A DNA stretch of 64,000 nucleotides, taken from the NCBI GenBank assembly GCA_039935655.1, contig JBDTJX010000077.1, positions 55,718 through 119,717 of the forward strand. Reading direction: 5' to 3'. The notes beneath the pieces were generated by a model. That model was given only the letters and a program-made list of their open reading frames with translations, searched no databases and had not been told where the DNA came from. This document shows positions 1 to 64,000 of this stretch, one piece after another. This stretch comes from Candidatus Dormibacter sp. Lineage in GTDB: Bacteria > Chloroflexota > Dormibacteria > Aeolococcales > Aeolococcaceae. Every line of letters starts with the position of its first letter. Position 1 is the stretch's first letter. Both the position numbers and the translations under genes were made by a program.

Positions 1-1245
1 ACCGTCACCCAGGAAGCGTCTGCTCTGACGCGTTTTGCCAACGGTGGGATTCACCAGAACGTCGCCGACCTGAGCCTGCAACTGCGGCTCCGACTCATCC
101 GTGACGGCCGCTCCGGGATCGCGGAGATGCGCGTCGCCGCCGATGACGTCTCCGGTGTGCTTGTCGAGACAGCGGAGGACGTGCGCGCTCACTCACCGGT
201 GACTGAACAGGTGCCGCTCTACCCATCCGATGGTGGCGCCGACACCAGCGGCGGCTACAGCACCGCCACCGAGGCGGTCACCCCCGAACAACGAGCCGAC
301 CAGGTCGCCGCGATCTGCGCGGCCGCCGCTGCACGCGGCCAGGTGGCCTTCGGAACATGCGAGACCGGTGTCACCGCGGTGGCCATGGTCAGCAGCGCCG
401 GGCTGAGGCGTGCCGCCCGTCGCAGCGTGGCCGAGCTCATCGCAGTGAGCCGGTCCGACGACGGCTCGGCGTACGGGGCGCGGCACGCCGCCGACGCCAC
501 GCAGATCGATGCCGACGAGCTCGCCGCCGAGGTCACCGAGCTGTGCGCGCGCAATCGCGGCGCGCAGCCGCTCGAGCCCGGGACGTACGAGGTGGTTCTC
601 TCGCCGTACGCTGTGGCGGAGATGCTCGAGTACCTGGGCCTGGTCGGGCTCGGCGCTCTGACGGTTCTCGAGCAGCGCAGCTTCATGCGCTTCGGCGAGC
701 GGCTGATGAGCGAGTCGGTGACCATCACCGACGATGTCGGCAGGAGCGACCTGGCACCGTTGCCCTTCGACGGTGAGGGTGCCACCACACGTCCCGTGAC
801 CATCATCGACCGCGGCGTCTGCAGTGCCGTCGTCCACGACTCGGTGACCGCGGCGCGGGCCGGGGTGTCCACCACCGGCCACTCCTTCGCGCAGCCCAAC
901 GCCGATGGCCCGTTGCCGCGCTATCTGTGCCTGGCGCAGGGCGACGGCGATCCGCAAGCGATGATCGCCGCCTGCGATCGCGGGCTGCTGGTGACCCGGT
1001 TCTGGTATGTGCGCCCCGTGCATCCGCTGGCGACGATCATCACCGGCATGACCCGCGACGGGACCTTCCTCATCGCCAACGGACGGGTGGTCCGCCCGGT
1101 TCGCGACCTACGCTTCACCCAGAGCATCGTCAGCGCCCTTGCCGACGTTCGTTCCATCGGTGCGCATCGCCTCTCGGCCCGCGGATATTTCGGGGCGACG
1201 CTGGCGCCATGGCTTCACCTGGGCGCCTTCTCCTTCACCTCGTGA
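1..1245 (+). CDS. TldD/PmbA family metalloprotease (5' end outside window)
   Basis: The frame is open from base 1, in frame with ORF 127..1245. Contains FANGGIHQN and the C-terminal TRDGTFLIANGRVVRPVRDLRFTQS signature of the TldD/PmbA family. Confidence 0.8.
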   Translation, partial: TVTQEASALTRFANGGIHQNVADLSLQLRLRLIRDGRSGIAEMRVAADDVSGVLVETAEDVRAHSPVTEQVPLYPSDGGADTSGGYSTATEAVTPEQRADQVAAICAAAAARGQVAFGTCETGVTAVAMVSSAGLRRAARRSVAELIAVSRSDDGSAYGARHAADATQIDADELAAEVTELCARNRGAQPLEPGTYEVVLSPYAVAEMLEYLGLVGLGALTVLEQRSFMRFGERLMSESVTITDDVGRSDLAPLPFDGEGATTRPVTIIDRGVCSAVVHDSVTAARAGVSTTGHSFAQPNADGPLPRYLCLAQGDGDPQAMIAACDRGLLVTRFWYVRPVHPLATIITGMTRDGTFLIANGRVVRPVRDLRFTQSIVSALADVRSIGAHRLSARGYFGATLAPWLHLGAFSFTS

Positions 1246-2837
1246 GGCGGTTCACGGGGCTGCCGGGCCGGCACAGCCCGTGGTTGCTGGCGCTGGTGGC
1301 AGTTGCGGTTCTCACCGTGATCCGCAACCTTGCCGGCCTCGACAGCGCGCCGCAGGGCGCCTACGTTGACGAGACCTCGATCGGCTACAACGCGTGGGCG
1401 ATCAGCACCCACGCCGTCGACGAGCACGGTGCCCGTCTTCCCCTCTACTTCACGGCGTTTGGCGAATACAAAAACCCCGTGTACATCTACGTGCTGAGCG
1501 CGTTGCTTCGCGTGTTGCCGCTGACGGTCACCACCGAGCGCCTCCCCGCGGCGATCTTCGGCTTGCTCACCTGCATGTGCATCACGCTGATCGCGTGGCG
1601 GCGCAGCCGGTCGCTCCCCGTGACGACTCTGGTGCTGGCGTTGACTGCGCTGACCCCGTGGTTGACGGTCGAGAGTCGCGTCGGGTTCGAGGTGATCTCC
1701 ATCGTCGCGGCGCTGTCCGGCGCGCTGCTCTGCCTGTCGATCGCCCAGGCGAGCGGGCGTTGGGGTTGGTACGCGGCCGCGGGGACCCTGCTGGGTGTGT
1801 CGGTGTTCGCCTACAGCACCGGTCGCGTGGCGGTGGTGCTCCTCGGCCTTGCGCTGATGATCGCCAACATCCGACGCTGGAAAAACCGGCCGCCATGGTG
1901 GAGCATCACGCTGGTGCCGGCGGTTGCCGCCTATGGCGTGCTGGCGGCCTGGAGCGCCCAGCACCCCAACGCGATCACGGCTCGCTTCAACCTGATCAGC
2001 ATCTGGTCCGACGGCGCCCCGGTCCGCACTGTCGCCGGGCGGTTTTTGGGCAACTATTTCACCTACTTCGGTCCCGACTTCCTGTTCATCAGTGGGGACC
2101 ACAACCCGCGCCACAACACGCAGTTCTCGGGAATGCTGCTGTGGGTCGCGGCGCCACTGCTGCTCGCTGGGCTGGTGGCGGCGTGGCACCACCGCGATCA
2201 ACCGTTCGTGCGCTTCGTCGTCCTGGGCCTGGTGATGGCACCGGTCAGTGCAGCGCTCACCAACGAGAGCGTCCCGCATGCGGTGCGCGCTGCGGTCATG
2301 CTGCCGTTTCTCCTCGTCCTGTGCGTCGAAGGAATGGTCCTCGTTGCGCAGTACGCAGTGGCGTGGCGGCGCATCGATGTTGCCGCGGTCGCCGCCGCCG
2401 GCCTCGCCATCGCCGTCGAGGGAGTGCCCTTCACCATCGACATGTACGCCGTCTGGCCGGCGCGCTCGGCCACCGCGTTCGACGCCGGGGAGATCAACGC
2501 AATCGCGCGCGCGTCGACGCTCAGCGGCAGCCGGCAGCTGCTCCTCTCCATCAACCTTGACCAGCCGTACGTCCAGGCCGCGTTCGCCCTTCGTCCGCCG
2601 CCGCCGCGGACCTTCGCGGGCAATTCCGTGTTCGCGCTGCTCACTGAGATGAACATGACCCTCTTCGACCCGGCCAATCCACCGTCCGACCCGGGAGCGA
2701 TCGTCGTCCTGTACGCAGGAGACCCGGTGCCCGCCGGGGCTCAACAGCTCTTCGTCGAGGCGACACCGCAGGCCGCCCACGACGGCGGTCCGCCTCAGCT
2801 GCCGGTCACAACGGTGCTCGTCTACCGCCTGCGCTGA
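1209..2837 (+). CDS. Glycosyltransferase family 39 (PMT/ArnT-like GT-C) integral membrane protein
   Basis: ATG at 1209 lies inside the long ORF 927..2837, and the upstream part of that ORF is Arg/Pro-rich junk. More than 10 predicted TM helices and a YSTGRV-type loop typical of polyprenyl-phosphate-sugar-dependent GT39 enzymes. Overlaps the tldD stop by 37 nt. Confidence 0.72.
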   Translation: MASPGRLLLHLVRRFTGLPGRHSPWLLALVAVAVLTVIRNLAGLDSAPQGAYVDETSIGYNAWAISTHAVDEHGARLPLYFTAFGEYKNPVYIYVLSALLRVLPLTVTTERLPAAIFGLLTCMCITLIAWRRSRSLPVTTLVLALTALTPWLTVESRVGFEVISIVAALSGALLCLSIAQASGRWGWYAAAGTLLGVSVFAYSTGRVAVVLLGLALMIANIRRWKNRPPWWSITLVPAVAAYGVLAAWSAQHPNAITARFNLISIWSDGAPVRTVAGRFLGNYFTYFGPDFLFISGDHNPRHNTQFSGMLLWVAAPLLLAGLVAAWHHRDQPFVRFVVLGLVMAPVSAALTNESVPHAVRAAVMLPFLLVLCVEGMVLVAQYAVAWRRIDVAAVAAAGLAIAVEGVPFTIDMYAVWPARSATAFDAGEINAIARASTLSGSRQLLLSINLDQPYVQAAFALRPPPPRTFAGNSVFALLTEMNMTLFDPANPPSDPGAIVVLYAGDPVPAGAQQLFVEATPQAAHDGGPPQLPVTTVLVYRLR

Positions 2838-2903
2838 CCAGCCGAGGACGTGGTTGCGCCCCTCCCCTGTATGGTTCGGGCTCTTCAGTCAGGGGAGAGT
2901 GGC

Positions 2904-4070
2904 ATGAACGATGTCGTCATCATCGAGGCGGTGCGCACGCCTCTGGGCCGCGGCAACCAGAAGAACGGCGACCTTCGTGACGTGCACCCGCTGCAGCTTG
3001 CGGCGCATGTGCTGCGCGAGGTTGTCGGCCGCGCGCGCCTGGACCCCGCGCTGGTTGACGACGTCGTCATGGGGTGCGTGAGCCAGACCGGCGAGCAGTC
3101 GATCAACATCGCCCGTCAGGCCGTCCTGTGCGCCGGATTTCCCATCGAGGTTCCGGCCACCACCGTCGACCGGCAATGCGGCTCGTCGCAGCAGGCCGTG
3201 CACTTCGCCGCCAACCTGATCCAATCCGGCGTCTGCGACATCACCATCGCGGCCGGGGTCGAGAGCATGAGCCGCGTCCCCATGGGCAGCACCGTGCTCC
3301 AGGGTCCGGGCAGCCCCTACCCCCCCGAGCTGCTCGAGCACTACGACCTCGTCAACCAGGGTCTTGCCGCGGAGATGATCGCGGAGCAATGGGGAATCAG
3401 CCGCGAGCAGGCGGACGCTTTTGCAACGGAGTCGCATCGCCGCGCGGCGGCAGCGCAGGCGGCCGGCCACTTCGACAGGGAGATCGCGCCGGTCGTCGTC
3501 GGCGAGAACGGGGAGAGCCAGGTGGTGTCGCAGGACCAGGGGATCCGGCCCTCCACGTCAGTGCAGACGCTGGCTCAACTGAAACCGTCGTTCCGCCCCG
3601 ACGGCATCCTCCACGCCGGCAACTCTTCGCAGATCACCGACGGCGCCGCGGCCATCCTGCTGATGTCACGCGACCGCGCGCGACAACTCGGGCTCCACGC
3701 CCGCGCGACGATCCGCTCCCAGGCGGTCGTCGGCGTCGACCCGGTCACCATGCTGACCGGCCCGATCCCGGCAACGCGCAAGGTGCTCGAGCGCGCCGGG
3801 CTGACGGTCGAGGACATCGACCTCTTCGAGGTCAACGAGGCGTTCGCCCCGGTTGTTCTGGCCTGGGAGCACGAGCACCACCCCGACATGGCCAGGGTCA
3901 ACGTCAACGGTGGCGCAATCGCCCTGGGGCACCCTCTCGGAGCCAGCGGCGCGCGGCTGATGACCACGCTCCTCCACGAGCTCGAGCGCCGGGATGCCCG
4001 GCTTGGCCTTCAGACCATGTGCTGTGGCGGAGGCCTGGGGACGGCGACCATTGTCGATCGCGACGCCTGA
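2904..4070 (+). CDS. Acetyl-CoA C-acetyltransferase (thiolase II)
   Basis: MNDVVIIEAVRTPLGRG N-terminus, active-site Cys in DRQCGSSQQA, C-terminal CCGGGLG. ATG 2904 is preceded by GGGGAGAG at a Shine-Dalgarno-appropriate spacing. Confidence 0.9.
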   Translation: MNDVVIIEAVRTPLGRGNQKNGDLRDVHPLQLAAHVLREVVGRARLDPALVDDVVMGCVSQTGEQSINIARQAVLCAGFPIEVPATTVDRQCGSSQQAVHFAANLIQSGVCDITIAAGVESMSRVPMGSTVLQGPGSPYPPELLEHYDLVNQGLAAEMIAEQWGISREQADAFATESHRRAAAAQAAGHFDREIAPVVVGENGESQVVSQDQGIRPSTSVQTLAQLKPSFRPDGILHAGNSSQITDGAAAILLMSRDRARQLGLHARATIRSQAVVGVDPVTMLTGPIPATRKVLERAGLTVEDIDLFEVNEAFAPVVLAWEHEHHPDMARVNVNGGAIALGHPLGASGARLMTTLLHELERRDARLGLQTMCCGGGLGTATIVDRDA

Positions 4071-4071
4071 C

Positions 4072-4092
4072 GGGAGGGGATCTGCCCCTCCC
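4072..4092 (+). terminator. GC-rich hairpin immediately after the thiolase stop (GGGAGGGG-ATCTG-CCCCTCCC)
   Basis: Perfect 8-bp inverted repeat with a 5-nt loop, starting 2 nt after TGA at 4068-4070. There is no U-tract, so it is either a factor-independent terminator of the actinobacterial type or an RNA-stability element. Confidence 0.35.
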
Positions 4093-4202
4093 GGTCAAAC
4101 AGGGGTCACGCTCCTGTCGCAGAGTGGCCGAAGCTTTGAAGGTGATTGGTATGCTCAGGCAGCCTTGCGCCTCACCACCATGACCGACTGCCTGCCAGCG
4201 CG

Positions 4203-4568
4203 ATGAAGAAAGTCCTGATCATCGAGGACTATTACGCCCTCGCCGACATCGAGTCGCTCCTCTGCACCATGGAGGGGTATGAGGTACGGGTCGCCAAGAG
4301 TGGCGACGAAGGGCTGACCGTGTTCACCGACTTCAGGCCCGACCTGGTGCTCCTTGACCTGATGCTCCCCGGGGAATTGAGCGGCACACAGGTGCTCGAG
4401 CGCATTCGCGCTGAGCACGGCGAGGCCGCCAAGGTGCTGGTGGTGAGCGCGCTGGTGAACGCCACGACAACGCCCAAGCTCGAGGCCTATGGCAATGTCC
4501 AGACGCTTGCCAAGCCCTTCAAGATCAAGGAACTCGCCTCGCGCATCCAATCGATGCTCGCGGCCTGA
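4203..4568 (+). CDS. Single-domain response regulator (CheY-like receiver)
   Basis: MKKVLIIEDYY...LVLLDLMLPG (phospho-acceptor Asp)...KPF. It has a receiver domain only and no output domain. ATG at 4203. Confidence 0.8.
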   Translation: MKKVLIIEDYYALADIESLLCTMEGYEVRVAKSGDEGLTVFTDFRPDLVLLDLMLPGELSGTQVLERIRAEHGEAAKVLVVSALVNATTTPKLEAYGNVQTLAKPFKIKELASRIQSMLAA

Positions 4569-4584
4569 CCCGCAGCCGGCAGAG

Positions 4585-4881
4585 ATGCGCGCCGAACCGC
4601 CGCCGCCATCGGGGCGCGACGAGAGCCGCCAGCGCTCAGCTCGTCCCGCCCGCCGGACCGTCCCGCTGCAGCGCTGCCCATACCTGGAGCAGATCCTTCG
4701 CGAGCCGGCGATGCTGGGGCTGCTGACGCGCTACAAGGCGGACTGCCACGTCGACCGTCGCACCCACAAATTCACCGGCCGCCACCCGGTGCCGCCGTGT
4801 ATCAGCGACGCCACGACCTGTCACCTCTATCGCGAGAAGTGGGCCGAGGAGAGCCACCTCATCGATCGCTACCGCGACTGA
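4585..4881 (+). CDS. Hypothetical small Cys/His-containing protein (possible zinc-binding)
   Basis: ORF with high GC3, CPYLEQIL...CHVDRRTHKFTGRHPVPPCISDATTCHLYREKW. It directly follows the receiver gene and overlaps the metH 3' end by 13 nt convergently. No family was recognised. Confidence 0.35.
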   Translation: MRAEPPPPSGRDESRQRSARPARRTVPLQRCPYLEQILREPAMLGLLTRYKADCHVDRRTHKFTGRHPVPPCISDATTCHLYREKWAEESHLIDRYRD

Positions 4882-7800
4882 CCCGCCGCCACGGGAAGCC
4901 GCGGCTCCGACTCGGGTGCGCCTGGGCCGTCCAGGTCGTCGCCGCCGTAGACGGCGAAGTACCGCGACTGCGGATGGTGGAGAACGATCGCCGCGGTCGA
5001 CTGCTCGGGCACCAGCTGGAACCCCTGGGTCAGCTCGACGCCGATGAGGTCGCCGGGGACGATCCGGAAGAACGTCTGGTGGTCCTCGAGGTAGGGACAC
5101 GACGGGTAGCCCCACGAGTAGCGGCGCCCCTGGTCAGCTTCGAGGCCGAGCTCGTCGCGGATCTGCAGGTGCAGCCATTCCGCCGTGGCCTCGGCCATCT
5201 GGGTGGCGAACCCATGCACGCGGAGCATGTCGTCGTACTCCCCGTCACGCTGCAGCTGAGCGCTCAGCTCCGAGGCGCCAGGGCCGGTGGTGACCAACTG
5301 GAGCGCGACCACGTCGCGCTCGCCGTCCTTGGCAAGCTGCTCGATCGGGCGCACGTAGTCGGCGAGGCAGAGGCGGTTCTGGGCGCGCTGTCGCGGGAAC
5401 GCGAAGCGCGCCAGCTCGACATCGTGGCGTTCTGGGTCGTAGATGACCACCGAGTCGCCGTCGGCGAGCGCCGGCCAGTACCCGTACACCGCCTGCAGGC
5501 GCAGCCAGTCGCCCCGCCTGGCCTCGTCGATGGAGCGCGCCAGCCGTGGCTCGAGCTCCGTCTGGAGCAGGGTGGCCCACTTCACCGGGTCGTGCACGCC
5601 CTTGAACTGCCAGCTCATCTTGAAGAGCGAGTTGCGGTCGATGCAGGGAATGACCGCGTCGAGGTCGATGTTGTCCAGCCGGCGAGGCCCCCAGAACGGC
5701 GGCACCGGCAAAGCCACGTCGGTTCGAGTGTCGCTGCGCAGCGCCACCGGTGCGCCGTCGGTCTGTGCCGCCGCCGCGTGGCGTCGCACCTCGCGCTCAC
5801 CGTCACGCTCAGCCTGGTGGACGGCCTCCTCGCGGATTCGCTCGACAAGAGCAACCCGGCGCGGCTCGTCGCGCAGCTGCTCCACGGTGTCGAGCCCCTC
5901 GAAGGCGTCCTTGCAGTAGAAGACGCCCGGGTCGTAGATGCGGCCGTCGTCCAGCGTGAGGATGCGCCGGCCGAAGCCGCGGTTGATGGCAGCGCCCCCG
6001 ATGATCACGGGGAACCCGAGGCCGCGCGCGGAAAGCTCGTTCAGGCAGAGCGGCATCTGCTTGCTGGTGCTCACCAGCAGCGCGCTCAAGCCGATCACGT
6101 CCGCGTCAACCTCGACCGCGCGGTCGATGATGGTCGTCATCGGCACCTGCTTGCCAAGGTCGTGCACGGTGTACCCGTTGTTGCTGAGGATCGTGTTGAC
6201 CAGGTTCTTGCCGATATCGTGCACGTCGCCGTAGACGGTCGCCAGCACGACCGTGCCCTTGGACGTGCCCTCGACGCGGTCGAGGTACTTCTCGAGCTGC
6301 CCGACGGCGCGCTTCATCACCTCGGCGCTCTGCAGCACGAAGGGGAGGATCAGCTCGCCGGCGCCAAAGCGGTCACCCACCTCCTTCATCGCCGGGAGGA
6401 GCACCTCGTTGAGCACCAGCACGGGGTCGCGCTCAGCAACGGCGAGGTCGATCTGCTCTTCGATGCCGTCGCGGCGGCGCTGCAGGATCTGCGCATGGAT
6501 GCGTGCGGCGGGGTCCATGCCCGCGTACGGATCGGCGCTGCTCTCCACGGCGGCACTGTCGCCGGCACCGTCGAAGTGGGTGATGAATCGCGCCAGCGCG
6601 TCCTCCCGCCGGTTGAAGATGAGGTCCTCGGCGAGCTCACGTTCGGCGGCCCCGATCTCCGCATACGGGGTGATGTGGGCGGGGTTGACGATGGCCGCGT
6701 CCAGCCCGGCCTGCACGGAGTGATAGAGGAAGACACTGTTCAGGCAGGGCCGGCTCGCCGGCGAGAGTCCGAAGGACACGTTGGAGACTCCGAGGACGGT
6801 CCCGACCCCGGGGAGCGATTCCTTGATCCGCCGGATCCCCTCGATGGTCTCGTGCGCGGAGTCGATGTACTCGGCCTCGCCGGTGGCCAGTGTGAAGGTC
6901 AACGCGTCGAAGAGCAACTGCTCACTTTTCAGGCCGAATTCCTCGCCGGCAAGGTCGCGGATCCGCGTGGCCACGGCCAGCTTGCGCTCGGCGGTGTTGG
7001 CCATGCCCGCCTCATCGATGGTCAGCGCGATGACACACGCACCGTGGTCGCGCACCAGCGGGAGCACGCTCTCGCAGCGGGTGCGGCCGTTCTCGAGGTT
7101 GACGCTGTTGACCACCGCGCGTCCGGGGTTGGACTCGAGCGCGGCGCGGATCACGTTGGCGTCGGTGCTGTCGATGATCAGCGGCGCGTCGACGGACATC
7201 TCGAGCCCGCGCACCACCTCGCGCATCTGCTCGGCTTCGTCGGCGCGCTCGGTGACGGCGACGCACACGTCGAGCGCATGCGCCCCGCCCTCGGACTGTC
7301 CGCGGCCGATGGCGACGATGCCGTCGTAGTCCTCATCGAGCAGGAGTCGCTTCACCGCTCGCGACCCCTGCGCGTTGACACGCTCACCGATGAGCAGCGG
7401 CGCCGGTTGCTGGCGGAGATCGAGGTCGCTCATCGCGCTGGCCAGGCGCGGCACGCCATCGCCGCGGCGAGGCGGAGCGGGTAGCGATCCCACCCGAGCC
7501 ACGAGCTCCGCGATGTGCTCGCTCGTGGTCCCACAACAGCCGCCCACCGCGGCCACCCCAAGACGGCGGACGAAGTCCTCCAGCTGCACCCCCATGTCGA
7601 CAGCGCCGAGTGGGAAGTGAGCACGCCCGCCGACGTTGCTGGGGATGCCGGCGTTGGGGATGCACGTCACCGGCATAGAGCTGCGTTCCGTGAGGACGCG
7701 GATGCCGTCGCGCATCAGCTCAGGGCCTGTCGAGCAGTTCAGTCCGATGATGTCGACACCGAGCGAGTCGAGGATGGCGACGACCGCACCGGGCTGCGTT

Positions 7801-8447
7801 CCCAGGAGCATGGTTCCGCTGGTGTCGAGCAGGCTGACCGACGCCTGCAGCGGAACGGTGACGCCGGTGCGAGCGAACGCCTCCCGACAGCCGAGGATCG
7901 CTGCTTTCACCTCGAGGATGTCTTGCGCAGTCTCGACGATGAGGAGGTCGCTGCCGCCCTCGATGAGACCCTGTGCCTGCTCGGCAAACGTCTCCACCAA
8001 CGCTGCAAAGCTGATATCGGACAGCGTGGGATCGCTCGACGAGGGCAGGTAGCCTGTCGGTCCCATGCTTCCCGCCACGAAGCGCGGCTGTTCGGCGGTG
8101 CTGTACTCGTCGCAGAGGCGCCGCGCCAGCGCGGCAGCCTGGCGGTTCAGCTCGAGGGTGTGCTCGGCCTGTCCCCACTCCGCCAGGCGCAGGCGCGTTG
8201 CCTGGAACGTGGCGGTCTCCACGACGTCGCAGCCCACCTCGAGGAACGAACGGTGCACCTTCTCGACCAGGTGTGGCGCGTGCAGGACGAGTCCGTCCAT
8301 CCAGCCTTCGAGCTTCGCCCCCCCGAAATCGGCGGCGGTGGGCTCGAACGACTGCAGGCCGGTTCCCATGGCGCCGTCATAGACGAGGACACGCCGACTG
8401 AGGGCTTCGAGAAAGGAGTGGCGATGGATCGCCGGTGTCTGAGTCAT
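4869..8447 (-). CDS. metH: Methionine synthase, cobalamin-dependent (5-methyltetrahydrofolate-homocysteine methyltransferase)
   Basis: 1192-aa ORF with Hcy-binding, pterin-binding, B12-binding (DVHDIGKN) and AdoMet-activation domains in canonical order. AGGAGAG Shine-Dalgarno lies 5 nt upstream of ATG (complement of 8445-8447). Confidence 0.95.
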
Positions 8448-8685
8448 TCACTCTCCTGTGAATTCACCTGATTCTACTGGCGATTCGAATTCTCGCGGCC
8501 GCAATCGTGGCGGTGGCCATGTTACCCTCGGCCGCGTTGCGGACCCCACCGCACAGCATTCCGGGGAGATCCTCTTGGCCCGACGTCCACCTCGGCCCGG
8601 CGGCGCCCGCCGCCGCGGTCCCGCACGCCGCCGCGATCCCGCGGCCGCGGCGCAGGCCGCCGAGGTCAAGGAGGAGACGATCGAG
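8448..8685. promoter_or_regulatory. Divergent metH/infA control region with a local AT-rich island and palindromes
   Basis: Perfect 10-bp palindrome GTGAATTCAC at 8458-8467 abuts the metH Shine-Dalgarno. A second GAATTC-centred imperfect palindrome lies at 8485-8495. The remainder is GC-rich 5' leader for infA. Confidence 0.3.
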
Positions 8686-8880
8686 ATGGACGCCACCGTC
8701 GTCGAGCCGCTTCCCAACGCCATGTTCAAGGTGAAGCTACTCACCGGCCAGGAGGTCCTCGCCTACACGGCCGGCAAGATGCGCAAGTTCTACATCCGCA
8801 TCCTCATCGGCGACAAGGTGCGCGTCGAGCTGAGCCCGTACGACCTCACCCGCGGGCGGATCACCTTCCGCTACAAGTAG
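8686..8880 (+). CDS. infA: Translation initiation factor IF-1
   Basis: [10 protein letters not shown]...[11 protein letters not shown]...[24 protein letters not shown] Shine-Dalgarno lies 9 nt upstream of ATG 8686. The product is 64 aa, slightly shorter than typical; no in-frame alternative start was found upstream. Confidence 0.85.
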
Positions 8881-8887
8881 CGAGCGG

Positions 8888-9364
8888 ATGGCGGTCTACG
8901 TCATCGTCATCGTGCTCGTGGTGCTGCTGCTGTTCGCGGCCTATCGCTCCCTGGGAGGCTCCGCGCCCCGACCCGCCGACACGCCGGCGCTGCTGGATTC
9001 GCTGCGCGAGCCACTGCGTGCGTCTCTCGATGGACTGTCGGCGTGGGCGGATGCACCCGTGCCTCGAGTCGTGGACGAAGCGGCCGCGCGCGCCGGTCGG
9101 CGCCGAGCCGCCGGCGTCCAGCAGACGCTCGACAGTCTCCCGACCACCGACGACCTTGCCGAGGATGAAGCGGCCGTGCGCGCGTTGCTTGCCGCCGCTG
9201 CCGAGGACGCCGCGTGGGCCTGGCGCATGGTGCAGGCCGACGGCGTCAGTCCCGGGCTCGGGGCCGCGGTGATCGCGTTGCGCGACCACGCCACCGAGTG
9301 CTGCGCTGCGGCTGACGGTTTACTCGGCCGCGCGGCGGGAGGCGAACCAGGCGACCGTCTGTGA
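8888..9364 (+). CDS. Hypothetical membrane-anchored protein
   Basis: N-terminal TM helix (VYVIVIVLVVLLLFAAY) followed by an Ala/Asp-rich soluble region. GC3 is high. Overlaps the convergent epimerase 3' end by 45 nt. Confidence 0.5.
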   Translation: MAVYVIVIVLVVLLLFAAYRSLGGSAPRPADTPALLDSLREPLRASLDGLSAWADAPVPRVVDEAAARAGRRRAAGVQQTLDSLPTTDDLAEDEAAVRALLAAAAEDAAWAWRMVQADGVSPGLGAAVIALRDHATECCAAADGLLGRAAGGEPGDRL

Positions 9365-10249
9365 CAGCCCGTCGGCGAGGCCGACCCGCGGACGCCAGTC
9401 GAGCAGCTCGGCAGCGCGCGAGACGTCGAGCGCGGAGCGGCGCTGCTCGCCCGGCATTCCCGGCCCGTGTTGCGGCGCGCGGGGGGCGCCGGCCGCCCGG
9501 ACAAGGTGTGCGTAGAGCTCGTTGACGTCGCATTCGACGCCGGTGCCGATGTTGAATGCACCGAGGTTGGGGGTCTGCGCCGCGCGCAGGTTGGCAGCGA
9601 CCACGTCGTCGACGTGCACGTAGTCGCGGGTCTGGCGACCGTCCCCGTTGATGACGACGTCGCGGCCGGCCAGCAGGTGTTCGGCAAAGATCGCCACCAC
9701 ACCCGCCTCCCCATGCGGGTCCTGCCGCGGCCCGTACACGTTGGCGTAGCGAAGCGCTACGAATTCGAGGCCGTGCACCCCTGCGAACACACCGCCGTAG
9801 ATCTCGCCGGCCAGCTTGGCGGCGCCGTACGCCGACGCCGGCGTGCACGGGTGGGTCTCCGGGGTGGGCAGCACATCGGTGTCGCCATACAGCGCGCCCC
9901 CACTCGATGCGAACACCACCCTGCGAACCCCGGCGCGCACGCAGGCGTCGAGCACGTTGACGGTGCCGAGCACGTTCACCCGGGTGTCGAACACCGGCTC
10001 TCTGACGGAGCGACGCACATCGATCTGCGCGGCATGGTGAAACACGATGTCGGGCGCGACAGCGGCGATCACGAGAGCAAGCCCCTCGTCGCCGATGTCG
10101 ACACGATGGAACGCTGCCGCGTCCGCCACCTGCCCGCGCCGGCCACGCGACAGGTCGTCGACCACGCTCACGTCCGCGCCTTCGCCGAGCAGCGCATCGA
10201 CCAGCGTCGAGCCGATGAACCCGGCGCCGCCCGTGACCAGCGCCCTCAA
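9320..10249 (-). CDS. NAD-dependent epimerase/dehydratase (GalE-like SDR)
   Basis: MRALVTGGAGFIGS Rossmann motif and YGAAK catalytic motif. 309 aa. Confidence 0.85.
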   Translation of the reverse strand: MRALVTGGAGFIGSTLVDALLGEGADVSVVDDLSRGRRGQVADAAAFHRVDIGDEGLALVIAAVAPDIVFHHAAQIDVRRSVREPVFDTRVNVLGTVNVLDACVRAGVRRVVFASSGGALYGDTDVLPTPETHPCTPASAYGAAKLAGEIYGGVFAGVHGLEFVALRYANVYGPRQDPHGEAGVVAIFAEHLLAGRDVVINGDGRQTRDYVHVDDVVAANLRAAQTPNLGAFNIGTGVECDVNELYAHLVRAAGAPRAPQHGPGMPGEQRRSALDVSRAAELLDWRPRVGLADGLSQTVAWFASRRAAE

Positions 10250-11301
10250 TGCACGGCTCCGGTCAGGGCTTCGTCGCGGACTCTCGGCAGGCGCACATGG
10301 GTCACAGCGAACACGACCGCGCCCACCGCCACCACGCTGCCGTAGCTGATGCTGCGGTCGAGCAGGGCGATGCTGAGCGCGGCGTTGCGTCCCAGGCCGC
10401 CCACGCTCACGAGCACGCCGACCATCCCCGCCTCGACGAGGCCGAGCCCGCCGGGCAGGAAGGGCACGGTGGTCAGCAGCGCGGCGACCAGCGCTATCAG
10501 CAGCAGCTGGGCGGGGCCCAGCGAGCCGCCGTCACCGAGGGCGAAGACCACAAGCGCGAGGCGGGCGCTCTCCATGCCCCAGACCAGCGCCGTCAGCGGG
10601 ATGAGCACCTGGAGGTGACGGAACGACTCAACGGTGCCCATGCGAAAGCTCTCGTAGCGGTGGAACACCGCCTCCGGGAGCAGGCGCAGCAGCCGTTGCC
10701 CCCGGCCCGCGCGCATCACCAGGATCGCTCCGATCCCCGCCGCGCACACGGCGACGCCGGCGACCAGGTAGGGGATCAGCACACCGGGCGCGCGGTCGTG
10801 GAACACGACCGCCCCGGCGATCAGCAGCAGTCCCATCAGGACCACCAGGTCGAGCAGCCGCTCCGCGATGATCGTGCCCAGAGCGCGCGCCAGCGGCACC
10901 TGCTGGCGCAATCGCGCGAGGTAGGCGCGGTAGACGTCGCCCATCTTGGCGGGCACCACGCAGTTCACGAAGAACGACACCACAAGGATGGGCACCAGCG
11001 GCAGGGTGGGGCGGTCCTCGCCGGCATTGCGCAGCAGCAGCTTCCAGCGCCAGCTGCGCACCAGGAACGACGCCTGGTAGACGATCAGTGCGGCGAGGTA
11101 GAGGCCCAGGTTGGCGTGGCGGATCCGGCTCCAGGCATCCGACCAGTCGATCGGCGCTCGCCACACCGCCACGACGACGATCACCGCGGCGGCTGCCAGC
11201 GACAGGATGGTGCGACGGGTGAGAAGGCGGCCGGGAGGCGCCAGCGCCGCGCTGTCCGGGGACGGCTCCGTCACCGGAGGGCTGAGTGACACAACAGACA
11301 A
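10246..11301 (-). CDS. Flippase-like polytopic membrane protein (lysylphosphatidylglycerol synthase TM-region / UPF0104-like)
   Basis: 351 aa with about 8 TM helices and a conserved RSWRWKLLL-type loop. Overlaps the downstream epimerase start by 4 nt. Confidence 0.7.
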   Translation of the reverse strand: MSVVSLSPPVTEPSPDSAALAPPGRLLTRRTILSLAAAAVIVVVAVWRAPIDWSDAWSRIRHANLGLYLAALIVYQASFLVRSWRWKLLLRNAGEDRPTLPLVPILVVSFFVNCVVPAKMGDVYRAYLARLRQQVPLARALGTIIAERLLDLVVLMGLLLIAGAVVFHDRAPGVLIPYLVAGVAVCAAGIGAILVMRAGRGQRLLRLLPEAVFHRYESFRMGTVESFRHLQVLIPLTALVWGMESARLALVVFALGDGGSLGPAQLLLIALVAALLTTVPFLPGGLGLVEAGMVGVLVSVGGLGRNAALSIALLDRSISYGSVVAVGAVVFAVTHVRLPRVRDEALTGAVH

Positions 11302-11346
11302 CGGTAGCAGCGGATCGCCGCTCCGGCGGTCATATCGAATGTGCGC

Positions 11347-11883
11347 TCAGGGTGTGCGCCGGCGGCCCACCCGGCTCATCAGTGGCCGTCGCTGCTCGGG
11401 GGTCGCCATCTCCTCGAGGTGACGTTCGCGTTCAGCAAGGACGCGCGTGACCGTATCGAGGCGATCGCCGTCGCCTCTTTCCGAGAACGGCCGACTGTCC
11501 CACTGGCGGATCTGGAACACCGCCTTGAGAGCGCAGTAGGGGATCGCCAGGGTGGTCAGCTCGACCTCGCCCGGGGGGACGACGTGCCAGATTCCGCCAT
11601 GGCGACCGAGCAGGGCGCCCGGCTCGATGGACGCGCGCAGGACCTGTCCGTCGATGAAGTGGAACGCAGCGCGGTCCCATGCGTCGGTGACCTCGCTGGC
11701 AGGGGCGGGTGTCGGGGAGCCGACCACGATCTGGGTGATCGCGGTCAGGGGCAGGATGGCGCGCTGGTTGTTCGGCTCCACACCGCGGACCTCCGCCTCG
11801 ATCACCGGCATCTCGAAAGTGAGCTCCGGGATCTCCGCGTGGAGCACCTCACCGTCGACGAAGCTGATCACCACCGCGGTCAT
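11347..11883 (-). CDS. Hypothetical protein with an internal duplication
   Basis: Very high GC3. Duplicated motif VDGEVLHAEIPEL / IDGQVLRASIEPG. It leads the hypothetical-flippase-epimerase operon. The competing + strand ORFs are Arg/Asp-rich. Confidence 0.55.
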   Translation of the reverse strand: MTAVVISFVDGEVLHAEIPELTFEMPVIEAEVRGVEPNNQRAILPLTAITQIVVGSPTPAPASEVTDAWDRAAFHFIDGQVLRASIEPGALLGRHGGIWHVVPPGEVELTTLAIPYCALKAVFQIRQWDSRPFSERGDGDRLDTVTRVLAERERHLEEMATPEQRRPLMSRVGRRRTP

Positions 11884-11978
11884 GCGCGCAGCGTACGGCA
11901 GCGCCGAGCGGCCGCGCCCCCGCGGGTCACTGAAATGTCACGCAGGTGGCCGCGAAGTGGGGCGTACGATGGCTGAGC

Positions 11979-14039
11979 ATGCCGCAGGTCCAGCGTCTCT
12001 GGGGTCGCCTCAACTTCTCGGTGAAGTTTGCGGTGATCATGTCGGTCGCCGGGTTGCTCATCGCGATCATCCCGCTGTCGCTCGCCGGCCAGCAGAACAA
12101 CAGCCAGGCCACCGGGCGCGCCGCCGACAAGGCCGGCGTCATCGTCAACCTGATGGCGGGCCAGGAGAAGTCGCTGGCCGCGTTTGCCGGCGGGATGATA
12201 CAGGAGCTGGCACCTGCGTTCGCCGCCCAGGACACAGCGACGCTGACGAGCACGCTGGTGCGCTACTCGCAGGTCAACACCCCCTCGGACGTCATCGGGG
12301 TGCACGGGTCCCTCGCCAACGCGGCCGTGTCGAGCGGCACACCTTTCTCCACGAGTGACCCGCTCTACGCCCTGTTCGCGCGGCAGCAGGGTGCGTCCTC
12401 CAACGTGGTGGCAGCACCCGACGGAACCCCGTGGCTGATCGGCATCAGCACGCTTGCCAACAGCGACGAGACCGCGTTCATCGGCCGCCCGGTCAACGCC
12501 GGCTTCATCCAGGCCCTGGCCGGAACCATCACGACGTCAGCTGACACGGCCGGCATCGCGATCGTTCGCGGTGGCAGGGTGGCCACCCAGGGAAGCTCCA
12601 TCCTCAACCAGGAGGTGGCGCCGGGGACCGTGCTGAGCAGCGCCATCCTGCCGGCGCTCGACCACTCGCCCACCCCTGAGATCGTGAGCATCGGCGGCCA
12701 GAGCGCCGGGGTCGACGCGCAACCACTGCCCTCGGGCTTCACCGTGCTGGTGACAACGCCGGTCTCGCCGGTGACCAGCCTGTGGCAGCCGGCTCTCATC
12801 CTGCTCGCGCTGATCGTGCTGGCGATGCTCTGCATCGTCCTGGTCGTCCAGACCGACCTGCGGCGGCCGCTACGCCGGCTCGACAGGGCGGTGGCGGCGA
12901 TGGCCCAAGAGGATTACGACACGCCGGTGCCGCGTGCGGCGGGCGGGGAGATCGACCGCCTCGCGTCGAGCTTCGAGGAGATGCGCCAACAGCTGCGCGC
13001 CACCATCGCCGGCACCCAGGCACGCGCTGCCATCGCCAGCGAGCTCAACTCCCCGCAACCGCTCGAGACTGCCCTGCGCAAGGTTGGAGCTCAGCTGCGG
13101 CGATCGGGCGGCGCCGACACCGCGTTCATTCTCGTCAGCGGTTCCGAGATGACCGACAGCTTCGCGGTCACCGATGGCGGCCCCTTCGACGTCGACGTCA
13201 ACGAGGTGCTCAGCGGCGAGGGACCGATCGGCACCGCGTATCGCCGCACCGGCACCGAGGCGCTGATGGTCGGCGCCTCGGCGGAGAGCAGCGAGGCGAA
13301 GACGGGGCAGCGCGAGTTCTGCGCGGCGCCGCTGCGCATGGGGCGCACCGTTCTTGGGGTGCTCGGCGTGGCGCGCGCGCGGGGCGGGTTCAGCAGCGGC
13401 GACGCGGCGCTGGTGGCGAGCTCGGCCGAGCAGGTCGCCCTGGCGCTGGAGCGCTACCGATTCATCGCCATGGTGCAGCGCCAAGCCAGCATCGACGACC
13501 TCACCGGCCTCTACAACCATCGCTTCCTCGTCGACTATCTCGGCCAGCAGGTGGCGCTCGCCGAACGCCTCAACACACCGCTGGCGGTGCTGGTTCTCGA
13601 CCTCGACCACTTCAAGCGCGTCAACGACACACACGGCCATCCGATGGGTGACGAGGTGCTCACCGCCTTTGCCCACACCCTGACAAGCAGCATCCGGCGT
13701 GCCGACCTCGCGGCCCGCTACGGCGGGGAGGAGTTCATCGTGGTGATGTCGAACACTGCAGCCCCCGACGCGCGTCGCGTCGCTGAGAAGATCCGGGCGG
13801 CTGTCGAGGCGCTGGTGGTGCCCGTTGACAGCGGCGGACAGGCGGTCACCCTGACGGTCAGCATCGGCGGTGCCGCCTACCCCGACGACACCACCACGGC
13901 GCAGCAACTGTTGGCCACCGCGGACGCGGCCCTCTACGATGCCAAGCACGGTGGTCGCAACCGCGTGTGCATGGCCGGGGACGGCGACGCCGAAATTGAG
14001 GTTCCGAGCAATGCCACCACCGTCGTCCGCACCCGTTGA
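11979..14039 (+). CDS. Membrane-bound sensor diguanylate cyclase (periplasmic sensor, HAMP, GAF-like, GGDEF)
   Basis: N-terminal TM and extracytoplasmic region, then a second TM and HAMP-like segment, then GGDEF with RYGGEEF active-site motif and an RxxD I-site. An alternative in-frame GTG start at 11946 is possible. Confidence 0.85.
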   Translation: MPQVQRLWGRLNFSVKFAVIMSVAGLLIAIIPLSLAGQQNNSQATGRAADKAGVIVNLMAGQEKSLAAFAGGMIQELAPAFAAQDTATLTSTLVRYSQVNTPSDVIGVHGSLANAAVSSGTPFSTSDPLYALFARQQGASSNVVAAPDGTPWLIGISTLANSDETAFIGRPVNAGFIQALAGTITTSADTAGIAIVRGGRVATQGSSILNQEVAPGTVLSSAILPALDHSPTPEIVSIGGQSAGVDAQPLPSGFTVLVTTPVSPVTSLWQPALILLALIVLAMLCIVLVVQTDLRRPLRRLDRAVAAMAQEDYDTPVPRAAGGEIDRLASSFEEMRQQLRATIAGTQARAAIASELNSPQPLETALRKVGAQLRRSGGADTAFILVSGSEMTDSFAVTDGGPFDVDVNEVLSGEGPIGTAYRRTGTEALMVGASAESSEAKTGQREFCAAPLRMGRTVLGVLGVARARGGFSSGDAALVASSAEQVALALERYRFIAMVQRQASIDDLTGLYNHRFLVDYLGQQVALAERLNTPLAVLVLDLDHFKRVNDTHGHPMGDEVLTAFAHTLTSSIRRADLAARYGGEEFIVVMSNTAAPDARRVAEKIRAAVEALVVPVDSGGQAVTLTVSIGGAAYPDDTTTAQQLLATADAALYDAKHGGRNRVCMAGDGDAEIEVPSNATTVVRTR

Positions 14040-15117
14040 CCTGCGCAGCGACACCTTCACAACACCCGACGCAGCCATGCGTCGCGTCATGGCGGACGCG
14101 GAGGTTGGCGACGACGTGTGGGGCGAGGACCCCACGGTACGACGCCTCGAGGAGGAGATGGCCGGGCGGCTCGGCAAAGAAGCCGCAGTGTTCGTCCCCA
14201 GCGGGACCATGGGCAACCTCGCCTCGCTGACGGCCCAGACCAACCCCGGCGACGAAGTGATCATCGACTCTGAGTCGCACGTGGTGGCCAACGAGGCCGG
14301 GGGCGCCGGGGCTGTCGCCGGCGTCATCCTGCACGCGGTCGACGCGGTGGCCGGCGCGCCCACAGCAGCTCAGGTTGCCGCTGCGCTACGAGTGCCCGAC
14401 ATCCACCACCCGGTGTCGCGCCTGCTGTGGCTGGAGAACACCCATGGGGGTCGCGCCGGGCTGGCGGTGCCCGCCCAGTTGATCGACGCTGCGGCCGCCG
14501 TTGCGCATCACGCCGGACTGCGTGTCCATTGCGACGGGGCACGCCTGTTCAACGCGGCGGTGGCGCTGCGCGTCGACGCGTCGCGACTGGCAGCGGGGTG
14601 CGACACGGTCTCGGTGTGCCTGAGCAAGGGGCTCGGCGCGCCGGTTGGGTCGGTGGTCAGCGGGGACGCGCCGTGCATAACCACGGTGCGTCTGTGGCGC
14701 AAACGGCTGGGCGGTGGTATGCGCCAGGCAGGCATCCTCGCCGCCGCGGGGTTGTACGCACTCGAGCACAACGTGGAGAGGCTCGCCGACGACCACGCCA
14801 ACGCGTTGGTTCTCGCCGCCGAGCTGCGCGGTACCCCGGGAGTGAGCGTGGTCGAGGTGGCGCTGCCCACCAACATGGTGATGTTCGACACGCCCATGCC
14901 GGCGGACGAGGTGACCCGGCTTGCCGCCGCGGCCGGCGTGTTGCTGGCGCCGGTCGGCTCGCGCCGGCTGCGCTGCGTCACCCACAAGGACGTCGACGCC
15001 GCCGACGTCCGCCGTGCCGCCACCGCGCTGAGCTCGATGTTGGAGCGTGTCCTCGCGGCCGACGGTATCCGCGAGCAGCAACCCGCTCAACCGGGAGGGG
15101 CGATCCCCTCCCGGTGA
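14011..15117 (+). CDS. ltaE: Low-specificity L-threonine aldolase (PLP-dependent)
   Basis: VDLRSDTFTTPD...GTMGNLA...SKGLGAPVGS (PLP lysine). ATG at 14011 overlaps the GGDEF gene end by 29 nt. Confidence 0.85.
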   Translation: MPPPSSAPVDLRSDTFTTPDAAMRRVMADAEVGDDVWGEDPTVRRLEEEMAGRLGKEAAVFVPSGTMGNLASLTAQTNPGDEVIIDSESHVVANEAGGAGAVAGVILHAVDAVAGAPTAAQVAAALRVPDIHHPVSRLLWLENTHGGRAGLAVPAQLIDAAAAVAHHAGLRVHCDGARLFNAAVALRVDASRLAAGCDTVSVCLSKGLGAPVGSVVSGDAPCITTVRLWRKRLGGGMRQAGILAAAGLYALEHNVERLADDHANALVLAAELRGTPGVSVVEVALPTNMVMFDTPMPADEVTRLAAAAGVLLAPVGSRRLRCVTHKDVDAADVRRAATALSSMLERVLAADGIREQQPAQPGGAIPSR

Positions 15118-15174
15118 GCGCGGCCGAGGGTTGCAGCATCATCCGCGCCGGGACGCTTCGCGCCTTAACGACAA

Positions 15175-15203
15175 AGAGGCCCCGCCGCGGTGGCGAGGCC
15201 TCT
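15175..15203 (-). terminator. Intrinsic terminator-like hairpin between convergent ltaE and the histone-like gene
   Basis: AGAGGCC-CCGCCGCGGTGGCGA-GGCCTCT stem-loop with a nested CGCC/GGCG stem. On the minus strand it is followed by TTTGTCGTT (complement of 15165-15174), downstream of the histone-like stop at 15219. Confidence 0.4.
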
Positions 15204-15218
15204 CCGATGACTACCAGG

Positions 15219-15956
15219 TCAGCTGCTGCTCGACCCGGTGACGATAGCCGCGGCTGCCGCGGGGACCGACGCGACCTTGCGGGCGCCACGCCGTGCGCCG
15301 ACGCGCGCGGTGGTGCGCTTGGCGGCGGGCTTGCGCGCGGTGGTGCGCTTGGCAGCCGTCTTCCGTGCCGTGGCGCGCTTGGCAGTCGCCTTGCGTGCCG
15401 TGGCGCGCTTGGCAGTCGTCTTGCGTGCGGTGGCGCGCTTGGCAGTCGTCTTCCGCGCCGTGGTGCGCTTGGCTGCCGGCTTGCGACGGGTGGTCGCCTT
15501 GCGGGCAACGCGCTTGACGGCGCGCTTGGCGGTCGTCTTGCGAGCCGTGGCGCGCTTGGCGGTCGTCTTGCGACGGGTGGTCGCCTTCTTGGCAACGCGC
15601 TTGACGGCGCGCTTGGCAGTGGCCTTGCGTGCCGTGGCGCGCTTGGCCGCCGGCTTGCGCCGAGTGGTGCGCCGCTTGGCCCCGGCCTTGCGGGTCGCCC
15701 TGCGCTTGGGGGCGCCGCCGGTTACGCGGCGGGCTGCCTTGCGGATCTCGCCCTCGAGACGGGACACGCTCTTCTCGAGTCCGGCGAGTCTCTTCTCGAG
15801 CTCGTTGAGCGGCAATGCCTTGACGAGTCCTTGCACCGCCTTCAATAGATCACCACCACCAGTGTTGGCGCGGCGGCGAGCTGTGGAGCTCACACGTTTC
15901 ACAGTGCGGCTGACGGCTTTGTTCACGCCGCCTCTGCTGCGTCTTGTCCTGGCCAT
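15219..15956 (-). CDS. Histone H1-like Lys/Ala/Thr/Arg-rich repeat nucleoid-associated protein
   Basis: ATG (complement of 15954-15956) preceded by AAGGAGG. Coiled-coil N-terminal region (LNELEKRLAGLEKSVSRLEGEIRKAAR), then about 15 tandem AKRATARKTT-type decapeptide repeats typical of histone H1/Hc1-like DNA-binding tails. There is no HU fold. Confidence 0.7.
   Translation of the reverse strand: MARTRRSRGGVNKAVSRTVKRVSSTARRRANTGGGDLLKAVQGLVKALPLNELEKRLAGLEKSVSRLEGEIRKAARRVTGGAPKRRATRKAGAKRRTTRRKPAAKRATARKATAKRAVKRVAKKATTRRKTTAKRATARKTTAKRAVKRVARKATTRRKPAAKRTTARKTTAKRATARKTTAKRATARKATAKRATARKTAAKRTTARKPAAKRTTARVGARRGARKVASVPAAAAAIVTGSSSS
15290..15700. repeat. Tandem in-frame 30-nt / 66-nt nucleotide repeats encoding the KA-rich tail
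   Basis: Repeated units GCGCGCTTGGCAGTCGTCTTGCGTGCCGTG and variants are seen directly in the sequence. On the opposite strand they produce spurious Arg/Ala/Val-repeat ORFs. Confidence 0.6.
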
Positions 15957-16358
15957 ATCGTACGGGCCTCCTTGCTGATGATCCCTTCGTTGCGGATCAT
16001 CACCGGCTGTTTGTGACAGGAGATGGTGTAAACCTCCCGCCGTGTCGTGCATAGCATGGTGCCTATACACACTATTGTCAATGTGCGTGCCGCCTTTGTG
16101 ACATGTGTGGCGGCATCCGACGAGCCGTCTTGACCCATGTGTGCGATGTCGTGCACCGTCGACACAACGTCTGCGGACCCTCGTCGGCGGCGACGACTCG
16201 CCGCGCGACACACAGCCCTGACCGCCGCTCGTACCTCCGACAGCGGTCGCGCGAGGTGCTGTGTGTACCCCGGTGGCGGCCTCGGTGTCGGGTCTGGCAC
16301 GGTGCCGCACCCGAGCCGTCGACCCCATACAGCCCGTCGCGCGAGATAAGGTGTGGGC

Positions 16359-17618
16359 ATGACATCAGTCGTGCAGGGCAGTGCGTCACTGGCTATCGCC
16401 CAGCACCATTTCGACCGCGCCGCCGAGCAACTCGAACTCCCTGAGTCGGCGCGGCCGATGCTCAGGACGATCAAGCGTGAACTGATCGTTCACTTCCCAG
16501 TCGAGATGGACGACGGCAGCTTCCGGGTGTTCACCGGCTTCCGCGTGCAGCACAACATCGCGCGTGGCCCGGCCAAAGGTGGCCTCCGCTATCACCCCGC
16601 GATGACTCTCGCCGACGCCCGCGGCCTGGCGATGTACATGACCTGGAAAGCGGCGGTGGTCGACCTGCCTTTCGGTGGCGCCAAGGGCGGCGTCATCGTC
16701 GACCCCAAGCAGCTGACCACCTCCGAGCGCGAACGTCTCACCCGGCGGTTCACCACCGAGATCTCGCTGCTGATCGGCCCCGACCGAGACATCCCCGCGC
16801 CCGACATCGGCACTGGTCCGCAGGAGATGGCCTGGGTCATGGACACCCTGTCAATGCACGCCGGTTACTCGGTGCCAGCATCGGTCACCGGCAAACCGAC
16901 CGTGATCGGAGGGTCCGAGGGTCGTCAGGCATCCGTCGGCCGCGGGCTGGCCACGGTCGCCGTCCAGGCGCTCGGCGACTCCGGTATCGATCCCGCCGCC
17001 GCAACAGCCGCGGTCCAGGGTTTCGGCCAGGTCGGTTCAGCAACGGCGCAACTTCTGGCCGCCGCCGGGCTGCGCGTCGTGGCCGTCTCCGACAGTCGCG
17101 GCGGGGTGTACAGCGAGGCAGGCCTCGACGTCGACACACTGGCCGCGCTCAAGGATGAGGGTGGGTCGCTCTCCGACCTGGTCGGCGCCGAGTCGCTCAC
17201 CAATGAGGAGTTGCTCGCGCTGGACGTCGACCTCCTCGTCCCCGCGGCGCTGGAGGCGTCCATCACCGCAGCCAACGCGGCCAGTGTGCGTGCTCGCGTC
17301 ATCTGCGAGGGAGCCAACGCCGCCATCGACCCGGACGGCGATGCCATCCTGCACGACCGCGATGTGCTCATCATCCCCGACATCCTCGCCAACGCCGGGG
17401 GACTGGTTGTCTCGTACTTCGAGTGGGTGCAGGATCTCCAGCAGCTCTTCTGGGCTGCCGGCGACGTGAACGGGCGCCTCCGCGAGGTGATGGTGCGCAG
17501 CTACGACTCGGTGCGCGCGCGGGCACAGTCAGAGCACGTCACCATGCGCGAGGCAGCCCACCAGATCGCGGTGTCCAAGGTGGCCGCCGCCAGCGACGTG
17601 CGGGGGATCTATCCGTAG
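16359..17618 (+). CDS. gdhA: Glu/Leu/Phe/Val dehydrogenase family (glutamate dehydrogenase)
   Basis: LPFGGAKGGVIVDP catalytic-lysine motif and a GFGQVGS Rossmann motif. ATG at 16359; an in-frame GTG lies 6 nt upstream. Confidence 0.9.
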   Translation: MTSVVQGSASLAIAQHHFDRAAEQLELPESARPMLRTIKRELIVHFPVEMDDGSFRVFTGFRVQHNIARGPAKGGLRYHPAMTLADARGLAMYMTWKAAVVDLPFGGAKGGVIVDPKQLTTSERERLTRRFTTEISLLIGPDRDIPAPDIGTGPQEMAWVMDTLSMHAGYSVPASVTGKPTVIGGSEGRQASVGRGLATVAVQALGDSGIDPAAATAAVQGFGQVGSATAQLLAAAGLRVVAVSDSRGGVYSEAGLDVDTLAALKDEGGSLSDLVGAESLTNEELLALDVDLLVPAALEASITAANAASVRARVICEGANAAIDPDGDAILHDRDVLIIPDILANAGGLVVSYFEWVQDLQQLFWAAGDVNGRLREVMVRSYDSVRARAQSEHVTMREAAHQIAVSKVAAASDVRGIYP

Positions 17619-17759
17619 GCTTCGCCGACGGTTCTTATCGGGGCGAGGCAGAGCCTCGCCCCCTGAGCGCGGTCGACGTTGCCACGTCGTCCACGCTCTC
17701 CCCACTCCTCGGCGCCACTCGGCGCCGAGCACGCTTCGCTTGCGGAGGCTTCGCTTACC

Positions 17760-18932
17760 ATGCCCATCCTTAAGGAAGGAGTGGTGGTGGCCGACGGTAG
17801 ACGCGTCCTGATCACCGGGGTGTCGCGGTTCTGGGGGGCCGAGCTGGCTCGGCGTCTCGAGGCGGATCCTGGTGTCGAGCAGATCGTTGCCGTGGACACC
17901 GAGGGCCCGGCGCGGCGTTTGGCGCGGACCGACTTCGTGCGCGCCGACATCCGCCACAGCCTGGTGGGCAAGCTGGTGCGCGGGCTGCGCATCGACACGG
18001 TGGTGCACGCCGGGCTCATCGTCGATCCCCGCCAGGCCAGCGGCCGCACCGTGCACGAGACCAACGTGATCGGCACCATGAACCTGCTCGCCGCGTGCAG
18101 CGGGCGGGACAGCCCGGTGCGCCGCCTGGTGGTCAAGTCGAGCACTGCCGTGTACGGGAGCGAGCCCGATGACCCGTCCTTCTGGAGTGAGGAGATGCGC
18201 CGGTCGTCGCCGGCACGAGACGGCTTCACGCGCGACCTCGACGAGGTGGAGTCGTACGTGCGCGAGTTCGAGGTCCGCCACCCCAACGTGGCGGTGACCA
18301 CGCTGCGATTCGGCAACGTCCTCGGCGAGGTCCACGACTCGCCCTTCGCACGCCTCTTCGATCTCCCGCTCATCCCGACTGTCTTCGGTTTCGACCCACG
18401 CCTCCAGTTCCTCGACGAGGGCGACGCCGTCGCCGCCCTTGACCACGCCGCCCGCGGCGACTGCCGTGGCACATACAACGTCGCCGGTGCGGGCGTGGTG
18501 GTCCTGAGCCAGGCGATCTCATTGATGGGCAAGATCAACGCGCCGGTCATCCCGTTCGTCGGCGGCAGCGTGGCGATGCGCGTTCTCGATCGCCTCGGCC
18601 TCACGAACTTCCCCGTCGAGTTCGTCCGGCTGCTGCAGTACGGACGCGTCGTCGACACCTCGCGACTGCACGACGAGCTGGGCTTCGTCCCGGAGCGCAG
18701 CACCATCGACACCGTGCTCGAGCACGGACGGCGCCGCCGCGTCCGCGGCCTTGTCGACGAATCGGCGCCGTATCGCTACGAGCACGAGCTCGAGGAGTTC
18801 TTGCGCAGCCGTGGCCGTCGCGACGAGGACGCAGGGTCCGACGCGCCGCGCCCATCGCCCGCCCCACGGTCGCGCCCCCGCCGGCGTCCCACACCCTCGC
18901 AGGCCACGCGCGGCACCAGCCCGGCAACATGA
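17760..18932 (+). CDS. NAD(P)-binding epimerase/dehydratase family protein
   Basis: VLITGVSRFWG Rossmann motif. The AAGGAAGGAG Shine-Dalgarno fits the in-frame GTG at 17787 better than ATG 17760. Acidic/basic C-terminal tail. Confidence 0.78.
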   Translation: MPILKEGVVVADGRRVLITGVSRFWGAELARRLEADPGVEQIVAVDTEGPARRLARTDFVRADIRHSLVGKLVRGLRIDTVVHAGLIVDPRQASGRTVHETNVIGTMNLLAACSGRDSPVRRLVVKSSTAVYGSEPDDPSFWSEEMRRSSPARDGFTRDLDEVESYVREFEVRHPNVAVTTLRFGNVLGEVHDSPFARLFDLPLIPTVFGFDPRLQFLDEGDAVAALDHAARGDCRGTYNVAGAGVVVLSQAISLMGKINAPVIPFVGGSVAMRVLDRLGLTNFPVEFVRLLQYGRVVDTSRLHDELGFVPERSTIDTVLEHGRRRRVRGLVDESAPYRYEHELEEFLRSRGRRDEDAGSDAPRPSPAPRSRPRRRPTPSQATRGTSPAT

Positions 18933-20059
18933 CCAGCCCCACCCGCAGGCTGCCGGCGCGTGGGGCCTCACGCAACGGACATCGACCACTATCCCCTGAC
19001 GACGTGCTGGTGGCGCAGCCGCACGTGCGTCGGCGTCGCCGGCCCGCGCCACCTCGCCCATCGCTCCCGTCGGTGCGCATGCCGTCGCTGCCGTCGCTGC
19101 GACTGCCGTCGCTCTCAAGCCTGACGGCGCTGCGCCGCGACCTCCCCTCGACCGCGATGGCCGCCACCGGTGCGCTGGCGCTCCGTCTGCGCGAGCTGAC
19201 CGGCCGCGACGTCATCGACCTCGAGTCGCTGCAGGAGGTGATGAGCGTCTACTACCGCCTCGCCGCGCTTCGCGAGCAGCACCGCAATGGTGTGTATGAC
19301 GTCGACGACTTCGGCTTCGACCCCGAGCTCACCGAAGCGCTCATGCCGCTCTTCAGGGTGGTGGCGCGTCGCTACTGGCGTGTCGAGGTCGAGGGGACCG
19401 AGCACCTGCCCCGGCGCGGTGGCGCGCTGCTCGTCTCCAACCACGCGGGTGTGTTGCCCTGGGATGGGGCGATGATCAAGGTGGCGGTGTTCGATGCCAC
19501 AGAGCGCCATGCGCGCGCGCTCGACGCCACCTGGTTCGGCGAGCTGCCGATTGCGTCATGGTTCCTGCGTCGCACCGGCCAGGCGCCCGGCCACCCCGAC
19601 GACACCCATCGCCTGCTGCGCAACGGCGAGCTCGTGCTGGTCTTTCCCGAGGGCGTCAAAGGCACGGGCAAGCCGTGGAACGAGCGTTACCGGTTGCGCC
19701 GCTTCGGTCGCGGCGGTTTCGTGGAGGCGGCGATGCGGGCCGGCGTGCCCATCGTGCCGATCTCGGTGATCGGCTCCGAGGAGACCTACCCGATGGTCGC
19801 CGACGTCCGACCGCTGGCCCAGCTGCTCGGCATGCCGTACTTCCCGATCACGCCGACGTGGCCGTTTCTCGGCCCGCTCGGACTCCTGCCGCTGCCGAGC
19901 AAGTGGCTCATCACCTTCCACCCGCCGGTCGACGTACCCGCCGGCACGACGACGACCGAACCGGCGGCCGTCATGGAGACAGCGGACCGGGTCCGCGCCA
20001 CCATCCAGGACGGCGTGGTCGAGAACCTCAAGCGGCGCCAGCGCGTCTTCCGAGGCTGA
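18929..20059 (+). CDS. Lysophospholipid (1-acyl-sn-glycerol-3-phosphate) acyltransferase family
   Basis: NHAGVLPWDG (HX4D-type box) and FPEGVKG motif. Start overlaps the preceding stop (ATGA), consistent with an operon with the epimerase-family gene. Confidence 0.8.
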   Translation: MTSPTRRLPARGASRNGHRPLSPDDVLVAQPHVRRRRRPAPPRPSLPSVRMPSLPSLRLPSLSSLTALRRDLPSTAMAATGALALRLRELTGRDVIDLESLQEVMSVYYRLAALREQHRNGVYDVDDFGFDPELTEALMPLFRVVARRYWRVEVEGTEHLPRRGGALLVSNHAGVLPWDGAMIKVAVFDATERHARALDATWFGELPIASWFLRRTGQAPGHPDDTHRLLRNGELVLVFPEGVKGTGKPWNERYRLRRFGRGGFVEAAMRAGVPIVPISVIGSEETYPMVADVRPLAQLLGMPYFPITPTWPFLGPLGLLPLPSKWLITFHPPVDVPAGTTTTEPAAVMETADRVRATIQDGVVENLKRRQRVFRG

Positions 20060-20204
20060 CCAGCCGCCCGCTACGCCGGTCCCAGCGCACCACCACCCAA
20101 TCCACCGCGCTCGGCGCCGCCGCCCAACCGGTGCTCGACAGTCTTCGCCTCCCGGCTGGTGCCGTCGCCGGGTAATCGCCGGTGGATGGGATTCCCGGCT
20201 CGCA

Positions 20205-20223
20205 GGCTCGACACCACCTGTGG
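20205..20223. promoter_or_regulatory. 8-2-8 inverted repeat GACACCAC-CT-GTGGTGTC in the guaB3 upstream region
   Basis: Seen directly in the sequence. Lies about 175 nt upstream of the guaB3 ATG, inside a 340-nt intergenic region. Candidate dimeric transcription-factor operator or stem-loop. Confidence 0.25.
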
Positions 20224-20397
20224 TGTCCAATGAGCGCAAGCGACACAAGATGCTGCGCTGGCCGGTTCGGGTCCAGCCACCCCTTTGCTACACTGCCTTG
20301 ATGGTGGGGTTGTCGTTGCCCTCTCTGTTCATCACCCAGCCAGCACTGTGCCGCGCTGGGTGTTTCTGTTTTCGGGAAAGCGTTATCGGGAGGCCAT

Positions 20398-21558
20398 ATG
20401 GAGATCGAGCTCGGTAGGGGAAAGATGGCGCGGCGCGCCTATGGCTTTGACGAGGTCGCGCTTGTGCCCGGACGGGTGACCATCAATCCCGACGAGATCG
20501 ATGTGACGTTCGCGCTCAACGGCTCGACATTCGACATCCCTTTCCTGGCCGCAGCCATGGACGGCGTGGTCGACGTCCCCTTTGCCCAGCAGATGGGGCG
20601 CCTCGGCGGCCTTGCCGTCCTCAACCTCGACGGCGTGCAGACCCGATACGAGGATCCCAGCGAGGTTCTCCACGAGATCGCGCAGGCGTCGCCGCAGGAC
20701 ATCAACGTCCTCATCCAGAAGATCTACAGCGCGCCGGTGCAGGACGGGCTGATCGGGCAACGCGTCGAGGAGATCAAGGCAGCCGGTGTGCCGTGCGGAG
20801 TCTCCACGACGCCCGCAGGGGCTGAGCGTCGTGCTCCCATCGTCCAGGAGGCCGGCGCCGACGTCCTGGTGGTGCAGGGGACGGTGCTGACCGCGCGCCA
20901 CGTCAGCAAGAGCTACAAGCACCTCAACTTCAAGGAGCTGACCGCGTCGATCGGCCTCCCCGTGATCGTCGGCAACTGCGTCGATTACGCAACGGCTCTC
21001 GAGCTCATGGACACCGGCGTGAAGGGACTTCTCGTCGGAGTCGGACCCGGCGCCGCCTGCACCAGCCGCGCTGTGCTTGGCGTCGGTGTGCCCCAGGTGA
21101 CAGCCACCGCCGACTGCGCGGCAGCTCGCGACGACCACCTCCGACGCAGCGGTGAACGTGTCGCGATCATCACCGACGGCGGCATGCGCCTCGGCGGTGA
21201 CGTGGCCAAGGCCTTCGCGAGCGGCGCCGACGCCGTGATGATCGGCTCCGTGTTCGCGTCGGCCGAAGAAGCAGCGGGCCGCGGCAACCATTGGGGGATG
21301 GCAACACCCGACGCCAACCTGCCGCGCGGCACGCGTATCCGAACCGGGATCAACGGCAAGCTTGCCGAGATCCTCTTCGGGCCGGCCCACGTCGACGACG
21401 GCAGCATGAACCTGGTCGGCGCGCTCAAGACGTCGATGGGCATGTGTGGAGCGCGTGACATCCGCGACTTCCAGCGCACCGAGATGGTGATCGCACCGTC
21501 GATCAAGACAGAGGGCAAGGTCCAGCAGAGAGAGCAGCGCGTCGGGATGGGGGTTTGA
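20398..21558 (+). CDS. IMP dehydrogenase-related protein lacking the CBS pair (GuaB3-type)
   Basis: TIM-barrel IMPDH fold with [11 protein letters not shown] active-site loop (Cys retained). No CBS insert. Confidence 0.85.
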
Positions 21559-21566
21559 GCCGCGGC

Positions 21567-23153
21567 ATGGCCGTCGCTCCCCAACAGGACTCGATCGCCC
21601 CGGTGGATCCCACCGTCGCCCAGGACACAGTCCTTGTCCTCGACTTCGGCTCCCAATACTCGCAGCTGATCGCCCGCCGCGTCCGCGAAGCCAGGGTGTA
21701 CTGCGAACTGGTTCCCGGCACCATCAGCGTCGACGAGGTTCGTCGCCGCGCGCCGCGCGGGCTGATCTTCAGCGGCGGCCCTGCGTCGGTGTACGACGAC
21801 GGCGCCCCGCTTCCCGACCCAGCCCTCTACGAGCTCGACCTGCCCATCCTCGGCGTGTGTTATGGCATGCAGCTGCTCGCGTTCCAACTCGGCGGCGCCG
21901 TCAAGCCGGCCGAGCGCCGCGAGTACGGGCACGCCTCGATCAGCATCGACGAGCGCAGCGGAATCTTCGACCGGCTGCCCTCGGAGATCGACGTGTGGAT
22001 GTCCCACGGTGACGTCATCACCCAGGTGCCGCCGGGATTCCATTCGGTGGCGCATTCGCTCAACTCCCCCTACGCAGCGATCAGCGGACCCAGCGGACGC
22101 TTCGGCATCCAGTTCCACCCCGAGGTGGTGCACACGCCGCTGGGGCGCGACATCCTGCGCAACTTCCTCATCGACGTCTGTGGCTGCGCGGGCACCTGGG
22201 AGCCGTCGTCGTTCATCGAGATGGCGGTCAACGACATCCGCGCGCGTGTCGGTTCCAGGCGGGTGCTCTGCGCGCTCAGCGGTGGCGTCGACTCCGCGGT
22301 GGCGGCGACGCTGGTGCACCAAGCCATCGGGGACCAGCTCACCTGCATGTTCGTCGACAACGGCCTGCTGCGCCGCGCCGAGGGCGAGCGCGTCGTCGAG
22401 ATCATGAGCCACCAGCGCCACATCGACCTGGTCCACGTCGACGCCACCGATCGCTTCCTCACCGCGCTGGCCGGGGTGGTCGACCCCGAGGAGAAGCGGC
22501 GACGCATCGGTCGCACCTTCATCGAGGTCTTCGACACGGAGGCGCGCAAGCTCGGCGACATCGACTTCCTCGCCCAGGGAACGCTCTACCCCGACGTCAT
22601 CGAGTCGACGTCGCACGACACCCACAACGCGCAGAAGATCAAGACGCACCACAACGTCGGCGGTCTTCCCGAAGACCTGCGCTTCCAGCTCGTCGAGCCG
22701 CTGCGATACCTGTTCAAGGACGAGGTTCGCCAGGTTGGGCTCGCGCTCGGCCTGCCCGAGGACATGGTGTGGCGCCAGCCCTTCCCCGGTCCCGGCCTGG
22801 CCATCCGCATCATCGGCGCGGTCTCCGCGGAGCGCCTCGACACGCTGCGCGCCGCCGACTGGGTGGTCATCGACGAGATCAAGCGCAGCGGCCTGTATCG
22901 CAAGGTGTGGCAGAGCTTCGCCATCCTCACGCCGATCTCGTCCGTGGGAGTGATGGGCGACAACCGCACCTACGCCAATGTCGTCGCCATCCGCATCGTC
23001 GAGTCCGACGACGGCATGACTGCCGACTGGGCCAAGATCCCTTACGACGTGCTCGCCACCATCAGTCGTCGCATCGTCAACGAGGTGGCCGGGGTGAATC
23101 GAGTGGTGTACGACATCTCGAGCAAGCCGCCCTCCACCATCGAGTGGGAATAG
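21567..23153 (+). CDS. guaA: GMP synthase (glutamine-hydrolysing)
   Basis: [17 protein letters not shown] GATase N-terminus, [10 protein letters not shown]-loop, and a conserved C-terminal dimerisation domain ending PSTIEWE. An alternative in-frame TTG at 21555 overlaps the guaB3 stop. Confidence 0.92.
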
Positions 23154-24436
23154 GTCCGACCCCGCGGCGCGTCCTGGTCGTCGGTGCCGGGGCCCGCGAG
23201 CACGCGCTCGCCTGGGCCTGCACGCGCCGCCATGGCGACCTGCAGGTCACCTGCGCGCCCGGCAACGGCGGCACCGCGAGCTTTGCCACCAACGTCCCCG
23301 TAGCGGCCGACGACCCGCAGGCCATCGTCCAACTCGCTCGCGAGGTGCACGCCGGGCTGGTCATCATCGGTCCCGACGCCGCGCTCGCCGCAGGCGTCGC
23401 CGACGCCTGCCGCCAGGCGCGCATCGCCGTGTTCGGCCCCAGCGCCGCCGCCGCGCGCGTCGAGAGCAGCAAGTCGTTCGCCAAGCAACTCATGGACACC
23501 GCCGGGATCCCCACCGCGCACTGGCGCGTGGGTGGCGCGGATGACCGAGCCGCGCTGCACGCGTTCATCGACGAGTTGAACGGCCGCTGCGTGGTCAAGG
23601 CGGACGGGCTCGCGCTCGGCAAGGGCGTCGTCGTCTGCGACGACACCGCACAGGCGCGCGCTGCCGTCGCCGCGTGCCTCGACGAGCACCGCTTCGGGAG
23701 CGCCGGCAACCTCGTCCTCATCGAGGAGCGGCTGAGCGGCGCCGAGGTGAGCGTGCAGGCGCTCGTCGACGGCAGCCACATCCGCCTGCTGCCGCCGGCG
23801 CGTGACTACAAGCGCATCGGGGACCGCGACACCGGGCTCAACACCGGCGGCATGGGGGCGGTGACGCGACCGCCCGGGATCAGCGACGCCGTCATCAGCG
23901 GAGTCGAGAGTTCTGTGCTCCGGCCCTGCGTCGACGCCCTCGCCGCCGCCGGCACGCCGTTCTCCGGCTGCCTGTACGCCGGGCTCATGCTCACCCCGGA
24001 CGGCCTGCGTGTGCTCGAGTTCAATGCGCGCTTCGGCGACCCCGAGACCCAGGTAGTCCTCCCGGTCATCGACGAGGACGTGCTCGAGCTGCTCACCGCC
24101 TGCGCTGTCGGTGGCCTGGTGCCCGGCATGGTGCATCGCGGCAGCGAGCCGTCCGCGGTCGGCGTGGTGCTGGCTGCCAGCGGCTACCCGGGCACACCAC
24201 GTCGAGGCGATGTCATCTCTGGGCTGAACACCCTGGACCCCGAGATCCTGGCCTTCCACGCCGGGACGCGGCGCGGTGGCGACAGGCTGCTCACCGACGG
24301 CGGCCGAGTCATCACACTTGTCGCCCGAGGCAGCTCTGTGGACGCCGCGAGGCAGCGGGTGTACCGGGCGGTCACGTCGATCCACTTCGACGGTATGCAG
24401 CTTCGCAACGACATTGGGCTGGACTCGACCGCGTAA
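23144..24436 (+). CDS. purD: Phosphoribosylamine-glycine ligase
   Basis: [17 protein letters not shown]-terminus and an ATP-grasp core. The only in-frame start is GTG 23144, overlapping the guaA stop by 10 nt. Confidence 0.88.
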
Positions 24437-24455
24437 CACGCGGGCAAGGAGAGGC

Positions 24456-24950
24456 ATGAGCAGCACGCTGATGGTGGGCATCGTCGTCGGCAGCGAATCC
24501 GACCTCGATGTGATGAGCAAATGCACCAAGGTTCTTGATGACTACGGCATCGGCTGGGAGATCGGCGTGATGTCGGCGCACCGCTCCGGGGATGTGGTAC
24601 GCAGCTACGCACAGCAGGCCACCAAGCGCGGCCTGCGCGTGCTCATCGGCGCCGCCGGCGCCGCCGCCCACCTGCCCGGGGTGCTGGCCTCGCTCACCAC
24701 CCTGCCGGTCATCGGGGTGCCGCTTGCCGCGACGCCTCTTGCGGGCTTCGACTCGCTGCTCAGCATCGTGCAGATGCCGCCCGGAATCCCTGTCGCGACC
24801 GTCGCCGTCGGCGACATGGGCGCCCGCAATGCCGCACATCTCGCCGCCGAGATCATCGCTCTCTCCAACGACGAAATCGCTCAGGCGGTGGCGGAGCACC
24901 GTGCCGCGATGCGCGACACCGCACGCCCGCCCGAGGGCTTCATCCCGTGA
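24456..24950 (+). CDS. purE: 5-(carboxyamino)imidazole ribonucleotide mutase
   Basis: [12 protein letters not shown]...[21 protein letters not shown] Shine-Dalgarno before ATG 24456. Confidence 0.9.
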
Positions 24951-25327
24951 GGGCGCGCACACGGATCTCGTCGGGATCCCCGTACGAGCCGCGCATCGGC
25001 TTCAGCCGCGCCATCGCCGTCGACGGTCGCGTGCTCGTCTCCGGCACCGCGCCGGTGTGGTCCGACGGCAGTTGCGACCCCGACCCCGTCGTCCAGGCGA
25101 GGCGTTGCCTGCAGATCATCGAGGACGCCCTCACTGATGCCGGGTCCTCGATGAGCCAGGTGGTGCGTACCCGCATGTTCCTCGTCGATCCCGCTGACGC
25201 CGACGCTGTCGGCCGCGCTCATGGCGAGGTCTTCGGTGAGATCCGGCCGGCGGCGACCATGGTGGTCGTCAAGGCGCTGCTCGATGAGCGCTGGAAGGTG
25301 GAGATCGAGGCCGAAGCCGCCCCCTGA
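24947..25327 (+). CDS. RidA/YjgF family reactive-intermediate deaminase
   Basis: 126-aa YjgF-like sequence. GTG start overlaps the purE stop (GTGA). Confidence 0.78.
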   Translation: MRARTRISSGSPYEPRIGFSRAIAVDGRVLVSGTAPVWSDGSCDPDPVVQARRCLQIIEDALTDAGSSMSQVVRTRMFLVDPADADAVGRAHGEVFGEIRPAATMVVVKALLDERWKVEIEAEAAP

Positions 25328-25507
25328 TCGGCCATCTACCGTACCGACGACTCCACCGCCCCGGACAATACTTTCGCCGTGCGATGGCGCATGGGGGGCG
25401 ATCAATTTGGTCATCCCGTGTGCGCGCTTCCCCGCGATCGGTCACAACGGCGCCTTTTGCGGTAACAATGCATCCCGTGGGGTCACGCACACGTACGAGG
25501 AACTGAG

Positions 25508-26404
25508 ATGAAGGCACAGGGCAATCGAGGATCAACCAATCGCGTGGCCGGAGCCGCCGCAGTCCTGTTTGCCGGCACGATGGCGGCACTGATTGCACTG
25601 CCAACGACCGTTTTTGCGTCGACAGCTCCGGGACTGGGCACCGCGAAAGCCTATGCCGTGCTGGCCGGTACCCCCTCGATCACCAATACCGGCCCGAGCG
25701 TCATCAGCGGCAGCGTTGGCATCTCTCCAGCCGCCTCGGTCATCGGGCTTGGCGGACTGCCAAAGGGAACAGTGACCAACGGGACGATCCAGGCCGGCAC
25801 GGCCGCGGCGGGCATCGCCAAGGGCGACCTGACCACGGCGTACCTTGCGGCCAAGTCGTCTCCGTGCAACTTCAACGAGACCGGAGTCAACCTCGGGGGC
25901 AAGACCCTCACGCCCGGCACGTATTGCCAGACCACCGCACCGACGCTGACCGGGATCCTGACGCTCAGCGGTAACGGGGTGTTCATCTTCCAGGCTGGAA
26001 GCACCCTGGTCACCGCCCCCGCCGCCGTCGTTCGCCTCACCAACGGGGCTCAGCCCTGCAATGTGTTCTGGCAGGTCAGCAGCTCGGCAACTCTCAATAC
26101 CACCACGACCTTCGTGGGAACGATCATGGCACTGACCGATGTCCACGTCCGAACTGGCGCGAGCATCGCCGGCCGTGCGCTGGCGCGAAACGGCACCGTG
26201 ACGCTGGACACCAACCGAATCACTGCCCCAACCGGCTGCAACGCCACCACCGTCAACGGCCCGGGCGTTCCGATCCCGTCGACCGGCGCAGCCTCCGGCT
26301 CGATGCCCGCTGGCAGCGTCCTGGTCATGATCGGGAGTGGCTTGGTAGTTTTGACGGGTGGTGCCACGGTCAACCGCCGCAGACGGGCTCGCGCTCGAAG
26401 GTAA
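25508..26404 (+). CDS. Secreted DUF3494 (ice-binding-like beta-helix) protein with a sortase-type C-terminal sorting signal
   Basis: Signal peptide (AALIALPTTVFA). Core motifs LTPGTYC, IFQAGSTL, NGAQPCNVFWQV and GRALARNGTVTLDTNRIT match the ice-binding-like family. C-terminus has IPSTG, then a hydrophobic stretch, then RRRRARARR. Confidence 0.7.
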   Translation: MKAQGNRGSTNRVAGAAAVLFAGTMAALIALPTTVFASTAPGLGTAKAYAVLAGTPSITNTGPSVISGSVGISPAASVIGLGGLPKGTVTNGTIQAGTAAAGIAKGDLTTAYLAAKSSPCNFNETGVNLGGKTLTPGTYCQTTAPTLTGILTLSGNGVFIFQAGSTLVTAPAAVVRLTNGAQPCNVFWQVSSSATLNTTTTFVGTIMALTDVHVRTGASIAGRALARNGTVTLDTNRITAPTGCNATTVNGPGVPIPSTGAASGSMPAGSVLVMIGSGLVVLTGGATVNRRRRARARR

Positions 26405-26418
26405 CGCCGAGCGGGACT

Positions 26419-26691
26419 TCATCGCTGCAGTACGAAGGTCACCGCGAGAGCGACAAGGACAGCGGCGCCGAGGAGTCGCCGAAACGGGTTGACCCCGCGA
26501 AGGACCTCGTCGCCGGCCCACACCACGAGTCCGAGGGTGCCCACCACGGCGAGTGCTGTGTCGAGCGCGCCGGAGGGGTGAGCAATGCGTCGCAGCACCC
26601 AGACGACCAAGAAGACCGCCAAGGGGACGTTGGGAAGCTGGACGATGGTGATCTTGCCGGTGCGGCGACTCCGGAAGAGCCAGCGGAGCAT
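26419..26691 (-). CDS. Small hypothetical membrane protein (90 aa, 2-3 TM)
   Basis: High GC3 from ATG (complement of 26689-26691). The upstream part of ORF 26419..26949 is Arg-rich junk. Divergent from the carboxylase operon. Confidence 0.5.
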   Translation of the reverse strand: MLRWLFRSRRTGKITIVQLPNVPLAVFLVVWVLRRIAHPSGALDTALAVVGTLGLVVWAGDEVLRGVNPFRRLLGAAVLVALAVTFVLQR

Positions 26692-26729
26692 GGGGCCACG
26701 GTACCGGGCCGTCCCTACAATCGGTCGCC

Positions 26730-28532
26730 ATGCCGCGTCTAGAGCTCGTCGAGTGCTCGCTGCGGGCCGGACAGCAGGCGCTGCTGCTGAGCCGCTTGCG
26801 CAGCCGCCACGCCATCCCTGTGGCGCGGGCGCTGGAGGGCTGCGGGTTCGCAGCCCTCGACGTCTTCGGCGGATCCACCTTTGAGGCGTCGCTGCGATTC
26901 CTCGGTGAGGACCCCTTCGAGCGGCTTCGCGCCATCCGTGAGGCGGCACCGTCGAGCACGTTGCTGGCGTCGCTCGGTGGCCAGGCGCTGACCGGCCATC
27001 GCCAGGTCGGCGATGACGTGGTCGACGCCTTCATCAAGGTCGCCGCCGACGCCGGTGTGGACCGCTTTCGCATCCACGACCCGCTCAACGACGTCCGCAA
27101 CGTGCGCCGCGCCGTCCAGGCCGCGCGCAAGGCAAAGCGCCAGGTGGACGCCGCGATCATCTACGCGGACTCGCCGCGCCACGATCCCGACCAGCTCGTC
27201 GCACTTGCCGAGCAGCTCACCGAGCTCGGCGCCGACGCGATCTGCATCCACGACCCCCTTGGGCTGCTCGGCGTGGCCCGTATCGGCGACCTCGTCAAGC
27301 GGCTGGTTGAGGCGACCAAGCTGCCGGTGTCGCTGTCGTTGTCGGCGCAGACGGGACAAGCGGAGTTCGCGGCCTACGCCGCCGCCATCGCGGGTGCATC
27401 CAGCCTCGACGTCGCCCTGGCACCACTGGCCGGGGGCGCCTCTGTGCCACCCGCCGAGGGCGTTATCGCGGCGCTGCGCGGCACCGAGCTCGACACGGGG
27501 ATGAACCTCGACGACGTGACCGCGGCGTCGGCGGAGCTCGAGCACCAGCTGTCCGCTTACGCGTCCGTGGTCGACATCCCCGCGCTGCACATCGACAGTG
27601 CCGCGCTGCGCGGGCAGCTACCGCCCGCCGCCATGGGCCACGCCCTCGAGGAGTTGCGCGACCGCAACCAGCTCGACCGCCTCGACGACGTGGAGATCGA
27701 AGCCCAGCGTGTGCGCGCCGAGCTCGGCCACCCGCCACTGGTCACACCCATCATCGAGATCGTCGCAACGCAGGCCGTGTACAACGTCTGCGACGGCGAC
27801 AGGTACGCCACCGTCAGCCAGGAGGTCAAGGACTACTGCCTCGGCCTGTACGGGTCCCCGCCGTACCCGATCGATGCCGAGGTGCGCCGGCTGGTCAACG
27901 GTCGCGAGGAACCGATCACCATCCGCCCCGCCGACCTCCTCGAGCCGGCGCTGCCGACGCTGCGACGAGAGTTGAAGCGCGAGGGCGTCGACAAGCCCGA
28001 CGACGCCACCGTGGTCAGCTTCGCTCTGTTCCCCGGTGAGACGCTGGCGCTGCTGCGCGGCGAGGTCGTGCCCGAGCGGCTCGGCGACGAGGCGAAGCCG
28101 GAAGCCGACGCGGACGCCGCCGTGTCCGCCGAGGGGACGGACGTCGCCGTTGTCACCGCCGATGGAGAGCCGGATGCTCAGCCTGCCGATGTGCGCGAGC
28201 TCACCGTCGAGGTGGACGGGCAGAGCTACAGCGTGCGTGTCCACGGCGCCGGGGTCGGCGGCGGTGGCGGCGCACCGGCGGGTGCGGCCGCCGCGGTGGG
28301 CGGGGCGCCGGTTGCCCGCGACGGCACCATCGTTGCGCCGATGCAGGGTCTGATCCTCAAGGTTTCCGTCAAGGTTGGCGACAAGGTGGGGCTCGGCGAC
28401 GTGGTCGCTGTCCTCGAGGCGATGAAGATGCAGAACGACGTCACCGCCACTCGCGCGGGAACGGTGACCGAGGTGCACGTCAAGGAGGGCGACGTGGTCG
28501 GGCCACGCGCGCCCATCGTGCAGGTGGACTGA
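26730..28532 (+). CDS. Pyruvate carboxylase subunit B-like protein: carboxyltransferase (5S/TIM-barrel) domain with substituted active site, plus a C-terminal biotinyl (BCCP) domain
   Basis: Aligns end-to-end with pyruvate carboxylase/OadA carboxyltransferase domains (FRIHDPLND matches FRVFDxLN; the C-terminal BCCP has EAMKMQN). The canonical catalytic and metal-binding residues are replaced: RDAHQS becomes RAGQQA, the carbamyl-lysine motif CIKDMAG becomes CIHDPLG, and HIHTHDTSG becomes SLSLSAQTG. Confidence 0.8.
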   Translation: MPRLELVECSLRAGQQALLLSRLRSRHAIPVARALEGCGFAALDVFGGSTFEASLRFLGEDPFERLRAIREAAPSSTLLASLGGQALTGHRQVGDDVVDAFIKVAADAGVDRFRIHDPLNDVRNVRRAVQAARKAKRQVDAAIIYADSPRHDPDQLVALAEQLTELGADAICIHDPLGLLGVARIGDLVKRLVEATKLPVSLSLSAQTGQAEFAAYAAAIAGASSLDVALAPLAGGASVPPAEGVIAALRGTELDTGMNLDDVTAASAELEHQLSAYASVVDIPALHIDSAALRGQLPPAAMGHALEELRDRNQLDRLDDVEIEAQRVRAELGHPPLVTPIIEIVATQAVYNVCDGDRYATVSQEVKDYCLGLYGSPPYPIDAEVRRLVNGREEPITIRPADLLEPALPTLRRELKREGVDKPDDATVVSFALFPGETLALLRGEVVPERLGDEAKPEADADAAVSAEGTDVAVVTADGEPDAQPADVRELTVEVDGQSYSVRVHGAGVGGGGGAPAGAAAAVGGAPVARDGTIVAPMQGLILKVSVKVGDKVGLGDVVAVLEAMKMQNDVTATRAGTVTEVHVKEGDVVGPRAPIVQVD

Positions 28533-29974
28533 TGTTCACCAAGGTGCTGGTGGCCAACCGGGGCGAGATCGCGCTTCGGGTCATCCGCGGTTGCCGCGAC
28601 CTCGGTATCGCAACCGTCGCCGTGCACAGCGAGGCCGATCGCACCGCCGCGTTCGTGCTGCTCGCCGACGAGGCCGTGGAGATCGGTCCGGCGCCGTCGG
28701 CGCAGTCGTACCTGGTCATCGACCGCATCATCGAGGCGGCGAAGTCAACCGGTGCTCAGGCCATCCACCCCGGCTACGGGTTCCTCAGCGAGAACCAGGC
28801 GTTCGCACGCGCCTGTGCGGAGAACGGCATCACCTTCATCGGTCCCAGCCCCGAGGCGATGGCGGCGATGGGCGAGAAGGTGCCGGCACGCCAGCGCATG
28901 CGCGACAGCGGCGTTCCCATCGTGCCGGGCAGCGACGCGCTCGAGGACGTCGAGTCCGCGCTCGCCGCCGCCGGCGAAGTTGGGTACCCGGTGCTCATCA
29001 AGGCGTCGGCGGGCGGCGGTGGCATCGGCATGCGCGTCGCCCATGACGAGGGTGAGTTGCGCGAGGGCCTCGAGGCCGCGCGGAGCACCGCACGGCGCGC
29101 CTTCGGCAACGCCACCGTGTTCCTCGAGCGCTACGTCGAGTCGCCGAGACACATCGAGATCCAGGTGCTCGCCGACACCCACGGCAACATCGTCCACCTC
29201 GGTGAGCGCGAATGCTCGATCCAGCGCCGCCACCAGAAGATCCTCGAGGAGGCGCCGTCGCCCACCATCGACGCGGCGACGCGTGCGCGGATGGGTGAGG
29301 CAGCCGTGACGGCGGCGCGCGCCGTCGGGTACGTCAACGCCGGCACTGTGGAATTCATCTACAGCAAGGGCGAGTTCTTCTTCCTCGAGATGAACACACG
29401 CCTGCAGGTGGAGCACCCCGTCACCGAGCTCGTCTACGGCGTCGACCTCGTCGTCGAACAGCTGCGCATTGCCGCCGGCGAGAAGCTGACGCTGCTTCAG
29501 GAGGACCTGGTGCCGCGCGGCCATGCCATCGAGTGCCGGGTCAACGCCGAGAAGTACGAGAAGAACTTCATGCCGTCGCCGGGACAGGTCACCGGTTATC
29601 GCGAGCCCAGCGGTCCGGGTGTGCGCGTTGACTCGTCGCTGGCAGCGCCGGGGATGGTCTCGCCCAACTACGACCCGATGATCGCCAAGTTGATCACGTG
29701 GGGTCCGACTCGGGAGCTGGCGATCGCGCGGATGCGTCGCGCGCTGCTCGAGTACGCCATCGTCGGCATCAGCACCAACATCGCGTACCACCTCGCCATC
29801 CTCGGCGCCCCGGACTTCATCGCCGGTGACTACACAACGCACTTCATCGATGGGCACCCTGAGCTGGTCGCGCAGGCGCAGTCGTGGGAGGAGCGCCGCC
29901 AGCCATTCCTGCGCGTGCTGCGCGACCCTGCCAGGGCAGCGGCCATCGCGGCGGCCGTGGTGTCGATCGGCTGA
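28532..29974 (+). CDS. Biotin carboxylase subunit (AccC/PycA-type, ATP-grasp)
   Basis: KVLVANRGEIALRVIR, HPGYGFLSEN, GYPVLIKASAGGGG, HLGERECSIQRRHQKILEEAP, EMNTRLQVEHPVTE and YDPMIAKLI are present. The catalytic residues appear intact. Start overlaps the upstream stop by 1 nt. Confidence 0.9.
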   Translation: MFTKVLVANRGEIALRVIRGCRDLGIATVAVHSEADRTAAFVLLADEAVEIGPAPSAQSYLVIDRIIEAAKSTGAQAIHPGYGFLSENQAFARACAENGITFIGPSPEAMAAMGEKVPARQRMRDSGVPIVPGSDALEDVESALAAAGEVGYPVLIKASAGGGGIGMRVAHDEGELREGLEAARSTARRAFGNATVFLERYVESPRHIEIQVLADTHGNIVHLGERECSIQRRHQKILEEAPSPTIDAATRARMGEAAVTAARAVGYVNAGTVEFIYSKGEFFFLEMNTRLQVEHPVTELVYGVDLVVEQLRIAAGEKLTLLQEDLVPRGHAIECRVNAEKYEKNFMPSPGQVTGYREPSGPGVRVDSSLAAPGMVSPNYDPMIAKLITWGPTRELAIARMRRALLEYAIVGISTNIAYHLAILGAPDFIAGDYTTHFIDGHPELVAQAQSWEERRQPFLRVLRDPARAAAIAAAVVSIG

Positions 29975-29994
29975 TACCTGAACGGGACGATGCG

Positions 29995-30705
29995 GTGAGC
30001 TTGAGCAGGCTGTACGAGACGGCGCTCCTCGGACCACTCGCGGAACAGCTTGTGGAAGCCATCGGGATTGCGCCGGGGATGCGCGTCGTCGACGTGCTCG
30101 GCGATGCGGGAGTCCTCACCAGGCGCCTGGCAGCCACCACTGGTATCGCCGGGTCGGTGGTCACAGTTGTCGCCGACGACATCGCTGCACGGGCGCTGGC
30201 ACAGGAGTTGCGTGAGTCGCGCACGATCGCATTGGAAGTCGTTGCCTCCCCTGACGAGCTGCCTTTCCAAGGGCGCGAATTCGACGCTGCCGCGTCGCTG
30301 CTGCGCCTCGAGGGTGATGTCGGGGCAGCGGCACTCCGCGAGATGGAGCGCGTCGCGCATCGTGCGGCAGCCATCGTCGCCGCCGGCAGCCGCCCGCTCC
30401 CCGAGGATCTGCTCGCTCGGGCGTGGCAAGAGGTGACTGCGACCGTCCCGCCAGAGTTGCGAGCGCCCGACGCAGTGCTTCCACCAGAGGATTGGACGGC
30501 GACGCCGATGCGCGACGTCGCCAGGTTCGACGGGGCGCAGCAACTCTGGATCGCGCTCTGCGATCACCTCGCCATTCGCATGGACGACGCCGAAGCCACC
30601 GCGGTCAGCCGGCACTTCAACGAGGCCCTGGTGGCATTCCAGGGTGCGGACGGCACCTTGCGGATCCCGGTTGAGGTCACACTCCTGCGTCTCATACGCG
30701 ACTAG
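29995..30705 (+). CDS. Class I methyltransferase-fold protein, with a weak or atypical SAM-binding motif
   Basis: In-frame GTG at 29995, 20 nt after the biotin carboxylase stop. Rossmann-like motif VVDVLGDAGVLTRRLA and a downstream acidic loop. The SAM-binding motif is weak or atypical. Confidence 0.5.
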   Translation: MSLSRLYETALLGPLAEQLVEAIGIAPGMRVVDVLGDAGVLTRRLAATTGIAGSVVTVVADDIAARALAQELRESRTIALEVVASPDELPFQGREFDAAASLLRLEGDVGAAALREMERVAHRAAAIVAAGSRPLPEDLLARAWQEVTATVPPELRAPDAVLPPEDWTATPMRDVARFDGAQQLWIALCDHLAIRMDDAEATAVSRHFNEALVAFQGADGTLRIPVEVTLLRLIRD

Positions 30706-30747
30706 GGAGGTGACACTCGCCTGAAGGAGCCAGTTCTCCTGGCGCTC

Positions 30748-30767
30748 CCGCCCGCGAGCGCGGGCGG
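30748..30767 (+). terminator. GC hairpin CCGCCCGCG-AGC-GCGGGCGG after the carboxylase/methyltransferase operon
   Basis: Seen directly in the sequence, 43 nt after the stop at 30705. No U-tract. Confidence 0.3.
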
Positions 30768-30799
30768 CGCGAGCGATCTTCGGATCGTATGCTGCACGG

Positions 30800-31432
30800 G
30801 TGAGCAAGGCCGCGGGTGTCGCCCTGGCCCGGGTGTTCTTCGCGATCCTGACTGTTGTGGCGATCGCCGTTCAGCTCATCGACCTGGCCGGAAAGGGGAG
30901 TCTCAACCCGGCCAACTATTTCAGCTACTTCACGATCGACAGCAATCTGATCGCTGTGGCGTGCCTCTTCGCCGCCGCCGCACGGTGGCGGGCCGAACGC
31001 TCCCGCAAGCTCGACTTGGCGCGGGGAGGAGCTGTCGTCTACATGAGCGTGACCGGGATCGTCTTCACCCTGTTGCTGTCGAACACCGATGTCGACACTG
31101 CCATCCCTTGGGTCAACACCGTGGTGCACGAGCTCATGCCGTTGGTGATCATCTCCGACTGGTTGGTCGACCCGCCGCCATCTCAGCTCAGCATGCGCGA
31201 AGGAGTGCTCTGGCTCAGCTTCCCCTTAGTCTGGATCGTCTACACCCTCATCCGTGGGGCCGTCGTGGGTCTGTATCCGTACCCATTTGTGAATCCGACA
31301 AACGGCGGGTATACGTCCGTCGCGGTGTACTGCGCTGGGATCCTTGTTGTCATGCTGATCGTCTGCTCTCTCGTGGTCATCTTGGCGAACGTCGTCGGGA
31401 GCGGGAAGCGACGGCGCGACTCGGGAAACTGA
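30800..31432 (+). CDS. Pr6Pr family (FAR-17a/AIG1-like) membrane protein
   Basis: Six predicted TM helices, with characteristic YFTIDSN and PWVNTVVH segments. GTG start at 30800. Confidence 0.62.
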   Translation: MSKAAGVALARVFFAILTVVAIAVQLIDLAGKGSLNPANYFSYFTIDSNLIAVACLFAAAARWRAERSRKLDLARGGAVVYMSVTGIVFTLLLSNTDVDTAIPWVNTVVHELMPLVIISDWLVDPPPSQLSMREGVLWLSFPLVWIVYTLIRGAVVGLYPYPFVNPTNGGYTSVAVYCAGILVVMLIVCSLVVILANVVGSGKRRRDSGN

Positions 31433-31664
31433 TCTGGTAGTCGCCGGGGCCCTGCGCCTCTTCAAGGTACGTTTGCGCTTACTGGCGTGGATGATTCTGT
31501 AACTCCGGATGCCAGCACCCCCTCCGACGGTGGCCCTTCGGGTGGCTCGCAAGCACTTCGAGGCAGCCAACGGAAACCTTAAGGCGCTGCTGGAGGCCGA
31601 TGCTGTGCCAGCGTGAGGCGGACGCGACTCATAACCCATCGCCTTCATCGGAGTTAAAGCTGTC

Positions 31665-32201
31665 GTGCGAGGATGGGTGTGGATTGGAGCGCTCGTGGTG
31701 GGCCTCTCGCTGGCCGCCTGTGGACCTGCCACGCCCGGGCCTTCGACGGCGTTGTCGACCACCTACGCCACGGATGTCGCGTTGCCGAATCCCACGTCGA
31801 TTGGCGTGTCATCCTTTTCCCCCTGTCCTCCGCTGGTCACAGGCTCACCGGGAATCGACAGCAACTCCGTACAGGTTGGTCCGGACTCCTACGACACGTT
31901 CGTGACGACGAATCAATGGGTGGGTCCCGTGAATGGATCGAGCGTTCATTGGTACCACGTCTACGCCGGAGCGACCGGGCAACAGGCGCAGCCGCCAAGT
32001 GTGCCCGCGATATGGGTCAACGGGACAACAGTGACCTCGGACCTCTGCGGCATCGACCTGACCGCGATCGGAACCTTCATCAATCGCAGCGCTCACGGCC
32101 CTCTCAGGATTGCCGCGGTGAACGGCGCGCTGGTCCACCTTTCGACTTCCGCCGGTGAGCACTTCGTCTTCGATCTCGCGACGCGCAGGTATACGAGCTA
32201 A
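31665..32201 (+). CDS. Putative lipoprotein
   Basis: GTG start. Signal peptide with LAAC lipobox (WVWIGALVVGLSLAAC). Ser/Thr/Asn-rich mature domain. Preceded by an AT-richer 230-nt intergenic region. Confidence 0.62.
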   Translation: MRGWVWIGALVVGLSLAACGPATPGPSTALSTTYATDVALPNPTSIGVSSFSPCPPLVTGSPGIDSNSVQVGPDSYDTFVTTNQWVGPVNGSSVHWYHVYAGATGQQAQPPSVPAIWVNGTTVTSDLCGIDLTAIGTFINRSAHGPLRIAAVNGALVHLSTSAGEHFVFDLATRRYTS

Positions 32202-32551
32202 GCATTCCCGCCATGCTGCAGCCGGCGGAGACAATCGGCGAGCGCGACGCCGCTCAACACTGCGCCAACGAACACCCGCGGCCCGGCGACGCGGTGGCGC
32301 AGGTGAACTGCGAGCATCGCAACATTGCCGGCGAATACGGTGCCGGCGACGGCGAGCGTCGGGGACGGCGGTGTCTCATCGCCTTCATAGGCCGTGCGTG
32401 CTGCGAGTGTCATCCACAGCAGGAGGAACGCGACGCTGCCAAAGGCGCGTCCAGGCGCTGACCGGAAGAGCGCTGGTCGGCGGAGCAGGAACAGCGCCGT
32501 ATCAGCCGTGCCGGCCACCGCCGCCGGAAATGCAAGGTTGGTGCGGTTCAT
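32198..32551 (-). CDS. Small polytopic membrane protein (DUF1772/anthrone-oxygenase-like)
   Basis: ATG (complement of 32549-32551) preceded by GGAGGGAGG. About 117 aa with 3-4 TM helices. The longer ORF extension is junk. Confidence 0.5.
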   Translation of the reverse strand: MNRTNLAFPAAVAGTADTALFLLRRPALFRSAPGRAFGSVAFLLLWMTLAARTAYEGDETPPSPTLAVAGTVFAGNVAMLAVHLRHRVAGPRVFVGAVLSGVALADCLRRLQHGGNA

Positions 32552-32582
32552 CGGGTTGCCTCCCTCCAACGTGTCGACGTGG

Positions 32583-33413
32583 TCAATACTCGCGTAGATT
32601 CGCGAACTCGCGGCTCGCTGGTCCGTCATTTCCCCCTCTCCGTTTCGAGCTGCGCGCGGGGACGAAGTGCCATGGCGCTTTCTCGGTGCTTGTGTGGCTC
32701 AGCACCTCTGAGTAGGCGCGCTGGTATTCATCCCAGTGCGCGCGTTCGGCCACGTCCGCAGGAGAGGACTTCCAGTTCTTGTCGGGGTCGTTGATGCGCT
32801 CGAGCAGTCGCTTGCGCTGCTCCCGCTTGGAAAGGTTGAGGCACAGCTTGACCACGAGGATGCCGTTGTCGACGAGGTGATGCTCCCAGTCATTGATGTC
32901 CCGGAAGCGCCGCTCCCACACGTCCTTGCCTCTGGCCTCCGCCGGTAGGCGCTGGCGTACGAGGTTGTCGGGGTGGACGCGGACCACGAGCACCTCCTCG
33001 TAGTGTGACCGGTTGAAGATGCCGATGTCCCCGCGCCCCGGCAACTCCCTGGTGTATCGCCAGAGATAATCGTGGTTGAGCTCCTCCACCGAGGGGACCT
33101 TGAAGCTGGTCACCCGGACGCCCTGCGGGTTGATCCCGCTCATGACGTGCTTGATGGCACCGTCCTTGCCGGCGGCATCGAGCCCCTGCAGGATGACCAG
33201 CAGGCCGTAGCTGTCCTGCGCGGCCAGGCGCGCCTCGTAGTGGGCCAGCTGCTGGACACCGGCTTGTAGCGAAGCCTCCGCGTCGCCTTGGTTCACAAAG
33301 CTCGCGGTGTGCCCCGGGTCGAACTGTCCGGGGGGTACTTTTGTCCCCGGCGGGACGCGGAGTTGGTGCGCCAGCCGGCGGAGCTCGTCGAGGTGCTGAT
33401 CGGTCATCGCCAT
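32583..33413 (-). CDS. Polyphosphate kinase 2 (PPK2) family nucleotide phosphotransferase
   Basis: Walker A LVILQGLDAAGKDG, then DYLWRY, then lid-region motifs. The C-terminal 25 aa diverge from the usual PADxKW tail. Confidence 0.85.
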   Translation of the reverse strand: MAMTDQHLDELRRLAHQLRVPPGTKVPPGQFDPGHTASFVNQGDAEASLQAGVQQLAHYEARLAAQDSYGLLVILQGLDAAGKDGAIKHVMSGINPQGVRVTSFKVPSVEELNHDYLWRYTRELPGRGDIGIFNRSHYEEVLVVRVHPDNLVRQRLPAEARGKDVWERRFRDINDWEHHLVDNGILVVKLCLNLSKREQRKRLLERINDPDKNWKSSPADVAERAHWDEYQRAYSEVLSHTSTEKAPWHFVPARSSKRRGGNDGPASREFANLREY

Positions 33414-33465
33414 GCGTCGATGGTCTCTCGCCCGGCCGCGGTGGCGTCCCGCTCCATGGCAGGCA

Positions 33466-33849
33466 TCAGCGTCCCGACGTAGACGCGCTGCTCACCTTGC
33501 GCAATACCGCGCTGACCGCCTCAACGGTGGTCGCCGGGTCGTCGACGCCGACGACCAACTGGGAGTAATGCTCGTGAATGAGACTGATGACGACGGCGTT
33601 GCCCGGATCGTGCACATCCCAGAATGTCCACTCGCCGCTCTTGAGGAACGACCCCGCCGTGAGCACTCCGGGAATCGCGGTGCCGGGCAGTCGCAGTCCG
33701 TGGAACGCTTTCGCTGCTTCGGTGGCATCCTGTGTGATCGCGGTGACGTGCGCAAGCGGTATGGTGATCGTGCTCGTGAAGGCGAGGATCCGGTCGACGC
33801 CGGTGACATGAACGGCGAGCAATTCGTCGGTTACTTCGACTGTGGCCAC
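33466..33849 (-). CDS. Hypothetical protein (about 127 aa)
   Basis: High-GC3 ORF. The likely GTG start (complement of 33847-33849) lies 7 nt downstream of a TATACT box on its strand, possibly giving a leaderless transcript. No recognised domain. Confidence 0.45.
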   Translation of the reverse strand: MATVEVTDELLAVHVTGVDRILAFTSTITIPLAHVTAITQDATEAAKAFHGLRLPGTAIPGVLTAGSFLKSGEWTFWDVHDPGNAVVISLIHEHYSQLVVGVDDPATTVEAVSAVLRKVSSASTSGR

Positions 33850-34033
33850 GCCGCGAGTATAGGTTCGGCTCCGCCCTCGCACCTGCCTGTAACGACGCGC
33901 GTACTCCGAGTTGTTCAGGGACCTCGTGGGTGAGAGGGACCGCCAGATGCGCCGGCGTCACGGGGGTACCCGATTCGGCAAGCACCGAAGCGCGTGTTGT
34001 GCCCGGCACCGCAAGACAGACAGAATATGAGCG

Positions 34034-35764
34034 ATGAGACTGGAGGACGACAACGGTGCTACAGCGAGCGCTGCGGCCTTCCGCGTGGCGCGGACGTCGC
34101 TTCTCACCTGGCGCGACGACTACGAGACAGCATATCGCGACTTCCGCTGGCCGGAGCTGACGCAATTCAACTGGGCGCTGGACTGGTTCGACGCGCTGGC
34201 GCAGGATCCCGCCACGTCGCCGCAGACGGCTCTCTGGATCGCCGAGGCGAGCGGAGCGGACGCGCGGCTCTCCTTCGCCGAGCTCTCGGCGCGGTCAAAC
34301 CAGGTGGCCAATTGGCTGTTGGCATTGGGCGTGAGTCGGGGTGACCGGCTGATCCTCATGCTCGACAACCAGGTCGAGCTGTGGGAGACGTTGCTGGCCG
34401 GGATCAAGCTCGGCGCCGTCCTCATCCCGGCGAGCACGTTGCTCACGTCCGGCGATCTTCGCGACCGCGTCCAGCGCGGCGATGCGCGGCATGTGGTGAC
34501 CAGCACCCAGAATGTCGCGGCGTTCGCCGACGTCCCCGGCGACTACACCCGGATCTGCGTTGGTGCATCGGCGGATGGGTGGCTGGACTACTCAGAATCC
34601 TCATCAGCGCCTCTGGACTTCACGCCGACCGGGGTTACCAATGCCTCGGATCCCCTGCTGCTGTACTTCACATCGGGCACCACCGCGCAGCCGAAGCTGG
34701 TCGAGCACACTCACGCTTCGTACCCGGTGGGACATCTGTCGACCATGTACTGGATCGGGCTGGAGCCCGGCGACGTCCACCTGAACATCTCATCGCCGGG
34801 ATGGGCCAAACACGCGTGGAGCAACGTGTTCGCTCCGTGGAACGCCGGCGCGACTGTGCTCATCCACAACTACACGCGGTTCGTTGCGGCGGATCTCCTG
34901 GCGGTGATGGACCGCTGCGGGGTGACCAGCTTTTGCGCACCACCCACGGTGTGGCGGATGCTCATCCAGAGCGACCTCACCTCCCTTGCACAGCCGCCCC
35001 GCAAGGTGGTCGGCGCCGGCGAACCGCTGAATCCTGAGGTGATAGCCCGTGTCGAGCAGGCGTGGGGGGTGACCATCCGCGACGGCTTCGGACAGACGGA
35101 GACGACGGTGGCGATCGCCAACACGCCGGGTCAGACAGTGAAAGCCGGCTCCATGGGCCGCCCCGTCCCGGGTTACACCATCGCCCTTCTCGACCCGATC
35201 ACCGGCGAGCCGGGCGATGAGGGCGAGATCTGTCTCGACCTCGGCCAACGACCGCTCGGCCTCATGGTGGGATATCGCGGGGAATCCGAGGGCGGCGACG
35301 ACGCGATGCGAGATGGGTACTACCACACCGGCGACGTCGCGTCGCGGGACGGTGATGGCTATGTGACCTATGTGGGGCGTGCCGACGACGTCTTCAAGGC
35401 GTCGGACTACCGCATCTCCCCGTTCGAGTTGGAAAGCGTGCTTCTGAAGCACGACGCCGTCGCGGAGGCAGCAGTGGTGCCATCGCCCGACCCGATGCGG
35501 CTCGCGGTTCCCAAAGCGTTCGTCGTGCTCGCGTCCGGGCACTCGCCCTCGCGCGAGACGGCCTTGTCGATCCTGCGGTTCAGCCGCGACAACCTCGCGC
35601 CCTACAAGCGCATCCGGCGCGTTGAGTTCACCGATCTGCCCAAGACCATCTCGGGGAAGATCCGCAGGGTCGAGTTGCGCGAGCGTGAACGGGATCGACG
35701 GAATGAAGGCGGCGCCAGTGTGGAGTACCGGGAGGAGGACTTTGCCGAGCTCGTCGCGCGTTGA
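34034..35764 (+). CDS. AMP-dependent synthetase/ligase (acyl-CoA synthetase family)
   Basis: YFTSGTTAQPK (AMP-binding P-loop), YHTGD and SGKIRR C-terminal lysine motif. Confidence 0.88.
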   Translation: MRLEDDNGATASAAAFRVARTSLLTWRDDYETAYRDFRWPELTQFNWALDWFDALAQDPATSPQTALWIAEASGADARLSFAELSARSNQVANWLLALGVSRGDRLILMLDNQVELWETLLAGIKLGAVLIPASTLLTSGDLRDRVQRGDARHVVTSTQNVAAFADVPGDYTRICVGASADGWLDYSESSSAPLDFTPTGVTNASDPLLLYFTSGTTAQPKLVEHTHASYPVGHLSTMYWIGLEPGDVHLNISSPGWAKHAWSNVFAPWNAGATVLIHNYTRFVAADLLAVMDRCGVTSFCAPPTVWRMLIQSDLTSLAQPPRKVVGAGEPLNPEVIARVEQAWGVTIRDGFGQTETTVAIANTPGQTVKAGSMGRPVPGYTIALLDPITGEPGDEGEICLDLGQRPLGLMVGYRGESEGGDDAMRDGYYHTGDVASRDGDGYVTYVGRADDVFKASDYRISPFELESVLLKHDAVAEAAVVPSPDPMRLAVPKAFVVLASGHSPSRETALSILRFSRDNLAPYKRIRRVEFTDLPKTISGKIRRVELRERERDRRNEGGASVEYREEDFAELVAR

Positions 35765-35791
35765 GGTGTCGCGAATGGTTCGCGTGTCCCC

Positions 35792-36385
35792 ATGGTCAAG
35801 CGAACCACGATAGGTAAGGCCGCGGCGGCAGTTGCCGGCGTGACCACCACAGCAGGCGTCGCGTACGTGCTTGTCGTGCGCGGTGCTCTCACCCTCGATC
35901 TCGGTGTGGGCAGGCGCACGCGCGCACTGGGGCCGCTGCGCGCATCGATCGCAGCGCCGCCCGATACCGTCTTCGATGTCATCGCCGGTCCGTATCTGGG
36001 CCGCACCCCGAAGGCAATGGAATCCAAGCTGCGCGTTCTCGAGCGCGGCGCCGACCTCGTTCTTGCCGCTCACCGCACGCCACTCCCAGCCGGGTTGGTT
36101 GCCACCACCGTCGAGACCGTGCGTTTTGAGCGTCCCCATCGAATTGACTTCCGATTGGTACGAGGACCGGTGCCGCACGTCGTCGAGACCTTCGAACTGC
36201 GGCGCATCGGCGATGGGACGGAGTTTGTCTACTCCGGGGAGCTGGGCACCGACCTGTGGGGTGCAGGCGTCTGGTGGGGTGACCGCGTCGCGGTGAAGTG
36301 GGAGCGAGTCGTCGAGGACTCGATCGCGTCGATCAAGACGGAGGCCGAGAGACGGACGCGGGCAGCCCGCACTCGGACGTCGTGA
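35792..36385 (+). CDS. SRPBCC (START/polyketide cyclase-like) family protein
   Basis: Length and hydrophobic-pocket pattern match the SRPBCC family. Follows the acyl-CoA synthetase after 27 nt. Confidence 0.65.
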   Translation: MVKRTTIGKAAAAVAGVTTTAGVAYVLVVRGALTLDLGVGRRTRALGPLRASIAAPPDTVFDVIAGPYLGRTPKAMESKLRVLERGADLVLAAHRTPLPAGLVATTVETVRFERPHRIDFRLVRGPVPHVVETFELRRIGDGTEFVYSGELGTDLWGAGVWWGDRVAVKWERVVEDSIASIKTEAERRTRAARTRTS

Positions 36386-36392
36386 CTGCGAC

Positions 36393-37259
36393 TCAGGCGA
36401 GCACCGGCGGGCTCACTCCGATGGGGTTCGGGTAGACCAGGCCACCGGGCCCTTGCAGCTTCGGCACCAGGTCCCTGAGCAGGCTGAGGAGCCGCTCCCG
36501 CCGCGACTCATCCATCTGGGTCCACGGCTCTGCGGCAAGCGCGTCTGTCGTGTCCTCGACCTCGGTGCGCAGGGTCTGCCCGGTAGCGGTGAGTGCGCCG
36601 CTTCCGTCGAGCACGCCGCGCGCTCGCAAGCGCTCCTCGGCACCCTGCCACTCGTCCTCGGACCAGCCGCGAAACCCGCGCATGGTGGGCGCGTCGACGC
36701 CATTGCCGTCCGCATGCGCGGTGATCACGGCCTCGAGGCCGTCGAGCCGATGCACGGTGAGAGCTGCGACGTGACCATCGAAGCGATGCTCACGGAGCAG
36801 GGTGCACGCATGCCACAGGGCCAGGTGAGGTGGGCTTGGCATCGGCAAACCGGCGTGGCCGGCGTACAGCGGCCGCCCATCCTCGCGCAGGTATGTCGCG
36901 GCCTCACGCGCGATATCTGCCGCCTCGGCCACGCTGGGGGAGTCGGCGTCGGCGCCCCAGAGGCGGCGCAGTGCGGTGTCCACAATGTCGAGCCGGGCGG
37001 CGAGGACGCGCTCGGGGCTGGAGAATCTCCAAGCATCGGGGATGGCGCGGTGCACCATCGCCGGGCTGAAGTTGTGGAAGACGGCGGTGACCACCTCGGG
37101 ACCGACCGCTCCCATGGGCGCCGACCGCGAGGCGAAGTAGCCCATCCAGCCACCGCGCAGCCCCGCCTCTGCGTACCGCTCGCGGGACTCGGGGACGAAG
37201 TACACGATGGCACTGATCGGCTCGAAATGGGTCCAGGCGCGTCGGGCCGGGCTGAGCAT
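36393..37259 (-). CDS. Hypothetical helical protein
   Basis: 288-aa high-GC3 ORF with N-terminal MLSPARRAWTHFEPISAIVYF. No catalytic motif recognised. Confidence 0.55.
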   Translation of the reverse strand: MLSPARRAWTHFEPISAIVYFVPESRERYAEAGLRGGWMGYFASRSAPMGAVGPEVVTAVFHNFSPAMVHRAIPDAWRFSSPERVLAARLDIVDTALRRLWGADADSPSVAEAADIAREAATYLREDGRPLYAGHAGLPMPSPPHLALWHACTLLREHRFDGHVAALTVHRLDGLEAVITAHADGNGVDAPTMRGFRGWSEDEWQGAEERLRARGVLDGSGALTATGQTLRTEVEDTTDALAAEPWTQMDESRRERLLSLLRDLVPKLQGPGGLVYPNPIGVSPPVLA

Positions 37260-37269
37260 GCGGCCCGAA

Positions 37270-37842
37270 TCATGCGCCTGCCGCCCGGGGGGTTGCCGTC
37301 AGCTCATCCGCGCTTGACCGCGCAGGCTCCCTGGCCACCGTTGGCCTCGTTGCTCCACATCGGCTGTACGGCGAAGTTGGCGCCGCCGAGGCTGATGTTC
37401 TGGAGGCCGCTCCAGGCGCACTTGTCACCGTTCTCGCTGGTCGTCCTTGTTGACTGTGTCGATCCCGCACCCCGCACCCTGTTCGGGCACATACCGGGAT
37501 AAATGTGTAGCGAACGCCGTGGCCGGTGGTGTGGTGCGTCTCCGAGTGATAGCCGCAGTACACGGTGCCGTACCCGGTGGCCACGATGCCCGGCTCGGTG
37601 AGGATGAGATACGTGGCGTTGATGTTGTAGCCGAAGTGTTGAGCCGCGGCGAGCGCCTCGGTCTCGAGAGAGTCGTTGGTGGTGTTCTCAGCAAGACCCG
37701 TCGTGGCGATCGTCGAGGGCACGGCACCGGTGTCGAACCAGGTGCACTTGAGCTGTGCGGTCGGATTGGTGATGAACTGTGCGGTCGATTGACCGGCGCA
37801 CGAGAACCCTGGGTCCATGTTCTGGCAGTACTGGGTCTGCAC
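37270..37842 (-). pseudogene. Frameshifted and N-terminally truncated remnant of a Cys-containing secreted protein
   Basis: The protein-like sequence is split over three frames: QYCQNMDPGFSCAGQ...GYGTVYCGYHSETHHTTGHGVRYTFIP, then YVPEQGAGCGIDTVNKDDQ, then TSENGDKCAWSGLQNISLGGANFAVQPMWSNEANGGQGACAVKRG. There is no signal peptide, and only 77 nt separate it from the next gene upstream. Confidence 0.45.
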
Positions 37843-37919
37843 GCCCGCCCTCGGTTAACGCCGCTGTGCTGTGAATTCCTCCGCTTGTCGAGGCGAGCCG
37901 CGCACCTACACTCGGTCCG

Positions 37920-39644
37920 GTGAGCGCGATCTTCGACCTCGCCGACGGTTACACCGTCGAACTGGCCGGCCGTGAGGCCCTAGTCGCAACCCTCCTCGGC
38001 GTGCCCGGGCACGAGGAGGACATGACCGACTACTCACCGGACGGAGTGGAGGCACGAGCTGAGCTCAGCCGCCGGACGCTGCGCGATTTGCGCGGTGCAG
38101 ACGTGGAGAACGACGCAGACCGAATCTGCCGCGAGTTCATGCTCGAACGGCTCCAGGTCGACGTCGACATGCACGAGGCGGGGGAGAGCTGGCGACCCCT
38201 TCGCAACCTCGCATCGCCAGTCCAGCAGATCCGGCAGGTCTTTGACCTCTGCCCGCAGGCAACCGTGGTGGACTGGCGTCACATCGCCGCCCGGCTGGCC
38301 AAGATCCCGCAGGCCGTTGCTGGGCTCGAAGCGACTCTCCGTCAGGGCCTCGACCTCGGGCTGCCGGCTGCTCGGCGCCAGGCTCTCGTCTGCGCTCAGC
38401 AGGCCGCCGTCTGGGGCGGCACCGACGGGGATGGGACCGCGTTCTTTCTTTCTCTCGCTCGGCGGTGCCCGCACGACGGATCTCTTGGCGCCGAACTCGA
38501 GGCCGGAGCCCGCACAGCCACGCAGGCCTACGCAGGCCTGGCTCACTTCCTCCGCGACGACTACGCACCCGCCGTCCCTGACCACGATCCGGTTGGCCGC
38601 GACCGCTACCGACTGGCATCACGCGCATTTCTGGGCGCGCAGGTCGATCCCGACGAGACCTACGCCTGGGGATGGGAGGAGCTCCACCGCATCGAAGCCG
38701 AGATGATTCGAGTGGCTGACCGGATCAGCCCCGGAGCGGGTGTCGACAAGGTTATCGAACTCATGACCACCGACCCGCAGCGCGCGGTCACCGGCGCCGA
38801 CAACCTCCAGCGTTTCCTCCAGGAGCTGACCGATACTGCCACCGCCGAGCTCAACGGCACGCACTTCGACATCCCACCGCAGATACAGCGCTGCGAATGC
38901 ATGATCGCGCCCCCGGGCGGAGCGGCCGCGATGTACTACACACCTCCCTCCGAGGACTGGACACGGCCGGGGCGCACCTGGTATCCCACCAGCGGCCGCA
39001 CCGTTTTCCCGGTGTGGAACGAAGTCACGACCGCCTACCACGAGGGAGTCCCCGGACACCACCTCCAGGTCGGCCTCATGGCCTGCCTGAAGGAGAATCT
39101 CAGCCGCTACCAGCGCACCATCGGTTTCGTCAGCGGCCACGGCGAGGGCTGGGCGCTGTACGCGGAGAGGCTGATGGGTGAGCTCGGTTACCTCGAGAAT
39201 CCCGACTACGAGTTGGGCATGCTGGTGTCGCATCTGTTCCGCGCCAAGCGGGTGGTCGTTGATATCGGTCTCCACCTCGAGTTGGCCATTCCGCAAGGTG
39301 AGGAGAACGCCGGGCAGCGCTGGTCGTGGGACCTGGCGATCCCGTTCATGGATCACAACTCACCGATTCCCGGTGACTTCACTCGCAGCGAGGTCGAGCG
39401 CTACCTGGGAATGCCCGCGCAGGCGATCAGCTACAAGGTGGGGGAGCGCGCGTGGCTCGACATTCGCGCCGAGATGCTCCGCCGGCAGGGCGCACACTTC
39501 GACCTCAAGGCGTTCCACACCCAGGCGCTACAGCTCGGGTCTCTGGGATTGGATCAGATGCGCAGCGAGATGCTGCCCGCGCACGGGTCGGCCATGGCTC
39601 CTCCGGCGGCTCTGGGCGGTATCCGGGATCGGTCAGCTAACTGA
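37920..39644 (+). CDS. DUF885 family protein (putative zinc metallopeptidase)
   Basis: HEGVPGHH (HExxGH) zinc motif, with other DUF885-conserved segments upstream and downstream. GTG start. Confidence 0.78.
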   Translation: MSAIFDLADGYTVELAGREALVATLLGVPGHEEDMTDYSPDGVEARAELSRRTLRDLRGADVENDADRICREFMLERLQVDVDMHEAGESWRPLRNLASPVQQIRQVFDLCPQATVVDWRHIAARLAKIPQAVAGLEATLRQGLDLGLPAARRQALVCAQQAAVWGGTDGDGTAFFLSLARRCPHDGSLGAELEAGARTATQAYAGLAHFLRDDYAPAVPDHDPVGRDRYRLASRAFLGAQVDPDETYAWGWEELHRIEAEMIRVADRISPGAGVDKVIELMTTDPQRAVTGADNLQRFLQELTDTATAELNGTHFDIPPQIQRCECMIAPPGGAAAMYYTPPSEDWTRPGRTWYPTSGRTVFPVWNEVTTAYHEGVPGHHLQVGLMACLKENLSRYQRTIGFVSGHGEGWALYAERLMGELGYLENPDYELGMLVSHLFRAKRVVVDIGLHLELAIPQGEENAGQRWSWDLAIPFMDHNSPIPGDFTRSEVERYLGMPAQAISYKVGERAWLDIRAEMLRRQGAHFDLKAFHTQALQLGSLGLDQMRSEMLPAHGSAMAPPAALGGIRDRSAN

Positions 39645-39672
39645 CAGCCGGACCGTGGCAGGATTGTGGGTG

Positions 39673-40632
39673 ATGACCGACTACCGGCCCGACTACCACC
39701 CCCAACCGCCCAGCCCACCGTGGCAGGCTCCGCCCGTTGCGCCGTGGCAGACTCCGCCACCGCCAACCGGTTCCCTGCCGGCGAGGCGAAGGGGGCGGAC
39801 GCTGTTGATGGTGGCTGCGGTGGCCGTCGTGCTCGTTGCCGGGCTCGGTGTCGGCCTCGCCGCCGGCCTCCTCACCCGGGGAAGCCCCGCAAGTACCCCA
39901 ACCGGGAACTCCGGGACGTCAACCACCGCCGCCGCCCAGGCCCTCTACAAGCAGGCCCTGGCTGCCACTCGGGGCTCGGCAGGCGTCCACTACGTGTCCG
40001 TCTCAACCGGCGCCAGCGTGACCCAGAAGACCGTGGGAGACGCCACCCAGGACGGGGGCGCCCAGCTCATCACGCTCAACTCGACGTACGGTGACGAGCA
40101 GTTCACCCTGCGCCTGGTCAGTGGCACCGTGTACTTCCAGGGCAACACCCCAGCCGTCGAGGATCAGCTCGGTGTGCCGGCCGGCGGCGCCGCGGCGGTG
40201 CAGGGCAAATGGGTGTCCGTCTCAGCCAGCGACGGGCCGTACAGTGTCCTCCAGCCGGGGATCACGGTCGCCGAACAGGCGAGCTGTCTCGCCATGACCC
40301 CGAAGTCGATCGCCCAGGTCACCGCGACTGATGGCAGCAAGGCGACCAGGATCAACGGGACCTTCACGTCCCAGCAGTGCGGGAGTGGGCCGGGTCACCT
40401 GGACGTGGCCGCCGAGTCGCACCTGCCGATCGCGCAAGCATCGGCGACGTCCGCCGGCGGGATCACGACGACCGGCTCGGTCACATTCAGCGGTTGGGGA
40501 ATAGCGGTTCCGGCCACAGCCCCGGCGACACCCGTTGCCTGGTCGACGCTCGGCGCGTCGGGTCCGCCCGGCGGCTACGGCGGCGGCGGCGGTGGGAACA
40601 GCCAGGGCCCCACAGCGACACCGTCGGTGTAG
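39673..40632 (+). CDS. Hypothetical single-pass membrane protein with a Pro-rich cytoplasmic N-terminus
   Basis: ATG at 39673 lies inside ORF 39178..40632, and the upstream part overlaps DUF885 out of frame. PPQPPSPPWQAPP segment, then one TM, then an extracytoplasmic Thr/Gly-rich domain with a GYGGGGGG tail. Confidence 0.58.
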   Translation: MTDYRPDYHPQPPSPPWQAPPVAPWQTPPPPTGSLPARRRGRTLLMVAAVAVVLVAGLGVGLAAGLLTRGSPASTPTGNSGTSTTAAAQALYKQALAATRGSAGVHYVSVSTGASVTQKTVGDATQDGGAQLITLNSTYGDEQFTLRLVSGTVYFQGNTPAVEDQLGVPAGGAAAVQGKWVSVSASDGPYSVLQPGITVAEQASCLAMTPKSIAQVTATDGSKATRINGTFTSQQCGSGPGHLDVAAESHLPIAQASATSAGGITTTGSVTFSGWGIAVPATAPATPVAWSTLGASGPPGGYGGGGGGNSQGPTATPSV

Positions 40633-40751
40633 TCCCGTAGGCCGCAGCGCGCGGTCGAGAGCGTGCGGGCGCGCCAGTCGCCGTCCGATCGCCACAACTG
40701 TCGGATTCGGGTCACAATGGCGCCGCGACGCCGGTAAACCGCTCCTCACGC

Positions 40752-41780
40752 ATGCGCACCACTCCATCTCCCCTCAACGCCCTCCTCCTCTGCGCGGCCC
40801 TCGCCGCCGCCGCGTGCGGAAGTAGCCCCGCAATCGCCCCGACCGCTGCCGCGCGCTCGTCGACGCCGGCGCCGACGACGGTCGCGACACCCGCCCCCCC
40901 GCCGGCGCCCACACCGGCGGCTTTCGCGGCGCCGGTCATGATCCAGGTCGAGAACCTCTGGGCAGCACGCCCTCAGTCGGGTCTGAGCCAGGCCGACGTC
41001 GTGTACGAGTACCAGACCGAGGGCGGGATCAGCCGGTTCACTGCGATCTACTTCCATACACCAGGGGGCAGTGTCGGCCCGGTTCGCAGTGCGCGGCTTG
41101 TCACCATCAAGCTCCTCCGTGTCTGGGGCGGCACGCTGCTCTACTCCGGGGGCACGGTGTACGTTGCCACGCTTCTCGACCGCAGCGGGCTCCGCCAGTT
41201 CGACGAGATACGAGCGGCCGGGACCTTGTTCCGGGTCTCCGGGCGTGACGCACCGCACAACCTCTACACCGACGGTTCTCACCTCGCCCCGTTCCAGCAG
41301 CGCATCGGCCAGACCGTCGGCTATCAGCTGTGGGCACGAACCGCGCTGGCCAACCTCCCGGCCGGCGCGAGCCCGCTGGCGAGCTTCCAGGTTCCCATCT
41401 CGCAGTACGAGCGCCCGATCTTCACCTACGACGGCTTCAGCGGGCATTACACGAGGACCGAGCCCGACACCGGCGTGCTCACCGACGCCAACAGCGGCGC
41501 TCCATGGCGGCCAAGCACCATCGCCGTCCTGCAGATGCCAGTCACGGTGGGACCGGAGGTTGAGGACCCGAGCGGTGCCCACGGCCTCGACTTCGGCCTG
41601 GTCGGCAGCGGCGGCGTCGGACAGCTCGCGATGGGTGGGAAGCTCTACGCGATGAGGTGGACGCAGGGCGCCTCAGGCCCACCGCAGTTCACGCTGGCCA
41701 ACGGTCAGCCGGCGCCGATCCCACCGGGCCAGATGCTCATCGAGCTGGTGGCGCCGGGACAGTACATAGTTCCGCGCTGA
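40752..41780 (+). CDS. DUF3048 (YerB-like) lipoprotein
   Basis: Signal peptide with AAACGS lipobox and a Pro/Ala/Thr-rich linker. The conserved VENLWAARPQSGLSQADVVYEYQTEGGISRF block matches the DUF3048 N-terminal domain. Confidence 0.75.
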   Translation: MRTTPSPLNALLLCAALAAAACGSSPAIAPTAAARSSTPAPTTVATPAPPPAPTPAAFAAPVMIQVENLWAARPQSGLSQADVVYEYQTEGGISRFTAIYFHTPGGSVGPVRSARLVTIKLLRVWGGTLLYSGGTVYVATLLDRSGLRQFDEIRAAGTLFRVSGRDAPHNLYTDGSHLAPFQQRIGQTVGYQLWARTALANLPAGASPLASFQVPISQYERPIFTYDGFSGHYTRTEPDTGVLTDANSGAPWRPSTIAVLQMPVTVGPEVEDPSGAHGLDFGLVGSGGVGQLAMGGKLYAMRWTQGASGPPQFTLANGQPAPIPPGQMLIELVAPGQYIVPR

Positions 41781-41808
41781 TCACCGTCGCGAGGCATCCA
41801 TCGCTGAA

Positions 41809-42153
41809 ATGGCTGACGTCGAGCTGCCGCTGACCGCGGCGATGGTTGGTGTGGCACCGATCGACCCGGCCCACCCGCAGGCGCAGCAATGCCTGAACGC
41901 CTACTTCGCGGAGCTGGACCGGCGCTTCGACACCGGCTTCGATCCATCGCTGAGCATCTCCGCCGTTGAGGATGAGCTGCGTCCGCCGGCGGGCCTGCTC
42001 CTGGTGGCCACGCTGCAGGCGGATCCGATCGGCTGCGGTGCGCTCGAGCAGATGACTGTGCACCATGTCGGCCTGCTTCGCGAACGGTTGGAAGTACTGC
42101 GACACCGACGCCGGGGGAGCGCCGCTGACCTGTCCAGCCCCCGCCGGGGTTGA
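41809..42153 (+). pseudogene. Truncated GNAT-family N-acetyltransferase-like gene
   Basis: The N-terminal half resembles actinobacterial GNATs (NAYFAELDRRFDTGFDP...LLLVATLQADPIGCGALE). The acetyl-CoA-binding motif that should follow (AEIKRMWV-type, R/QxxGxG/A) is absent in every frame, and a stop occurs at 114 aa. Confidence 0.45.
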
Positions 42154-43014
42154 CGGGAGGACGGCGGGGCCGGCGAACCGCGAGAGATCGGGCAGATCGC
42201 CTCGTCGCGGAGAGGCCAGCGACAGGAGCGTGTGAAACGGCGGAGACCACGCATCACGCACTGTCAAGGGCATCGACGACGGTGCGAAGATCTGCGAACC
42301 GTGCTGGGCACGCTGCTGTGGTCGCGCACGACGCTGTCGATGGTGCCGGCCGGGACGTACGGTGAGATGACCACTGCGGGCACGCGGGGTCCAAGCAACT
42401 GGAAGGTGAAGTGCGCCGCCCTGGGACGCAGAAACACATGACCGATGCGTGTTGGCCGGCCACCGCGTTGATCGCCCCGATCACCATCCGGCCGCCCGGG
42501 GAACGGCTCAGAGGGCGGATGTCGGCATTGCCGCTGGCGTTGCGCAGTCCGCGGCCAGGGCGCCGGCGCCGCGGACCATTACAGTGCGAGCGACGGCGTA
42601 AGCGGACGTCGACAGGCGATCATGAGCCAGGCGCGTGGGCGTCGACGCGACGCCAACCGCATTGAAGACACGCCGAGCGATGCCCTTGTGCAATTGCTCC
42701 GCCGGGGTGATGGCCAGCCTGTCGACTGGCGTCCGCCGCCATCTCTGTCAACGCGCTCATCTCGTTTGCCACAGGCGGACCTCTCCGGGCTGGGTGAGTT
42801 GTTCGCGAGTGTACTGCCGGCCCGGTCCGTGCGCTGGCATGACAATCCCGCAACAGCAACCCGACCTGCCCGTCTGGATAGCCCCCACGGGCGCAGGCTG
42901 TCGCGTGCGGGCAACCGATCAGCCGCGGGTCCGCCGTCGACGCCGGCTCCAGTCATCCCCGACCTAGCGGAGCGTTGCGAATTGTTGCCTAGCAACCGCC
43001 AGGAGCCGGATGCG

Positions 43015-44787
43015 ATGCCGCTCACCGAGAGCGACCGCACCTTCCACGCCTTCTTCGAGTGCAACCCGCAACCGATGTTCCTCCTCGACGTGCGTACCTT
43101 CCGCTACCTGGCCGTGAACAACGCCGCGCTCGACCTGTACGGCTACTCGCGCCGGGAGTTCCTGGCGCTGCGCCAGACCGACCTCCGCGTTGAGGACCAG
43201 GCAGCCCAGTTGCAGGACGACCGACTTGCAATCATTCACGGCACCAAGAAGCACTTCCAGGACACCCGCCATCGCACCAAGAGCGGTGCCATCCTCGATG
43301 TCGAGCTCGACCTCGCCAGCGTGTTCTTCGCCAATCGTGACTCCGTGGTCGTGGTCGTCAGCGATGTCACCGACCGGGTCAAGCTGCAGGGTGAGCTGCA
43401 ATACCAGGCGTTCCACGACGGGCTCACCGGCCTGCCCAACCGCGCGCTCTTCACCGACCGCGTCGACCATGCCCTGGCTCGCAGCCTGCGCGATGGCCGC
43501 CGGCTGGCCGTGCTCTTCCTCGACCTCGACAACTTCAAGGCAATCAATGACGGTCTCGGCCACCCGGCGGGGGACGAGCTGCTGAGGACGGTGGCGCGTC
43601 GGCTGGCCCAGCAGTTGCGTGCCGGGGACACCGCGGCACGCTTCGGCGGTGACGAGTTTGCCATCCTCCTCGAGAACCTCACTGAACCAAGCCAGGTGGC
43701 CCATGTCTGCGAGCGCATCGCGGCAGCGCTGCGCGTGGGCTGTCACATCCAGGGCACCCTGGTCTGCCCGCAGGTCAGCATCGGCGTGACCTACAACGCG
43801 GACGGCAGCTCGGCTGAAGAGCTGCTCCGCAACGCCGACGTCGCCATGTACCAGGCCAAGGCCAACGGCAAATCCTGCTTCCAGGTGTACGAACCGGCCA
43901 TGCACCAGCGTGTTGCCTGGCGTCTGCAGGTGGAGTCAGACTTGCGGCGGGCGCTCGAGAAAGGCAATCTGCGTCTGCTCTATCAGCCGGTTTTCGCGCT
44001 CCCCAGCCGGCGGATTGTCGGTGTCGAGGCGCTGGTCCGCTGGCTGCACCCTGTGCGCGGGCTGATCCTTCCGCTCGACTTCATCGTTGTCGCCGAGGAC
44101 ACCGGTCTCATCATCCCGCTGGGCCGCTGGGTGCTCACCGAGGCGTGCGCCCAGGCTCGACGCTGGCAGCAGGAGATCGCCGGGGCGGACGACCTCAATG
44201 TCGCCGTCAACATCTCGCCTCGTCAACTGGAGGACCCAGTGATCGTCGATGACGTCACGGCGGCCCTGGCCGCGTCAGGGCTGCGGCCCGAGAAGCTGGT
44301 CCTCGAGATCACCGAGAGCATCCTGATGCGCGACGTCGCGGCCGCAACCATGCGCCTGACGGACCTCAGCGACCTCGGCGTGAAGCTGGCTGTTGACGAC
44401 TTCGGCACCGGCCAGTCCTCACTGTCACAACTGCGGCGCTTCCCCGTGGACATTCTCAAGATCGACAAATCCTTCGTCGACAACATCGACCACGACCCGC
44501 TGGCGAGCAACCTCCTGACCGTCGTCGCCGCGTTGGGTGAGTCGCTCGGCCTCGACGTGGTCGCCGAGGGTGTCGAATCGGAGGCCCAGGGCCGTGTCAT
44601 CGAGCGTCTGGGCAAGCTCTTCGTCCAGGGATACCTGTATTCACGACCGCTGGACGTCGCGGCAATGACCGTTCTCCTCGCCGAGCACAGCTTGGTCCAA
44701 CCGCGGCGAGGTAACTCCTCACCCGTCGACCAGCAGTCCCTTCAGCGGCCCCTTGAGTCGCGCCGTCCGGCGCGAGATCGACGGTAG
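43015..44787 (+). CDS. PAS-GGDEF-EAL c-di-GMP signalling protein
   Basis: PAS (FFECNPQPMFLLD), GGDEF (RFGGDEF, so the active site is intact), and EAL (VGVEALVRW...DDFGTG...KIDKSFV). AGGAG lies 9 nt before ATG 43015. The upstream 131 codons of the ORF have low GC3 and are Arg-rich. Confidence 0.86.
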   Translation: MPLTESDRTFHAFFECNPQPMFLLDVRTFRYLAVNNAALDLYGYSRREFLALRQTDLRVEDQAAQLQDDRLAIIHGTKKHFQDTRHRTKSGAILDVELDLASVFFANRDSVVVVVSDVTDRVKLQGELQYQAFHDGLTGLPNRALFTDRVDHALARSLRDGRRLAVLFLDLDNFKAINDGLGHPAGDELLRTVARRLAQQLRAGDTAARFGGDEFAILLENLTEPSQVAHVCERIAAALRVGCHIQGTLVCPQVSIGVTYNADGSSAEELLRNADVAMYQAKANGKSCFQVYEPAMHQRVAWRLQVESDLRRALEKGNLRLLYQPVFALPSRRIVGVEALVRWLHPVRGLILPLDFIVVAEDTGLIIPLGRWVLTEACAQARRWQQEIAGADDLNVAVNISPRQLEDPVIVDDVTAALAASGLRPEKLVLEITESILMRDVAAATMRLTDLSDLGVKLAVDDFGTGQSSLSQLRRFPVDILKIDKSFVDNIDHDPLASNLLTVVAALGESLGLDVVAEGVESEAQGRVIERLGKLFVQGYLYSRPLDVAAMTVLLAEHSLVQPRRGNSSPVDQQSLQRPLESRRPARDRR

Positions 44788-46131
44788 AGGACGCAGCGGC
44801 CGCGTGTGTGGCGCCGACTCGTCCAGCGCCGGACGCCACAGGGTCTCGACCACCTCGATGGGATCGCGGCCCGCGCAGTCCTCGCCGAGGTGCTCGGTCC
44901 AGAGACGCTCGCGGACATTCGTGGCAACGGCCGCGTCGTCGGTGACCACGTTGACCTCGGTGTCGTTGAACAGCGAGTGCTCGTTGAGATTCGCGGACCC
45001 GACCGTGAGCCAGGTGTCGTCGACGACGCACACCTTGGCATGCACATACACCGGAGGCCGGTCGGGCCCAGGCGGCCCGATGGTGCCGGCGAGCAGGCGT
45101 CCGTGGTGGTCGGCATCCTTGAGCACCGCCAACTGACCGCGGGTGTCGTCGTTGCCGTTGTTGGGGCGCTGCGGAAGCACGAGGCACAGCCGGAAGTCGT
45201 CGGCCGGCGGCCGCCGCAGAATCTCGGCGAGCACCGCCACCACCTCAGTGCTCCACAGGAACTGGTTCTCGATGTAGATCAGCCGGCGAGCTGAGCGAAA
45301 CGCGCCGAGGTACGCTTCGAGCACGCTGAAATCGCCGCGTGGCAGGCCCTTGTACGTGTGCTCGGGCACGGTGCGCACCACCTGCACCCGACTGCTGCCG
45401 GAGGGCGCCGGCGTGGCCATGGCCGGCAGTCGCTCCGCGGTGGTGGCTTGCCAGCGGAGCGCGAAATGTGCCGCGACATCGGCAACCGCGGGGCCGGTGA
45501 TTCGCGAGAGAGCATCGTGCCAACCCAGGCCGTCCCCGGCGGGGTGAGGGGAGATGTCATAGCGGTCGCCGTCCCAGTCGGTGAGGTCGATGCCGCCGAC
45601 GAACGCCACCGTGCCGTCGACGATCACCAGCTTCTCGTGATGGCAGTGCATGGGCCGGTTGCGCTTGTCCAGCGCGCCCCGGATCCGCGTCCCTCGCACC
45701 AGCGTGCTCATCAGGCGTGATGCCTCGCCACGGGTCGGATGGATGACCGGCACCGGCGCTCCGGCCCACGCGAGGACGCGGACATCGACACGCTCGGCGG
45801 CGCGAGCCAGCAGGTCGCGCACGGTGACCAGCGCCGGTTCGCGCTCCATGGCGAAGTCGGGGTCGACCGTCCACCCGGCGACGTGGACGAAGGACTTGGC
45901 ACCGCGCACCGCCTCGACGATCGCCGGCATCGCCTCCGCACCGTCGATGTGCACGTCCACGTGGTTGCCCTCGCGGGGAGGCGGCGGACCGGACGCCCAG
46001 CCCCGGCTCCTGCCGTCGAACACGTGGCCGAACCCGACCCGCGCAAAGCGGCGGCGGTGATGAGCGCGACTGGCGGCCTCGACGGCCTCGCCGGCGCGCG
46101 CATCGAGGTCGCTGGCGAACCGACCGATCAC
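44719..46131 (-). CDS. Phospholipase D-like (two-HKD) protein, cardiolipin-synthase-like
   Basis: Two HKD motifs: HCHHEKLVIVDG and HAKVCVVDDTWLTVGSANLN. The start is uncertain: GTG (complement of 46129-46131) was chosen, and the AT-rich MELPLSQ... extension was rejected. The 3' end overlaps the convergent GGDEF-EAL gene by 69 nt. Confidence 0.72.
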   Translation of the reverse strand: MIGRFASDLDARAGEAVEAASRAHHRRRFARVGFGHVFDGRSRGWASGPPPPREGNHVDVHIDGAEAMPAIVEAVRGAKSFVHVAGWTVDPDFAMEREPALVTVRDLLARAAERVDVRVLAWAGAPVPVIHPTRGEASRLMSTLVRGTRIRGALDKRNRPMHCHHEKLVIVDGTVAFVGGIDLTDWDGDRYDISPHPAGDGLGWHDALSRITGPAVADVAAHFALRWQATTAERLPAMATPAPSGSSRVQVVRTVPEHTYKGLPRGDFSVLEAYLGAFRSARRLIYIENQFLWSTEVVAVLAEILRRPPADDFRLCLVLPQRPNNGNDDTRGQLAVLKDADHHGRLLAGTIGPPGPDRPPVYVHAKVCVVDDTWLTVGSANLNEHSLFNDTEVNVVTDDAAVATNVRERLWTEHLGEDCAGRDPIEVVETLWRPALDESAPHTRPLRPLPSISRRTARLKGPLKGLLVDG

Positions 46132-46278
46132 GCGGGCCAGTCTACGGGGCGGGACCGCCGCCCTCGCCTGGTTGGGGGCTTCCCTACCGTGGTGCGGTGT
46201 GCTAGTGTTGGTTATCGAGGAATACCTACTTTGTGATAGTGGTAGTTCCATGTATCAAACCGGAGCAAAGGAGTGTCA

Positions 46279-46434
46279 ATGATTCTGCTAGGCGTGATCC
46301 TGATGATCATCGGCTTGGTTGCCGCGATCCCGATTCTGTGGACGATCGGGATCATCCTCCTCGTCGTCGGCCTCGTTCTCGCCCTGGCCGGAGCCATGGG
46401 CCACGCCGTCGGAGGCCGGGCGCACTACTACTGA
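46279..46434 (+). CDS. 51-aa hydrophobic small membrane protein (absent from the ORF track)
   Basis: AAAGGAG lies 5 nt before ATG 46279. Translation is MILLGVILMIIGLVAAIPILWTIGIILLVVGLVLALAGAMGHAVGGRAHYY, with TGA at 46432-46434. Two TM helices and a GHxVGGR tail. Confidence 0.5.
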   Translation: MILLGVILMIIGLVAAIPILWTIGIILLVVGLVLALAGAMGHAVGGRAHYY

Positions 46435-46482
46435 TCTGACGGCCGATCCACCGTCAGGATTCTCAGTGGTCCCGGCCGGCGC

Positions 46483-46845
46483 TCAGTCGCCGGTCGGGAC
46501 TACGCTTGCCCGCTCAACCATCAGCGCGACCGTCCGCTGCGGCGCTCGAGGCCGGTGGCGCACTCCCTGAGGCACGGTGAGCGCCTGACGCGCTCCCAGT
46601 TCCACGGTCCGACCCTCGAGGTCGATGAGCAGGGTGCCCTCCACGACGAAGAAGAACTCATCCTCATCGTCGTGCGTGTGCCAGTGGTACTCGCCCTCGA
46701 GCACACCCAGTCGCACAACCGCGTCGTTGACCGCACACAGCGTCTGGTTCCACCAGGGGTCCGTACACGCGTCGACGAGCGCCTGCACGTCGATCAGCTC
46801 CAGGGGTGCGAACTTGACGTCGAGATGCGTGCTGTACGTGGTCAT
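46483..46845 (-). CDS. Cupin domain protein
   Basis: 120 aa with a GEYHWHTHDDEDEFFFVVEG cupin motif-1 region and a P-G-V-H-R motif-2 region. Confidence 0.8.
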   Translation of the reverse strand: MTTYSTHLDVKFAPLELIDVQALVDACTDPWWNQTLCAVNDAVVRLGVLEGEYHWHTHDDEDEFFFVVEGTLLIDLEGRTVELGARQALTVPQGVRHRPRAPQRTVALMVERASVVPTGD

Positions 46846-46860
46846 ATCAAGCCTCCTTGC

Positions 46861-47475
46861 CTAGTGTCCGATCGGGAAGGGTACGGGCACCGCCGCGCCA
46901 TCAGGCGGCACCGCGATGTCCACCTGGCGCCCGTCGCCATACGTCCGTCGCCAAGTCGACCCGTCGCGGATGTCGAGAACGTCGAGAGAGGTGAGTTCGC
47001 TGCTGCCGGCGTCGAACGTGCACTCAGCGATCAGCCGCAGAGAATCTGAGCGCAGGTTGCAGGTTGCGGTGTGCACGACGCCGTCCTTGGTCCAGGCGGC
47101 CGCGGCCCGCGCCGTGCCTTTGCCCGACTCGGAGAGTGTGTAGGAGGCGTCGCCACCATAAAGGACCGCACCGGCGGGACCCATTCGTCCGACGTCCGCC
47201 AACGTCATCGCGCCGATGTGCACGTGGTCGCCGCTGAGATACGCGCTCTGCGGCGAGGGTGCCACAAGCAGCACCCCTCCGGTGGCAGCGCACAGGCAAC
47301 CCACGATGGTCGCAACGGCCGGGCGATGCGCGCGGAGGATTCGTCGTCGCTGACGCCGCGCCACCCGCACCGGCGTGCTGCCGCTGCCGAGCGGTACGGG
47401 CAGCGCCTGGGCATCTCGATCGATCAACGAGCGCGCCGGTTGGCGCCGGTCGAGGCGACGGACGTGATCCGCCAT
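46861..47475 (-). CDS. Hypothetical membrane-anchored protein
   Basis: High-GC3 ORF with an internal TM (VATIVGCLCAATGGVLLVAP) and a soluble C-terminal domain. ATG MADHV start (complement of 47473-47475); an alternative start lies 21 nt upstream. Confidence 0.5.
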   Translation of the reverse strand: MADHVRRLDRRQPARSLIDRDAQALPVPLGSGSTPVRVARRQRRRILRAHRPAVATIVGCLCAATGGVLLVAPSPQSAYLSGDHVHIGAMTLADVGRMGPAGAVLYGGDASYTLSESGKGTARAAAAWTKDGVVHTATCNLRSDSLRLIAECTFDAGSSELTSLDVLDIRDGSTWRRTYGDGRQVDIAVPPDGAAVPVPFPIGH

Positions 47476-47480
47476 GGGGA

Positions 47481-47930
47481 TCAGCCGGCCGCGCACGCGA
47501 TCTCCAGGCGGTGCTCGATGACGCCGGTGATCGCCGGGTCGAACAACAGCAGCACCCGCACCCGGCGACGCAGCCGAGCAACGGTGCGGCCTTGCGGATC
47601 CACACGGACAGATTGGTCGTCGAACTCAACGACGGCGCGGACGGTCGCGCCGGCGTCGAGGACGTCTCCTTCGATGCGCACCTGCGCGTACTCTCCGAAG
47701 TCGGGCCGGGTGGTCAGGCCGGCGGCCAGCCCCGGCTGCATCGCCGTTCGAAGACGTGCTGCCTCGCCGGTGGCGACATAGCTCTCGATGTCTGCGTCCT
47801 GCCCGGATGCCAGCAGTCCGAGGTCGAAGACAAATCGGTCGACGAGACTCATGACCAGCGCGGTGCGCCGGTCACGGTCATCGTCGTCCATGCGCCGTCC
47901 CGAGGGCAGAAGCTGCCTGACGCTCCTCAC
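47481..47930 (-). CDS. Hypothetical acidic protein (149 aa)
   Basis: High-GC3 ORF. The start overlaps the stop of the ParA-like gene (ATGA-type), so it probably belongs to the same operon. Confidence 0.5.
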   Translation of the reverse strand: MRSVRQLLPSGRRMDDDDRDRRTALVMSLVDRFVFDLGLLASGQDADIESYVATGEAARLRTAMQPGLAAGLTTRPDFGEYAQVRIEGDVLDAGATVRAVVEFDDQSVRVDPQGRTVARLRRRVRVLLLFDPAITGVIEHRLEIACAAG

Positions 47931-48730
47931 CGCCGCACCCGACCGGGCAGTCGTGCCACTGCCTCTGTGAGGGCGCGATAGGCCACGCGCATCTTTGGCG
48001 ACACCGACTCCACCGGCACACCATCCATGCCTGCGAGCCGTACATTGTCGGCGTCGTCAGGGATCTCCAGGACACGGTCAACTCGCGAGGCGATCACGTC
48101 GAGGTACTCGCGGGTGACGGGGTGGCGGCGGTTGCGTCGCGCCCCAGAGGTGATGCATGGCACCACTGTCGGTGGCCGGCCGCGAACGTCGAGGTAGTCG
48201 AGCACACCGTTGAAGTCCTGGCGGCTCATCGCCGTGGGCAGAACCAGCGCGTCGGCTTCCTCGAGCCAGAACGCGGCCACCGCCGCCTCGGGACCTGACG
48301 TCGGATCGGGCAATCGATTGCTCATGTCGACGATGACCAACGAGTAGCGCGCCCGCAGGTGTGCGGCCAGGCGGCGGATGTCGGTATGGCTGTATTCGGT
48401 TCCGTCGCGCCGCTCCGGGTAGCAGGCCAGTGCGGGTGTGACCGAATGGATCGGCGCCGGCGGCTGAGCGCCCTTGGTGAGCGCTGCGACGACGTCGCGC
48501 ACGGAAGCGGCGTGTTCGGGCAGGTTGAGCTGGCCCCACGCGTCAGGATTGGCCACGTTGGCGTCGACGATTGCTGCGGTATGGCCCACTGAGTCGAGCA
48601 CGGTCCCGCCACTGATCGCCATCCCGGCGGCGTGACTGGTCTTGCCGACGCCACCCTTGCGCGAACCAACGACCACGATGCGGGGCGCACGATTGAGCAG
48701 GAGCGCGGCCAGTTCGGCGTCGTCAGCCCT
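47927..48730 (-). CDS. ParA/MinD-like P-loop ATPase domain (CpaE/TadZ-like); canonical start not identifiable
   Basis: Deviant Walker A VVVGSRKGGVGKT, Walker B LVIVDMS, and a MinD-like C-terminal half. There is no ATG/GTG/TTG between the P-loop and the stop of the upstream gene in this frame. The frame stays open to 49036, but that stretch is Arg/Pro-rich. Confidence 0.6.
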   Translation of the reverse strand, partial: RADDAELAALLLNRAPRIVVVGSRKGGVGKTSHAAGMAISGGTVLDSVGHTAAIVDANVANPDAWGQLNLPEHAASVRDVVAALTKGAQPPAPIHSVTPALACYPERRDGTEYSHTDIRRLAAHLRARYSLVIVDMSNRLPDPTSGPEAAVAAFWLEEADALVLPTAMSRQDFNGVLDYLDVRGRPPTVVPCITSGARRNRRHPVTREYLDVIASRVDRVLEIPDDADNVRLAGMDGVPVESVSPKMRVAYRALTEAVARLPGRVRR

Positions 48731-49553
48731 GGCGCCGCCGCCCCACGGCCGAAGCAGTGGCAGGCGTCGTCGCAGCCGCCCCGCCGCGGTGAGGTCGCTC
48801 GGCGGGGCTGAAGCTGGATGTGGCCGCTGAGCGACTCGACGACCAGGCCGGCGACACGCCTTCCGCGCGCTCACTCTCAGCGGCGAGAAGCTCCAGCGGA
48901 TCCGCCGGGGGCGAAGCTGCGGAGGCCGCGGTCGCCGGCGGTGAGGCCCCGCCGGCGACATCGAACAGCGGTGGAAGGCCCTGGTGGCTGTAGGGCCGCA
49001 CCGGTTCACGGTTCCCGGTCGGCTGGACATGGGCACCCGCCGAAGCCATTGACCTCGTACCCGCGGCGCCCGCTCGGACCCGCGCGATCATGCGCACATC
49101 GCGGACATCGAACACATCGGCTGCAGTCGCGCTCGCGGGGTTGGGCGCCGTCCCGTACCGGGTGACGACGGCCTCGGCGAGCGCCAGTGGCGCTCCGTCG
49201 GCGTCACGGCGAACGCCAACCGCCGGTGAATACCCGGCGGCGTCCGTGTCGCCAACGGCAACGAGGAAGACGCCGTCCAGTCCGAGCATCCATGCCGCAA
49301 GGCCTGTCTCGTGTTGAAGCAGAAAGACGGGAAGCGCGCCTGCGGGCACGTTGCCCCCCCACCAACGATCAAGCGCGGCCTGGCTGGCGCTCGCGGCGAA
49401 GAAGTCGAGGCCGCGAACACCCGGAACCAGGAAGACCGAGGCGGCAGATGCGCCCGGGCGCGCCAGACCCTCGAGTAGATCCGCCAGTCCGCGGGCCTCC
49501 GCATCGTCGCGAAGCAGCGAGATGAACGCGAACGAGTGCCGCTCAGCGGACAC
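48723..49553 (-). CDS. Hypothetical protein with an N-terminal pseudo-receiver-like region and an Ala/Ser/Pro-rich tail; possible upstream half of a frameshifted CpaE-like gene
   Basis: GTG start VSAERHSFAFISLL (complement of 49551-49553). The real part begins there, and the N-terminal 238 codons of the annotated 514-aa ORF are junk that overlaps tadC and a small membrane gene. Contains SVFLVPGVRGLDFF...VFLLQHETG...FLVAVGDTDAAG, resembling the pseudo-receiver that precedes the ATPase domain in CpaE proteins. Confidence 0.45.
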   Translation of the reverse strand: MSAERHSFAFISLLRDDAEARGLADLLEGLARPGASAASVFLVPGVRGLDFFAASASQAALDRWWGGNVPAGALPVFLLQHETGLAAWMLGLDGVFLVAVGDTDAAGYSPAVGVRRDADGAPLALAEAVVTRYGTAPNPASATAADVFDVRDVRMIARVRAGAAGTRSMASAGAHVQPTGNREPVRPYSHQGLPPLFDVAGGASPPATAASAASPPADPLELLAAESERAEGVSPAWSSSRSAATSSFSPAERPHRGGAAATTPATASAVGRRRQG

Positions 49554-49905
49554 GTTGCTCTGCCTGTTGTGCGGTGGTGGCGTTGGCGCAGCACACGCCG
49601 TAGCCGCTGTTGTGGTGCGCGACGCCCAGGCCGAGGAGGATCGTGCCTGCGAGGAGCGCCAGCGGCCCGCGGCGTACGGAGCGCCGTGCTCCACCCCGGC
49701 GTCGGAGCAGGCCGGCGGCGACCCCGCCGGCGGTCGCGGCCACCGCCAGCCAGCACACCAGCGCCACCAGCGCGAACACGGTGGCCTGCGTGACAGCCCG
49801 CCCGGTGAGGAGGTCAAAGCTGCGCGTGGTGTCTGCCCAGCCGAGCGCGAATGCGCCAAACAGGACCGCCGCTCCGGCCAACAACGCGAGGACGCCCGAG
49901 CGCAC
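49543..49905 (-). CDS. Small polytopic membrane protein (120 aa, 3 TM)
   Basis: MRSGVLALLAGAAVLFGAFALGW..., a second and third TM, then a short tail. Lies 4 nt after the tadC-like stop. High GC3. Confidence 0.5.
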   Translation of the reverse strand: MRSGVLALLAGAAVLFGAFALGWADTTRSFDLLTGRAVTQATVFALVALVCWLAVAATAGGVAAGLLRRRGGARRSVRRGPLALLAGTILLGLGVAHHNSGYGVCCANATTAQQAEQRVR

Positions 49906-49909
49906 CGCG

Positions 49910-50809
49910 TCAGCCTCCGCCGAGTCCGGTGGTCAGGCTCGCGAACGTCGGCGCACCCAGCAGCAGGAGCAGCGGGATCAGCATGCCTGCGACGGGCAGT
50001 GTCACAAGGATGCGTGCTCGCGCCGCCCGCATCCGCGCATCCGCGAGTCGGTGGTGGTACACGGCCTGTGCGACGCGCGTGTAGGTCAGACGCTCGCCGA
50101 TTCCAACGTTGGTTGTGGCGAGAGCGTCGGCGACCAGGGTGAAGGCGGGCACCCGGAACCGCTCTCCAATCGACCGGTAGAGCTCGGCGGTGCTGCGCGG
50201 CTGCGTGCTGATCAGGCGCCTCCAGCCACCCTCGACGAGGGTGCGCAGGTCTGGGGTGGTTGCGCACCGCGAGAGGATGCGCACCGCGTCATCGACCTGG
50301 AGGCCGCGTCCATCGGTCAGGATGGCGACAAGCATCATCATGTCGCCAAGAGTGCGATCGGCACGGTCGCGGCGCCGCTGCGCTGAAGCTCGCACCAGCG
50401 CAAACCTGATTAGCACAGCGGCGATTGCGAGTAGCACAGCGACCCCCGGTGGCGCTGCGAAGTCGCCGCTGCTCAACCGAAACGTCGTGTCAGCAACCAG
50501 GGTCACCGTGAAGGTGACCAGCGCCAGCACCGCTGTGCGCCCGACGAAGGCGGCGTCGCTCTCCGTGCGGTCGGCTTCGGCGAGCAGGCGGCGGAGGTCG
50601 AGCTCCTCGCGCGCGCGGCGCACGGCGGCACTGCGTTCGGCGGCCCGCTCGAGACGCGTGTGCGGGCGAGCGTAGCCACGAAGCGCGGCGAGCCGCTGCC
50701 ACGCACGGACGTCGGAGGAGGTGAGGTATCCGAGGCGACCGAGCAGAGCCGCCCACAGGCCCACCACGACGATGGCGGCGCTCGCGAACAGCCACAGACT
50801 ACTGGGCAC
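49910..50809 (-). CDS. Type II secretion system F family protein (TadC-like)
   Basis: N-terminal TM, cytoplasmic helical domain, C-terminal TM pair. GTG start overlaps the TadB-like 3' end by 11 nt. Confidence 0.68.
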   Translation of the reverse strand: MPSSLWLFASAAIVVVGLWAALLGRLGYLTSSDVRAWQRLAALRGYARPHTRLERAAERSAAVRRAREELDLRRLLAEADRTESDAAFVGRTAVLALVTFTVTLVADTTFRLSSGDFAAPPGVAVLLAIAAVLIRFALVRASAQRRRDRADRTLGDMMMLVAILTDGRGLQVDDAVRILSRCATTPDLRTLVEGGWRRLISTQPRSTAELYRSIGERFRVPAFTLVADALATTNVGIGERLTYTRVAQAVYHHRLADARMRAARARILVTLPVAGMLIPLLLLLGAPTFASLTTGLGGG

Positions 50810-51719
50810 CGAGGCGCTCCTGTTCCTCGGCGAGCCTGCCCAGGTCCCAGCGCGTCCAGTCGCGCACCTGCACGATCAGCCCGAGCAGGCTGACGAGCAA
50901 CGCGAACAGGATGACCACGCTCACCAGCACCACGTTGCCCGCGACGGACTGGTAAAACGCGCGGAACGTGTCCACGCGGATGACGATGACGAACATCACC
51001 ACCATCAGGACCGACATCGCAATCGTCACCGCGCGCTGCTGGGTGAGCGTGACTGCCGCCTCCTCCTGCACCGCGAGTTGCGCGCTGCCGACGGGAAGCA
51101 GCAGCTCGTCGATCGCCTCGATGAGTGCTTCGAGGCTGCGGCTGCGCGTCCACAGCAGCACCGCGCACGCGTACTCCACGACGGGGGAGCGCGCCCTCAA
51201 CCCCACCGCGACGATGTTGTCGAGGACCGAACCGCCGCGCGCCAGCGGCGCCAGGACGTACTCCAGTCCAGGTCCGGGGTCGCGCCCGATCTCCTGCAGC
51301 GCGGTGTCGAGCGATTGATTGGCCACGGCCATGCGATCGCGCACGTCGCGCAGCCTCCCCAGAAACGCGCGCTCCATGCGCAGGCGACGGTTTGCCGCGG
51401 TCCCCGCCAATGCGAAGCGGAACCCGAAGGCACCGAGCAACCCGCCGATCACCGCCAGGATCCAGATGCGTGACAGAAGCCCGAGCGCGATGCCGGCTGC
51501 GATCAGCGACAGGCGCACCCCGACCCAGCGGCGCCACGGCCAGCCGAGGTTGGCGGCGACGTCGCGCTCCCGCTCGAGCAGGCGCCAGCGCGGTCGCTGG
51601 CGGCCGAGGCGGCGCACGTCGAGGTCCAGGATCGCCGCCGTGCCGCCCGCGGCGCACGCGATCACCACGAGGAGGCCCGCCAGTTGCAGCGTCGTCCAGC
51701 CGACCGCAGAGAGGATCAC
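50799..51719 (-). CDS. Type II secretion system F family protein (TadB-like)
   Basis: Same architecture as the TadC-like gene. Start ATG overlaps the cpaF stop (ATGA). Confidence 0.68.
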   Translation of the reverse strand: MILSAVGWTTLQLAGLLVVIACAAGGTAAILDLDVRRLGRQRPRWRLLERERDVAANLGWPWRRWVGVRLSLIAAGIALGLLSRIWILAVIGGLLGAFGFRFALAGTAANRRLRMERAFLGRLRDVRDRMAVANQSLDTALQEIGRDPGPGLEYVLAPLARGGSVLDNIVAVGLRARSPVVEYACAVLLWTRSRSLEALIEAIDELLLPVGSAQLAVQEEAAVTLTQQRAVTIAMSVLMVVMFVIVIRVDTFRAFYQSVAGNVVLVSVVILFALLVSLLGLIVQVRDWTRWDLGRLAEEQERLGAQ

Positions 51720-53128
51720 GGCGACGGGATCTCGTCAGCCGGCAGGTGGCCTCGCAGGCGTGGCCCGAGTCGGTTGAGATTTCCGACCTGCTCGGTCATC
51801 CGCCGCCAGCCGCCGCTGTCCGTCTGTCGGTACACCCACTTGTGATTGCCGCCTCGTTCCACCGCCAGGACCCCCGTTAGCCGACGCCGGCCGTCCTGGT
51901 TGGCGAGGTGAATCACTAGCTGGATAGCGTGTTCCACGACCCGCTTGGCCATCTTCTCGTTGCCGGTGAAACGCCGGTTCTCCATCACGTATTGCACAGC
52001 CTGGTCGAGGGCCAGCTCGGCGTCTTCAGCATGGATGGTCGTCATCGATCCGTCGTGACCGGTCATCAGCGCCTTGCACACGGCGGCCATCTCTTCACCG
52101 CGCGACTCCCCCAGGATCAATCGGTCGGGTTGAAAGCGCAGCGCGTGCCGCACCAGGTCGAACATGGTGAGCTGTCCGGAGTCGGCCTCCGCCCTGATCG
52201 ACGGGATCGTCGACACCGCCGAGGTCAGCGCGTGCCACGGCTGTCCGTCGCCACGGTCCTGGTCGAGGTGCAGCTCAGCCCCGTCCTCCACGACGACGAG
52301 GTGCTCGCCAGCGGGCACCATGCCGCACAGCACGCGCATCAACGTCGTCTTCCCGGTGCTGGTGCCACCGGCGATCATCACGTTGACGCGTGAATCCACG
52401 CAGGCCTCGATGAATCGGGCAATGCCCTCGGGCATCACCGCGCTGTGAACGTAGTCTGCGAGGTCGCGGACCTTCGAGCGGGCCGGGATACGGATGGCCG
52501 CCACCAGCGCTGCCTGCCCCGAGACGGCCGGGCGTTTGGCGACGCAGACGCGGATCACGCTGCCAACGTTGGCCTCCGCGATCGGGGCTGCATCAGTGAT
52601 GCTGTGGTCCCCGGTGACGCCACGCAGTCGCACCACGCGGCGAAAGAACTCGAGGCAGTCCTCGTCACCGGTGAACGGGCTGCCGCCGATCAGCGTGAGC
52701 TTGCGGCCCACGACGCTCACCAGCCAGCGGTCATAACCCAGACAGGTGATGTTTTCGAGATCGGCCCCGTAGACGAGCAGCGACAACGGAAAGAGGTGTG
52801 AGGCCAGGATCGCAGCGTTCCGGCGGGCGACGGCGCGATAGCCGGGGTTGCTGCCCAGCTCGCTGACCACCGCCAGCGGCAGCCCGCTCGTCGACGGCGA
52901 CGCGATGGCGCGCTCCACAACCCGAGCCACGTCGTCGTGCAGGCGCTCCTCGTGGTGCACCGACGCCGGCTCAACGCCGCGGTCGCCGATGACCCTGTCG
53001 GCGATTGCCTGCGCCACCTCACGCTCTTCGGCCGCGATCTGCGGCCACCTGGCGACGCGAACCTCCGTCGACCGCGTCGGAGTGAGTGGATCCAAGCCCA
53101 CACCGCCGACGTCGACCCGCACTGCCAT
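51716..53128 (-). CDS. CpaF/TadA family secretion ATPase (VirB11-like)
   Basis: Walker A VMIAGGTSTGKTT, Asp box, Walker B RLILGESRGEE, His box GHDGSMTTIHA. ATG (complement of 53126-53128) shares one base with the upstream stop (TGATG). The N-terminal 35 codons of the annotated ORF are rejected. Confidence 0.88.
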   Translation of the reverse strand: MAVRVDVGGVGLDPLTPTRSTEVRVARWPQIAAEEREVAQAIADRVIGDRGVEPASVHHEERLHDDVARVVERAIASPSTSGLPLAVVSELGSNPGYRAVARRNAAILASHLFPLSLLVYGADLENITCLGYDRWLVSVVGRKLTLIGGSPFTGDEDCLEFFRRVVRLRGVTGDHSITDAAPIAEANVGSVIRVCVAKRPAVSGQAALVAAIRIPARSKVRDLADYVHSAVMPEGIARFIEACVDSRVNVMIAGGTSTGKTTLMRVLCGMVPAGEHLVVVEDGAELHLDQDRGDGQPWHALTSAVSTIPSIRAEADSGQLTMFDLVRHALRFQPDRLILGESRGEEMAAVCKALMTGHDGSMTTIHAEDAELALDQAVQYVMENRRFTGNEKMAKRVVEHAIQLVIHLANQDGRRRLTGVLAVERGGNHKWVYRQTDSGGWRRMTEQVGNLNRLGPRLRGHLPADEIPSP

Positions 53129-53850
53129 CACGCAAGCACAGGCACGAGACTGAGGTCGTCGTTGACGCCGACGAGCGTGGTCGGCGTGCCAGTCTCGCCC
53201 ATCCTGGTGGCGCGAGCCTCGTCCCAATGCCACACCTCGCGAATTGCCAGCCCCGGAACGTTGCGCTCGAGCGTCTCGACAACGAGGCGGCGGTAGGCAC
53301 GGCTGCGCTGGTTGCAGATGATCAGCTCGCCATGCGGTGGTCGCGCCGCCTGGAGCACGCTGATGCTCCTCGACAGCAACGCAGGGTCATCCCGGATGAC
53401 CACGAAGGCGCGCGAGAAGACCGAGCAGATCGCCTCGGCCGCCGACCGTGGTGAGCGCAGGCCGGGATGAGAGAGCGGATGCCCGAGGTCAGCGACCACC
53501 ACGTCGTCGCGCATGCCTGCCAGGGCTGAGGCCAGCTTGGCCAGGCATTCGACGATCTCGTACCCGTAGCTGCGCGACAGCCCGGGCACGATGCGGAGCT
53601 GCTCGCGCTTAGGGTGGCCGATGGCTTGCGCATCGAGCTGCAACGCCGTCGCTGGTCGATCGCCGAAACAGTTGGCGATAGAACGGTCGTCTGTGCGCAG
53701 CAGCAGGAGGTCGGCGAGAGTTCCGCCTTCCATGTCGCAATCAACGAGCAGCACGCGATGCTGCTCCGCGAGCGTCCACGCGAGGCACGCCGCCCAATGT
53801 GTGGACGTCTGACCCGCGCGCGTCGTGTAAACGGCGATCAGGGTGCTCAT
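53128..53850 (-). CDS. Ssd/TadZ-like degenerate ParA-family protein (septum-site-determining-like)
   Basis: MinD/ParA fold with the Walker A position degenerate (AVYTTRAGQTSTHW instead of KGGxGKT) and a DCDMEGG Walker-B-like segment. ATG at 53850 overlaps the cpaB-like stop (ATGA). Confidence 0.6.
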   Translation of the reverse strand: MSTLIAVYTTRAGQTSTHWAACLAWTLAEQHRVLLVDCDMEGGTLADLLLLRTDDRSIANCFGDRPATALQLDAQAIGHPKREQLRIVPGLSRSYGYEIVECLAKLASALAGMRDDVVVADLGHPLSHPGLRSPRSAAEAICSVFSRAFVVIRDDPALLSRSISVLQAARPPHGELIICNQRSRAYRRLVVETLERNVPGLAIREVWHWDEARATRMGETGTPTTLVGVNDDLSLVPVLA

Positions 53851-54482
53851 GGCGGGGGCGATCCACCCACGCCGCCGGCACAGGCCGACCCACAGAGCCT
53901 GCTGATCGCATCGTTCGGCGCCAGTGGCTGGAGGGACGACGGATCCTGCTGCGCCGAGCGCACGGCATGAAGCGCGATGCTCGATGACCCCACCGATATC
54001 CACGCCTCCTCCTGGTCGGCGGGCACCAGCACGGTCAGCGCTCCACCCGACACGGTGAGCACGGTGACCCCCTGGCCGATGCGAGCCTGCCTGCCTCCCC
54101 CGATCGTCGCGAACACATCGACGCGGTCCCCCGCCGACAGGGGCGGCGGAGCCTGCAGTGTCAGCGCGATCTCCACCTGCGCACCGGCATCGATGAGGTC
54201 GTCGTCGCGGAGGATGTCGTTGGGGTGCAGGCTCAGCGTATAACGCGCGGCATATTGGGCGGGGGAGCGGTGCTCGTACTGGAAGTCACCCTCCTGGGCG
54301 CGGACGGTGACAGTGGAGATGTCGTCGGCGACGTAGGGGCTGCCGGCCAGCACGGCGTGCTTGAGGATGTACACGCTGATCGTCTGCTGGTTACCGGATT
54401 GCTGGAGGTAGACCATCACGCCGAGGACAAGGACGATCACGCTGCTGAAGAACGCGGCCGCGGTCAGGCGACGCCGATCCAT
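53847..54482 (-). CDS. CpaB/RcpC-like SAF-domain pilus/secretion assembly protein
   Basis: N-terminal TM (AAAFFSSVIVLVLGVMVYL), then a SAF-like beta-rich domain. GAGGGA Shine-Dalgarno before ATG 54482; an in-frame TTG lies 3 nt upstream. Confidence 0.6.
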   Translation of the reverse strand: MDRRRLTAAAFFSSVIVLVLGVMVYLQQSGNQQTISVYILKHAVLAGSPYVADDISTVTVRAQEGDFQYEHRSPAQYAARYTLSLHPNDILRDDDLIDAGAQVEIALTLQAPPPLSAGDRVDVFATIGGGRQARIGQGVTVLTVSGGALTVLVPADQEEAWISVGSSSIALHAVRSAQQDPSSLQPLAPNDAISRLCGSACAGGVGGSPPP

Positions 54483-54572
54483 CAATCATTTCCCTCACCC
54501 GTCAACCCCCGGCCAGACCGCACACTTGCCGGGCGGACAAGGTAGGTCCGCAGACGGGCATCGTCAAGGGTG

Positions 54573-55277
54573 TCATCCGGCGCCGAGATAGCCGGCCGGC
54601 GTCGGCTGCAGCCGGCCCGTCAGATGCAACTCGCCATCCGACCCGTACGGCGGATGCCAGAACAGCGCCACCACCTCGACACGGCGGACCGAGGCCGGGC
54701 GCCGCACGGTGGCCGTCAGCATCCGTCGCGCTGCGCGTCGCTGCAAAAGGGGCCGCCGCAGCCTCACTCCGACACCTCCGAGGCTGGCGGCGATCCGCGC
54801 CACCTCGGTTCCGACCGACGTGCCTGCTGCGAAGACGCCGAGCGACAGGGCGAACCCCATGTCGGGCAGCGCTCGCAGGCTGAGCGCGATGCCGGTCAGG
54901 GTGTCTGCCGGGGGACTGGCCAGGGCGAGATAAGTTCCTCGCAGAGGATCGCTTCGCTGCCAGCCGAAGGTGCGGCTCTCCAGTGCCAGGTGACGGTTGG
55001 TCGGCACAAGGTTGACAGCGGCGACCTCGACGGCCATGTCGACCATCTCGGGCACCATCCAGCCCGCTTCGACGGCACCCCCGCATTGGTCGGCGATGAG
55101 TGAGGCCGCGGCCGCCTCGACGCCGATATGCGGGGACTGCACGCCGAGCATCACCCGGTCGCCGAGGCCGAACAGGAAGAGGCCAAGCCCGCGGCCCGCG
55201 GTGAGCTGCCAGAGGTCGGCGAGCAATCGCTCGGAGTCAGCCGGGGTCGGCACCGGGCACGCTTCGACGAGCTGCAT
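54573..55277 (-). CDS. Hypothetical cytoplasmic protein (234 aa)
   Basis: Very high GC3 and no TM helix. Sits between the GT-C-like gene and the cpaB-like gene on the same strand. Confidence 0.5.
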   Translation of the reverse strand: MQLVEACPVPTPADSERLLADLWQLTAGRGLGLFLFGLGDRVMLGVQSPHIGVEAAAASLIADQCGGAVEAGWMVPEMVDMAVEVAAVNLVPTNRHLALESRTFGWQRSDPLRGTYLALASPPADTLTGIALSLRALPDMGFALSLGVFAAGTSVGTEVARIAASLGGVGVRLRRPLLQRRAARRMLTATVRRPASVRRVEVVALFWHPPYGSDGELHLTGRLQPTPAGYLGAG

Positions 55278-55340
55278 GCGCCCACGCTAAGGACCGACAG
55301 CGGACGTTGGGCGGACAACGCACACCGGCCGCACCGGCGC

Positions 55341-58250
55341 CTACGGGATCAGGTGGATAGCCCCGATGTCCTCCGCCACGGTCATGGTCAGCTCCAGGGG
55401 CTCCGACCCATACGCCGGCCACTGGCTGCAGGCGCCGATCGGGAACCGGTAGGCCGTGGGCCCTGTGGGCATTGTCTTGAAGGAGATGGTGCGGTGCTCG
55501 CCGGGTGGCGAGGGACGGTCGTCGATGATCACCAGGCTGCTGGTGAAGCGCGCGGCGGCGTCGAGCTCGATCCATGAGTAGTCGTCCCAGCGATGGCCGG
55601 AGGGCAGCGTCAGCCGCAGCGATGCCGGCCCAGTGCGGGTTATCCCCACTGAGATCGGCGACGCCCCCGTCGGAGGTGGCGGCGGCTTCACCGATAGGAA
55701 GTTCGGCGCGTCGCCCCAGTCGCAGCCGAAACCGACGAAGGGCAGGTCGGTGGTGATCAGAGGGGTCGACAGCGGCAGGTGCAGAGACCTCGGGTCCGGC
55801 ACGTTGGCGGTGTCGAGCACGTAGATCGTCTGGCCGTGCACGTCGGCGAACGGGCGGTAATGGCTGAGGATGTACTGGCTGATGTCGTAGTGCCGCACCA
55901 TGGTGGGGATGTAGTCCCACCCGGGGATGCCCAGCTGGGTCTGGTTGTAGAGCACAAACAGCGGGTGATCGGCCTGCAACTGTGCGATCAGGTCCCGCTG
56001 GATGACCTGGCGCATGGCGATCGACACCTGGTAGTACGCCGTGCCGGGGCGGAAGTCCATGAGGTAGTAGAGGAATGCCGGCTCGTCGGTGAAGTCGAAC
56101 ACGTGGCCACCCGCGGGCAGGTAGGCGTGCAGGAAGGTGCTGACGTCGTTGAGCAGATTGATGTCCAGCGCAGTCGGCGTCGCGTACCCCAGCGCTGCGA
56201 TGCGCGGCTCGCTGCTCACCGTGGTGCGATAGCCCGCCGGCGCCGCCTTCACCGCCGGACTGATCGCAAACGGGAACAACCACACCAACACTGCGAAGAG
56301 TGCTGCAACCCCGAGCCCGCTACTCAGCCCCCGCACGCGCGCGAACAGCCGTACCAGGAGGGGACCGCCGACATCGGCGATCTCGCCGATAAGGATGATC
56401 AGCAGCGGCACGCACGTCGCGAAAGTCTCGTTGACATGAAGGTCGGCGCGGTCGAGGAATTTCGGGTAGTAGAGGAACTCCAGGATCGCCGCCGCGATCA
56501 GCATCCAGTCGAGAGTGGTCAGCCGGACCCGCAGCCAGAGCTTGGTCACCACCAGGAAGAAGCCGGCAAGCATCGCGACGACGGGCACGACGACCTCCAT
56601 CAGGTACTGCCCGGTCAGCGGCTGGTGCGGCAGTCCGCCGGTGAGGATGTGATCGGGGGCGAAGGCCGTGTAGTACTTGACGAAGTCGTCCAGGGCATGC
56701 TGGCTGAGCAGGATGACCAGAAGCACGGCTGCGACGGTGACTCCGCCCACCGCTGTCCACAGGGTTGTCGTGAACGCCGGGAGCCGGAGGTTGGCGCGCC
56801 GGCCGCCGGTGGCGTAGAGGTCGCGCGCGAGCACGGCGAATCCAACCGCGGCGATGCAGTACGCGGTCTCCGGGGTGATCACCGCCTCGATGGCCAGCGC
56901 CGCCCCCAGCGCGATGGCGAGCCACCGCCCGCGGCTCTCGAGAACGAACCACAACAGCACGAGAACCAGTGGCCAGGTGACGAAGCGCCAGAAGATGACT
57001 GCGTTGCCGAGGTCAGCGTGCAGCAGCAGGACCCCGAGAACGGGAACCAGCAGCAGCCACCCCTTGCCGACGACCCGGTATGCGAGGAAGTAGAAGCTGA
57101 GCAGACAGAGCGGCACCACCCAGAGCGTGTACCCGGATGCCGCTCCCCAATAGCTGTCCTGGATCGACGTGCTGGTCAGCAGCGGCTGGAACGCATCCTC
57201 GAGGATGCCGTGCGTGCTGATCCAGCCGCTCCATGGAAAGAGGCCTGACTGGACCAGCCGCAGCGTGGTCTGGCTCTGGCCGACCTCGAAAGCGTCGAAG
57301 TCGCCGAGTTGGCCGAACACAAACGCGAGTGCGACGAAGAGGAAGACCGGTACAGCCACCAGGAAGACGAGGCGCTGTTCGACACGCACGACTGCGGCCG
57401 CCTCACGGCCGGCACGCCGCAACGCCACCGCCGCAACGAGGACTGCCGCGACCAGAAGCACGACCCCGAGCGAGGTCGGCAGCCAGGCGTAGTGGTGCAC
57501 GGTGTGGTCGCTCAGCACCGTGACCTGGGTCGCCTGCGACGCGGCGATCAGCGCCGATAGGGTCAGGCATGCGCCGAACCCGTTGAAGCGACCCTGGTGC
57601 CTGCGCAGGGCATCCCAGCCATCCTGTTTTCGGTTGCTGCTCGCCAGCGCCGCCGACATGAGCACGACGACGAGCGTGTAGACGGCGGCGACGACGAGGA
57701 CAGTGCGCCACACGTTGGACGCAGGGGTGTTGCGCGCGATGGTCGCACCGAAGCCGAGGACGCCACCGACCAGCGCGATTCTCGCCCATGATGCGAGCAC
57801 AGCCATTGCGTCAACCGGCGTCGTTCCCGTCTCACCTCGGGCCGTCGCGGGGGTATCCACCGAGCTCCTCCGAGAGCGGTCAGCGAACGCGGGGAGGGGC
57901 ACATGTAGCCGCGCAAACACCCACAGCCCGAGAAGGCAGATGACCACGGTCGTCGCCGGGAAGACCACCACCGCCAGCTCGTACTGGGTGATGTACACAT
58001 AGGGGTTGAACGCCTGGAAGATGGGATAGCCGATGACGTCGGTGGCCACGTGGAGCGTCCTGTCGATGTGATGATCGAGGGTCCTGGCGCCGAACGCGGC
58101 GATGGCCACGGCAACCCCGATGAGCACGGCGAGCGGCAGCCCGCGCCCAAGCGCCGTCGCCCAGACGCGCAACCGCGGCGCTGGCAATCGCGGCCCCGGT
58201 TGAGCCTGACGTGAGTTCACACGAGTACCCGCGTGGATCGATTTCGGCAT
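55341..58250 (-). CDS. Large polytopic membrane protein, putative GT-C-type (polyprenyl-phosphate-sugar-dependent) glycosyltransferase
   Basis: 969 aa with about 20 TM helices across the first 650 aa, then a 300-aa C-terminal extracytoplasmic domain. This architecture is reminiscent of actinobacterial arabinosyl/mannosyl GT-C enzymes. Divergent from the GT2/heptose operon. Confidence 0.6.
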   Translation of the reverse strand: MPKSIHAGTRVNSRQAQPGPRLPAPRLRVWATALGRGLPLAVLIGVAVAIAAFGARTLDHHIDRTLHVATDVIGYPIFQAFNPYVYITQYELAVVVFPATTVVICLLGLWVFARLHVPLPAFADRSRRSSVDTPATARGETGTTPVDAMAVLASWARIALVGGVLGFGATIARNTPASNVWRTVLVVAAVYTLVVVLMSAALASSNRKQDGWDALRRHQGRFNGFGACLTLSALIAASQATQVTVLSDHTVHHYAWLPTSLGVVLLVAAVLVAAVALRRAGREAAAVVRVEQRLVFLVAVPVFLFVALAFVFGQLGDFDAFEVGQSQTTLRLVQSGLFPWSGWISTHGILEDAFQPLLTSTSIQDSYWGAASGYTLWVVPLCLLSFYFLAYRVVGKGWLLLVPVLGVLLLHADLGNAVIFWRFVTWPLVLVLLWFVLESRGRWLAIALGAALAIEAVITPETAYCIAAVGFAVLARDLYATGGRRANLRLPAFTTTLWTAVGGVTVAAVLLVILLSQHALDDFVKYYTAFAPDHILTGGLPHQPLTGQYLMEVVVPVVAMLAGFFLVVTKLWLRVRLTTLDWMLIAAAILEFLYYPKFLDRADLHVNETFATCVPLLIILIGEIADVGGPLLVRLFARVRGLSSGLGVAALFAVLVWLFPFAISPAVKAAPAGYRTTVSSEPRIAALGYATPTALDINLLNDVSTFLHAYLPAGGHVFDFTDEPAFLYYLMDFRPGTAYYQVSIAMRQVIQRDLIAQLQADHPLFVLYNQTQLGIPGWDYIPTMVRHYDISQYILSHYRPFADVHGQTIYVLDTANVPDPRSLHLPLSTPLITTDLPFVGFGCDWGDAPNFLSVKPPPPPTGASPISVGITRTGPASLRLTLPSGHRWDDYSWIELDAAARFTSSLVIIDDRPSPPGEHRTISFKTMPTGPTAYRFPIGACSQWPAYGSEPLELTMTVAEDIGAIHLIP

Positions 58251-58497
58251 GAAAGGGGGCGCGCCGCCCCAAGCAGGGCCACGGCGGTCCGCGCGCCGCC
58301 CTTTCGAGCGACATCCGTCCGTTGGCCGCTACAGTATTACCATTCCTCCGGCCACGGGTGGACCCCCGCAACGCCCCCCATCGCCCGGATCACCTGAGGG
58401 AGACTCGTCTTTGCCCGGATCGCCTCCAATCACCTCGGCTCTCGACGACATCGATGTGATCCACGTGTCGGGCGCTGACACCGGAGAGCGGACCGAG

Positions 58498-59718
58498 ATG
58501 CCGTCGATCAGCCTCCTCGTGCCGGTCGACGACATTGCCGACCCGGTGCTCTCGATCGTCATTCCCGCGATGAACGAAGAGATCACTGTCAGTGACTTCG
58601 TTGCGTGGTGCCGCGCCGGCCTCGAGGATGCCGGTGTCACCGGTGAGGTCCTCATCGTCGACAGCTCCACCGACCGCACGCCCGAGCTCGCGGTCGTCGC
58701 GGGCGCGCGCGTGCTCCGAGTCCCCGGACGCGGACTGGGCCGCGCCTACATCGACGCGCTTCCCTACATCCGCGGCCGCTGGGTGATCATGGGAGACGCC
58801 GACTGCACCTACGACTTCCGCCGGCTCTCACCCTTCACCGCACGCTTCGACGAGGGCTTCGAGTTCGTCATGGGATCGCGTTGGAAAGGCGCCATCGAGA
58901 AGGGCTCGATGCCTGCCCTGCACCAGTATCTTGGCACCCCGATCACAACGCTGATCCTCAACACGTTGTTCGGCAGCCGCTTCTCCGATATCCACTGCGG
59001 CATGCGTGGCATCACCCGCGACGCACTGGAGCGCATGCACCTGCAATCCCAGTCCTGGGAGTACGCGTCCGAGATGGTCCTCAAGTCGGTGCACATGCAC
59101 CTGCGGACAACCGAGGTTCCGGTGTCGTTCCTCAAGGATCGGCAGGGCCGTGTCAGCCATCACAAGCGGCTCGGCTGGTTCTCGCCGTTCCAGGCAGCCT
59201 GGATCAACCTGCGCGCCATGTTCATCTACGGGGCCGACTTCTTCCTGCTCAAACCAGGTTTGCTGCTCACGGCGCTGGGCCTGCTCATCGTCGTGCCCCT
59301 CACGTTGGGCCCGATCAGCCTCGGCCCGTTGGTGCTGTCGCTGTACTGGATGCTGTTCGGCCTGACCATGACGGTCCTCGGTCTGCAGAGCTTCTACATG
59401 GGATGCATCGTGCAGGTGCTGCACGATTACACGGGAAAGGCGACGCGTCGCTGGCTGTCCGTGTTCCGCTACACACGGACGATGCTCATCGCCGGGGCAA
59501 TGTTCATCGTCGGAATCGCGCTGGCGGTGGGACTCATCATCGACTACGTCGGCTCCGGGTTGCGCCTCCCCCTGAGCCACACCCATCAGATCTACTTCGC
59601 GATCACCGGCCTTCTCCTGGTGATCACCAGCTTCATGACCTTCGCCGCCACTCTCCTCATCCACGCCGCCGCGCTGCGTGGTCCCCGCGCCGGCGTCGCC
59701 GAAGACGAGCTGGCATGA
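58498..59718 (+). CDS. GT2 family polyprenyl-phosphate sugar synthase (DPM1/GtrB-like) with a C-terminal 4-TM anchor
   Basis: LSIVIPAMNEE, a DADCTYD DxD motif, and a GtrB-like C-terminal membrane domain. ATG 58498 follows GGAGAG. The upstream 83 codons of the ORF are Pro/Arg-rich junk. Confidence 0.78.
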   Translation: MPSISLLVPVDDIADPVLSIVIPAMNEEITVSDFVAWCRAGLEDAGVTGEVLIVDSSTDRTPELAVVAGARVLRVPGRGLGRAYIDALPYIRGRWVIMGDADCTYDFRRLSPFTARFDEGFEFVMGSRWKGAIEKGSMPALHQYLGTPITTLILNTLFGSRFSDIHCGMRGITRDALERMHLQSQSWEYASEMVLKSVHMHLRTTEVPVSFLKDRQGRVSHHKRLGWFSPFQAAWINLRAMFIYGADFFLLKPGLLLTALGLLIVVPLTLGPISLGPLVLSLYWMLFGLTMTVLGLQSFYMGCIVQVLHDYTGKATRRWLSVFRYTRTMLIAGAMFIVGIALAVGLIIDYVGSGLRLPLSHTHQIYFAITGLLLVITSFMTFAATLLIHAAALRGPRAGVAEDELA

Positions 59719-60326
59719 GCAGCTTCGCCGACCAGTTCATCGGCGAGTCCATCGCCATCCTGCAGTCGATCGACCGGGCCGAGGTTGAGAAGATGGCGAT
59801 TGGGCTGGGAGCCGCCCGCGCGCGCGGTGGCCGGCTGTTCATCCTCGGCGTCGGCGGTTCGGCCGGCCACGCCAGCCATGCGGTCAACGACTTCCGGAAG
59901 ATCTGCGAGTTCGAGGCCTACACGCCGACCGACAACGTCTCCGAGCTCACCGCCCGCATCAACGACGATGGCTGGGACAGCAGCTTCGTTGAGTGGCTCA
60001 AGGGCTCGCGGCTGAATGAACGCGATGCCGTTCTCGTCTTCTCCGTCGGCGGCGGGAACCGCCAGCGCAACGTGTCCGTCAACCTCGTCACCGCTCTCGA
60101 GCTGGCGCGCGAGCGACGCGCGGCGATCTACGGGGTCGTCGGCCGCGACGGTGGCTTCACGCGCGAGGTGGCTGACGCGTGCGTGGTGATCCCCCCGGCC
60201 TATCCCGACCATGTCACCCCGCACACCGAGGGCCTCTGCGCCGTCGTCTGGCACCTGCTCGTCTCTCACCCGGCGCTCATGGTGGCTGCTACCAAGTGGG
60301 AGTCGGTGACCCACGCTCGCGCATGA
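59715..60326 (+). CDS. SIS-domain sedoheptulose-7-phosphate isomerase (GmhA-like)
   Basis: LFILGVGGSAGHASH and VFSVGGGN SIS motifs. Start overlaps the GT2 stop (ATGA). Confidence 0.78.
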   Translation: MSSFADQFIGESIAILQSIDRAEVEKMAIGLGAARARGGRLFILGVGGSAGHASHAVNDFRKICEFEAYTPTDNVSELTARINDDGWDSSFVEWLKGSRLNERDAVLVFSVGGGNRQRNVSVNLVTALELARERRAAIYGVVGRDGGFTREVADACVVIPPAYPDHVTPHTEGLCAVVWHLLVSHPALMVAATKWESVTHARA

Positions 60327-61309
60327 CGGAGGCGTCTCTGCGGCGGGTGCTGATCGCCGGCGGTGCCGGCTTCATCGGCAGCTACTTCGTTGACCGCCTG
60401 CTCGGCGACCAGGAGACGAGCCGGGTCACGGTGTACGACAACTTCACGTCCGGGCGCGAGTGGCACCTCGCGCCACACGCGGCCGACGACCGGTTGACGG
60501 TGGTGCGCGCCGACATCGCCGACCGCGACGCCCTGGCCGCGGCGATGCGCGGTCACGACACGGTCATCCACCTCGCCTCCAACCCCGACATCGCCAAGGC
60601 GATGACCGAACCGACTGTGGACTTCTACGAGGGCACCGTTCTCACCCACGACGTCGTCGAGGCGATGCGCGTGGCCGGCGTCGGGATGATCCTCTATGCG
60701 TCGGGAAGCGGCGTGTACGGCGACATCGGGGACACCGAGGGTCATGAGGACATGGGGCCGCTCATCCCGGCGTCGACGTACGGTGCGAGCAAGCTCGCCG
60801 GCGAGGCACTGATCGCCTCGTACTGCTTCATGTTCGGGCTTCGCGGCCGCGTCTTCAGGTTTGGCAACGTGGTCGGTCCGCGCCAGACACACGGCGTGGG
60901 CTTCGACTTCGTGCGCCGCCTGCTTGCCGATCCACGGCGCCTGCGCATCCTCGGGGACGGCACGCAAAGCAAGTCGTACGTCGACGTCGAGGACGTGGTC
61001 AGTGCGGTGCTGCTCGCCGCCGTCGACGAGTCGCATCCCTTCCGCGCCTACAACGTGGCCACCGGCGATTACATCACCGTGACCGAGATCGCCGACCTGG
61101 CCGTGGATGTCGTCGGGGGCGCCGGGGGTGACACCGAGTACGAGTACACCGGTGGCAGCCGCGGCTGGAAGGGCGATGTACCGATCGTGCGGCTGGACAC
61201 CTCACGTATCCGCGCGCTGGGATGGAGCAACGCGCGCACCTCCCGGCAGGCTCTGGACGAGTCGATGCGGGCGATGCTGCCGCTGGCGCGGTCGGGGGCA
61301 CTCGGGTGA
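60323..61309 (+). CDS. NAD-dependent sugar-nucleotide epimerase/dehydratase
   Basis: VLIAGGAGFIGS Rossmann motif and YGASK catalytic motif. Start overlaps the gmhA-like stop (ATGA). Confidence 0.85.
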   Translation: MTEASLRRVLIAGGAGFIGSYFVDRLLGDQETSRVTVYDNFTSGREWHLAPHAADDRLTVVRADIADRDALAAAMRGHDTVIHLASNPDIAKAMTEPTVDFYEGTVLTHDVVEAMRVAGVGMILYASGSGVYGDIGDTEGHEDMGPLIPASTYGASKLAGEALIASYCFMFGLRGRVFRFGNVVGPRQTHGVGFDFVRRLLADPRRLRILGDGTQSKSYVDVEDVVSAVLLAAVDESHPFRAYNVATGDYITVTEIADLAVDVVGGAGGDTEYEYTGGSRGWKGDVPIVRLDTSRIRALGWSNARTSRQALDESMRAMLPLARSGALG

Positions 61310-62589
61310 ACGCCGGGGTGGCGGCGGTCTTCCTCGACCGCGACGGCGTCCTCGTGGAGGGCACCGAGGTGGACGGCGTGCCGACGCCGGTGTCCCGTGG
61401 TGGGCTCGAGCTCAGGCCCGGCGTGGAGGTGGCGTGTCGTCAGTTGCGCGCCGCCGGCCTGCCGCTGGTCTGTGTGACCAACCAGCCCGACATCGCCCGT
61501 GGCACGGTGACCATGGAGTCGGTGCGAGCGGCCAACGCGGAATTGCAGGCGCGGCTCAGCCTCGATGCCGTCATGGTCTGTCCCCACGACGACGCCGATG
61601 AGTGCGACTGCCGCAAACCGCGTCCCGGTCTCCTGCTGTCGGCTGCGAACCTTCTCGGTATCGACCCCAAGCGCAGCGTCATGGTCGGTGACCGCTGGCG
61701 CGATGTCGAGGCAGGCCGCCGTGCCGGCTGCGCGACCATCTTCATCGACAACGGATACCATGAGCGACGCCCGGATCACCCCGACGTGACAGCCCGCGGG
61801 CTCGATGAGGTGGTCCCGCAAATTCTGAGGATGACCATGCAAAAAGCCGCCGTCGATCGCGACGCAGCCGATGCCGTCAACGCGGCCGACCTCACCGTCG
61901 AGATCTTTGCGGACGGCGCCGACCTCGCATCCATCGTCGGGCTGGCCACCAACCCGCTGATCAAAGGCTTCACCACCAACCCCACGCTGATGCGCGCAGC
62001 GGGGGTCACCGACTACGACCGCTTCGCCCGGGAGGTGGTCGCGGCGGTGCCGACGATGCCGGTGTCGTTCGAGGTGTTCGCCGATGACTTCGATGGCATG
62101 GAACGCCAGGCACGGCGCATTGCCGAGTGGGGCGACAACGTCTACGCGAAGATCCCGGTCACCGATACCAAGGGCACGCCCACCCGTGGCGTGATCAGCG
62201 CGCTGAGTGAGACGGGCGTACAGCTCAACGTCACGGCGCTGATGACCGTCGAGCAGGTGAGCTGGGTCACCGAGGCGCTCGCGGGCGGGCCGCCCAGCTT
62301 CATCTCGGTGTTTGCGGGCCGGGTCGCCGACACCGGCCGCGACCCCATCCCGATCATGGTCGACAGCCTCGCGGTCATGGCGGCGCATCCCAACCTCAAG
62401 CTGATCTGGGCAAGCCCACGCGAGACCCTCAACATCGTGCAGGCCGACCAGATCGGCTGCCACGTCATCACCGTCACCCACGACCTTCTCAAGAAGCTGT
62501 CGATCCTCGGGACGGATCTCGACGAGTACTCGCTGGACACAGTGCGCATGTTCCATCGCGACGCCACCACCGCAGGGCTGGCGCTGTGA
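61306..62589 (+). CDS. Bifunctional fusion: D,D-heptose-1,7-bisphosphate phosphatase (GmhB, HAD) plus Fsa/TalC-type transaldolase
   Basis: GTG start overlaps the upstream stop (GTGA). N-terminal AVFLDRDGVL (HAD motif I) and CPHDDADECDCRKPRPGLL (GmhB zinc/motif III). C-terminal half has GFTTNPTLM, the Schiff-base lysine context NVYAKIPVT, and IWASPR, matching Fsa/transaldolase. There is no in-frame stop between the two halves. Confidence 0.75.
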   Translation: MNAGVAAVFLDRDGVLVEGTEVDGVPTPVSRGGLELRPGVEVACRQLRAAGLPLVCVTNQPDIARGTVTMESVRAANAELQARLSLDAVMVCPHDDADECDCRKPRPGLLLSAANLLGIDPKRSVMVGDRWRDVEAGRRAGCATIFIDNGYHERRPDHPDVTARGLDEVVPQILRMTMQKAAVDRDAADAVNAADLTVEIFADGADLASIVGLATNPLIKGFTTNPTLMRAAGVTDYDRFAREVVAAVPTMPVSFEVFADDFDGMERQARRIAEWGDNVYAKIPVTDTKGTPTRGVISALSETGVQLNVTALMTVEQVSWVTEALAGGPPSFISVFAGRVADTGRDPIPIMVDSLAVMAAHPNLKLIWASPRETLNIVQADQIGCHVITVTHDLLKKLSILGTDLDEYSLDTVRMFHRDATTAGLAL

Positions 62590-63380
62590 CAACCGCCGAC
62601 AACTCCGCACGCGATGACTGGGACAGTCACTGGCGCCACTACGCCGAGACCGCGGAGGACAACCCGGCCGAGATCATGCGATCGCAACTGGTCAGACGGT
62701 TCCTCAACACGCGCTCGCGCAAGCGCGTGGTGGACATCGGCAGCGGACAGGGCGACCTCGCCGCGATGCTGATGCGCGACCATGCCGACGCTCAGGTGCT
62801 CGGACTGGAGCTCAGCGCCGAGGGAGTCGCGATCGCCAAAGCCAAGGTCCCGTCGGCCACGTTCGTGCAGCGCGATCTTTTGGTCGACTCGCCCGTTCCC
62901 ACCGAGTTCGCCGGTTTCGGTGAAGCCGCCGTCTGCTCCGAGGTGCTCGAGCACGTCGACGACCCGGCGCGGGTGTTGCGCAACGCGCGGCCGTTCCTGT
63001 CTCCCGGATGCCGGGTGGTCATCACCGTGCCAGGTGGGCCCATGTCGGCCTTCGATCGTCACATCGGCCACCGCCGTCATCACACCCCGAGCTCGCTGCA
63101 CGCCGTCATCGACGCCGCGGGCCTCGACACCGTGGCGGTGTTCCGCTCCGGGTTCCCGTTCTTCAACCTGTACCGCATGACGGTCATCCTGCGCGGCAGC
63201 AAGCTCATCGACGACGTCTCAGCGCAGGAGCGGGGCGCTGGCGCGTCGTCCGGTGTGGCGGCGCTGGTCATGCGCATATTCCGCACCCTGTTCCGCTTCA
63301 ACCTCACGCGCAGCCCATGGGGATGGCAGATCGTGGGGATCGCCCGCGTCCCGACGGCGGGCACTGCCGGGCGCGTCTGA
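62586..63380 (+). CDS. Class I SAM-dependent methyltransferase
   Basis: VVDIGSGQGDL motif I and an acidic motif II (LGLELS). GTG start overlaps the upstream stop (GTGA). Confidence 0.78.
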   Translation: MTTADNSARDDWDSHWRHYAETAEDNPAEIMRSQLVRRFLNTRSRKRVVDIGSGQGDLAAMLMRDHADAQVLGLELSAEGVAIAKAKVPSATFVQRDLLVDSPVPTEFAGFGEAAVCSEVLEHVDDPARVLRNARPFLSPGCRVVITVPGGPMSAFDRHIGHRRHHTPSSLHAVIDAAGLDTVAVFRSGFPFFNLYRMTVILRGSKLIDDVSAQERGAGASSGVAALVMRIFRTLFRFNLTRSPWGWQIVGIARVPTAGTAGRV

Positions 63381-63384
63381 CACC

Positions 63385-64000
63385 GTGCTGATCACGCGCA
63401 CGCCGTTGCGCATCTCGCTCGGAGGTGGCGGCACAGATCTGCCGTCGTACTACCGCGAGCACGGCGGGGTGGTCGTGTCGGCCGCGATCGACAAGTACAT
63501 CTTCATCGCGGTCAACCGCACATTCACCAACGACTACTTCATCAAGTATTCGGAGCTGGAGAGGACGGGGTCGGTCGCCGAGATCAAACATCCCCTGGTG
63601 CGCGAGGCGCTCCAGCTGCACGACGTCGGTCCGGGCCTCGAGCTGGTCAGCCTCGCCGACATCCCTGCGGGCACAGGGCTGGGTTCGTCGGGCGCGTTCA
63701 CCGTCGGCTTGCTCCGGGCCCTGTACGGGTTCAAGCGTGAGCACGTGTCCGCCAACGCGCTCGCCGAGCAGGCGTGCCACATCGAGATCGATCTGCTCGG
63801 CCGGTCGGTGGGCAAGCAGGACCAGTACATCGCTGCGTTCGGCGGCATCACCTGCTTCGAGTTCTGCACCGACGGGCGCGTGCACGTCGCACCCCTGTCG
63901 ATCTCTCAGGACACCCTTCACGACCTCGAGGAACACCTCCTGCTCTTTTTCACGGGGTATTCCCGCGACGCCGACGTGATGCTTGCCGACCAGAGGAAGA
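63385..64000 (+). CDS. GHMP-family D-glycero-alpha-D-manno-heptose-7-phosphate kinase (HddA-like), 3' end outside the window
   Basis: GTG start 5 nt after the methyltransferase stop. N-terminal VLITRTPLRISLGGGGTD and the GHMP ATP-binding motif PAGTGLGSSGA. Confidence 0.8.
   Translation, partial: MLITRTPLRISLGGGGTDLPSYYREHGGVVVSAAIDKYIFIAVNRTFTNDYFIKYSELERTGSVAEIKHPLVREALQLHDVGPGLELVSLADIPAGTGLGSSGAFTVGLLRALYGFKREHVSANALAEQACHIEIDLLGRSVGKQDQYIAAFGGITCFEFCTDGRVHVAPLSISQDTLHDLEEHLLLFFTGYSRDADVMLADQRK

Follow-up and report, generated by a model that had tools for sequence, protein, structure and literature searches.

We find that nine translationally coupled genes on the minus strand, g1 to g9, spanning positions 46861-54485 of a Candidatus Dormibacter window (the whole 64-kb stretch of DNA analysed here), are best read as the Tad-like half of a transfer apparatus built from Tad and T4SS parts, by analogy with PAPI-1 or R64. 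The locus would supply the core, in the cytoplasmic membrane, of a highly divergent machine of Tad type (type IVc filament family) that works with a T4SS, a reading to which we assign a probability of roughly 0.55. Across Dormibacterota and in remote relatives the nine genes are passed on together as a unit, all nine are under purifying selection, and in most genomes the module is physically interleaved with a monoderm-type T4SS gene set.

Layout and conservation of the operon

The junctions between g1 and g9 overlap by 1-16 nt, with the single exception of a 4-nt gap between g5 and g6, and a single operon is therefore plausible; the initial annotation had claimed as much, and its gene content, order, strand and coordinates all prove correct. 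Since internal gaps do not exceed 4 bp and flanking intergenic gaps do not exceed 87 bp, there is no hidden gene. A conserved 234-aa protein, up1 (54573-55277, minus strand), is encoded 87 bp upstream of g1, perhaps as the operon's first gene; it finds no match in Pfam or NCBIfam, is under a dN/dS of 0.07-0.11 and is confined to the window's clade, where it precedes g1 in 20 loci by tblastn and 14 by gene-family clustering. Of the relatives, only the closest, L004 and in part L065, keep the glycosylation locus beside the operon, and its adjacency is probably incidental.

Our comparison set comprises 72 loci from Dormibacterota, a soil phylum, and four remote relatives. The order g1-g9 is kept in about 70 Dormibacterota genomes and, at 25-39% identity, in the remote relative L077, with dN/dS values of 0.06-0.47 across all locus genes.

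A divergent Tad-like core with system-specific additions

The CpaF/TadA-type secretion ATPase g3 (51716-53128; 470 aa) retains an intact Walker A (GGTSTGKTT), Asp box, Walker B (DRLILGESRG) and His box (GHDGSMTTIHA), matches PF00437 at 1.3e-26, is 66-94% identical among Dormibacterota and has a dN/dS of 0.06-0.10. It scores below the cutoffs of the VirB11, TrbB and TIGR03819 models. Its VirB11 score of 134 bits is about equal to that for TadA-type models, and like T4SS VirB11 ATPases it adjoins VirB4, VirB6 and VirD4 in relatives; however, the VirB11 cutoff is 250 bits, among solved structures Caulobacter CpaF ranks first (8rkd, 2e-27) with VirB11 behind at 7e-18, the N-terminal region is longer and CpaF-like, and next to g3 come genes for GspF-like platform proteins, which are absent from VirB11 systems.

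Of these, the TadB-like g4 (50799-51719; 306 aa) has a GspF/PilC/SpoIIIAB-type helical cytoplasmic domain flanked by TM segments; a direct HMM search gives no T2SSF match, but the predicted model resembles the SpoIIIAB/PilC/EpsF/TcpE fold and g4 connects transitively to PF00482. The TadC-like g5 (49910-50809; 299 aa) carries a divergent T2SSF domain at residues 169-285, which in the window protein reaches only E=0.29 against PF00482 (profile positions 12-123 of 125), while 30 of 40 orthologues match that family, the best at 1.5e-4; hhalign aligns g5 weakly but colinearly with actinobacterial TadC. The bitopic SAF/CpaB-like g1 (53847-54485), with an N-terminal TM helix, matches RcpC at E=0.057 and TIGR03177 (CpaB) at E=0.007; SAF is matched by 14 of 40 orthologues and RcpC by three, and alignment by hhalign with CpaB from an Arthrobacter plasmid reaches E=4.9e-4 at 32% probability over 128 columns. 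The assignments of g1, g4 and g5 are thus putative, drawn from sub-threshold or fold-level evidence. Most of the families named in the initial annotation, its TadB and TadC included, miss direct curated HMM thresholds and are recovered only through family-wide weak matches, fold or profile comparison.

Two proteins have a ParA/MinD fold. The first, g2 (53128-53850), occupies the canonical TadZ position, and its Walker A (TTRAGQTST), invariant across the family, has lost both lysines, so that g2 is probably a pseudo-ATPase. Direct HMM searches return the generic P-loop/ParA-class AAA models AAA_31 and CbiA at E of about 0.02-0.03, and among PDB structures its profile finds those of the SIMIBI/ParA class alone (VpsO at 3e-4, followed by FleN, Soj and MinD). 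Of its earlier description, Ssd/TadZ-like with a degenerate Walker A, the Walker A part holds and the Ssd part finds no support, as the Ssd model TIGR03815 is unmatched. The second, g7 (47927-49553), begins with an N-terminal domain, putatively a pseudo-receiver, from which a low-complexity linker leads to a MinD/ParA ATPase with an intact deviant Walker A (KGGVGKTS); ParA/MinD models match directly at 7e-4 to 1e-5 in the Walker A region only, hhalign pairs it with an actinobacterial TadZ-type ATPase (91% probability, E=1e-6), and its PDB matches are MinD and FleN. It had been described as a second CpaE-like gene with an intact-Walker-A ParA domain, which it is, though not as a single ORF in the window: DNA alignment with L065 and L005 places a +1 frameshift, one extra base, near 48826-48830, leaving an N-terminal part that stops at 48723 and a ParA ORF at 47927-49036. 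Both halves have low dN/dS (0.28 and 0.13), and 57 of 63 orthologous loci encode g7 in one uninterrupted ORF; the other six split genes come from MFD-named MAGs, which we take to be long-read assemblies. Frameshifts are typical assembly errors in such assemblies.

The remaining genes, g6, g8 and g9, are specific to the system. The small 3-TM membrane protein g6 (49543-49905; 120 aa), found in 51 Dormibacterota loci and L077, evolves fast (dN/dS 0.38-0.47), carries a conserved C-terminal VCCA...AEQ motif and matches no Pfam or NCBIfam family. The soluble g8 (47481-47930; 149 aa), without a Pfam, NCBIfam or PDB-profile match, is kept in 46 loci and L077 at a dN/dS of 0.15-0.16 and is missing from one Dormibacterota clade. 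The bitopic g9 (46861-47496; 211 aa) runs from a conserved cytoplasmic N-motif (DRxPQxLPVPLGG) through a basic stretch and one TM helix to a beta-rich ectodomain with two invariant cysteines, ending in PFPLG.

T4SS genes beside the module, and the missing filament subunits

At least one gene of the T4SS set (VirB4, a VirB6-like protein, an M23 wall hydrolase, a VirD4 coupling protein and sometimes SSB) lies beside the module in 37 of 45 Dormibacterota loci with full flanks. A VirD4-type coupling protein (PF02534, 1.7e-48) occurs within 10 kb in 35 loci by tblastn and 31 by gene-family clustering, and directly follows g9 in L005 and L065, near relatives of the window. Directly upstream of g1, 27 loci carry a small protein, a VirB6-like protein, VirB4 (TraC 2.7e-29, VirB4 1e-25) and an M23 peptidase; in a third clade, SSB, M23, a VirB6-like protein and a sortase lie downstream. 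VirB4 or a coupling protein adjoins the module in all four remote relatives, and three of these (L077, L079 and L080) have TadE/F/G-like genes upstream of g1, whose retention argues for a putative transfer-linked machine of the filament or pseudopilus kind; L077 and L080 also carry an integrase. For the ATPase, pairwise distances correlate at r = 0.91-0.97 with those of the coupling protein, VirB4 and VirB6, and equally tightly with those of g4 and g7. Shared neighbourhoods and joint inheritance are no proof of a physical or functional Tad-T4SS coupling, and no relaxase is recognised near any locus.

The adjacency is missing in 8 of the 45 full-flank loci, six of them (L001, L006, L010, L011, L013 and L068) from the window's own subclade, and no T4SS gene is present in the 64 kb of the window; this subclade has lost the adjacency. 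One non-adjacent genome has a coupling protein 190 kb away, and that of L004 has one on another contig. A decaying remnant of an integrated conjugative element, non-functional in the window's genome, might show these absences, the g7 frameshift and the integrases at the cluster edge of the remote relatives L077 and L080. We consider this very improbable given purifying selection on all genes, both g7 halves included, a phylum-wide order in stable chromosomal contexts, and the six other g7 splits, presumably assembly errors.

The initial annotation reported no recognisable pilin or prepilin peptidase, and our searches agree: no A24, Flp or TadE motif occurs in any coding frame of the window, and in HMM searches no protein of the locus, nor any of ten further ORFs of the window that are small or encode membrane proteins, matches a Flp, TadE or A24 peptidase Pfam family. 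A scan within 10 kb of each of the 72 Dormibacterota loci recovers no pilin, pseudopilin or A24 peptidase and therefore does not demonstrate a filament in Dormibacterota; it does detect pilin-like genes in the controls L077 and L075.

These results bear on a possible, if rather unlikely, alternative: an ordinary Tad/Flp pilus that stands alone and serves adhesion or surface motility, with the T4SS genes as mere neighbours and the genes for Flp pilin, pseudopilins and TadV peptidase at other sites of the genome. In known Tad systems the prepilin peptidase gene often lies apart from the main locus, the window's subclade has no adjacent T4SS genes, the TadE/F/G-like genes of three remote relatives would fit, and the core parts and their order agree with canonical monoderm Tad (type IVc) loci: g1-g5 follow the CpaB-TadZ-CpaF-TadB-TadC order of Arthrobacter plasmid pYA7-1b (actinobacterial order flp-cpaB-tadZ-cpaF-tadB-tadC-tadE), with a CpaF-type ATPase, two single-domain T2SSF platform proteins, a SAF/CpaB-like protein and a TadZ/CpaE-type ATPase in common. 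Unlike those loci, however, ours has no Flp, TadE/F or TadV in or near it, every part but the ATPase falls below family thresholds, a lysine-less paralogue sits in the TadZ position with the true TadZ homologue g7 after tadC, four system-specific genes (g6, g8, g9 and up1) are added, and in most relatives T4SS genes surround the module. The extra ParA-fold g2 and g6, g8 and g9 are foreign to known Tad pili, and since the T4SS link recurs in three arrangements and across ATPases of only 36% identity, chance is hard to invoke.

An ATPase with a GspF-like platform is an engine common to T2SS and type IV pili, and the subunits seen in the remote relatives are only of the minor-pilin TadE/F/G type, with no Flp major pilin. 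It is nonetheless improbable that the locus is a T2SS-like pseudopilus or secretion motor for the export of folded proteins or wall material with no role in DNA transfer, as no conserved candidate substrate adjoins the locus and the conserved neighbours VirB4, VirB6, VirD4 and SSB point to nucleic-acid or T4SS-type transfer.

Relation to known systems and a proposed transfer role

The mycobacterial locus Rv3654c-Rv3660c, known too as the actinobacterial "helicase/secretion neighbourhood" (TIGR03815-03819), encodes Ssd, TadA, TadB, TadC, Flp and a TadE-like protein, and shares with ours the succession of a ParA-fold protein, a TadA-type ATPase and two platform proteins. The initial annotation saw a Tad-like ATPase/platform locus with two ParA-fold proteins, which stands, and proposed that it organises the membrane or septum as suggested for mycobacterial Ssd, which finds no support. 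The pair of ParA/MinD-fold proteins and a window free of pilin or peptidase would suit such a filament-less system, but Tad pili normally include ParA-type TadZ/CpaE proteins, neither ParA-fold protein matches TIGR03815 (Ssd/CpaE-actino), and g3 scores 130 bits against a TIGR03819 cutoff of 373. Our locus also differs in having no Flp/DUF4244 or TadE-like gene and in adding a second ParA-type gene and other accessories. No division genes lie in the neighbourhood, where T4SS genes are conserved and remote relatives have pseudopilins, and these neighbourhood data already refute the septum reading, albeit weakly; we regard it as scarcely credible. A DNA-transfer link is suspected for the Rv3654c-Rv3660c family as well, because NCBI names TIGR03819 "conjugal transfer-associated".

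The preferred Tad-T4SS reading has a parallel in the PAPI-1 island of Pseudomonas aeruginosa and the R64 thin pilus, where a type IV pilus operates together with VirB4 and VirD4, as a T7SS does in pRAW (PMC12857230). As in those elements, relatives of our locus co-locate a machine of the type IV filament family with VirB4 and a VirD4-type coupling protein, and two of the remote relatives are bordered by integrases in the manner of an ICE. PAPI-1 and R64, however, are mobile elements of diderm Proteobacteria with type IVb pili, whereas our locus is Tad-type, belongs to a Terrabacteria lineage, is chromosomally fixed and vertically inherited across the phylum, and has a coupling in relatives that we infer from genes.

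In the proposed apparatus, g3 as a CpaF-like hexameric ATPase would drive a platform of the single-domain GspF-like proteins g4 and g5, while the bitopic g1 and g9 would extend into the wall. The active MinD/ParA-type ATPase g7, a CpaE/TadZ homologue, and its lysine-less ParA-fold paralogue g2 may place or gate the assembly, with g6 and g8 as putative system-specific accessories. Cooperating with the neighbouring T4SS, the motor might extend a short (pseudo)pilus for cell contact or wall opening, which would serve VirB4/VirD4-driven transfer of DNA or protein, much as PAPI-1 and the IncI plasmid R64 require type IV pili. In the window's lineage, the T4SS genes would have been relocated elsewhere, and filament subunits and peptidase, if any, would not lie nearby. 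With T4SS genes surrounding the module in most relatives, cell-to-cell transfer would be a more likely role for this locus than septum organisation.

The locus and its probable Tad-type core

Genes in the window, which has a G+C content of 65–71%, were called from codon-position G+C and with a codon-usage gene caller. We find nine tightly packed genes, g1–g9, on the minus strand at 46861–54485, and a conserved 234-aa gene, up1, 87 bp upstream of g1 (54573–55277, minus strand). Adjacent genes overlap by 1–16 nt, with the exception of g5 and g6, which are separated by 4 nt; this spacing supports the single operon proposed in the initial annotation and leaves no room inside the locus for a further unannotated gene. 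A promoter and terminator scan returned nothing informative.

The core of this locus is very probably a Tad-type motor. The ATPase g3, the sole protein of the locus that HMMs recognise directly, matches PF00437 at 93.6 bits (cutoff 24.9; E=1.3e-26), and its closest solved relative in the PDB is Caulobacter CpaF (2e-27), with VirB11 (7e-18) and FlaI behind. Walker A, Asp box, Walker B and His box are all intact in its sequence, and it falls below the cutoffs of the VirB11 model TIGR02788 (134 bits, cutoff 249.95), of the TrbB model and of the TadA-family model TIGR03819 (129.8 bits, cutoff 373.15); g3 supplies the CpaF/TadA secretion ATPase of a Tad/Flp system. The TadB-like g4 (locus tag ABI352_09175, 100% identity, annotated as a hypothetical protein) has no match to PF00482 (T2SSF) in its window copy, and the window copy of the TadC-like g5 reaches 11.6 bits (cutoff 25.2; E=0.29) in an alignment spanning the entire domain; 30 of 40 g5 orthologues match T2SSF, the best at 1.5e-4. 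The predicted model of g4 resembles SpoIIIAB, PilC, EpsF and TcpE, and a profile search with g4 recovers only 85 representatives among 1.84 billion proteins, one of which, the distant relative P0441, passes PF00482. The SAF/CpaB-like g1 scores 15.7 bits against TIGR03177 (CpaB; cutoff 71) and 13.8 against RcpC (cutoff 28.8), aligns weakly to annotated CpaB (hhalign, 32% probability), and has SAF matches in 14 of 40 orthologues.

Two proteins belong to the ParA class. The C-terminal domain of g7 is homologous to an annotated actinobacterial TadZ-position ATPase (hhalign family comparison, 91% probability, E=1e-6), and its deviant Walker A, KGGVGKTS, is invariant in the family, so that g7 provides the MinD/ParA-type TadZ/CpaE protein of a Tad/Flp system; its N-domain, a pseudo-receiver in the initial annotation, has no hhalign similarity to a CheY-like receiver. 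The second, g2, has a ParA/MinD fold and an invariant Walker A without lysines, TTRAGQTST. Family comparisons by hhalign detect no paralogy between g4 and g5 or between g2 and g7, which is not evidence against the folds because the divergence is too great. Profile searches of PDB sequences with g1, g4, g5, g8 and g9 gave nothing useful, and the small three-TM protein g6, the soluble g8, the bitopic g9 and up1 match no family in the searches made.

The initial annotation had favoured an Ssd-like role in membrane or septum organisation. Neither g2 nor g7 matches the Ssd/CpaE-actino model TIGR03815 at E≤0.1, and with g3 short of the TIGR03819 cutoff the locus differs from the actinobacterial Ssd/helicase-secretion neighbourhood (TIGR03815–03819) at both points; ParA-type proteins are normal components of Tad systems, and we find no positive support for the septum idea. 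Its companion claim, that the window encodes no recognisable pilin or prepilin peptidase, holds. A motif scan reveals no Flp or TadE N-terminus (G/xxxxEY, TadE-type) in the real ORFs of the window and no A24 motif (GxGDxK) in any of its coding frames, Pfam gives no match to pilin or peptidase families, including PF01478, for another ten ORFs that are small or encode membrane proteins, and g6, g8, g9 and up1 have none to Flp/TadE families. The Flp, TadE/TadF and TadV/CpaA components of a Tad/Flp system were accordingly not found in the window, nor was any Flp/TadE-type N-terminus or A24 motif in 72 Dormibacterota loci with their 10-kb flanks. The same motif scan does pick up two controls, the TadE-like genes in the remote relative L077 and an Flp-like gene in L075, an actinobacterial locus.

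The order g1–g9 is kept throughout Dormibacterota, with g8 missing from one clade, and g3 is 66–94% identical across about 70 genomes. All genes of the locus are under purifying selection, with dN/dS of 0.06–0.16 for most and 0.34–0.47 for the envelope proteins g6 and g9. A tblastn search of plasmids with the ATPase returns only CpaF-family proteins, all below 34% identity, and therefore no close plasmid relative.

T4SS genes beside the locus

We clustered the genes flanking the compared loci into families and scanned these, and find that at least one T4SS gene accompanies the locus in 37 of the 45 Dormibacterota loci with full flanks. A VirD4/TraG-type coupling protein (T4CP; PF02534 at 1.7e-48, CD1115-type at 1.4e-36) lies within 10 kb of 35 loci by tblastn and of 31 by gene-family clustering; in L005 and L065, near relatives of the window, its gene comes immediately after g9, as it does in L002, L014 and L017. 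In a second clade (27 loci), a 92-aa hydrophobic protein, a VirB6/TrbL-like protein, a VirB4 ATPase (TraC 2.7e-29, VirB4 1e-25) and an M23 peptidase are encoded directly upstream of g1, and a third clade carries downstream genes for a class E sortase, SSB, an M23 peptidase, a VirB6-like protein related to that of the second clade (hhalign 72%) and an 89-aa protein. The scan of these neighbours recognised no relaxase. Pairwise distances of the ATPase correlate with those of T4CP, VirB4 and VirB6 (r = 0.91–0.97), and the Tad-like and T4SS gene sets therefore have one common history.

Even far from the Tad-like module, the T4CP is always accompanied by F8 (330–520 aa, of low complexity in its middle part and belonging to no known family, in 41–43 loci) and, in the window's clade, by the 113-aa F61; this group occupies 8740–12018 in L005, 9561–11676 in L065 and 10001–13404 in both L076 and L082. 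A divergently transcribed pair, F19 (~440 aa) and F20 (~210–270 aa), stands alongside the module in one Dormibacterota clade (upstream of g1 in L044, L048, L049 and L053) and in remote relatives (L077, 14126–16139; L080, 15584–17720). A weak Response_reg match is recorded for the L077 copy of F20 only, and the pair may regulate the module.

Four remote relatives, L077–L080, were reached via distant g4 homologues. In L077 all nine genes have homologues in identical order at 25–39% identity, followed by genes for a small protein, a VirB6-like protein and VirB4; in L080 the layout is the same as far as the contig extends, the cluster being truncated short of the VirB4 position. VirB4 lies upstream in L079, and a coupling protein downstream in L078. 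The combination of a Tad-like module with T4SS genes is therefore old and recurrent. Directly upstream of g1, L077, L079 and L080 each carry three TadE/TadF/TadG-like pseudopilin genes; GQATVEF... and AQSLVETALVLPLLL... are the N-termini encoded by two of those in L077. An integrative conjugative element is suggested by a tyrosine integrase and a small HTH protein at the cluster edge (200–1312 in L077, 1–1010 in L080), and in some lineages the cluster looks ICE-borne; no tRNA lies next to either integrase, and none is present anywhere in the window.

The window's own lineage

Genes for VirB4, a VirB6-like protein, M23, T4CP and F8 are all absent from the 64-kb window. Of the relatives that share the window's upstream context, L004 is the closest; its genome encodes the T4CP–F61–F8 trio on another contig, beside CBS and citrate synthase genes. 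The trio has these neighbours in the L001 genome as well, at a distance of 190 kb from the locus, and it directly adjoins g9 in L005 and L065. These arrangements suggest that in the window's lineage a breakpoint arose recently between g9 and T4CP. The coupling protein P0242 comes from a Candidatus Dormibacter MAG, its contig placement not having been found. The site held by T4CP in near relatives is filled in the window by a PLD-family gene (44719–46251, minus strand), a GGDEF-EAL gene (42985–44787, plus strand) that converges on it with a 69-bp overlap at the 3' end, and a cupin gene (46483–46845).

The window copy of g7 is interrupted. Most orthologous loci (57 of 63) have g7 as a single ORF of about 480–540 aa; here one extra base near 48826–48830, in a low-complexity linker, splits the N-domain (N-terminal part, 48723–49553) from the ParA domain. 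Since both halves have low dN/dS against L065 (0.28 and 0.13), and the six other split copies (L010, L015, L026, L066, L067 and L068) all come from 'MFD' MAGs, which from their naming alone we take to be long-read assemblies, the frameshift probably reflects misassembly or a mutation of very recent origin.

At 55341–63999 the window encodes a 969-aa polytopic membrane protein without a Pfam family, followed by genes whose translations, as read, resemble GT2, SIS (GmhA-like), epimerase, HAD/transaldolase-like, methyltransferase and GHMP-kinase proteins and look like a heptose-type glycosylation set. Only L004 and, in part, L065 share this arrangement beside the Tad-like locus. In the canonical actinobacterial Tad locus of the conjugative plasmid pYA7-1b of Arthrobacter sp. 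YA7-1 (L083, 11997–24461), the pilus assembly genes are separated from tadG by inserted GT2/GtrA and GT39 glycosyltransferase genes, a hint that the pilin of that system is glycosylated. For the window this idea was dropped because its GT2 and 969-aa protein are not specific homologues of those plasmid glycosyltransferases. Elsewhere the window encodes a secreted or anchored ice-binding-like protein (25544–26404, plus strand; Pfam Ice_binding 2.8e-50) that has a hydrophobic anchor at its C-terminus, and a 235-aa protein (15219–15926, minus strand) that consists of little else than Lys/Arg/Ala/Thr repeats (…TARKATAKRA…) and is reminiscent of basic repeat proteins of the histone-like or AlgP-like kind.

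A possible link to cell-to-cell transfer

The VirB4 and VirD4 proteins of the chimeric systems PAPI-1 and R64 require a type IV pilus, and those of pRAW require a T7SS (PMC12857230). The recurrent embedding of the locus in T4SS genes fits such chimeras, and for this reason we favour, at a probability of about 0.55, a role in T4SS-linked cell-to-cell transfer. The PAPI-1/R64 arrangement, VirB4 and VirD4 beside a pilus machine, is absent from the window, which carries the Tad-like half only, and has its likeness in those 37 full-flank loci and in the four remote relatives; we infer the coupling from neighbourhood and co-inheritance. The main rival, which we regard as less likely, is a Tad pilus that works on its own and whose subunit genes are not linked to the locus.

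A bolder form of the T4SS-linked reading, which we put forward tentatively, is a monoderm transfer apparatus of a new class, in which a Tad-type motor (the ATPase, two GspF-like proteins, two ParA-fold proteins and system-specific wall-spanning proteins) would be integral to, and co-evolving with, a VirB4/VirB6/VirD4 machine. Carried by Dormibacterota and some remote relatives, it would have been domesticated from an ICE and fixed in the chromosome across the phylum, perhaps to exchange DNA between cells with no classical pilin involved. Our literature searches found no description of such a system, either as Dormibacterota with pili or T4SS or as Tad combined with VirB4/VirD4, and no paper on Dormibacterota surface machines or gene transfer.

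Dormibacterota are abundant in soil, and to our knowledge none has been cultivated. The locus is of interest chiefly because it is fixed throughout the phylum, is extremely divergent and encodes four system-specific proteins. Known Tad systems offer no counterpart to g6, g8, g9 and the lysine-less g2, nor to up1, which joins them in one clade. Because the ATPase alone is recognisable by standard HMMs, such systems are invisible to TXSScan-style searches, a warning for annotation. If the link to T4SS is true, this would be a third kind of hybrid beside the T4SS–T4P and T4SS–T7SS chimeras, the first on the Tad branch and the first to be chromosomally fixed, and its nine conserved genes would offer handles on how monoderm T4SSs without VirB2 pili make cell contact.

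Follow-up and report, generated by a model that had tools for sequence, protein, structure and literature searches.

The locus lies at the end of the window, the whole 64,000-nt stretch of DNA that was analysed, and continues on contig L001. It comprises a gene for a large membrane protein and, divergently transcribed from it, an operon for sugar metabolism:

55341–58250, minus strand: 969-aa polytopic membrane protein, candidate GT-C glycosyltransferase of an unannotated family
58251–58497, no strand: intergenic spacer separating the membrane-protein gene from the divergent GT2 operon (sequence read)
58498–59718, plus strand: GT2, candidate polyprenyl-phosphate sugar synthase of the DPMS/GtrB/ArnC type (PF00535, PF26629, PDB)
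59715–60326, plus strand: SIS-domain protein, distant GmhA-like sugar-phosphate isomerase (NCBIfam, PDB)
60323–61309, plus strand: extended SDR, candidate GalE-like nucleotide-sugar 4-epimerase (PF01370, PDB)
61306–62589, plus strand: fusion of a HAD-IIIA phosphatase (GmhB-like) and a transaldolase (NCBIfam)
62586–63380, plus strand: class I SAM-dependent methyltransferase MT1, candidate sugar O-methyltransferase (Pfam)
63385–64000, plus strand: GHMP kinase, HddA-like (D-glycero-D-manno-heptose-7-phosphate kinase type), truncated by the window end (NCBIfam, PDB)
L001 10800–11780: full-length GHMP kinase, 326 aa
L001 11782–12498: nucleotidyltransferase, 238 aa
L001 12495–13124: second SAM methyltransferase, 209 aa

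All seven genes in the window lie where the initial annotation placed them, and their coding frames show strong third-position GC (0.83–0.91). Overlapping stop and start codons had been described at every junction of the operon. Four of the five junctions do overlap (ATGA at 59715 and 60323, GTGA at 61306 and 62586), but between the methyltransferase and the kinase a TGA at 63378–63380 is followed by a GTG start at 63385. The intergenic region (58251–58497) contains no sigma-70-like promoter or intrinsic terminator, and promoters of the host phylum may differ from sigma-70; with an alternative TTG start for the GT2 at 58411, the divergent spacer is 160 nt. Contig L001 matches the window without mismatch across 8,660 nt and carries the operon beyond position 64000, through the remainder of the kinase, the nucleotidyltransferase that had been predicted just past the window end, and the second methyltransferase. 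Tad-like pilus genes neighbour the locus. The window contains no recognisable flippase gene, and genes for a polysaccharide backbone are absent from the vicinity. The host, Candidatus Dormibacter, is a soil bacterium from the uncultured phylum Dormibacterota rather than a classical high-GC Gram-positive type as first described; the system is nonetheless common in Actinomycetota.

The enzymes of the sugar cassette were assigned against the curated equivalog cut-offs of NCBIfam, and only the transaldolase and the generic HAD-IIIA domain pass, all other enzymes scoring below them. The SIS protein matches GmhA families only (39 bits, cut-off 209), and its 12 PDB matches are all phosphoheptose isomerases (E 2.5e-9). 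Relative to Burkholderia pseudomallei GmhA it retains the equivalent of H64 and replaces E68 with aspartate, while the phosphate-binding loop S-T-S-G reads S-V-G-G and carries a 6-residue insertion. Neither NCBIfam models nor PDB structures of KpsF/GutQ match it, and assignment as an arabinose-5-phosphate isomerase of that type is rejected. For the GHMP kinase, HddA is the top NCBIfam family (158 bits, cut-off 600) and the best PDB matches are WcbL (4usk/4usm), 3k85 and HddA (4n3o), with E-values of 1e-43 to 1e-38. Fucokinase is far weaker (1e-18), as is galactokinase (1e-9), an identity that we discard. The HAD part of the fusion (residues ~5–160) exceeds the cut-offs of the HAD-IIIA domains TIGR01656 and TIGR01662 and scores 106 against GmhB models (cut-off 178). 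The transaldolase part (residues ~194–427) passes TIGR02134 at 331.8 bits (cut-off 282). Each of the 120 best homologues carries this fusion; phosphatase and transaldolase are encoded separately in L005–L007, L009 and L010.

The remaining cassette enzymes would activate and tailor the sugar. The nucleotidyltransferase is nearest to MurU (4y7t, E 4e-21), followed by HddC (6jq8/5xhw, E 6e-15), and reaches 62 bits with the NCBIfam HddC model (cut-off 300). The SDR (PF01370, 153 bits), initially called an epimerase/dehydratase, looks like a GDP-sugar 4-epimerase and not like a dehydratase: its top PDB matches are 3ehe, 8rdg/8rdh and 3icp (E 1e-63 to 1e-57), whereas 4,6-dehydratases reach only 1e-29. 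A publication about a promiscuous GDP-sugar 4-epimerase includes structure 8RDH (PMC12171764). MT1 matches Methyltransf_23/11/12/25 in Pfam and no specific family in NCBIfam; orthologues with 44–91% identity occur in L003–L005 and L007–L009. The GmhA–HddA–GmhB heptose route proposed at the outset is supported by the best matches of isomerase, kinase and phosphatase, although all are sub-cut-off. Together, the matches of five independent enzymes (transaldolase, isomerase, kinase, phosphatase and nucleotidyltransferase) point to sedoheptulose-7-phosphate as the precursor of the sugar. The operon product appears to be an activated seven-carbon sugar, which is probably methylated.

The first gene of the operon encodes a GT2 (PF00535, 59.7 bits) with four hydrophobic helices at its C terminus, for which PF26629 (GT2_TM_C) is precomputed. 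Its top NCBIfam families are AglJ, dolichyl-phosphate hexose transferase, PpgS and ArnC, none of which reaches its cut-off (AglJ, 112 against 325; PpgS, E 2e-10). ArnC is the top PDB match (E 3e-10), and BLASTP aligns residues 18–314 with Escherichia coli ArnC, including the DAD motif, at 21% identity (E 1e-12). These nearest characterised relatives agree with the DPM1/GtrB type first assigned and make the GT2 a candidate polyprenyl-phosphate sugar synthase. Orthologues with 60–93% identity accompany the cassette in L003–L009 and 13 further genomes; a housekeeping Ppm1 that merely sits beside unrelated genes is rejected on this co-occurrence.

The membrane protein has no similarity to any Pfam family, nor to GtrC or GT136 sequences. 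Its topology is predicted as ~17 transmembrane helices, N terminus inside, rather than about 20, followed by a C-terminal extracytoplasmic domain of ~300 aa (residues 675–969) with an alpha/beta part and a beta-sandwich. The structural model (pLDDT 91.4) has a GT-C fold, in keeping with the architecture first proposed. The top 16 Foldseek matches are all GT-C enzymes (AftA, TM-score 0.50), and all alignments longer than 250 residues involve either GT-C enzymes, from more than 10 GT-C families, or GAB1, a GT-C-like subunit of GPI transamidase. Catalytic subunits of OST, including STT3, match best and PglB is also high; the monophosphate-donor enzymes Pmt2, AftA, ArnT and AftB score equally. Conserved residues H347, D352, R422, E461, H534, R601, D603 and H605 lie on predicted outer loops. 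H347, G348, D352, D603 and H605 are invariant in family sequences with as little as 25–30% identity, which argues that they form an active site. D71, the acidic residue of the first outer loop, is replaced in 16 of 95 family members, and S341-G342 is unique to the window protein, where the family has R/K-D. We regard the membrane protein as a candidate GT-C-fold glycosyltransferase of a new, unannotated family.

This family has ~2,100 cluster representatives and is also found in Chloroflexota, Dormibacterota and Myxococcota; cultured actinomycetes are among the carriers of both membrane protein and cassette. At seven of eight inspected loci the membrane protein (29–52% identity) is adjacent to or within the cassette, in differing gene orders, and Dactylosporangium roseum (L068) has the same divergent layout as the window. 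A survey of 8-kb blocks from 78 species genomes finds at least one cassette gene in 45, and SIS, HAD–transaldolase or GHMP genes at 45% identity or more in 37; 33 blocks contain none, and the family member at L011 is unlinked. As regards the conservation check first suggested, membrane protein and sugar cassette are neighbours in at least 45 of the 78 genomes. Family members occur in tandem at L005 and on both sides of the operon on contig DATBPD010000061.1 (L040, L090), as paralogues sharing one cassette. Possible hints of a flippase are the fusion of a family member to a MurJ/MOP-like domain in Jatrophihabitans cynanchi and a GtrA-like gene beside the family member at L005.

With moderate confidence, we interpret the locus as a Gtr/Arn-like extracytoplasmic glycosylation system of the three-component type, whose GT-C family and heptose-type donor are both new. 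For its substrates, nucleotide, tailoring order, lipid carrier, flippase and acceptor we infer the following route. The transaldolase would supply sedoheptulose-7-phosphate, which the GmhA-like isomerase would convert to heptose-7-phosphate. The HddA-like kinase would phosphorylate C1, the fused GmhB-like phosphatase would remove the 7-phosphate, and the small nucleotidyltransferase would form an NDP-heptose, most likely GDP-linked. The GalE-like SDR may epimerise C4 and the two methyltransferases may O-methylate the sugar. The ArnC/DPMS-like GT2 would then load it onto polyprenyl phosphate at the cytoplasmic face, for flipping and transfer outside the membrane. Against this reading stand the sub-cut-off enzyme scores, the diverged SIS loop, the D71 replacements and S341-G342, the lack of a recognisable flippase in the window and of backbone genes nearby, the unlinked L011 and the 33 blocks without a cassette gene.

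Alternatively, the membrane protein could be a GT-C enzyme acting on a polyprenyl-diphosphate-linked glycan (an oligosaccharyltransferase, ligase or polymerase), with the GT2 as an ordinary cytoplasmic transferase that adds heptose to a lipid-PP repeat unit. This is unlikely in our view, although the Foldseek ranks of STT3/OST and PglB agree with it, the Jatrophihabitans fusion partner resembles MurJ/Wzx, a MOP class that usually flips diphosphate-linked glycans, and the L007 cluster includes a phosphoglycosyltransferase (Bac_transf), GT4 and WecG. The closest characterised relatives of the GT2 all make polyprenyl-monophosphate sugars and share its C-terminal transmembrane helices; no phosphoglycosyltransferase or other backbone glycosyltransferase lies nearby in the window or at several other loci; and monophosphate-donor GT-C enzymes match the model as well as OSTs do. 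Monophosphate donors can also use MOP-superfamily flippases, as does the Citrobacter three-component system, where a MATE flippase serves a polyprenyl-monophosphate sugar (PMC11127046).

We assign a low probability to a donor other than glycero-manno-heptose, in which a TAL/FSA-type aldolase would build another ketose phosphate (e.g. an octulose or deoxy-ketose) for the divergent isomerase, kinase and phosphatase. TAL/FSA enzymes tolerate varied aldehyde acceptors, the four 'heptose' enzymes all score far under their cut-offs, the SIS loop is altered, and the nucleotidyltransferase is closer to MurU than to HddC. Nevertheless, kinase, isomerase and phosphatase consistently match heptose enzymes best, no competing sugar pathway emerges, and the one enzyme above its equivalog cut-off, the transaldolase, would make the GmhA substrate. 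It is very unlikely that the membrane protein is a non-catalytic exporter, scaffold or receptor with GT-C-like helical architecture and that the NDP-heptose serves cytoplasmic transferases, given the exclusively GT-C or GAB1 long alignments, the invariant outer-loop residues and the co-travelling GT2.

The proposed Gtr/Arn-like system can be compared with known ones. Gtr O-antigen glucosylation uses the flippase GtrA, the Und-P-Glc synthase GtrB and the serotype-specific GT-C GtrC. The Citrobacter pentofuranose system founded GT136 (PMC11127046). As in these, a GT2 polyprenyl-phosphate sugar synthase would act with a large GT-C-fold transferase whose extracytoplasmic domain is CBM-like, a conserved donor pathway is combined with a GT-C that varies or occurs more than once, and a MOP/MATE- or GtrA-type flippase occurs at some loci. 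Unlike them, the locus combines a 5- to 8-gene heptose-type donor cassette in the same operon with a ~17-TM GT-C unrelated in sequence to GtrC/GT136, and the window lacks a recognisable flippase. In the arn operon, ArnC is the Und-P-L-Ara4FN synthase and ArnT the lipid A Ara4N transferase. Here the GT2 is only 21% identical to ArnC, hhalign of the membrane protein with ArnT is not significant (1% probability), ArnE/F-like genes are absent, the sugar chemistry differs and lipid A is not an obvious acceptor.

Mycobacterial PpgS (Rv3631) is a polyprenyl-P-GalNAc synthase, Rv3779 is a GT-C that decorates arabinogalactan, and Emb and AftD enzymes carry C-terminal carbohydrate-binding domains. Shared with these are the Terrabacteria setting, a PpgS-related GT2, an acceptor-specific GT-C with a C-terminal domain and, for Aft/Emb, the top TM-score match to AftA. 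Here every such family match is sub-cut-off, the starting point of the donor would be sedoheptulose-7-phosphate instead of UDP-GalNAc or PRPP, and the membrane-protein family extends to Chloroflexota, Dormibacterota and Myxococcota. The GDP-D-glycero-alpha-D-manno-heptose pathway (GmhA, HddA, GmhB, HddC) serves Aneurinibacillus S-layer glycans and Campylobacter and Burkholderia capsules, and is encoded by Mycobacterium Rv0113–Rv0115; Campylobacter modifies heptose with an SDR epimerase and methyltransferases. The cassette has the same four enzyme classes, with WcbL and HddA as the kinase's best structural relatives, a GHMP-type kinase fitting the alpha-anomer/GDP route, and similar tailoring enzymes. 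It differs in its distant, sub-cut-off enzymes, in having a transaldolase of its own, in many cases joined to the phosphatase, and in a product that apparently goes to a lipid-phosphate carrier rather than directly to cytoplasmic heptosyltransferases.

The pairing of sugar operon and membrane enzyme recurs in several bacterial phyla. After flipping, the 969-aa GT-C-fold protein would move the sugar to an acceptor outside the membrane, a cell-envelope polysaccharide or protein, which its C-terminal beta-sandwich may bind.

The locus has a G+C content of about 68%, and third-position GC singles out one coding frame for each of its genes:

55341-58250, minus strand, 969-aa membrane protein
58498-59718, plus strand, GT2 (alternative TTG start at 58411)
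59715-60326, plus strand, SIS protein
60323-61309, plus strand, SDR
61306-62589, plus strand, HAD-IIIA + transaldolase fusion
62586-63380, plus strand, methyltransferase
63385 to the window end, plus strand, GHMP kinase (full length 326 aa on the extending contig, L001)

All of the genes reported in the initial annotation are borne out, with two small corrections that concern junction overlap and the helix number of the membrane protein. Overlapping stop and start codons had been described throughout the operon; four junctions do overlap (ATGA twice, GTGA twice), but a 4-nt spacer separates the methyltransferase and kinase genes. The gap between the membrane-protein gene and the GT2 gene is 247 nt, or 160 nt with the TTG start at 58411, and neither this divergent stretch nor the end of the operon yielded promoters or terminators when scanned. 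A hypothetical protein from a Candidatus Dormibacter sp. MAG, assigned to the phylum Dormibacterota, matches the membrane protein with 100% identity. An exact-protein look-up recovered the contig L001, which shows 0 mismatches to the window over the shared 8660 nt and continues beyond base 64000 with the remainder of the kinase, a 238-aa NTP_transferase and a 209-aa second methyltransferase, followed by a convergent aldo-keto reductase gene. The nucleotidyltransferase expected just past the window end is therefore present.

The sugar-nucleotide enzymes resemble those of heptose pathways to differing degrees. The GHMP kinase is matched over its full length by the NCBIfam family HddA (NF049969) as its top hit, at 158.5 bits against a curated equivalog cut-off of 600. 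Its top PDB relatives are heptose kinases (WcbL, 4usk/4usm; 3k85; HddA, 4n3o) with E-values of 1e-43 to 1e-38; fucokinase trails by 25 orders of magnitude (1e-18) and galactokinase reaches 1e-9, in agreement with the proposed HddA-like kinase. A kinase of the GHMP type marks what would be the alpha-anomer/GDP branch. The SIS protein matches GmhA models alone in NCBIfam (TIGR00441, 39 bits against 209) and phosphoheptose isomerases only in the PDB (E = 2.5e-9); matches to KpsF or GutQ are absent, and we describe it as distantly GmhA-like. In an alignment to Burkholderia pseudomallei GmhA, the H64 equivalent is retained and E68 is replaced by D, while the phosphate-binding loop reads S-V-G-G in place of S-T-S-G and carries a six-residue insertion. 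The HAD part of the fusion scores above the HAD-IIIA domain cut-offs (TIGR01662, 87.9 against 44.6; TIGR01656, 128 against 84) and is GmhB-like, though under the GmhB cut-offs (106 against 178, 78 against 150 and 58 against 250). The transaldolase part (residues 194-425) passes the TIGR02134 equivalog at 331.8 bits against 281.95.

The nucleotidyltransferase scores 97 against a cut-off of 250 for MurU and 62 against 300 for HddC in NCBIfam, and matches the same two enzymes in the PDB (E = 4e-21 and 6e-15, respectively). By these scores it belongs with the small sugar-1-phosphate nucleotidyltransferases, MurU being its closest relative and HddC the next. The SDR is closest to archaeal GalE-like 4-epimerases (3ehe, 8rdg/8rdh and 3icp; E-values of 1e-63 to 1e-57), and 4,6-dehydratases are weaker by about 30 orders of magnitude. 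A study of a promiscuous GDP-sugar 4-epimerase includes the structure 8RDH (PMC12171764). None of the cassette enzymes reaches the score cut-offs for membership of the GmhA, HddA, GmhB or HddC equivalogs. Judged by their relatives, five enzymes consistently point to a nucleotide sugar that would derive from sedoheptulose-7-phosphate, a statement of the "works like" kind only.

The GT2 has the architecture of polyprenyl-phosphate sugar synthases, with a GT-A domain that bears a DXD motif and then interface and transmembrane helices. Its sequence contains a GT2 domain (PF00535, 59.7 bits) and four C-terminal hydrophobic segments, and PF26629 (GT2_TM_C) is among the precomputed domain matches of the gene. 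Its best named NCBIfam relatives all fall under their cut-offs: AglJ (112 against 325), the dolichyl-phosphate hexose transferase of haloarchaea (74 against 375), PpgS (40 against 370) and ArnC (16 against 529). The closest solved structure is ArnC (E = 3e-10), and a BLASTP alignment to Escherichia coli ArnC (E = 1e-12) covers residues 18-314, aligns the DAD motifs and extends into the membrane helices. All four of the named relatives attach a sugar to polyprenyl or dolichyl monophosphate, and the motif and C-terminal helices likewise fit the DPM1/GtrB type recognized at the outset. The GT2 is probably a polyprenyl-phosphate sugar synthase.

The 969-aa membrane protein matches no Pfam or NCBIfam model, and eight diverse relatives match none in Pfam. 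Profiles built from 16 and 95 family sequences found no GT-C enzyme in the PDB, and an hhalign comparison with E. coli ArnT was not significant (1% probability). A word-indexed search returned 17 relatives; an exhaustive HMM search returned 2,122 cluster representatives at E ≤ 1e-3 (clusters being defined at 50% identity), and the family is therefore large. At E ≤ 1e-30, 506 representatives remain, and for the majority of the best 150 the alignment runs across most of the profile or its full length. Those members that were tested all lack annotation.

GT-C enzymes are polytopic membrane proteins, typically with 8-13 or more transmembrane helices, that carry an extracytoplasmic domain and expose conserved residues on the outer side of the membrane. 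A structure model built from 16 sequences has a pLDDT of 73, rising to 91.4 (pTM 0.91) with 95 sequences. When the model is compared with the PDB in Foldseek, places 1-16 are all taken by GT-C enzymes (STT3, AftA, EmbB, DPY19, PglB and ArnT), with a target-normalised TM-score of 0.50 for AftA and with Pmt4 and AftB further down the list. The predicted fold is consistent with a GT-C assignment, its scores being low as expected for a distant family, and we regard a GT-C fold, as first suggested from the architecture, as very likely. Hydropathy and the structure model revise the earlier count of about 20 transmembrane helices to about 17, followed by a C-terminal domain of some 300 aa. This domain contains a beta-sandwich with weak Foldseek matches to carbohydrate-binding modules (E of about 0.3).

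The positive-inside rule, averaged over 95 sequences, predicts an N terminus inside and a C-terminal domain outside. Invariant or near-invariant polar residues fall on the predicted outer loops, which are low in K/R: H347, G348, D352, R422, E461, H534, R601, D603 and H605. The invariant D352, part of an HG-x3-D motif, lies in a 55-residue outer loop between TM7 and TM8 that bears two amphipathic helices. Such a loop is reminiscent of the EL1/juxtamembrane-helix module in which GT-C enzymes carry a conserved catalytic Asp or Glu, and could be its equivalent, in which case the first six helices would be an N-terminal addition to an 11-TM core. D71, on the short loop after TM1, was also considered as the main catalytic residue; it is kept in 83% of members, but S, T, N, G, A or P takes its place in 16 of the 95 well-aligned sequences, which makes it a poor candidate for the catalytic base, and it was dropped as the main candidate. 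The window protein itself has Ser341-Gly342 (about 57225-57230, minus strand) where the family PW-R-D motif carries Arg or Lys in 95% and Asp in 87% of members. This pair is unique among the 95 aligned sequences, and H347, G348 and D352 just downstream are intact.

Relatives 29-52% identical to the membrane protein led to further loci, and in 7 of 8 loci its gene lies beside or inside the same cassette. Conservation of the divergent pair had been suggested as a check; the pairing recurs, and order and orientation vary:

Window and L010, membrane-protein gene divergent
L003, membrane-protein gene convergent
L004 and L005, membrane-protein gene co-directional
L007/L008, membrane-protein gene inside the operon
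L009, from the cultured actinomycete Jatrophihabitans cynanchi, membrane-protein gene last in the operon
L011, membrane-protein gene unlinked

Across these loci the cassette proteins are 50-70% identical and the membrane protein about 30%. We then ran a hand-made degenerate DNA motif for G-x2-PWRD-x4-HG-x3-D on species-representative genomes, which returned 120 stretches, 78 of them true family members by tblastn. These come from Actinomycetota (Solirubrobacterales, Acidimicrobiales, Frankiales, Streptosporangiaceae, Nocardioides pocheonensis, Dactylosporangium roseum and a Mycobacterium sp.) as well as from Chloroflexota, Dormibacterota and Myxococcales. Although the blocks are only 8 kb long, one or more cassette genes occur in 45 of the 78, and SIS, HAD-transaldolase or GHMP genes at ≥45% identity in 37; chance co-location would be a fraction of a percent per block, on the estimate that a genome of a few Mb has a single cassette. 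In the D. roseum locus (L068) the genes are arranged divergently, as they are in the window, and the operon is present in the cultured actinomycetes J. cynanchi, D. roseum NRRL B-16295 and N. pocheonensis Gsoil 818.

Two loci carry more than one membrane-protein gene next to a single cassette. In L005, two tandem paralogues of 1117 and 1100 aa (6453-13303) accompany one cassette, and on the Dormibacterota MAG contig DATBPD010000061.1 two paralogues (L040 and L090), which share 64% and 55% identity with the window protein, flank the operon. Multiple paralogues per cassette fit acceptor-specific transferases that share one donor. In L003 the membrane protein is 52% identical to that of the window, against 93-96% for the sugar genes. 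Rapid divergence was dropped as the sole reading of this difference, since the flanking paralogues on DATBPD010000061.1 mean that a comparison of different paralogues accounts for it no less well.

The cassette and its fusion are found well outside the membrane-protein family. Among 8000 scored candidates for the HAD-IIIA + transaldolase fusion at E ≤ 1e-20, the best 120 (P0172-P0291) are all fused and include proteins from Acidobacteriota (Bryobacteraceae) and an alphaproteobacterial MAG (Dongiaceae), which rules out a clade-specific fusion. The source annotation of these 120 is simply "transaldolase", a label that probably masks a role in a sugar-nucleotide pathway. The Bryobacteraceae contig L012 carries the same SIS-SDR-HAD/TAL-GHMP-NTP cassette with different partners, including an LPG_synthase_TM+GT2 fusion, an amine-oxidase-like gene, other GT2s and two polytopic membrane proteins without a Pfam match:

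L012 1376-2935, polytopic membrane protein, 519 aa
L012 6619-8376, polytopic membrane protein, 585 aa

These partners may belong to further transferase families, likewise unannotated, that draw on the same sugar. In L003 (13390-17166) the HAD-transaldolase and GHMP genes are in pieces that each align at 84-96% identity, which looks like assembly frameshift errors rather than pseudogenes.

In the scheme we propose, a transaldolase would supply sedoheptulose-7-phosphate, which the SIS isomerase would convert to heptose-7-phosphate, the GHMP kinase to heptose-1,7-bisphosphate and the HAD phosphatase to heptose-1-phosphate, for activation to NDP-heptose by the nucleotidyltransferase. The 4-epimerase-like SDR and two methyltransferases would tailor this NDP-heptose, the GT2 would place the tailored sugar on polyprenyl phosphate, and after flipping across the membrane the GT-C-fold protein would move it to an extracytoplasmic acceptor. 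DPMS, GtrB and ArnC as well as the GT-C enzymes are characterised as inverting. If both enzymes here are inverting, an alpha NDP-sugar would give a beta lipid donor and an alpha product. We consider the overall course from cassette through GT2 to GT-C reasonably likely, and view the specific tailoring steps assigned to the SDR and methyltransferases with more doubt than belief.

No recognisable flippase gene occurs in the window or in L001, and related systems offer hints of one. In J. cynanchi (L009, CP097463.1), the last gene (10001-14512) of the 10-gene operon encodes a 1503-aa fusion in which some 430 N-terminal residues form a domain resembling MurJ/MOP flippases (Pfam MurJ, E = 1.5e-4, under the cut-off), followed by the GT-C-like part; its source name is "polysaccharide biosynthesis protein C-terminal domain". 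A GtrA-like gene adjoins the family member in L005. In a three-component system of Citrobacter, a MATE flippase of the MOP superfamily serves a polyprenyl-monophosphate pentofuranose (PMC11127046).

The nature of the donor can be read in other ways. The GT-C protein might instead take its glycan from a diphosphate-linked donor, in the manner of STT3 and PglB; these two enzymes are among the best fold matches, and the MOP fusion of J. cynanchi and a phosphoglycosyltransferase in L007 would fit such a substrate. We find this less well supported than a lipid-phosphate-linked sugar, a candidate donor whose entire basis is the conserved neighbourhood of the ArnC/DPMS-like GT2. The cassette might also make a sugar other than heptose, in line with the sub-threshold scores of its enzymes and the altered SIS loop. 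Given the consistent direction of the enzyme matches, this too is less well supported, and there is a good probability that the product is a heptose-type sugar.

The surroundings differ between loci. Polysaccharide genes are among the neighbours elsewhere, with Bac_transf, GT4 and WecG in L007 and with UDP-glucose dehydrogenase and GT2 genes in L003, L004 and L009. A UDP-glucose/GDP-mannose dehydrogenase gene recurs beside the membrane-protein gene in several loci (L003 6609-9552; L004 637-2619, where dehydrogenase and GT2 are fused; L009 20632-21891), often accompanied by a small GT2 gene and another epimerase gene, and these recurring genes may constitute a second modification pathway of the uronic-acid type. 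In the window, a Tad-like pilus/secretion cluster (47927-55277, minus strand) lies directly downstream of the membrane-protein gene, and the stretch 42622-46860 holds ordinary genes with no visible relation to the cassette:

42622-44787, plus strand, PAS-GGDEF-EAL signalling protein
44719-46251, minus strand, two-HKD phospholipase-D-like protein
46483-46860, minus strand, small cupin
47927-49036, minus strand, ParA/CpaE-like ORF
49910-51719, minus strand, two polytopic TadB/C-like ORFs
51716-53233, minus strand, T2SSE/CpaF-like ATPase
53128-53850, 53847-54485 and 54573-55277, minus strand, small ORFs with no family match

The ORF at 53847-54485 has an N-terminal transmembrane segment and is possibly CpaB-like, and a T2SSE gene is also found near the L003 cassette. 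Because the Tad-like genes adjoin the membrane-protein gene in the window, a pilin or another surface protein is possible as the glycosylation acceptor.

The logic is like that of known three-component or two-step systems, namely Gtr, Arn, PpgS/Rv3779 and the GT136 system of Citrobacter. Compared with these, four features appear to be new: a final transferase that belongs to no described family, a lipid-monophosphate-linked heptose as donor, a whole donor pathway encoded alongside, its own transaldolase included, and an occurrence across several Terrabacteria phyla. We know of no precedent for a lipid-monophosphate-linked heptose donor, and literature searches on the cassette, on heptose with GT-C, GtrB or polyprenyl and on Dormibacterota glycosyltransferases turned up neither such a donor nor an account of the system. 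Taken jointly, the 969-aa protein would found a GT-C family, unrecognised until now, of about 2,100 clusters at 50% identity that lacks a Pfam or NCBIfam model and would occur widely among Actinomycetota, Chloroflexota and Dormibacterota and in some Myxococcota. As donor the protein would use a methylated heptose linked to polyprenyl monophosphate, a donor class undescribed so far, and its paralogues would transfer the same sugar to different envelope acceptors. We put this joint reading forward tentatively, as slightly more apt to fail than to hold.

The interest lies mainly in a large candidate GT-C family that is directly testable in cultured actinomycetes. If the reading is true, it would enlarge the known repertoire of bacterial surface decoration outside the membrane by a novel enzyme family and a novel kind of lipid-linked donor, polyprenyl-phosphate heptose, give a role to a large family now labelled "hypothetical" and explain thousands of HAD-transaldolase fusions annotated only as "transaldolase". 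For the Dormibacterota, which are known from metagenomes only, it would provide a first, concrete prediction of cell-envelope chemistry.

What the first reader, a model, noticed from the sequence alone, without database searches (positions are those of the whole stretch)
61306..62589. In-frame fusion of GmhB heptose bisphosphate phosphatase with an Fsa/TalC-type transaldolase
One 427-aa ORF has no stop between a complete HAD-type GmhB domain (DxDG and a zinc-binding Cys cluster) and a complete Fsa/transaldolase domain with the Schiff-base lysine. Transaldolase produces sedoheptulose-7-phosphate, the substrate of the heptose pathway encoded by the surrounding genes. The fusion would therefore couple substrate supply to the pathway. 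The domain boundary has an in-frame MTMQK, which could also be an internal start.
Basis: seen in the sequence. Interest (0 to 1): 0.55.

Follow-up and report, generated by a model that had tools for sequence, protein, structure and literature searches.

The report
Phosphatase-transaldolase fusion in sugar operon
This is a real fusion of two neighbouring genes, a GmhB-like sugar phosphatase and a transaldolase, from a widespread, uncharacterised five-enzyme module that makes a nucleotide-activated seven- or eight-carbon sugar; the fusion is ordinary and the module is the more interesting part.

Summary
Window 61306-62589 (+) is one 427-aa ORF. It has a complete HAD-IIIA, GmhB-like domain with a zinc loop, a short flexible linker, and a complete transaldolase domain (TIGR02134, above cut-off). 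The catalytic residues are Tal-type (Glu/Phe), not Fsa-type. The fusion is not an artefact: the identical protein occurs in two independent assemblies, and at least 120 fused homologues exist.

The fusion is the minority form. In 80 species genomes, 63 carry HAD and TAL as adjacent separate genes and only 9 are fused. The fused forms are scattered over the tree, so fusion happened repeatedly. A relic start of the former TAL gene (GAGGA-N5-ATG at M178) remains at the junction.

The gene belongs to a conserved module of TAL, SIS isomerase, sugar kinase, HAD phosphatase and nucleotidyltransferase, found in at least 574 species. An unfused copy is Coxiella burnetii CBU_0673-0678, needed for phase I LPS, function unknown. 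The enzyme set also matches the lincomycin octose pathway LmbR/N/P/K/O.

The partner enzymes score far below the heptose-pathway cut-offs. The fusion joins steps 1 and 4, so direct channelling is unlikely.

The parts
61306..62589 (+). HAD::TAL fusion gene, 427 aa (GTG start; TGA stop included)
61306..61851 (+). HAD-IIIA, GmhB-like phosphatase domain (residues 1-182). Motifs: D11/D13, T58-N59, K104, D129/D133. Zinc loop: C92, H94, C100, C102. The last helix is 167-182.
61827..61839 (+). SD-like GAGGA, 5-nt spacer, then in-frame ATG (M178). This is a relic, or a still-used start, of the formerly separate TAL gene. It lies in the lowest-GC stretch of the ORF, and R175 uses the rare AGG codon.
61846..61890 (+). 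Variable linker (residues ~181-195). pLDDT is below 50 at residues 181-188.
61891..62586 (+). Transaldolase domain (residues ~196-427, TIGR02134 type). Key residues: D203, E256, K282 (Schiff base), F336, R339, S370, R372.
59715..60326 (+). SIS-domain sugar-phosphate isomerase, a distant GmhA relative (39 bits vs cut-off 209)
60323..61309 (+). NAD-dependent SDR epimerase/dehydratase
58411..59718 (+). GT2 glycosyltransferase similar to AglJ and dolichyl-phosphate hexose transferases; probably a polyprenyl-phosphate sugar synthase
62586..63380 (+). SAM-dependent methyltransferase; its start overlaps the fusion's stop codon
63385..64000 (+). N-terminal part of the GHMP sugar kinase (HddA-like, 158 bits vs cut-off 600), cut by the window end. 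A nucleotidyltransferase and a second methyltransferase follow on contig L001.
55341..58250 (-). Divergently transcribed 969-aa polytopic membrane protein with no Pfam hit. It may be a GT-C-like transferase that uses the lipid-linked sugar; this is inference only.

Best explanation
The ORF is a genuine bifunctional protein made by fusing two adjacent operon genes.

Proposed pathway. The two halves catalyse step 1 and step 4 of a five-enzyme line that makes a nucleotide-activated higher sugar.
1. The TAL domain makes the ketose phosphate that enters the line. Most likely this is sedoheptulose-7-P from fructose-6-P plus erythrose-4-P.
2. The SIS protein isomerises it to the aldose phosphate.
3. 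The GHMP kinase phosphorylates C1.
4. The HAD domain removes the distal phosphate.
5. The nucleotidyltransferase makes the NDP-sugar.
An SDR epimerase and two methyltransferases then tailor the sugar. A GT2 enzyme probably loads it onto polyprenyl phosphate for a surface glycan.

Role of the fusion. It does not channel a substrate. It fixes 1:1 co-expression and may tether the phosphatase to the transaldolase oligomer. A free TAL may also be made from the retained internal start.

Shown: domain identities, catalytic residues, operon membership, conservation of the module, recurrent fusion.
Inferred: every substrate and product, the C7 identity, and the fate of the sugar.

Confidence. I give about 0.8 to the general statement that this is a pathway-dedicated TAL plus phosphatase of an NDP-higher-sugar module. 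I give about 0.5 to the S7P/C7 version.
For: - Domains and catalytic residues are intact and invariant.
- The TAL half is in TIGR02134. From my memory of that model's description, it covers the only transaldolases of Staphylococcus and Coxiella, so ordinary Tal chemistry is expected. In Coxiella the transaldolase Q83DM4 is CBU_0675, and 13C labelling there was interpreted with TK/TA reactions.
- The best-scoring named families for the partners are GmhA, HddA, HddC and GmhB. NCBI names the unfused HAD homologues heptose-1,7-bisphosphate phosphatase.
- The operon has overlapping stop/start codons: GT2-SIS-EPI-HAD::TAL-MT-KIN-NTR-MT.
- SIS is detected within about 1.2 kb upstream of HAD/TAL in most of 80 species loci, and the kinase and nucleotidyltransferase are nearby in most.
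- HAD and TAL are adjacent separate genes in 63 of 80 loci and fused in 9. Counting the five fused loci fetched separately, fusions fall in at least 6 separate clades of a neighbour-joining tree without bootstrap support.
- The AlphaFold2 model has two confident domains, a disordered stretch at 181-188 and pTM 0.60.
Against: - S7P is already made by transketolase in any cell with a pentose phosphate pathway, and the canonical GDP-/ADP-heptose pathways as I know them carry no transaldolase. A dedicated supply enzyme retained so widely is therefore not obviously needed.
- All partner enzymes are far below heptose equivalog cut-offs: GmhA 39 vs 209, HddA 158 vs 600, HddC 62 vs 300, GmhB 106 vs 178.
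- In Coxiella the module coexists with, and is not replaced by, the canonical ADP-heptose enzyme CBU1655.
- No biochemical data exist for any member.
Confidence: 0.5

Rival explanations
1. Lincomycin-like chain extension. The TAL domain transfers a C3 unit from F6P or S7P to ribose-5-P and so builds octulose-8-P, as LmbR does. SIS (like LmbN), the GHMP kinase (like LmbP), the HAD domain (like LmbK) and the nucleotidyltransferase (like LmbO) then convert it to an NDP-octose. The module would be a widespread eight-carbon sugar pathway.
For: - The five enzyme classes match LmbR/N/P/K/O one for one. LmbR and LmbN are reported to build the C8 sugar from R5P plus F6P or S7P.
- In this reading the transaldolase is indispensable, which would explain why it is kept in nearly every copy of the module.
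- The partners are far from heptose equivalogs.
- Many related loci add a UDPG/GDP-Man-dehydrogenase-family gene (28/85), a GFO/IDH/MocA oxidoreductase (39/85) and an SDR. These are the same kinds of enzymes as LmbL, LmbZ and LmbM, which tailor GDP-octose. The family assignment of LmbL rests on the 'nucleotide sugar dehydrogenase' best hit of CcbL; that of LmbZ rests on my memory.
- The published closest non-lincosamide homologues of CcbK, CcbZ, CcbO, CcbN and CcbP come from Acidobacteria and Sorangium. Acidobacteria carry the module commonly here, and one Haliangiales locus (Myxococcota) carries it.
Against: - No Lmb or Ccb sequence could be obtained, so orthology is untested.
- CcbR is 222 aa and its closest homologue is a Cellulomonas transaldolase. 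It may belong to another Tal subfamily.
- To my knowledge, no octose other than Kdo has been reported in Coxiella LPS, which carries the module.
- The window's own operon lacks the dehydrogenase and GFO partners.
- UGD plus GFO pairs are also common in ordinary polysaccharide loci.
Confidence: 0.3
2. Hitch-hiking housekeeping enzyme. The TAL is simply the cell's pentose-phosphate transaldolase. It happens to sit in, and move with, the sugar operon and has no pathway-specific role. The fusion would be a neutral loss of a stop codon.
For: - The transaldolase named in Coxiella, Q83DM4, is the module's CBU_0675. That it is Coxiella's only transaldolase is from my memory of the TIGR02134 description.
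- Stand-alone TALs about 60% identical occur outside the module (L065, L068).
- 38 of the 63 split loci have HAD and TAL in the same frame separated by a stop, so one point mutation could fuse them.
Against: - The same SIS-HAD-TAL arrangement recurs across more than 10 phyla, and with two different kinase/nucleotidyltransferase types. That is hard to explain for a passenger.
- Fusions arose in at least 6 separate clades.
- L065 and L068 nest inside the module-associated clade rather than forming a separate housekeeping clade.
Confidence: 0.1
3. Two products from one gene. This is an add-on and is compatible with any of the above. Besides the 427-aa fusion, translation also starts at ATG M178 behind the retained GAGGA, giving a free ~250-aa transaldolase.
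For: - This is the only SD-like motif plus in-frame ATG in the ORF.
- It lies in the lowest-GC 30-nt stretch of the ORF.
- R175 uses the rare AGG codon (3 of 132 Arg codons in the operon).
- GAGGA-N5-ATG is kept in L006 at 74% identity.
- M178 is kept in the 12 closest aligned fused relatives while the following linker varies.
- Six fused loci from about four other clades also keep an SD-like motif plus ATG 13-25 codons before FADGAD.
- Separate TAL genes start a median of 11 codons before that motif.
Against: - A recent fusion would leave the same relic without any function.
- M176 and M178 lie at the end of the last HAD helix and could be conserved for that reason.
- Several other fusions have no such Met.
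- No promoter-like site is nearby, though none is needed for internal initiation.
Confidence: 0.3
4. The fusion is an assembly or sequencing artefact, such as a missed stop codon or a frameshift.
For: None found.
Against: - The identical ORF occurs in two independent runs and in an NCBI MAG protein.
- Orthologues at 82-92% identity from other metagenomes are also fused.
- Fused genes are present in 9 of 80 species genomes.
Confidence: 0.01

Closest known systems
[quoted passage not shown]
   Same: It has the same four enzyme superfamilies in the same logical order: SIS isomerase, GHMP kinase, HAD-IIIA phosphatase with zinc loop, and nucleotidyltransferase. These are also the best-scoring named families.
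   Different: The canonical pathway has no transaldolase. All four proteins here score far below the curated equivalog cut-offs. Here the phosphatase is fused to, or adjacent to, a TAL.
Lincomycin/celesticetin octose pathway LmbR-LmbN-LmbP-LmbK-LmbO (Streptomyces lincolnensis)
   Same: It is the only characterised pathway I know that combines a transaldolase with the SIS/kinase/HAD/nucleotidyltransferase set. The transaldolase is the committed first step. The closest outside homologues of several Ccb enzymes lie in Acidobacteria and Sorangium.
   Different: It is a secondary-metabolite cluster. LmbK and LmbR are separate genes in different operons. The C8 product is shown there and not here. 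Sequence-level relatedness could not be tested.
Coxiella burnetii O-antigen region CBU_0673-CBU_0678
   Same: It has the same module in unfused form: HAD 'histidinol-phosphatase' CBU_0673, phosphoheptose isomerase CBU_0674, transaldolase CBU_0675 (Q83DM4), two epimerases, and the reversed-domain HldE CBU_0678. This has the same gene content as locus L034, though HAD and SIS are in the opposite order. It is a surface-glycan context.
   Different: HAD and TAL are not fused. The kinase and nucleotidyltransferase are a PfkB/cytidylyltransferase fusion instead of GHMP plus NTP_transferase. CBU_0678 is essential for phase I LPS and virenose, but its function is stated as unknown. The match rests on published annotations, not on sequences compared here.
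TIGR02134 transaldolases (Staphylococcus/Coxiella type) and short archaeal/bacterial Tal (PDB 1vpx, 3s0c)
   Same: The TAL half passes the TIGR02134 cut-off. It aligns along its length with T. maritima and T. acidophilum Tal, with Asp, Glu, Lys and Phe conserved.
   Different: It is N-terminally fused to a phosphatase and embedded in a sugar-nucleotide operon.
Fructose-6-phosphate aldolase Fsa/TalC
   Same: Same TIM-barrel superfamily (PF00923).
   Different: It scores 82 bits against a cut-off of 246. It has Glu256 and Phe336 where Fsa has Gln and Tyr (the residue roles are from established Tal/Fsa literature, recalled from memory).

Membership tests
GmhB (heptose 1,7-bisphosphate 7-phosphatase, HAD-IIIA) | HAD motifs I-IV (DxD, T/S, K, DD) | tested here: met
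   D11, D13, T58/N59, K104, D129 and D133 are invariant in 58 fused homologues.
GmhB (heptose 1,7-bisphosphate 7-phosphatase, HAD-IIIA) | Zinc-binding Cys-x-His...Cys-x-Cys loop | tested here: met
   C92, H94 and C102 are invariant; C100 is conserved in at least 90%. The domain aligns with PDB GmhB 4pnh and 3l8e.
GmhB (heptose 1,7-bisphosphate 7-phosphatase, HAD-IIIA) | Score above the curated equivalog/subfamily cut-offs | tested here: not met
   NF006506: 106 vs 178. TIGR00213: 77.8 vs 149.6. NF050049: 57.8 vs 250. Only the general HAD-IIIA models pass.
GmhB (heptose 1,7-bisphosphate 7-phosphatase, HAD-IIIA) | Hydrolysis of the C7 phosphate of heptose 1,7-bisphosphate | not testable with these tools
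   Needs an enzyme assay.
Transaldolase, TIGR02134 type | Score above the curated cut-off over the full model | tested here: met
   331.8 vs 281.95 bits; residues 194-425 match model positions 2-233 of 236.
Transaldolase, TIGR02134 type | Schiff-base Lys plus catalytic Asp/Glu; Phe rather than Tyr at the Fsa-discriminating position | tested here: met
   K282, D203, E256 and F336 are invariant.
Fructose-6-phosphate aldolase (Fsa/TalC, TIGR00875) | Score above cut-off; Gln and Tyr catalytic pair | tested here: not met
   82 vs 245.95 bits. Glu256 and Phe336 are present instead.
Lincomycin-type NDP-octose module (LmbR/N/P/K/O) | Co-located transaldolase, SIS isomerase, GHMP kinase, HAD phosphatase and nucleotidyltransferase | tested here: met
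   All five are in one operon on L001 and recur in most of 80 species loci.
Lincomycin-type NDP-octose module (LmbR/N/P/K/O) | Orthology to the Lmb/Ccb proteins | not tested
   No Lmb or Ccb sequence was reachable. There is only indirect published BLAST evidence pointing to Acidobacteria and Sorangium.
Lincomycin-type NDP-octose module (LmbR/N/P/K/O) | Ribose-5-P as acceptor; C8 product | not testable with these tools
   Needs enzymology or mass spectrometry.
Coxiella CBU_0673-0678-type module | SIS, HAD, TAL, two SDRs and a reversed-domain HldE in one locus | tested here: inconclusive
   16 of 85 related loci have this arrangement. The window's own locus has SIS, HAD, TAL and one SDR, but GHMP kinase plus NTP_transferase instead of the reversed HldE. 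Coxiella gene identities come from papers only.

The most novel reading that the evidence does not exclude
The TAL-SIS-kinase-HAD-nucleotidyltransferase module, here with HAD and TAL fused, is a widespread primary pathway to a nucleotide-activated eight-carbon sugar built from ribose-5-P. It would operate in the surface glycans of hundreds of soil and aquatic bacteria and in the Coxiella O-antigen region. It would also be the evolutionary source of the lincosamide octose pathway.
Probability: 0.3. Interest if true: 0.7.

Novelty: new variant of a known kind. Interest (0 to 1): 0.4.

Why it matters
The fusion is a Rosetta-stone signal that the phosphatase and the transaldolase work in one process. 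That points to a conserved module that is annotated piecemeal as 'transaldolase', 'GmhB' and 'phosphoheptose isomerase', and that nobody appears to have characterised.

The module occurs in at least 574 species genomes across many phyla. An unfused copy sits in the Coxiella burnetii locus whose product is required for virulent phase I LPS and whose chemistry is still unknown.

Deciding between C7 supply and C8 construction needs only a few enzyme assays. The answer would either assign a function to that Coxiella locus or reveal octose sugars as a common component of bacterial glycans and the ancestry of the lincomycin sugar pathway.

Tried and rejected
1. Getting LmbR/LmbK sequences for a direct comparison. 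The key papers (PMC3486926, PMC3932030, PMC7547251) are not held, and no tool reaches Streptomyces lincolnensis. Orthology is therefore untested.

2. Literature on such a fusion or cluster. Searches for transaldolase+GmhB+fusion, for transaldolase with GmhA/HddA/HddC, for octose+transaldolase+nucleotidyltransferase, and for Coxiella+transaldolase+heptose+O-antigen gave nothing relevant.

3. Reaching the Coxiella transaldolase by homology search from the alphaproteobacterial TAL. The best 120 hits were all uncultured or other taxa. The identity of CBU_0675 was instead established from two papers.

4. Reaching Solibacter usitatus 'GmhB', the published best hit of CcbK, from a Bryobacteraceae HAD. 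It was not among the best 120.

5. Checking whether stand-alone TALs L065 and L068 sit among pentose-phosphate genes. They do not. Their neighbours are unrelated: a methyltransferase, an Omp85/POTRA outer-membrane protein, a peptidase.

6. Promoter scan for an internal promoter. None was found. The terminator-like hits at 61846-61864 are on the minus strand, caused by the A-rich junction, and were dismissed.

7. tRNA scan of the window. None found.

8. Fsa-type aldolase reading: rejected.

9. Artefact reading: rejected.

10. No fold search was run, because sequence-level domain identity was unambiguous.
Full report
OBSERVATION

Window 61306-62589 (+) is a single open frame of 427 codons. It begins at a GTG that overlaps the TGA of the upstream epimerase gene (GTGA). 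It ends at a TGA that overlaps the GTG of the downstream methyltransferase.

Pfam places HAD-type families on residues ~7-160 and TAL_FSA on 200-422 (E = 1.7e-38). NCBIfam gives HAD-IIIA models above cut-off (TIGR01656: 128 vs 84; TIGR01662: 88 vs 45). It gives the transaldolase model TIGR02134 above cut-off (331.8 vs 281.95), covering model positions 2-233 of 236.

In alignments of 20 and 58 fused homologues, these residues are invariant or nearly so:
- the HAD catalytic residues D11, D13, N59, K104, D129 and D133;
- the zinc loop C92, H94, C100 and C102;
- the transaldolase residues D203, E256, K282, F336, R339, S370 and R372.

'MTMQK' is residues 176-180. The description is therefore accurate.

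NOT AN ARTEFACT

The identical protein is called on contigs from two separate sequencing runs and is also held by NCBI as a MAG protein named 'transaldolase [Candidatus Dormibacter sp.]'. All 120 best database clusters, down to 54% identity, carry the same HAD+TAL architecture at 400-480 aa, apart from two truncated entries of about 300-355 aa. They come from Dormibacterota, Bryobacteraceae, Dongiaceae and others.

WHAT KIND OF TRANSALDOLASE AND PHOSPHATASE

The C-terminal half is not Fsa/TalC-like.
- It scores 82 bits against the Fsa model, whose cut-off is 246.
- It has Glu256 and Phe336 at the positions where Fsa enzymes have Gln and Tyr. The role of these positions is established Tal/Fsa knowledge, recalled from memory.
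- Its nearest solved structures are the short transaldolases of T. maritima and T. acidophilum.

The N-terminal half resembles GmhB in fold, motifs and zinc loop, with PDB GmhB hits at about 68 bits. It fails every GmhB-specific model: 106 vs 178, 77.8 vs 149.6 and 57.8 vs 250.

CONTEXT

On the longer contig L001 the operon is: GT2 (435 aa) - SIS (203) - SDR epimerase (328) - HAD::TAL (427) - methyltransferase (264) - GHMP kinase (326) - NTP transferase (238) - methyltransferase (209). All are on one strand with overlapping or nearly abutting genes. The window ends inside the kinase.

The best named families for the partners are GmhA, HddA and HddC, but all fall far below their cut-offs: 39 vs 209, 158 vs 600 and 62 vs 300. 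The GT2 resembles AglJ and dolichyl-phosphate hexose transferases. A divergent 969-aa protein with many hydrophobic segments and no Pfam hit lies upstream.

THE FUSION IS A MINORITY FORM OF A WIDESPREAD MODULE

They span Acidobacteriota, Dormibacterota, Chloroflexota, Eremiobacterota, Verrucomicrobiota (including the cultured Nibricoccus sp. IMCC34717), Alpha- and Gammaproteobacteria, Actinomycetota, Planctomycetota, Bacteroidota, Spirochaetota and Myxococcota.

In most of the 80 loci kept, a SIS gene is detected within about 1.2 kb upstream. The usual order is GHMP kinase - NTP transferase - SIS - HAD - TAL.

Reading the frames gave this split of the 80 loci:

| Arrangement | Loci |
|---|---|
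| HAD and TAL truly fused | 9 |
| Adjacent but separate, same frame with a stop between | 38 |
| Adjacent but separate, different frame | 25 |
| HAD elsewhere in the locus | 3 |
| No HAD in the locus | 5 |

- On a neighbour-joining tree of the TAL parts, built without bootstrap support, the fused forms fall in at least six separate clades (counting the five fused loci fetched separately). Fusion has therefore happened repeatedly.
- Against 1.84 billion representatives at 50% identity, 779 proteins match at E <= 1e-30. Only about 5-10 of the best 150 are full-length fusions. The rest are mostly 225-250-aa stand-alone TALs.

THE JUNCTION

- In separate-gene relatives, the TAL gene starts a median of 11 codons before the F of FADGAD, after a median 12-nt gap, often with ATGA overlaps.
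- In the window, the stretch 61816-61849 is the lowest-GC part of the ORF, 43% against 68%.
- That stretch contains the only SD-like motif followed by an in-frame ATG in the whole ORF: GAGGA at 61827-61831, a 5-nt spacer, then ATG of M178 at 61837.
- R175 inside the motif uses AGG, which accounts for 3 of 132 Arg codons in the operon.
- The same GAGGA-N5-ATG is kept in L006 at 74% identity. Six fused loci from about four other clades keep an SD-like motif plus ATG 13-25 codons before FADGAD.
- M178 is conserved in the 12 closest aligned fused relatives while the rest of the linker varies.

This is what a lost stop codon between two translationally coupled genes would leave behind. It may still allow a free TAL to be made.

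AlphaFold2 gives two confident domains (mean pLDDT 91.8), a disordered stretch at 181-188, and pTM 0.60. That indicates a flexible tether with no fixed interface.

RELATED, BETTER-STUDIED SYSTEMS

(a) Coxiella. Sixteen of 85 loci, mostly assemblies labelled Alphaproteobacteria, have SIS-HAD-TAL-SDR-SDR followed by a reversed-domain HldE (cytidylyltransferase-like plus PfkB), then a GFO/IDH/MocA oxidoreductase and, in most, a UDPG/GDP-Man-type dehydrogenase. The window's HAD is 48% identical to the separate HAD of such a locus. Published Coxiella burnetii annotations describe the same set of genes:
- CBU_0673, 'histidinol-phosphatase';
- CBU_0674, phosphoheptose isomerase;
- CBU_0675 = Q83DM4 = transaldolase;
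- CBU_0676 and CBU_0677, epimerases;
- CBU_0678, a reversed-domain HldE that is essential for phase I LPS and virenose, was acquired from Alphaproteobacteria, and has 'unknown' function.

Coxiella also has a canonical HldE (CBU1655) for core heptose. The module is therefore not redundant with the ordinary heptose pathway.

(b) Lincomycin and celesticetin. LmbR (transaldolase) with LmbN (SIS isomerase) builds the C8 sugar phosphate from ribose-5-P plus F6P or S7P. LmbP, LmbK and LmbO are the kinase, phosphatase and nucleotidyltransferase. LmbL, LmbM and LmbZ then tailor GDP-octose. The published closest non-lincosamide homologues are:

| Protein | Closest outside homologue | Identity |
|---|---|---|
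| CcbK | 'GmhB' of Solibacter usitatus | 49% |
| CcbZ | an uncultured acidobacterium | 40% |
| CcbO | Acidobacterium capsulatum | 38% |
| CcbN | Sorangium cellulosum | 39% |
| CcbP | Sorangium cellulosum | 37% |
| CcbR (222 aa) | Cellulomonas flavigena transaldolase | 47% |

Acidobacteria carry the present module commonly, and one Myxococcota (Haliangiales) locus carries it. Among the 85 loci, GFO-type partners occur in 39 and dehydrogenase-type partners in 28. The window's own operon has neither.

MECHANISM

Shown: a bifunctional protein with both active sites intact, encoded inside a conserved operon for a nucleotide sugar.

Inferred pathway:
1. TAL makes the ketose phosphate that enters the line.
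2. SIS isomerises it.
3. The kinase phosphorylates C1.
4. The HAD domain removes the distal phosphate.
5. The nucleotidyltransferase activates the sugar.
6. The SDR and the methyltransferases tailor it, and the GT2 loads it on a polyprenyl phosphate.

The two fused activities are the first and fourth steps, so the fusion cannot channel an intermediate. Stoichiometric co-expression, or assembly on the Tal oligomer, is the likely benefit.

The unresolved point is the carbon number.

- the TAL family includes enzymes that act as ordinary pentose-phosphate transaldolases;
- the best-scoring families for the partners are the heptose enzymes;
- to my knowledge, no octose other than Kdo has been reported in Coxiella LPS.

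For C8 (octulose-8-P from R5P):
- there is a one-to-one match to the Lmb set;
- a supply enzyme for a metabolite that transketolase already makes is hard to justify;
- the partners lie very far from heptose equivalogs;
- the module coexists with a canonical heptose pathway in Coxiella;
- the nearest outside relatives of Ccb enzymes come from phyla where the module occurs.

I put C7 at about 0.5, C8 at about 0.3, a passive housekeeping role at about 0.1, and other outcomes at about 0.1.

NOVELTY AND INTEREST

The protein is already in public databases, labelled only 'transaldolase'. I found no paper that describes the fusion or the TAL-containing module as such.

A fusion of adjacent operon genes is common and unsurprising. 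The value lies in flagging an uncharacterised, very widespread module. That module links a virulence-relevant Coxiella locus of unknown chemistry with the lincomycin octose pathway, and its function can be decided with simple assays.

Verdict: a new variant of a known kind, of moderate interest (0.4).

Noticed in passing
window 55341-58250 (-): A 969-aa ORF is transcribed divergently from the sugar operon. It has about 13 or more hydrophobic segments in residues 29-671 and a ~300-aa soluble C-terminus, with no Pfam hit. It is also conserved next to the operon on L001 and L002. It may be a GT-C-like transferase for the lipid-linked sugar.
   Followed up: partly
window 51716-53233 (-) and the small ORFs up to ~55277: A T2SSE (CpaF-like) secretion ATPase is followed by several small ORFs without Pfam hits. 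This may be a Tad-type pilus operon next to the glycan genes. Whether the glycan modifies the pilus is unknown.
   Followed up: no
L034 11498-13060; also 15 other loci (L009, L011, L017, L020, L027-L030, L037, L041, L046, L050, L076, L083; weakly L026): These loci carry an HldE-like protein with reversed domain order (cytidylyltransferase-like N-terminus, PfkB kinase C-terminus). It replaces the GHMP kinase and NTP transferase in one variant of the module. This is the same unusual architecture reported for Coxiella CBU_0678.
   Followed up: partly
L003 4499-7677, L034 13074-15346 and many other loci: A GFO/IDH/MocA oxidoreductase (39 of 85 loci) and a UDP-glucose/GDP-mannose-dehydrogenase-family gene (28 of 85) recur next to the module in two different gene orders. 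These are the same enzyme kinds as LmbZ and LmbL, which tailor GDP-octose.
   Followed up: partly
L065 7467-8714 and L068 7971-8705: Stand-alone TALs about 60% identical to the window's TAL domain lie outside any sugar module. On the tree they nest inside the module-associated clade. They may be escaped copies, or the rest of the module may be elsewhere in those genomes.
   Followed up: partly
L063 and L080 (Gammaproteobacteria / Legionellales MAGs): These loci have the order kinase - NTP transferase - SIS - TAL, with no HAD phosphatase detected in the locus. The phosphatase step may be encoded elsewhere or be missing.
   Followed up: no
window 62586-63380 and L001 13775-14404: Two SAM-dependent methyltransferases sit inside the operon. 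The final sugar is therefore probably methylated, once or twice.
   Followed up: no
window 1-64000: The whole 64-kb window contains no tRNA or tmRNA gene.
   Followed up: yes
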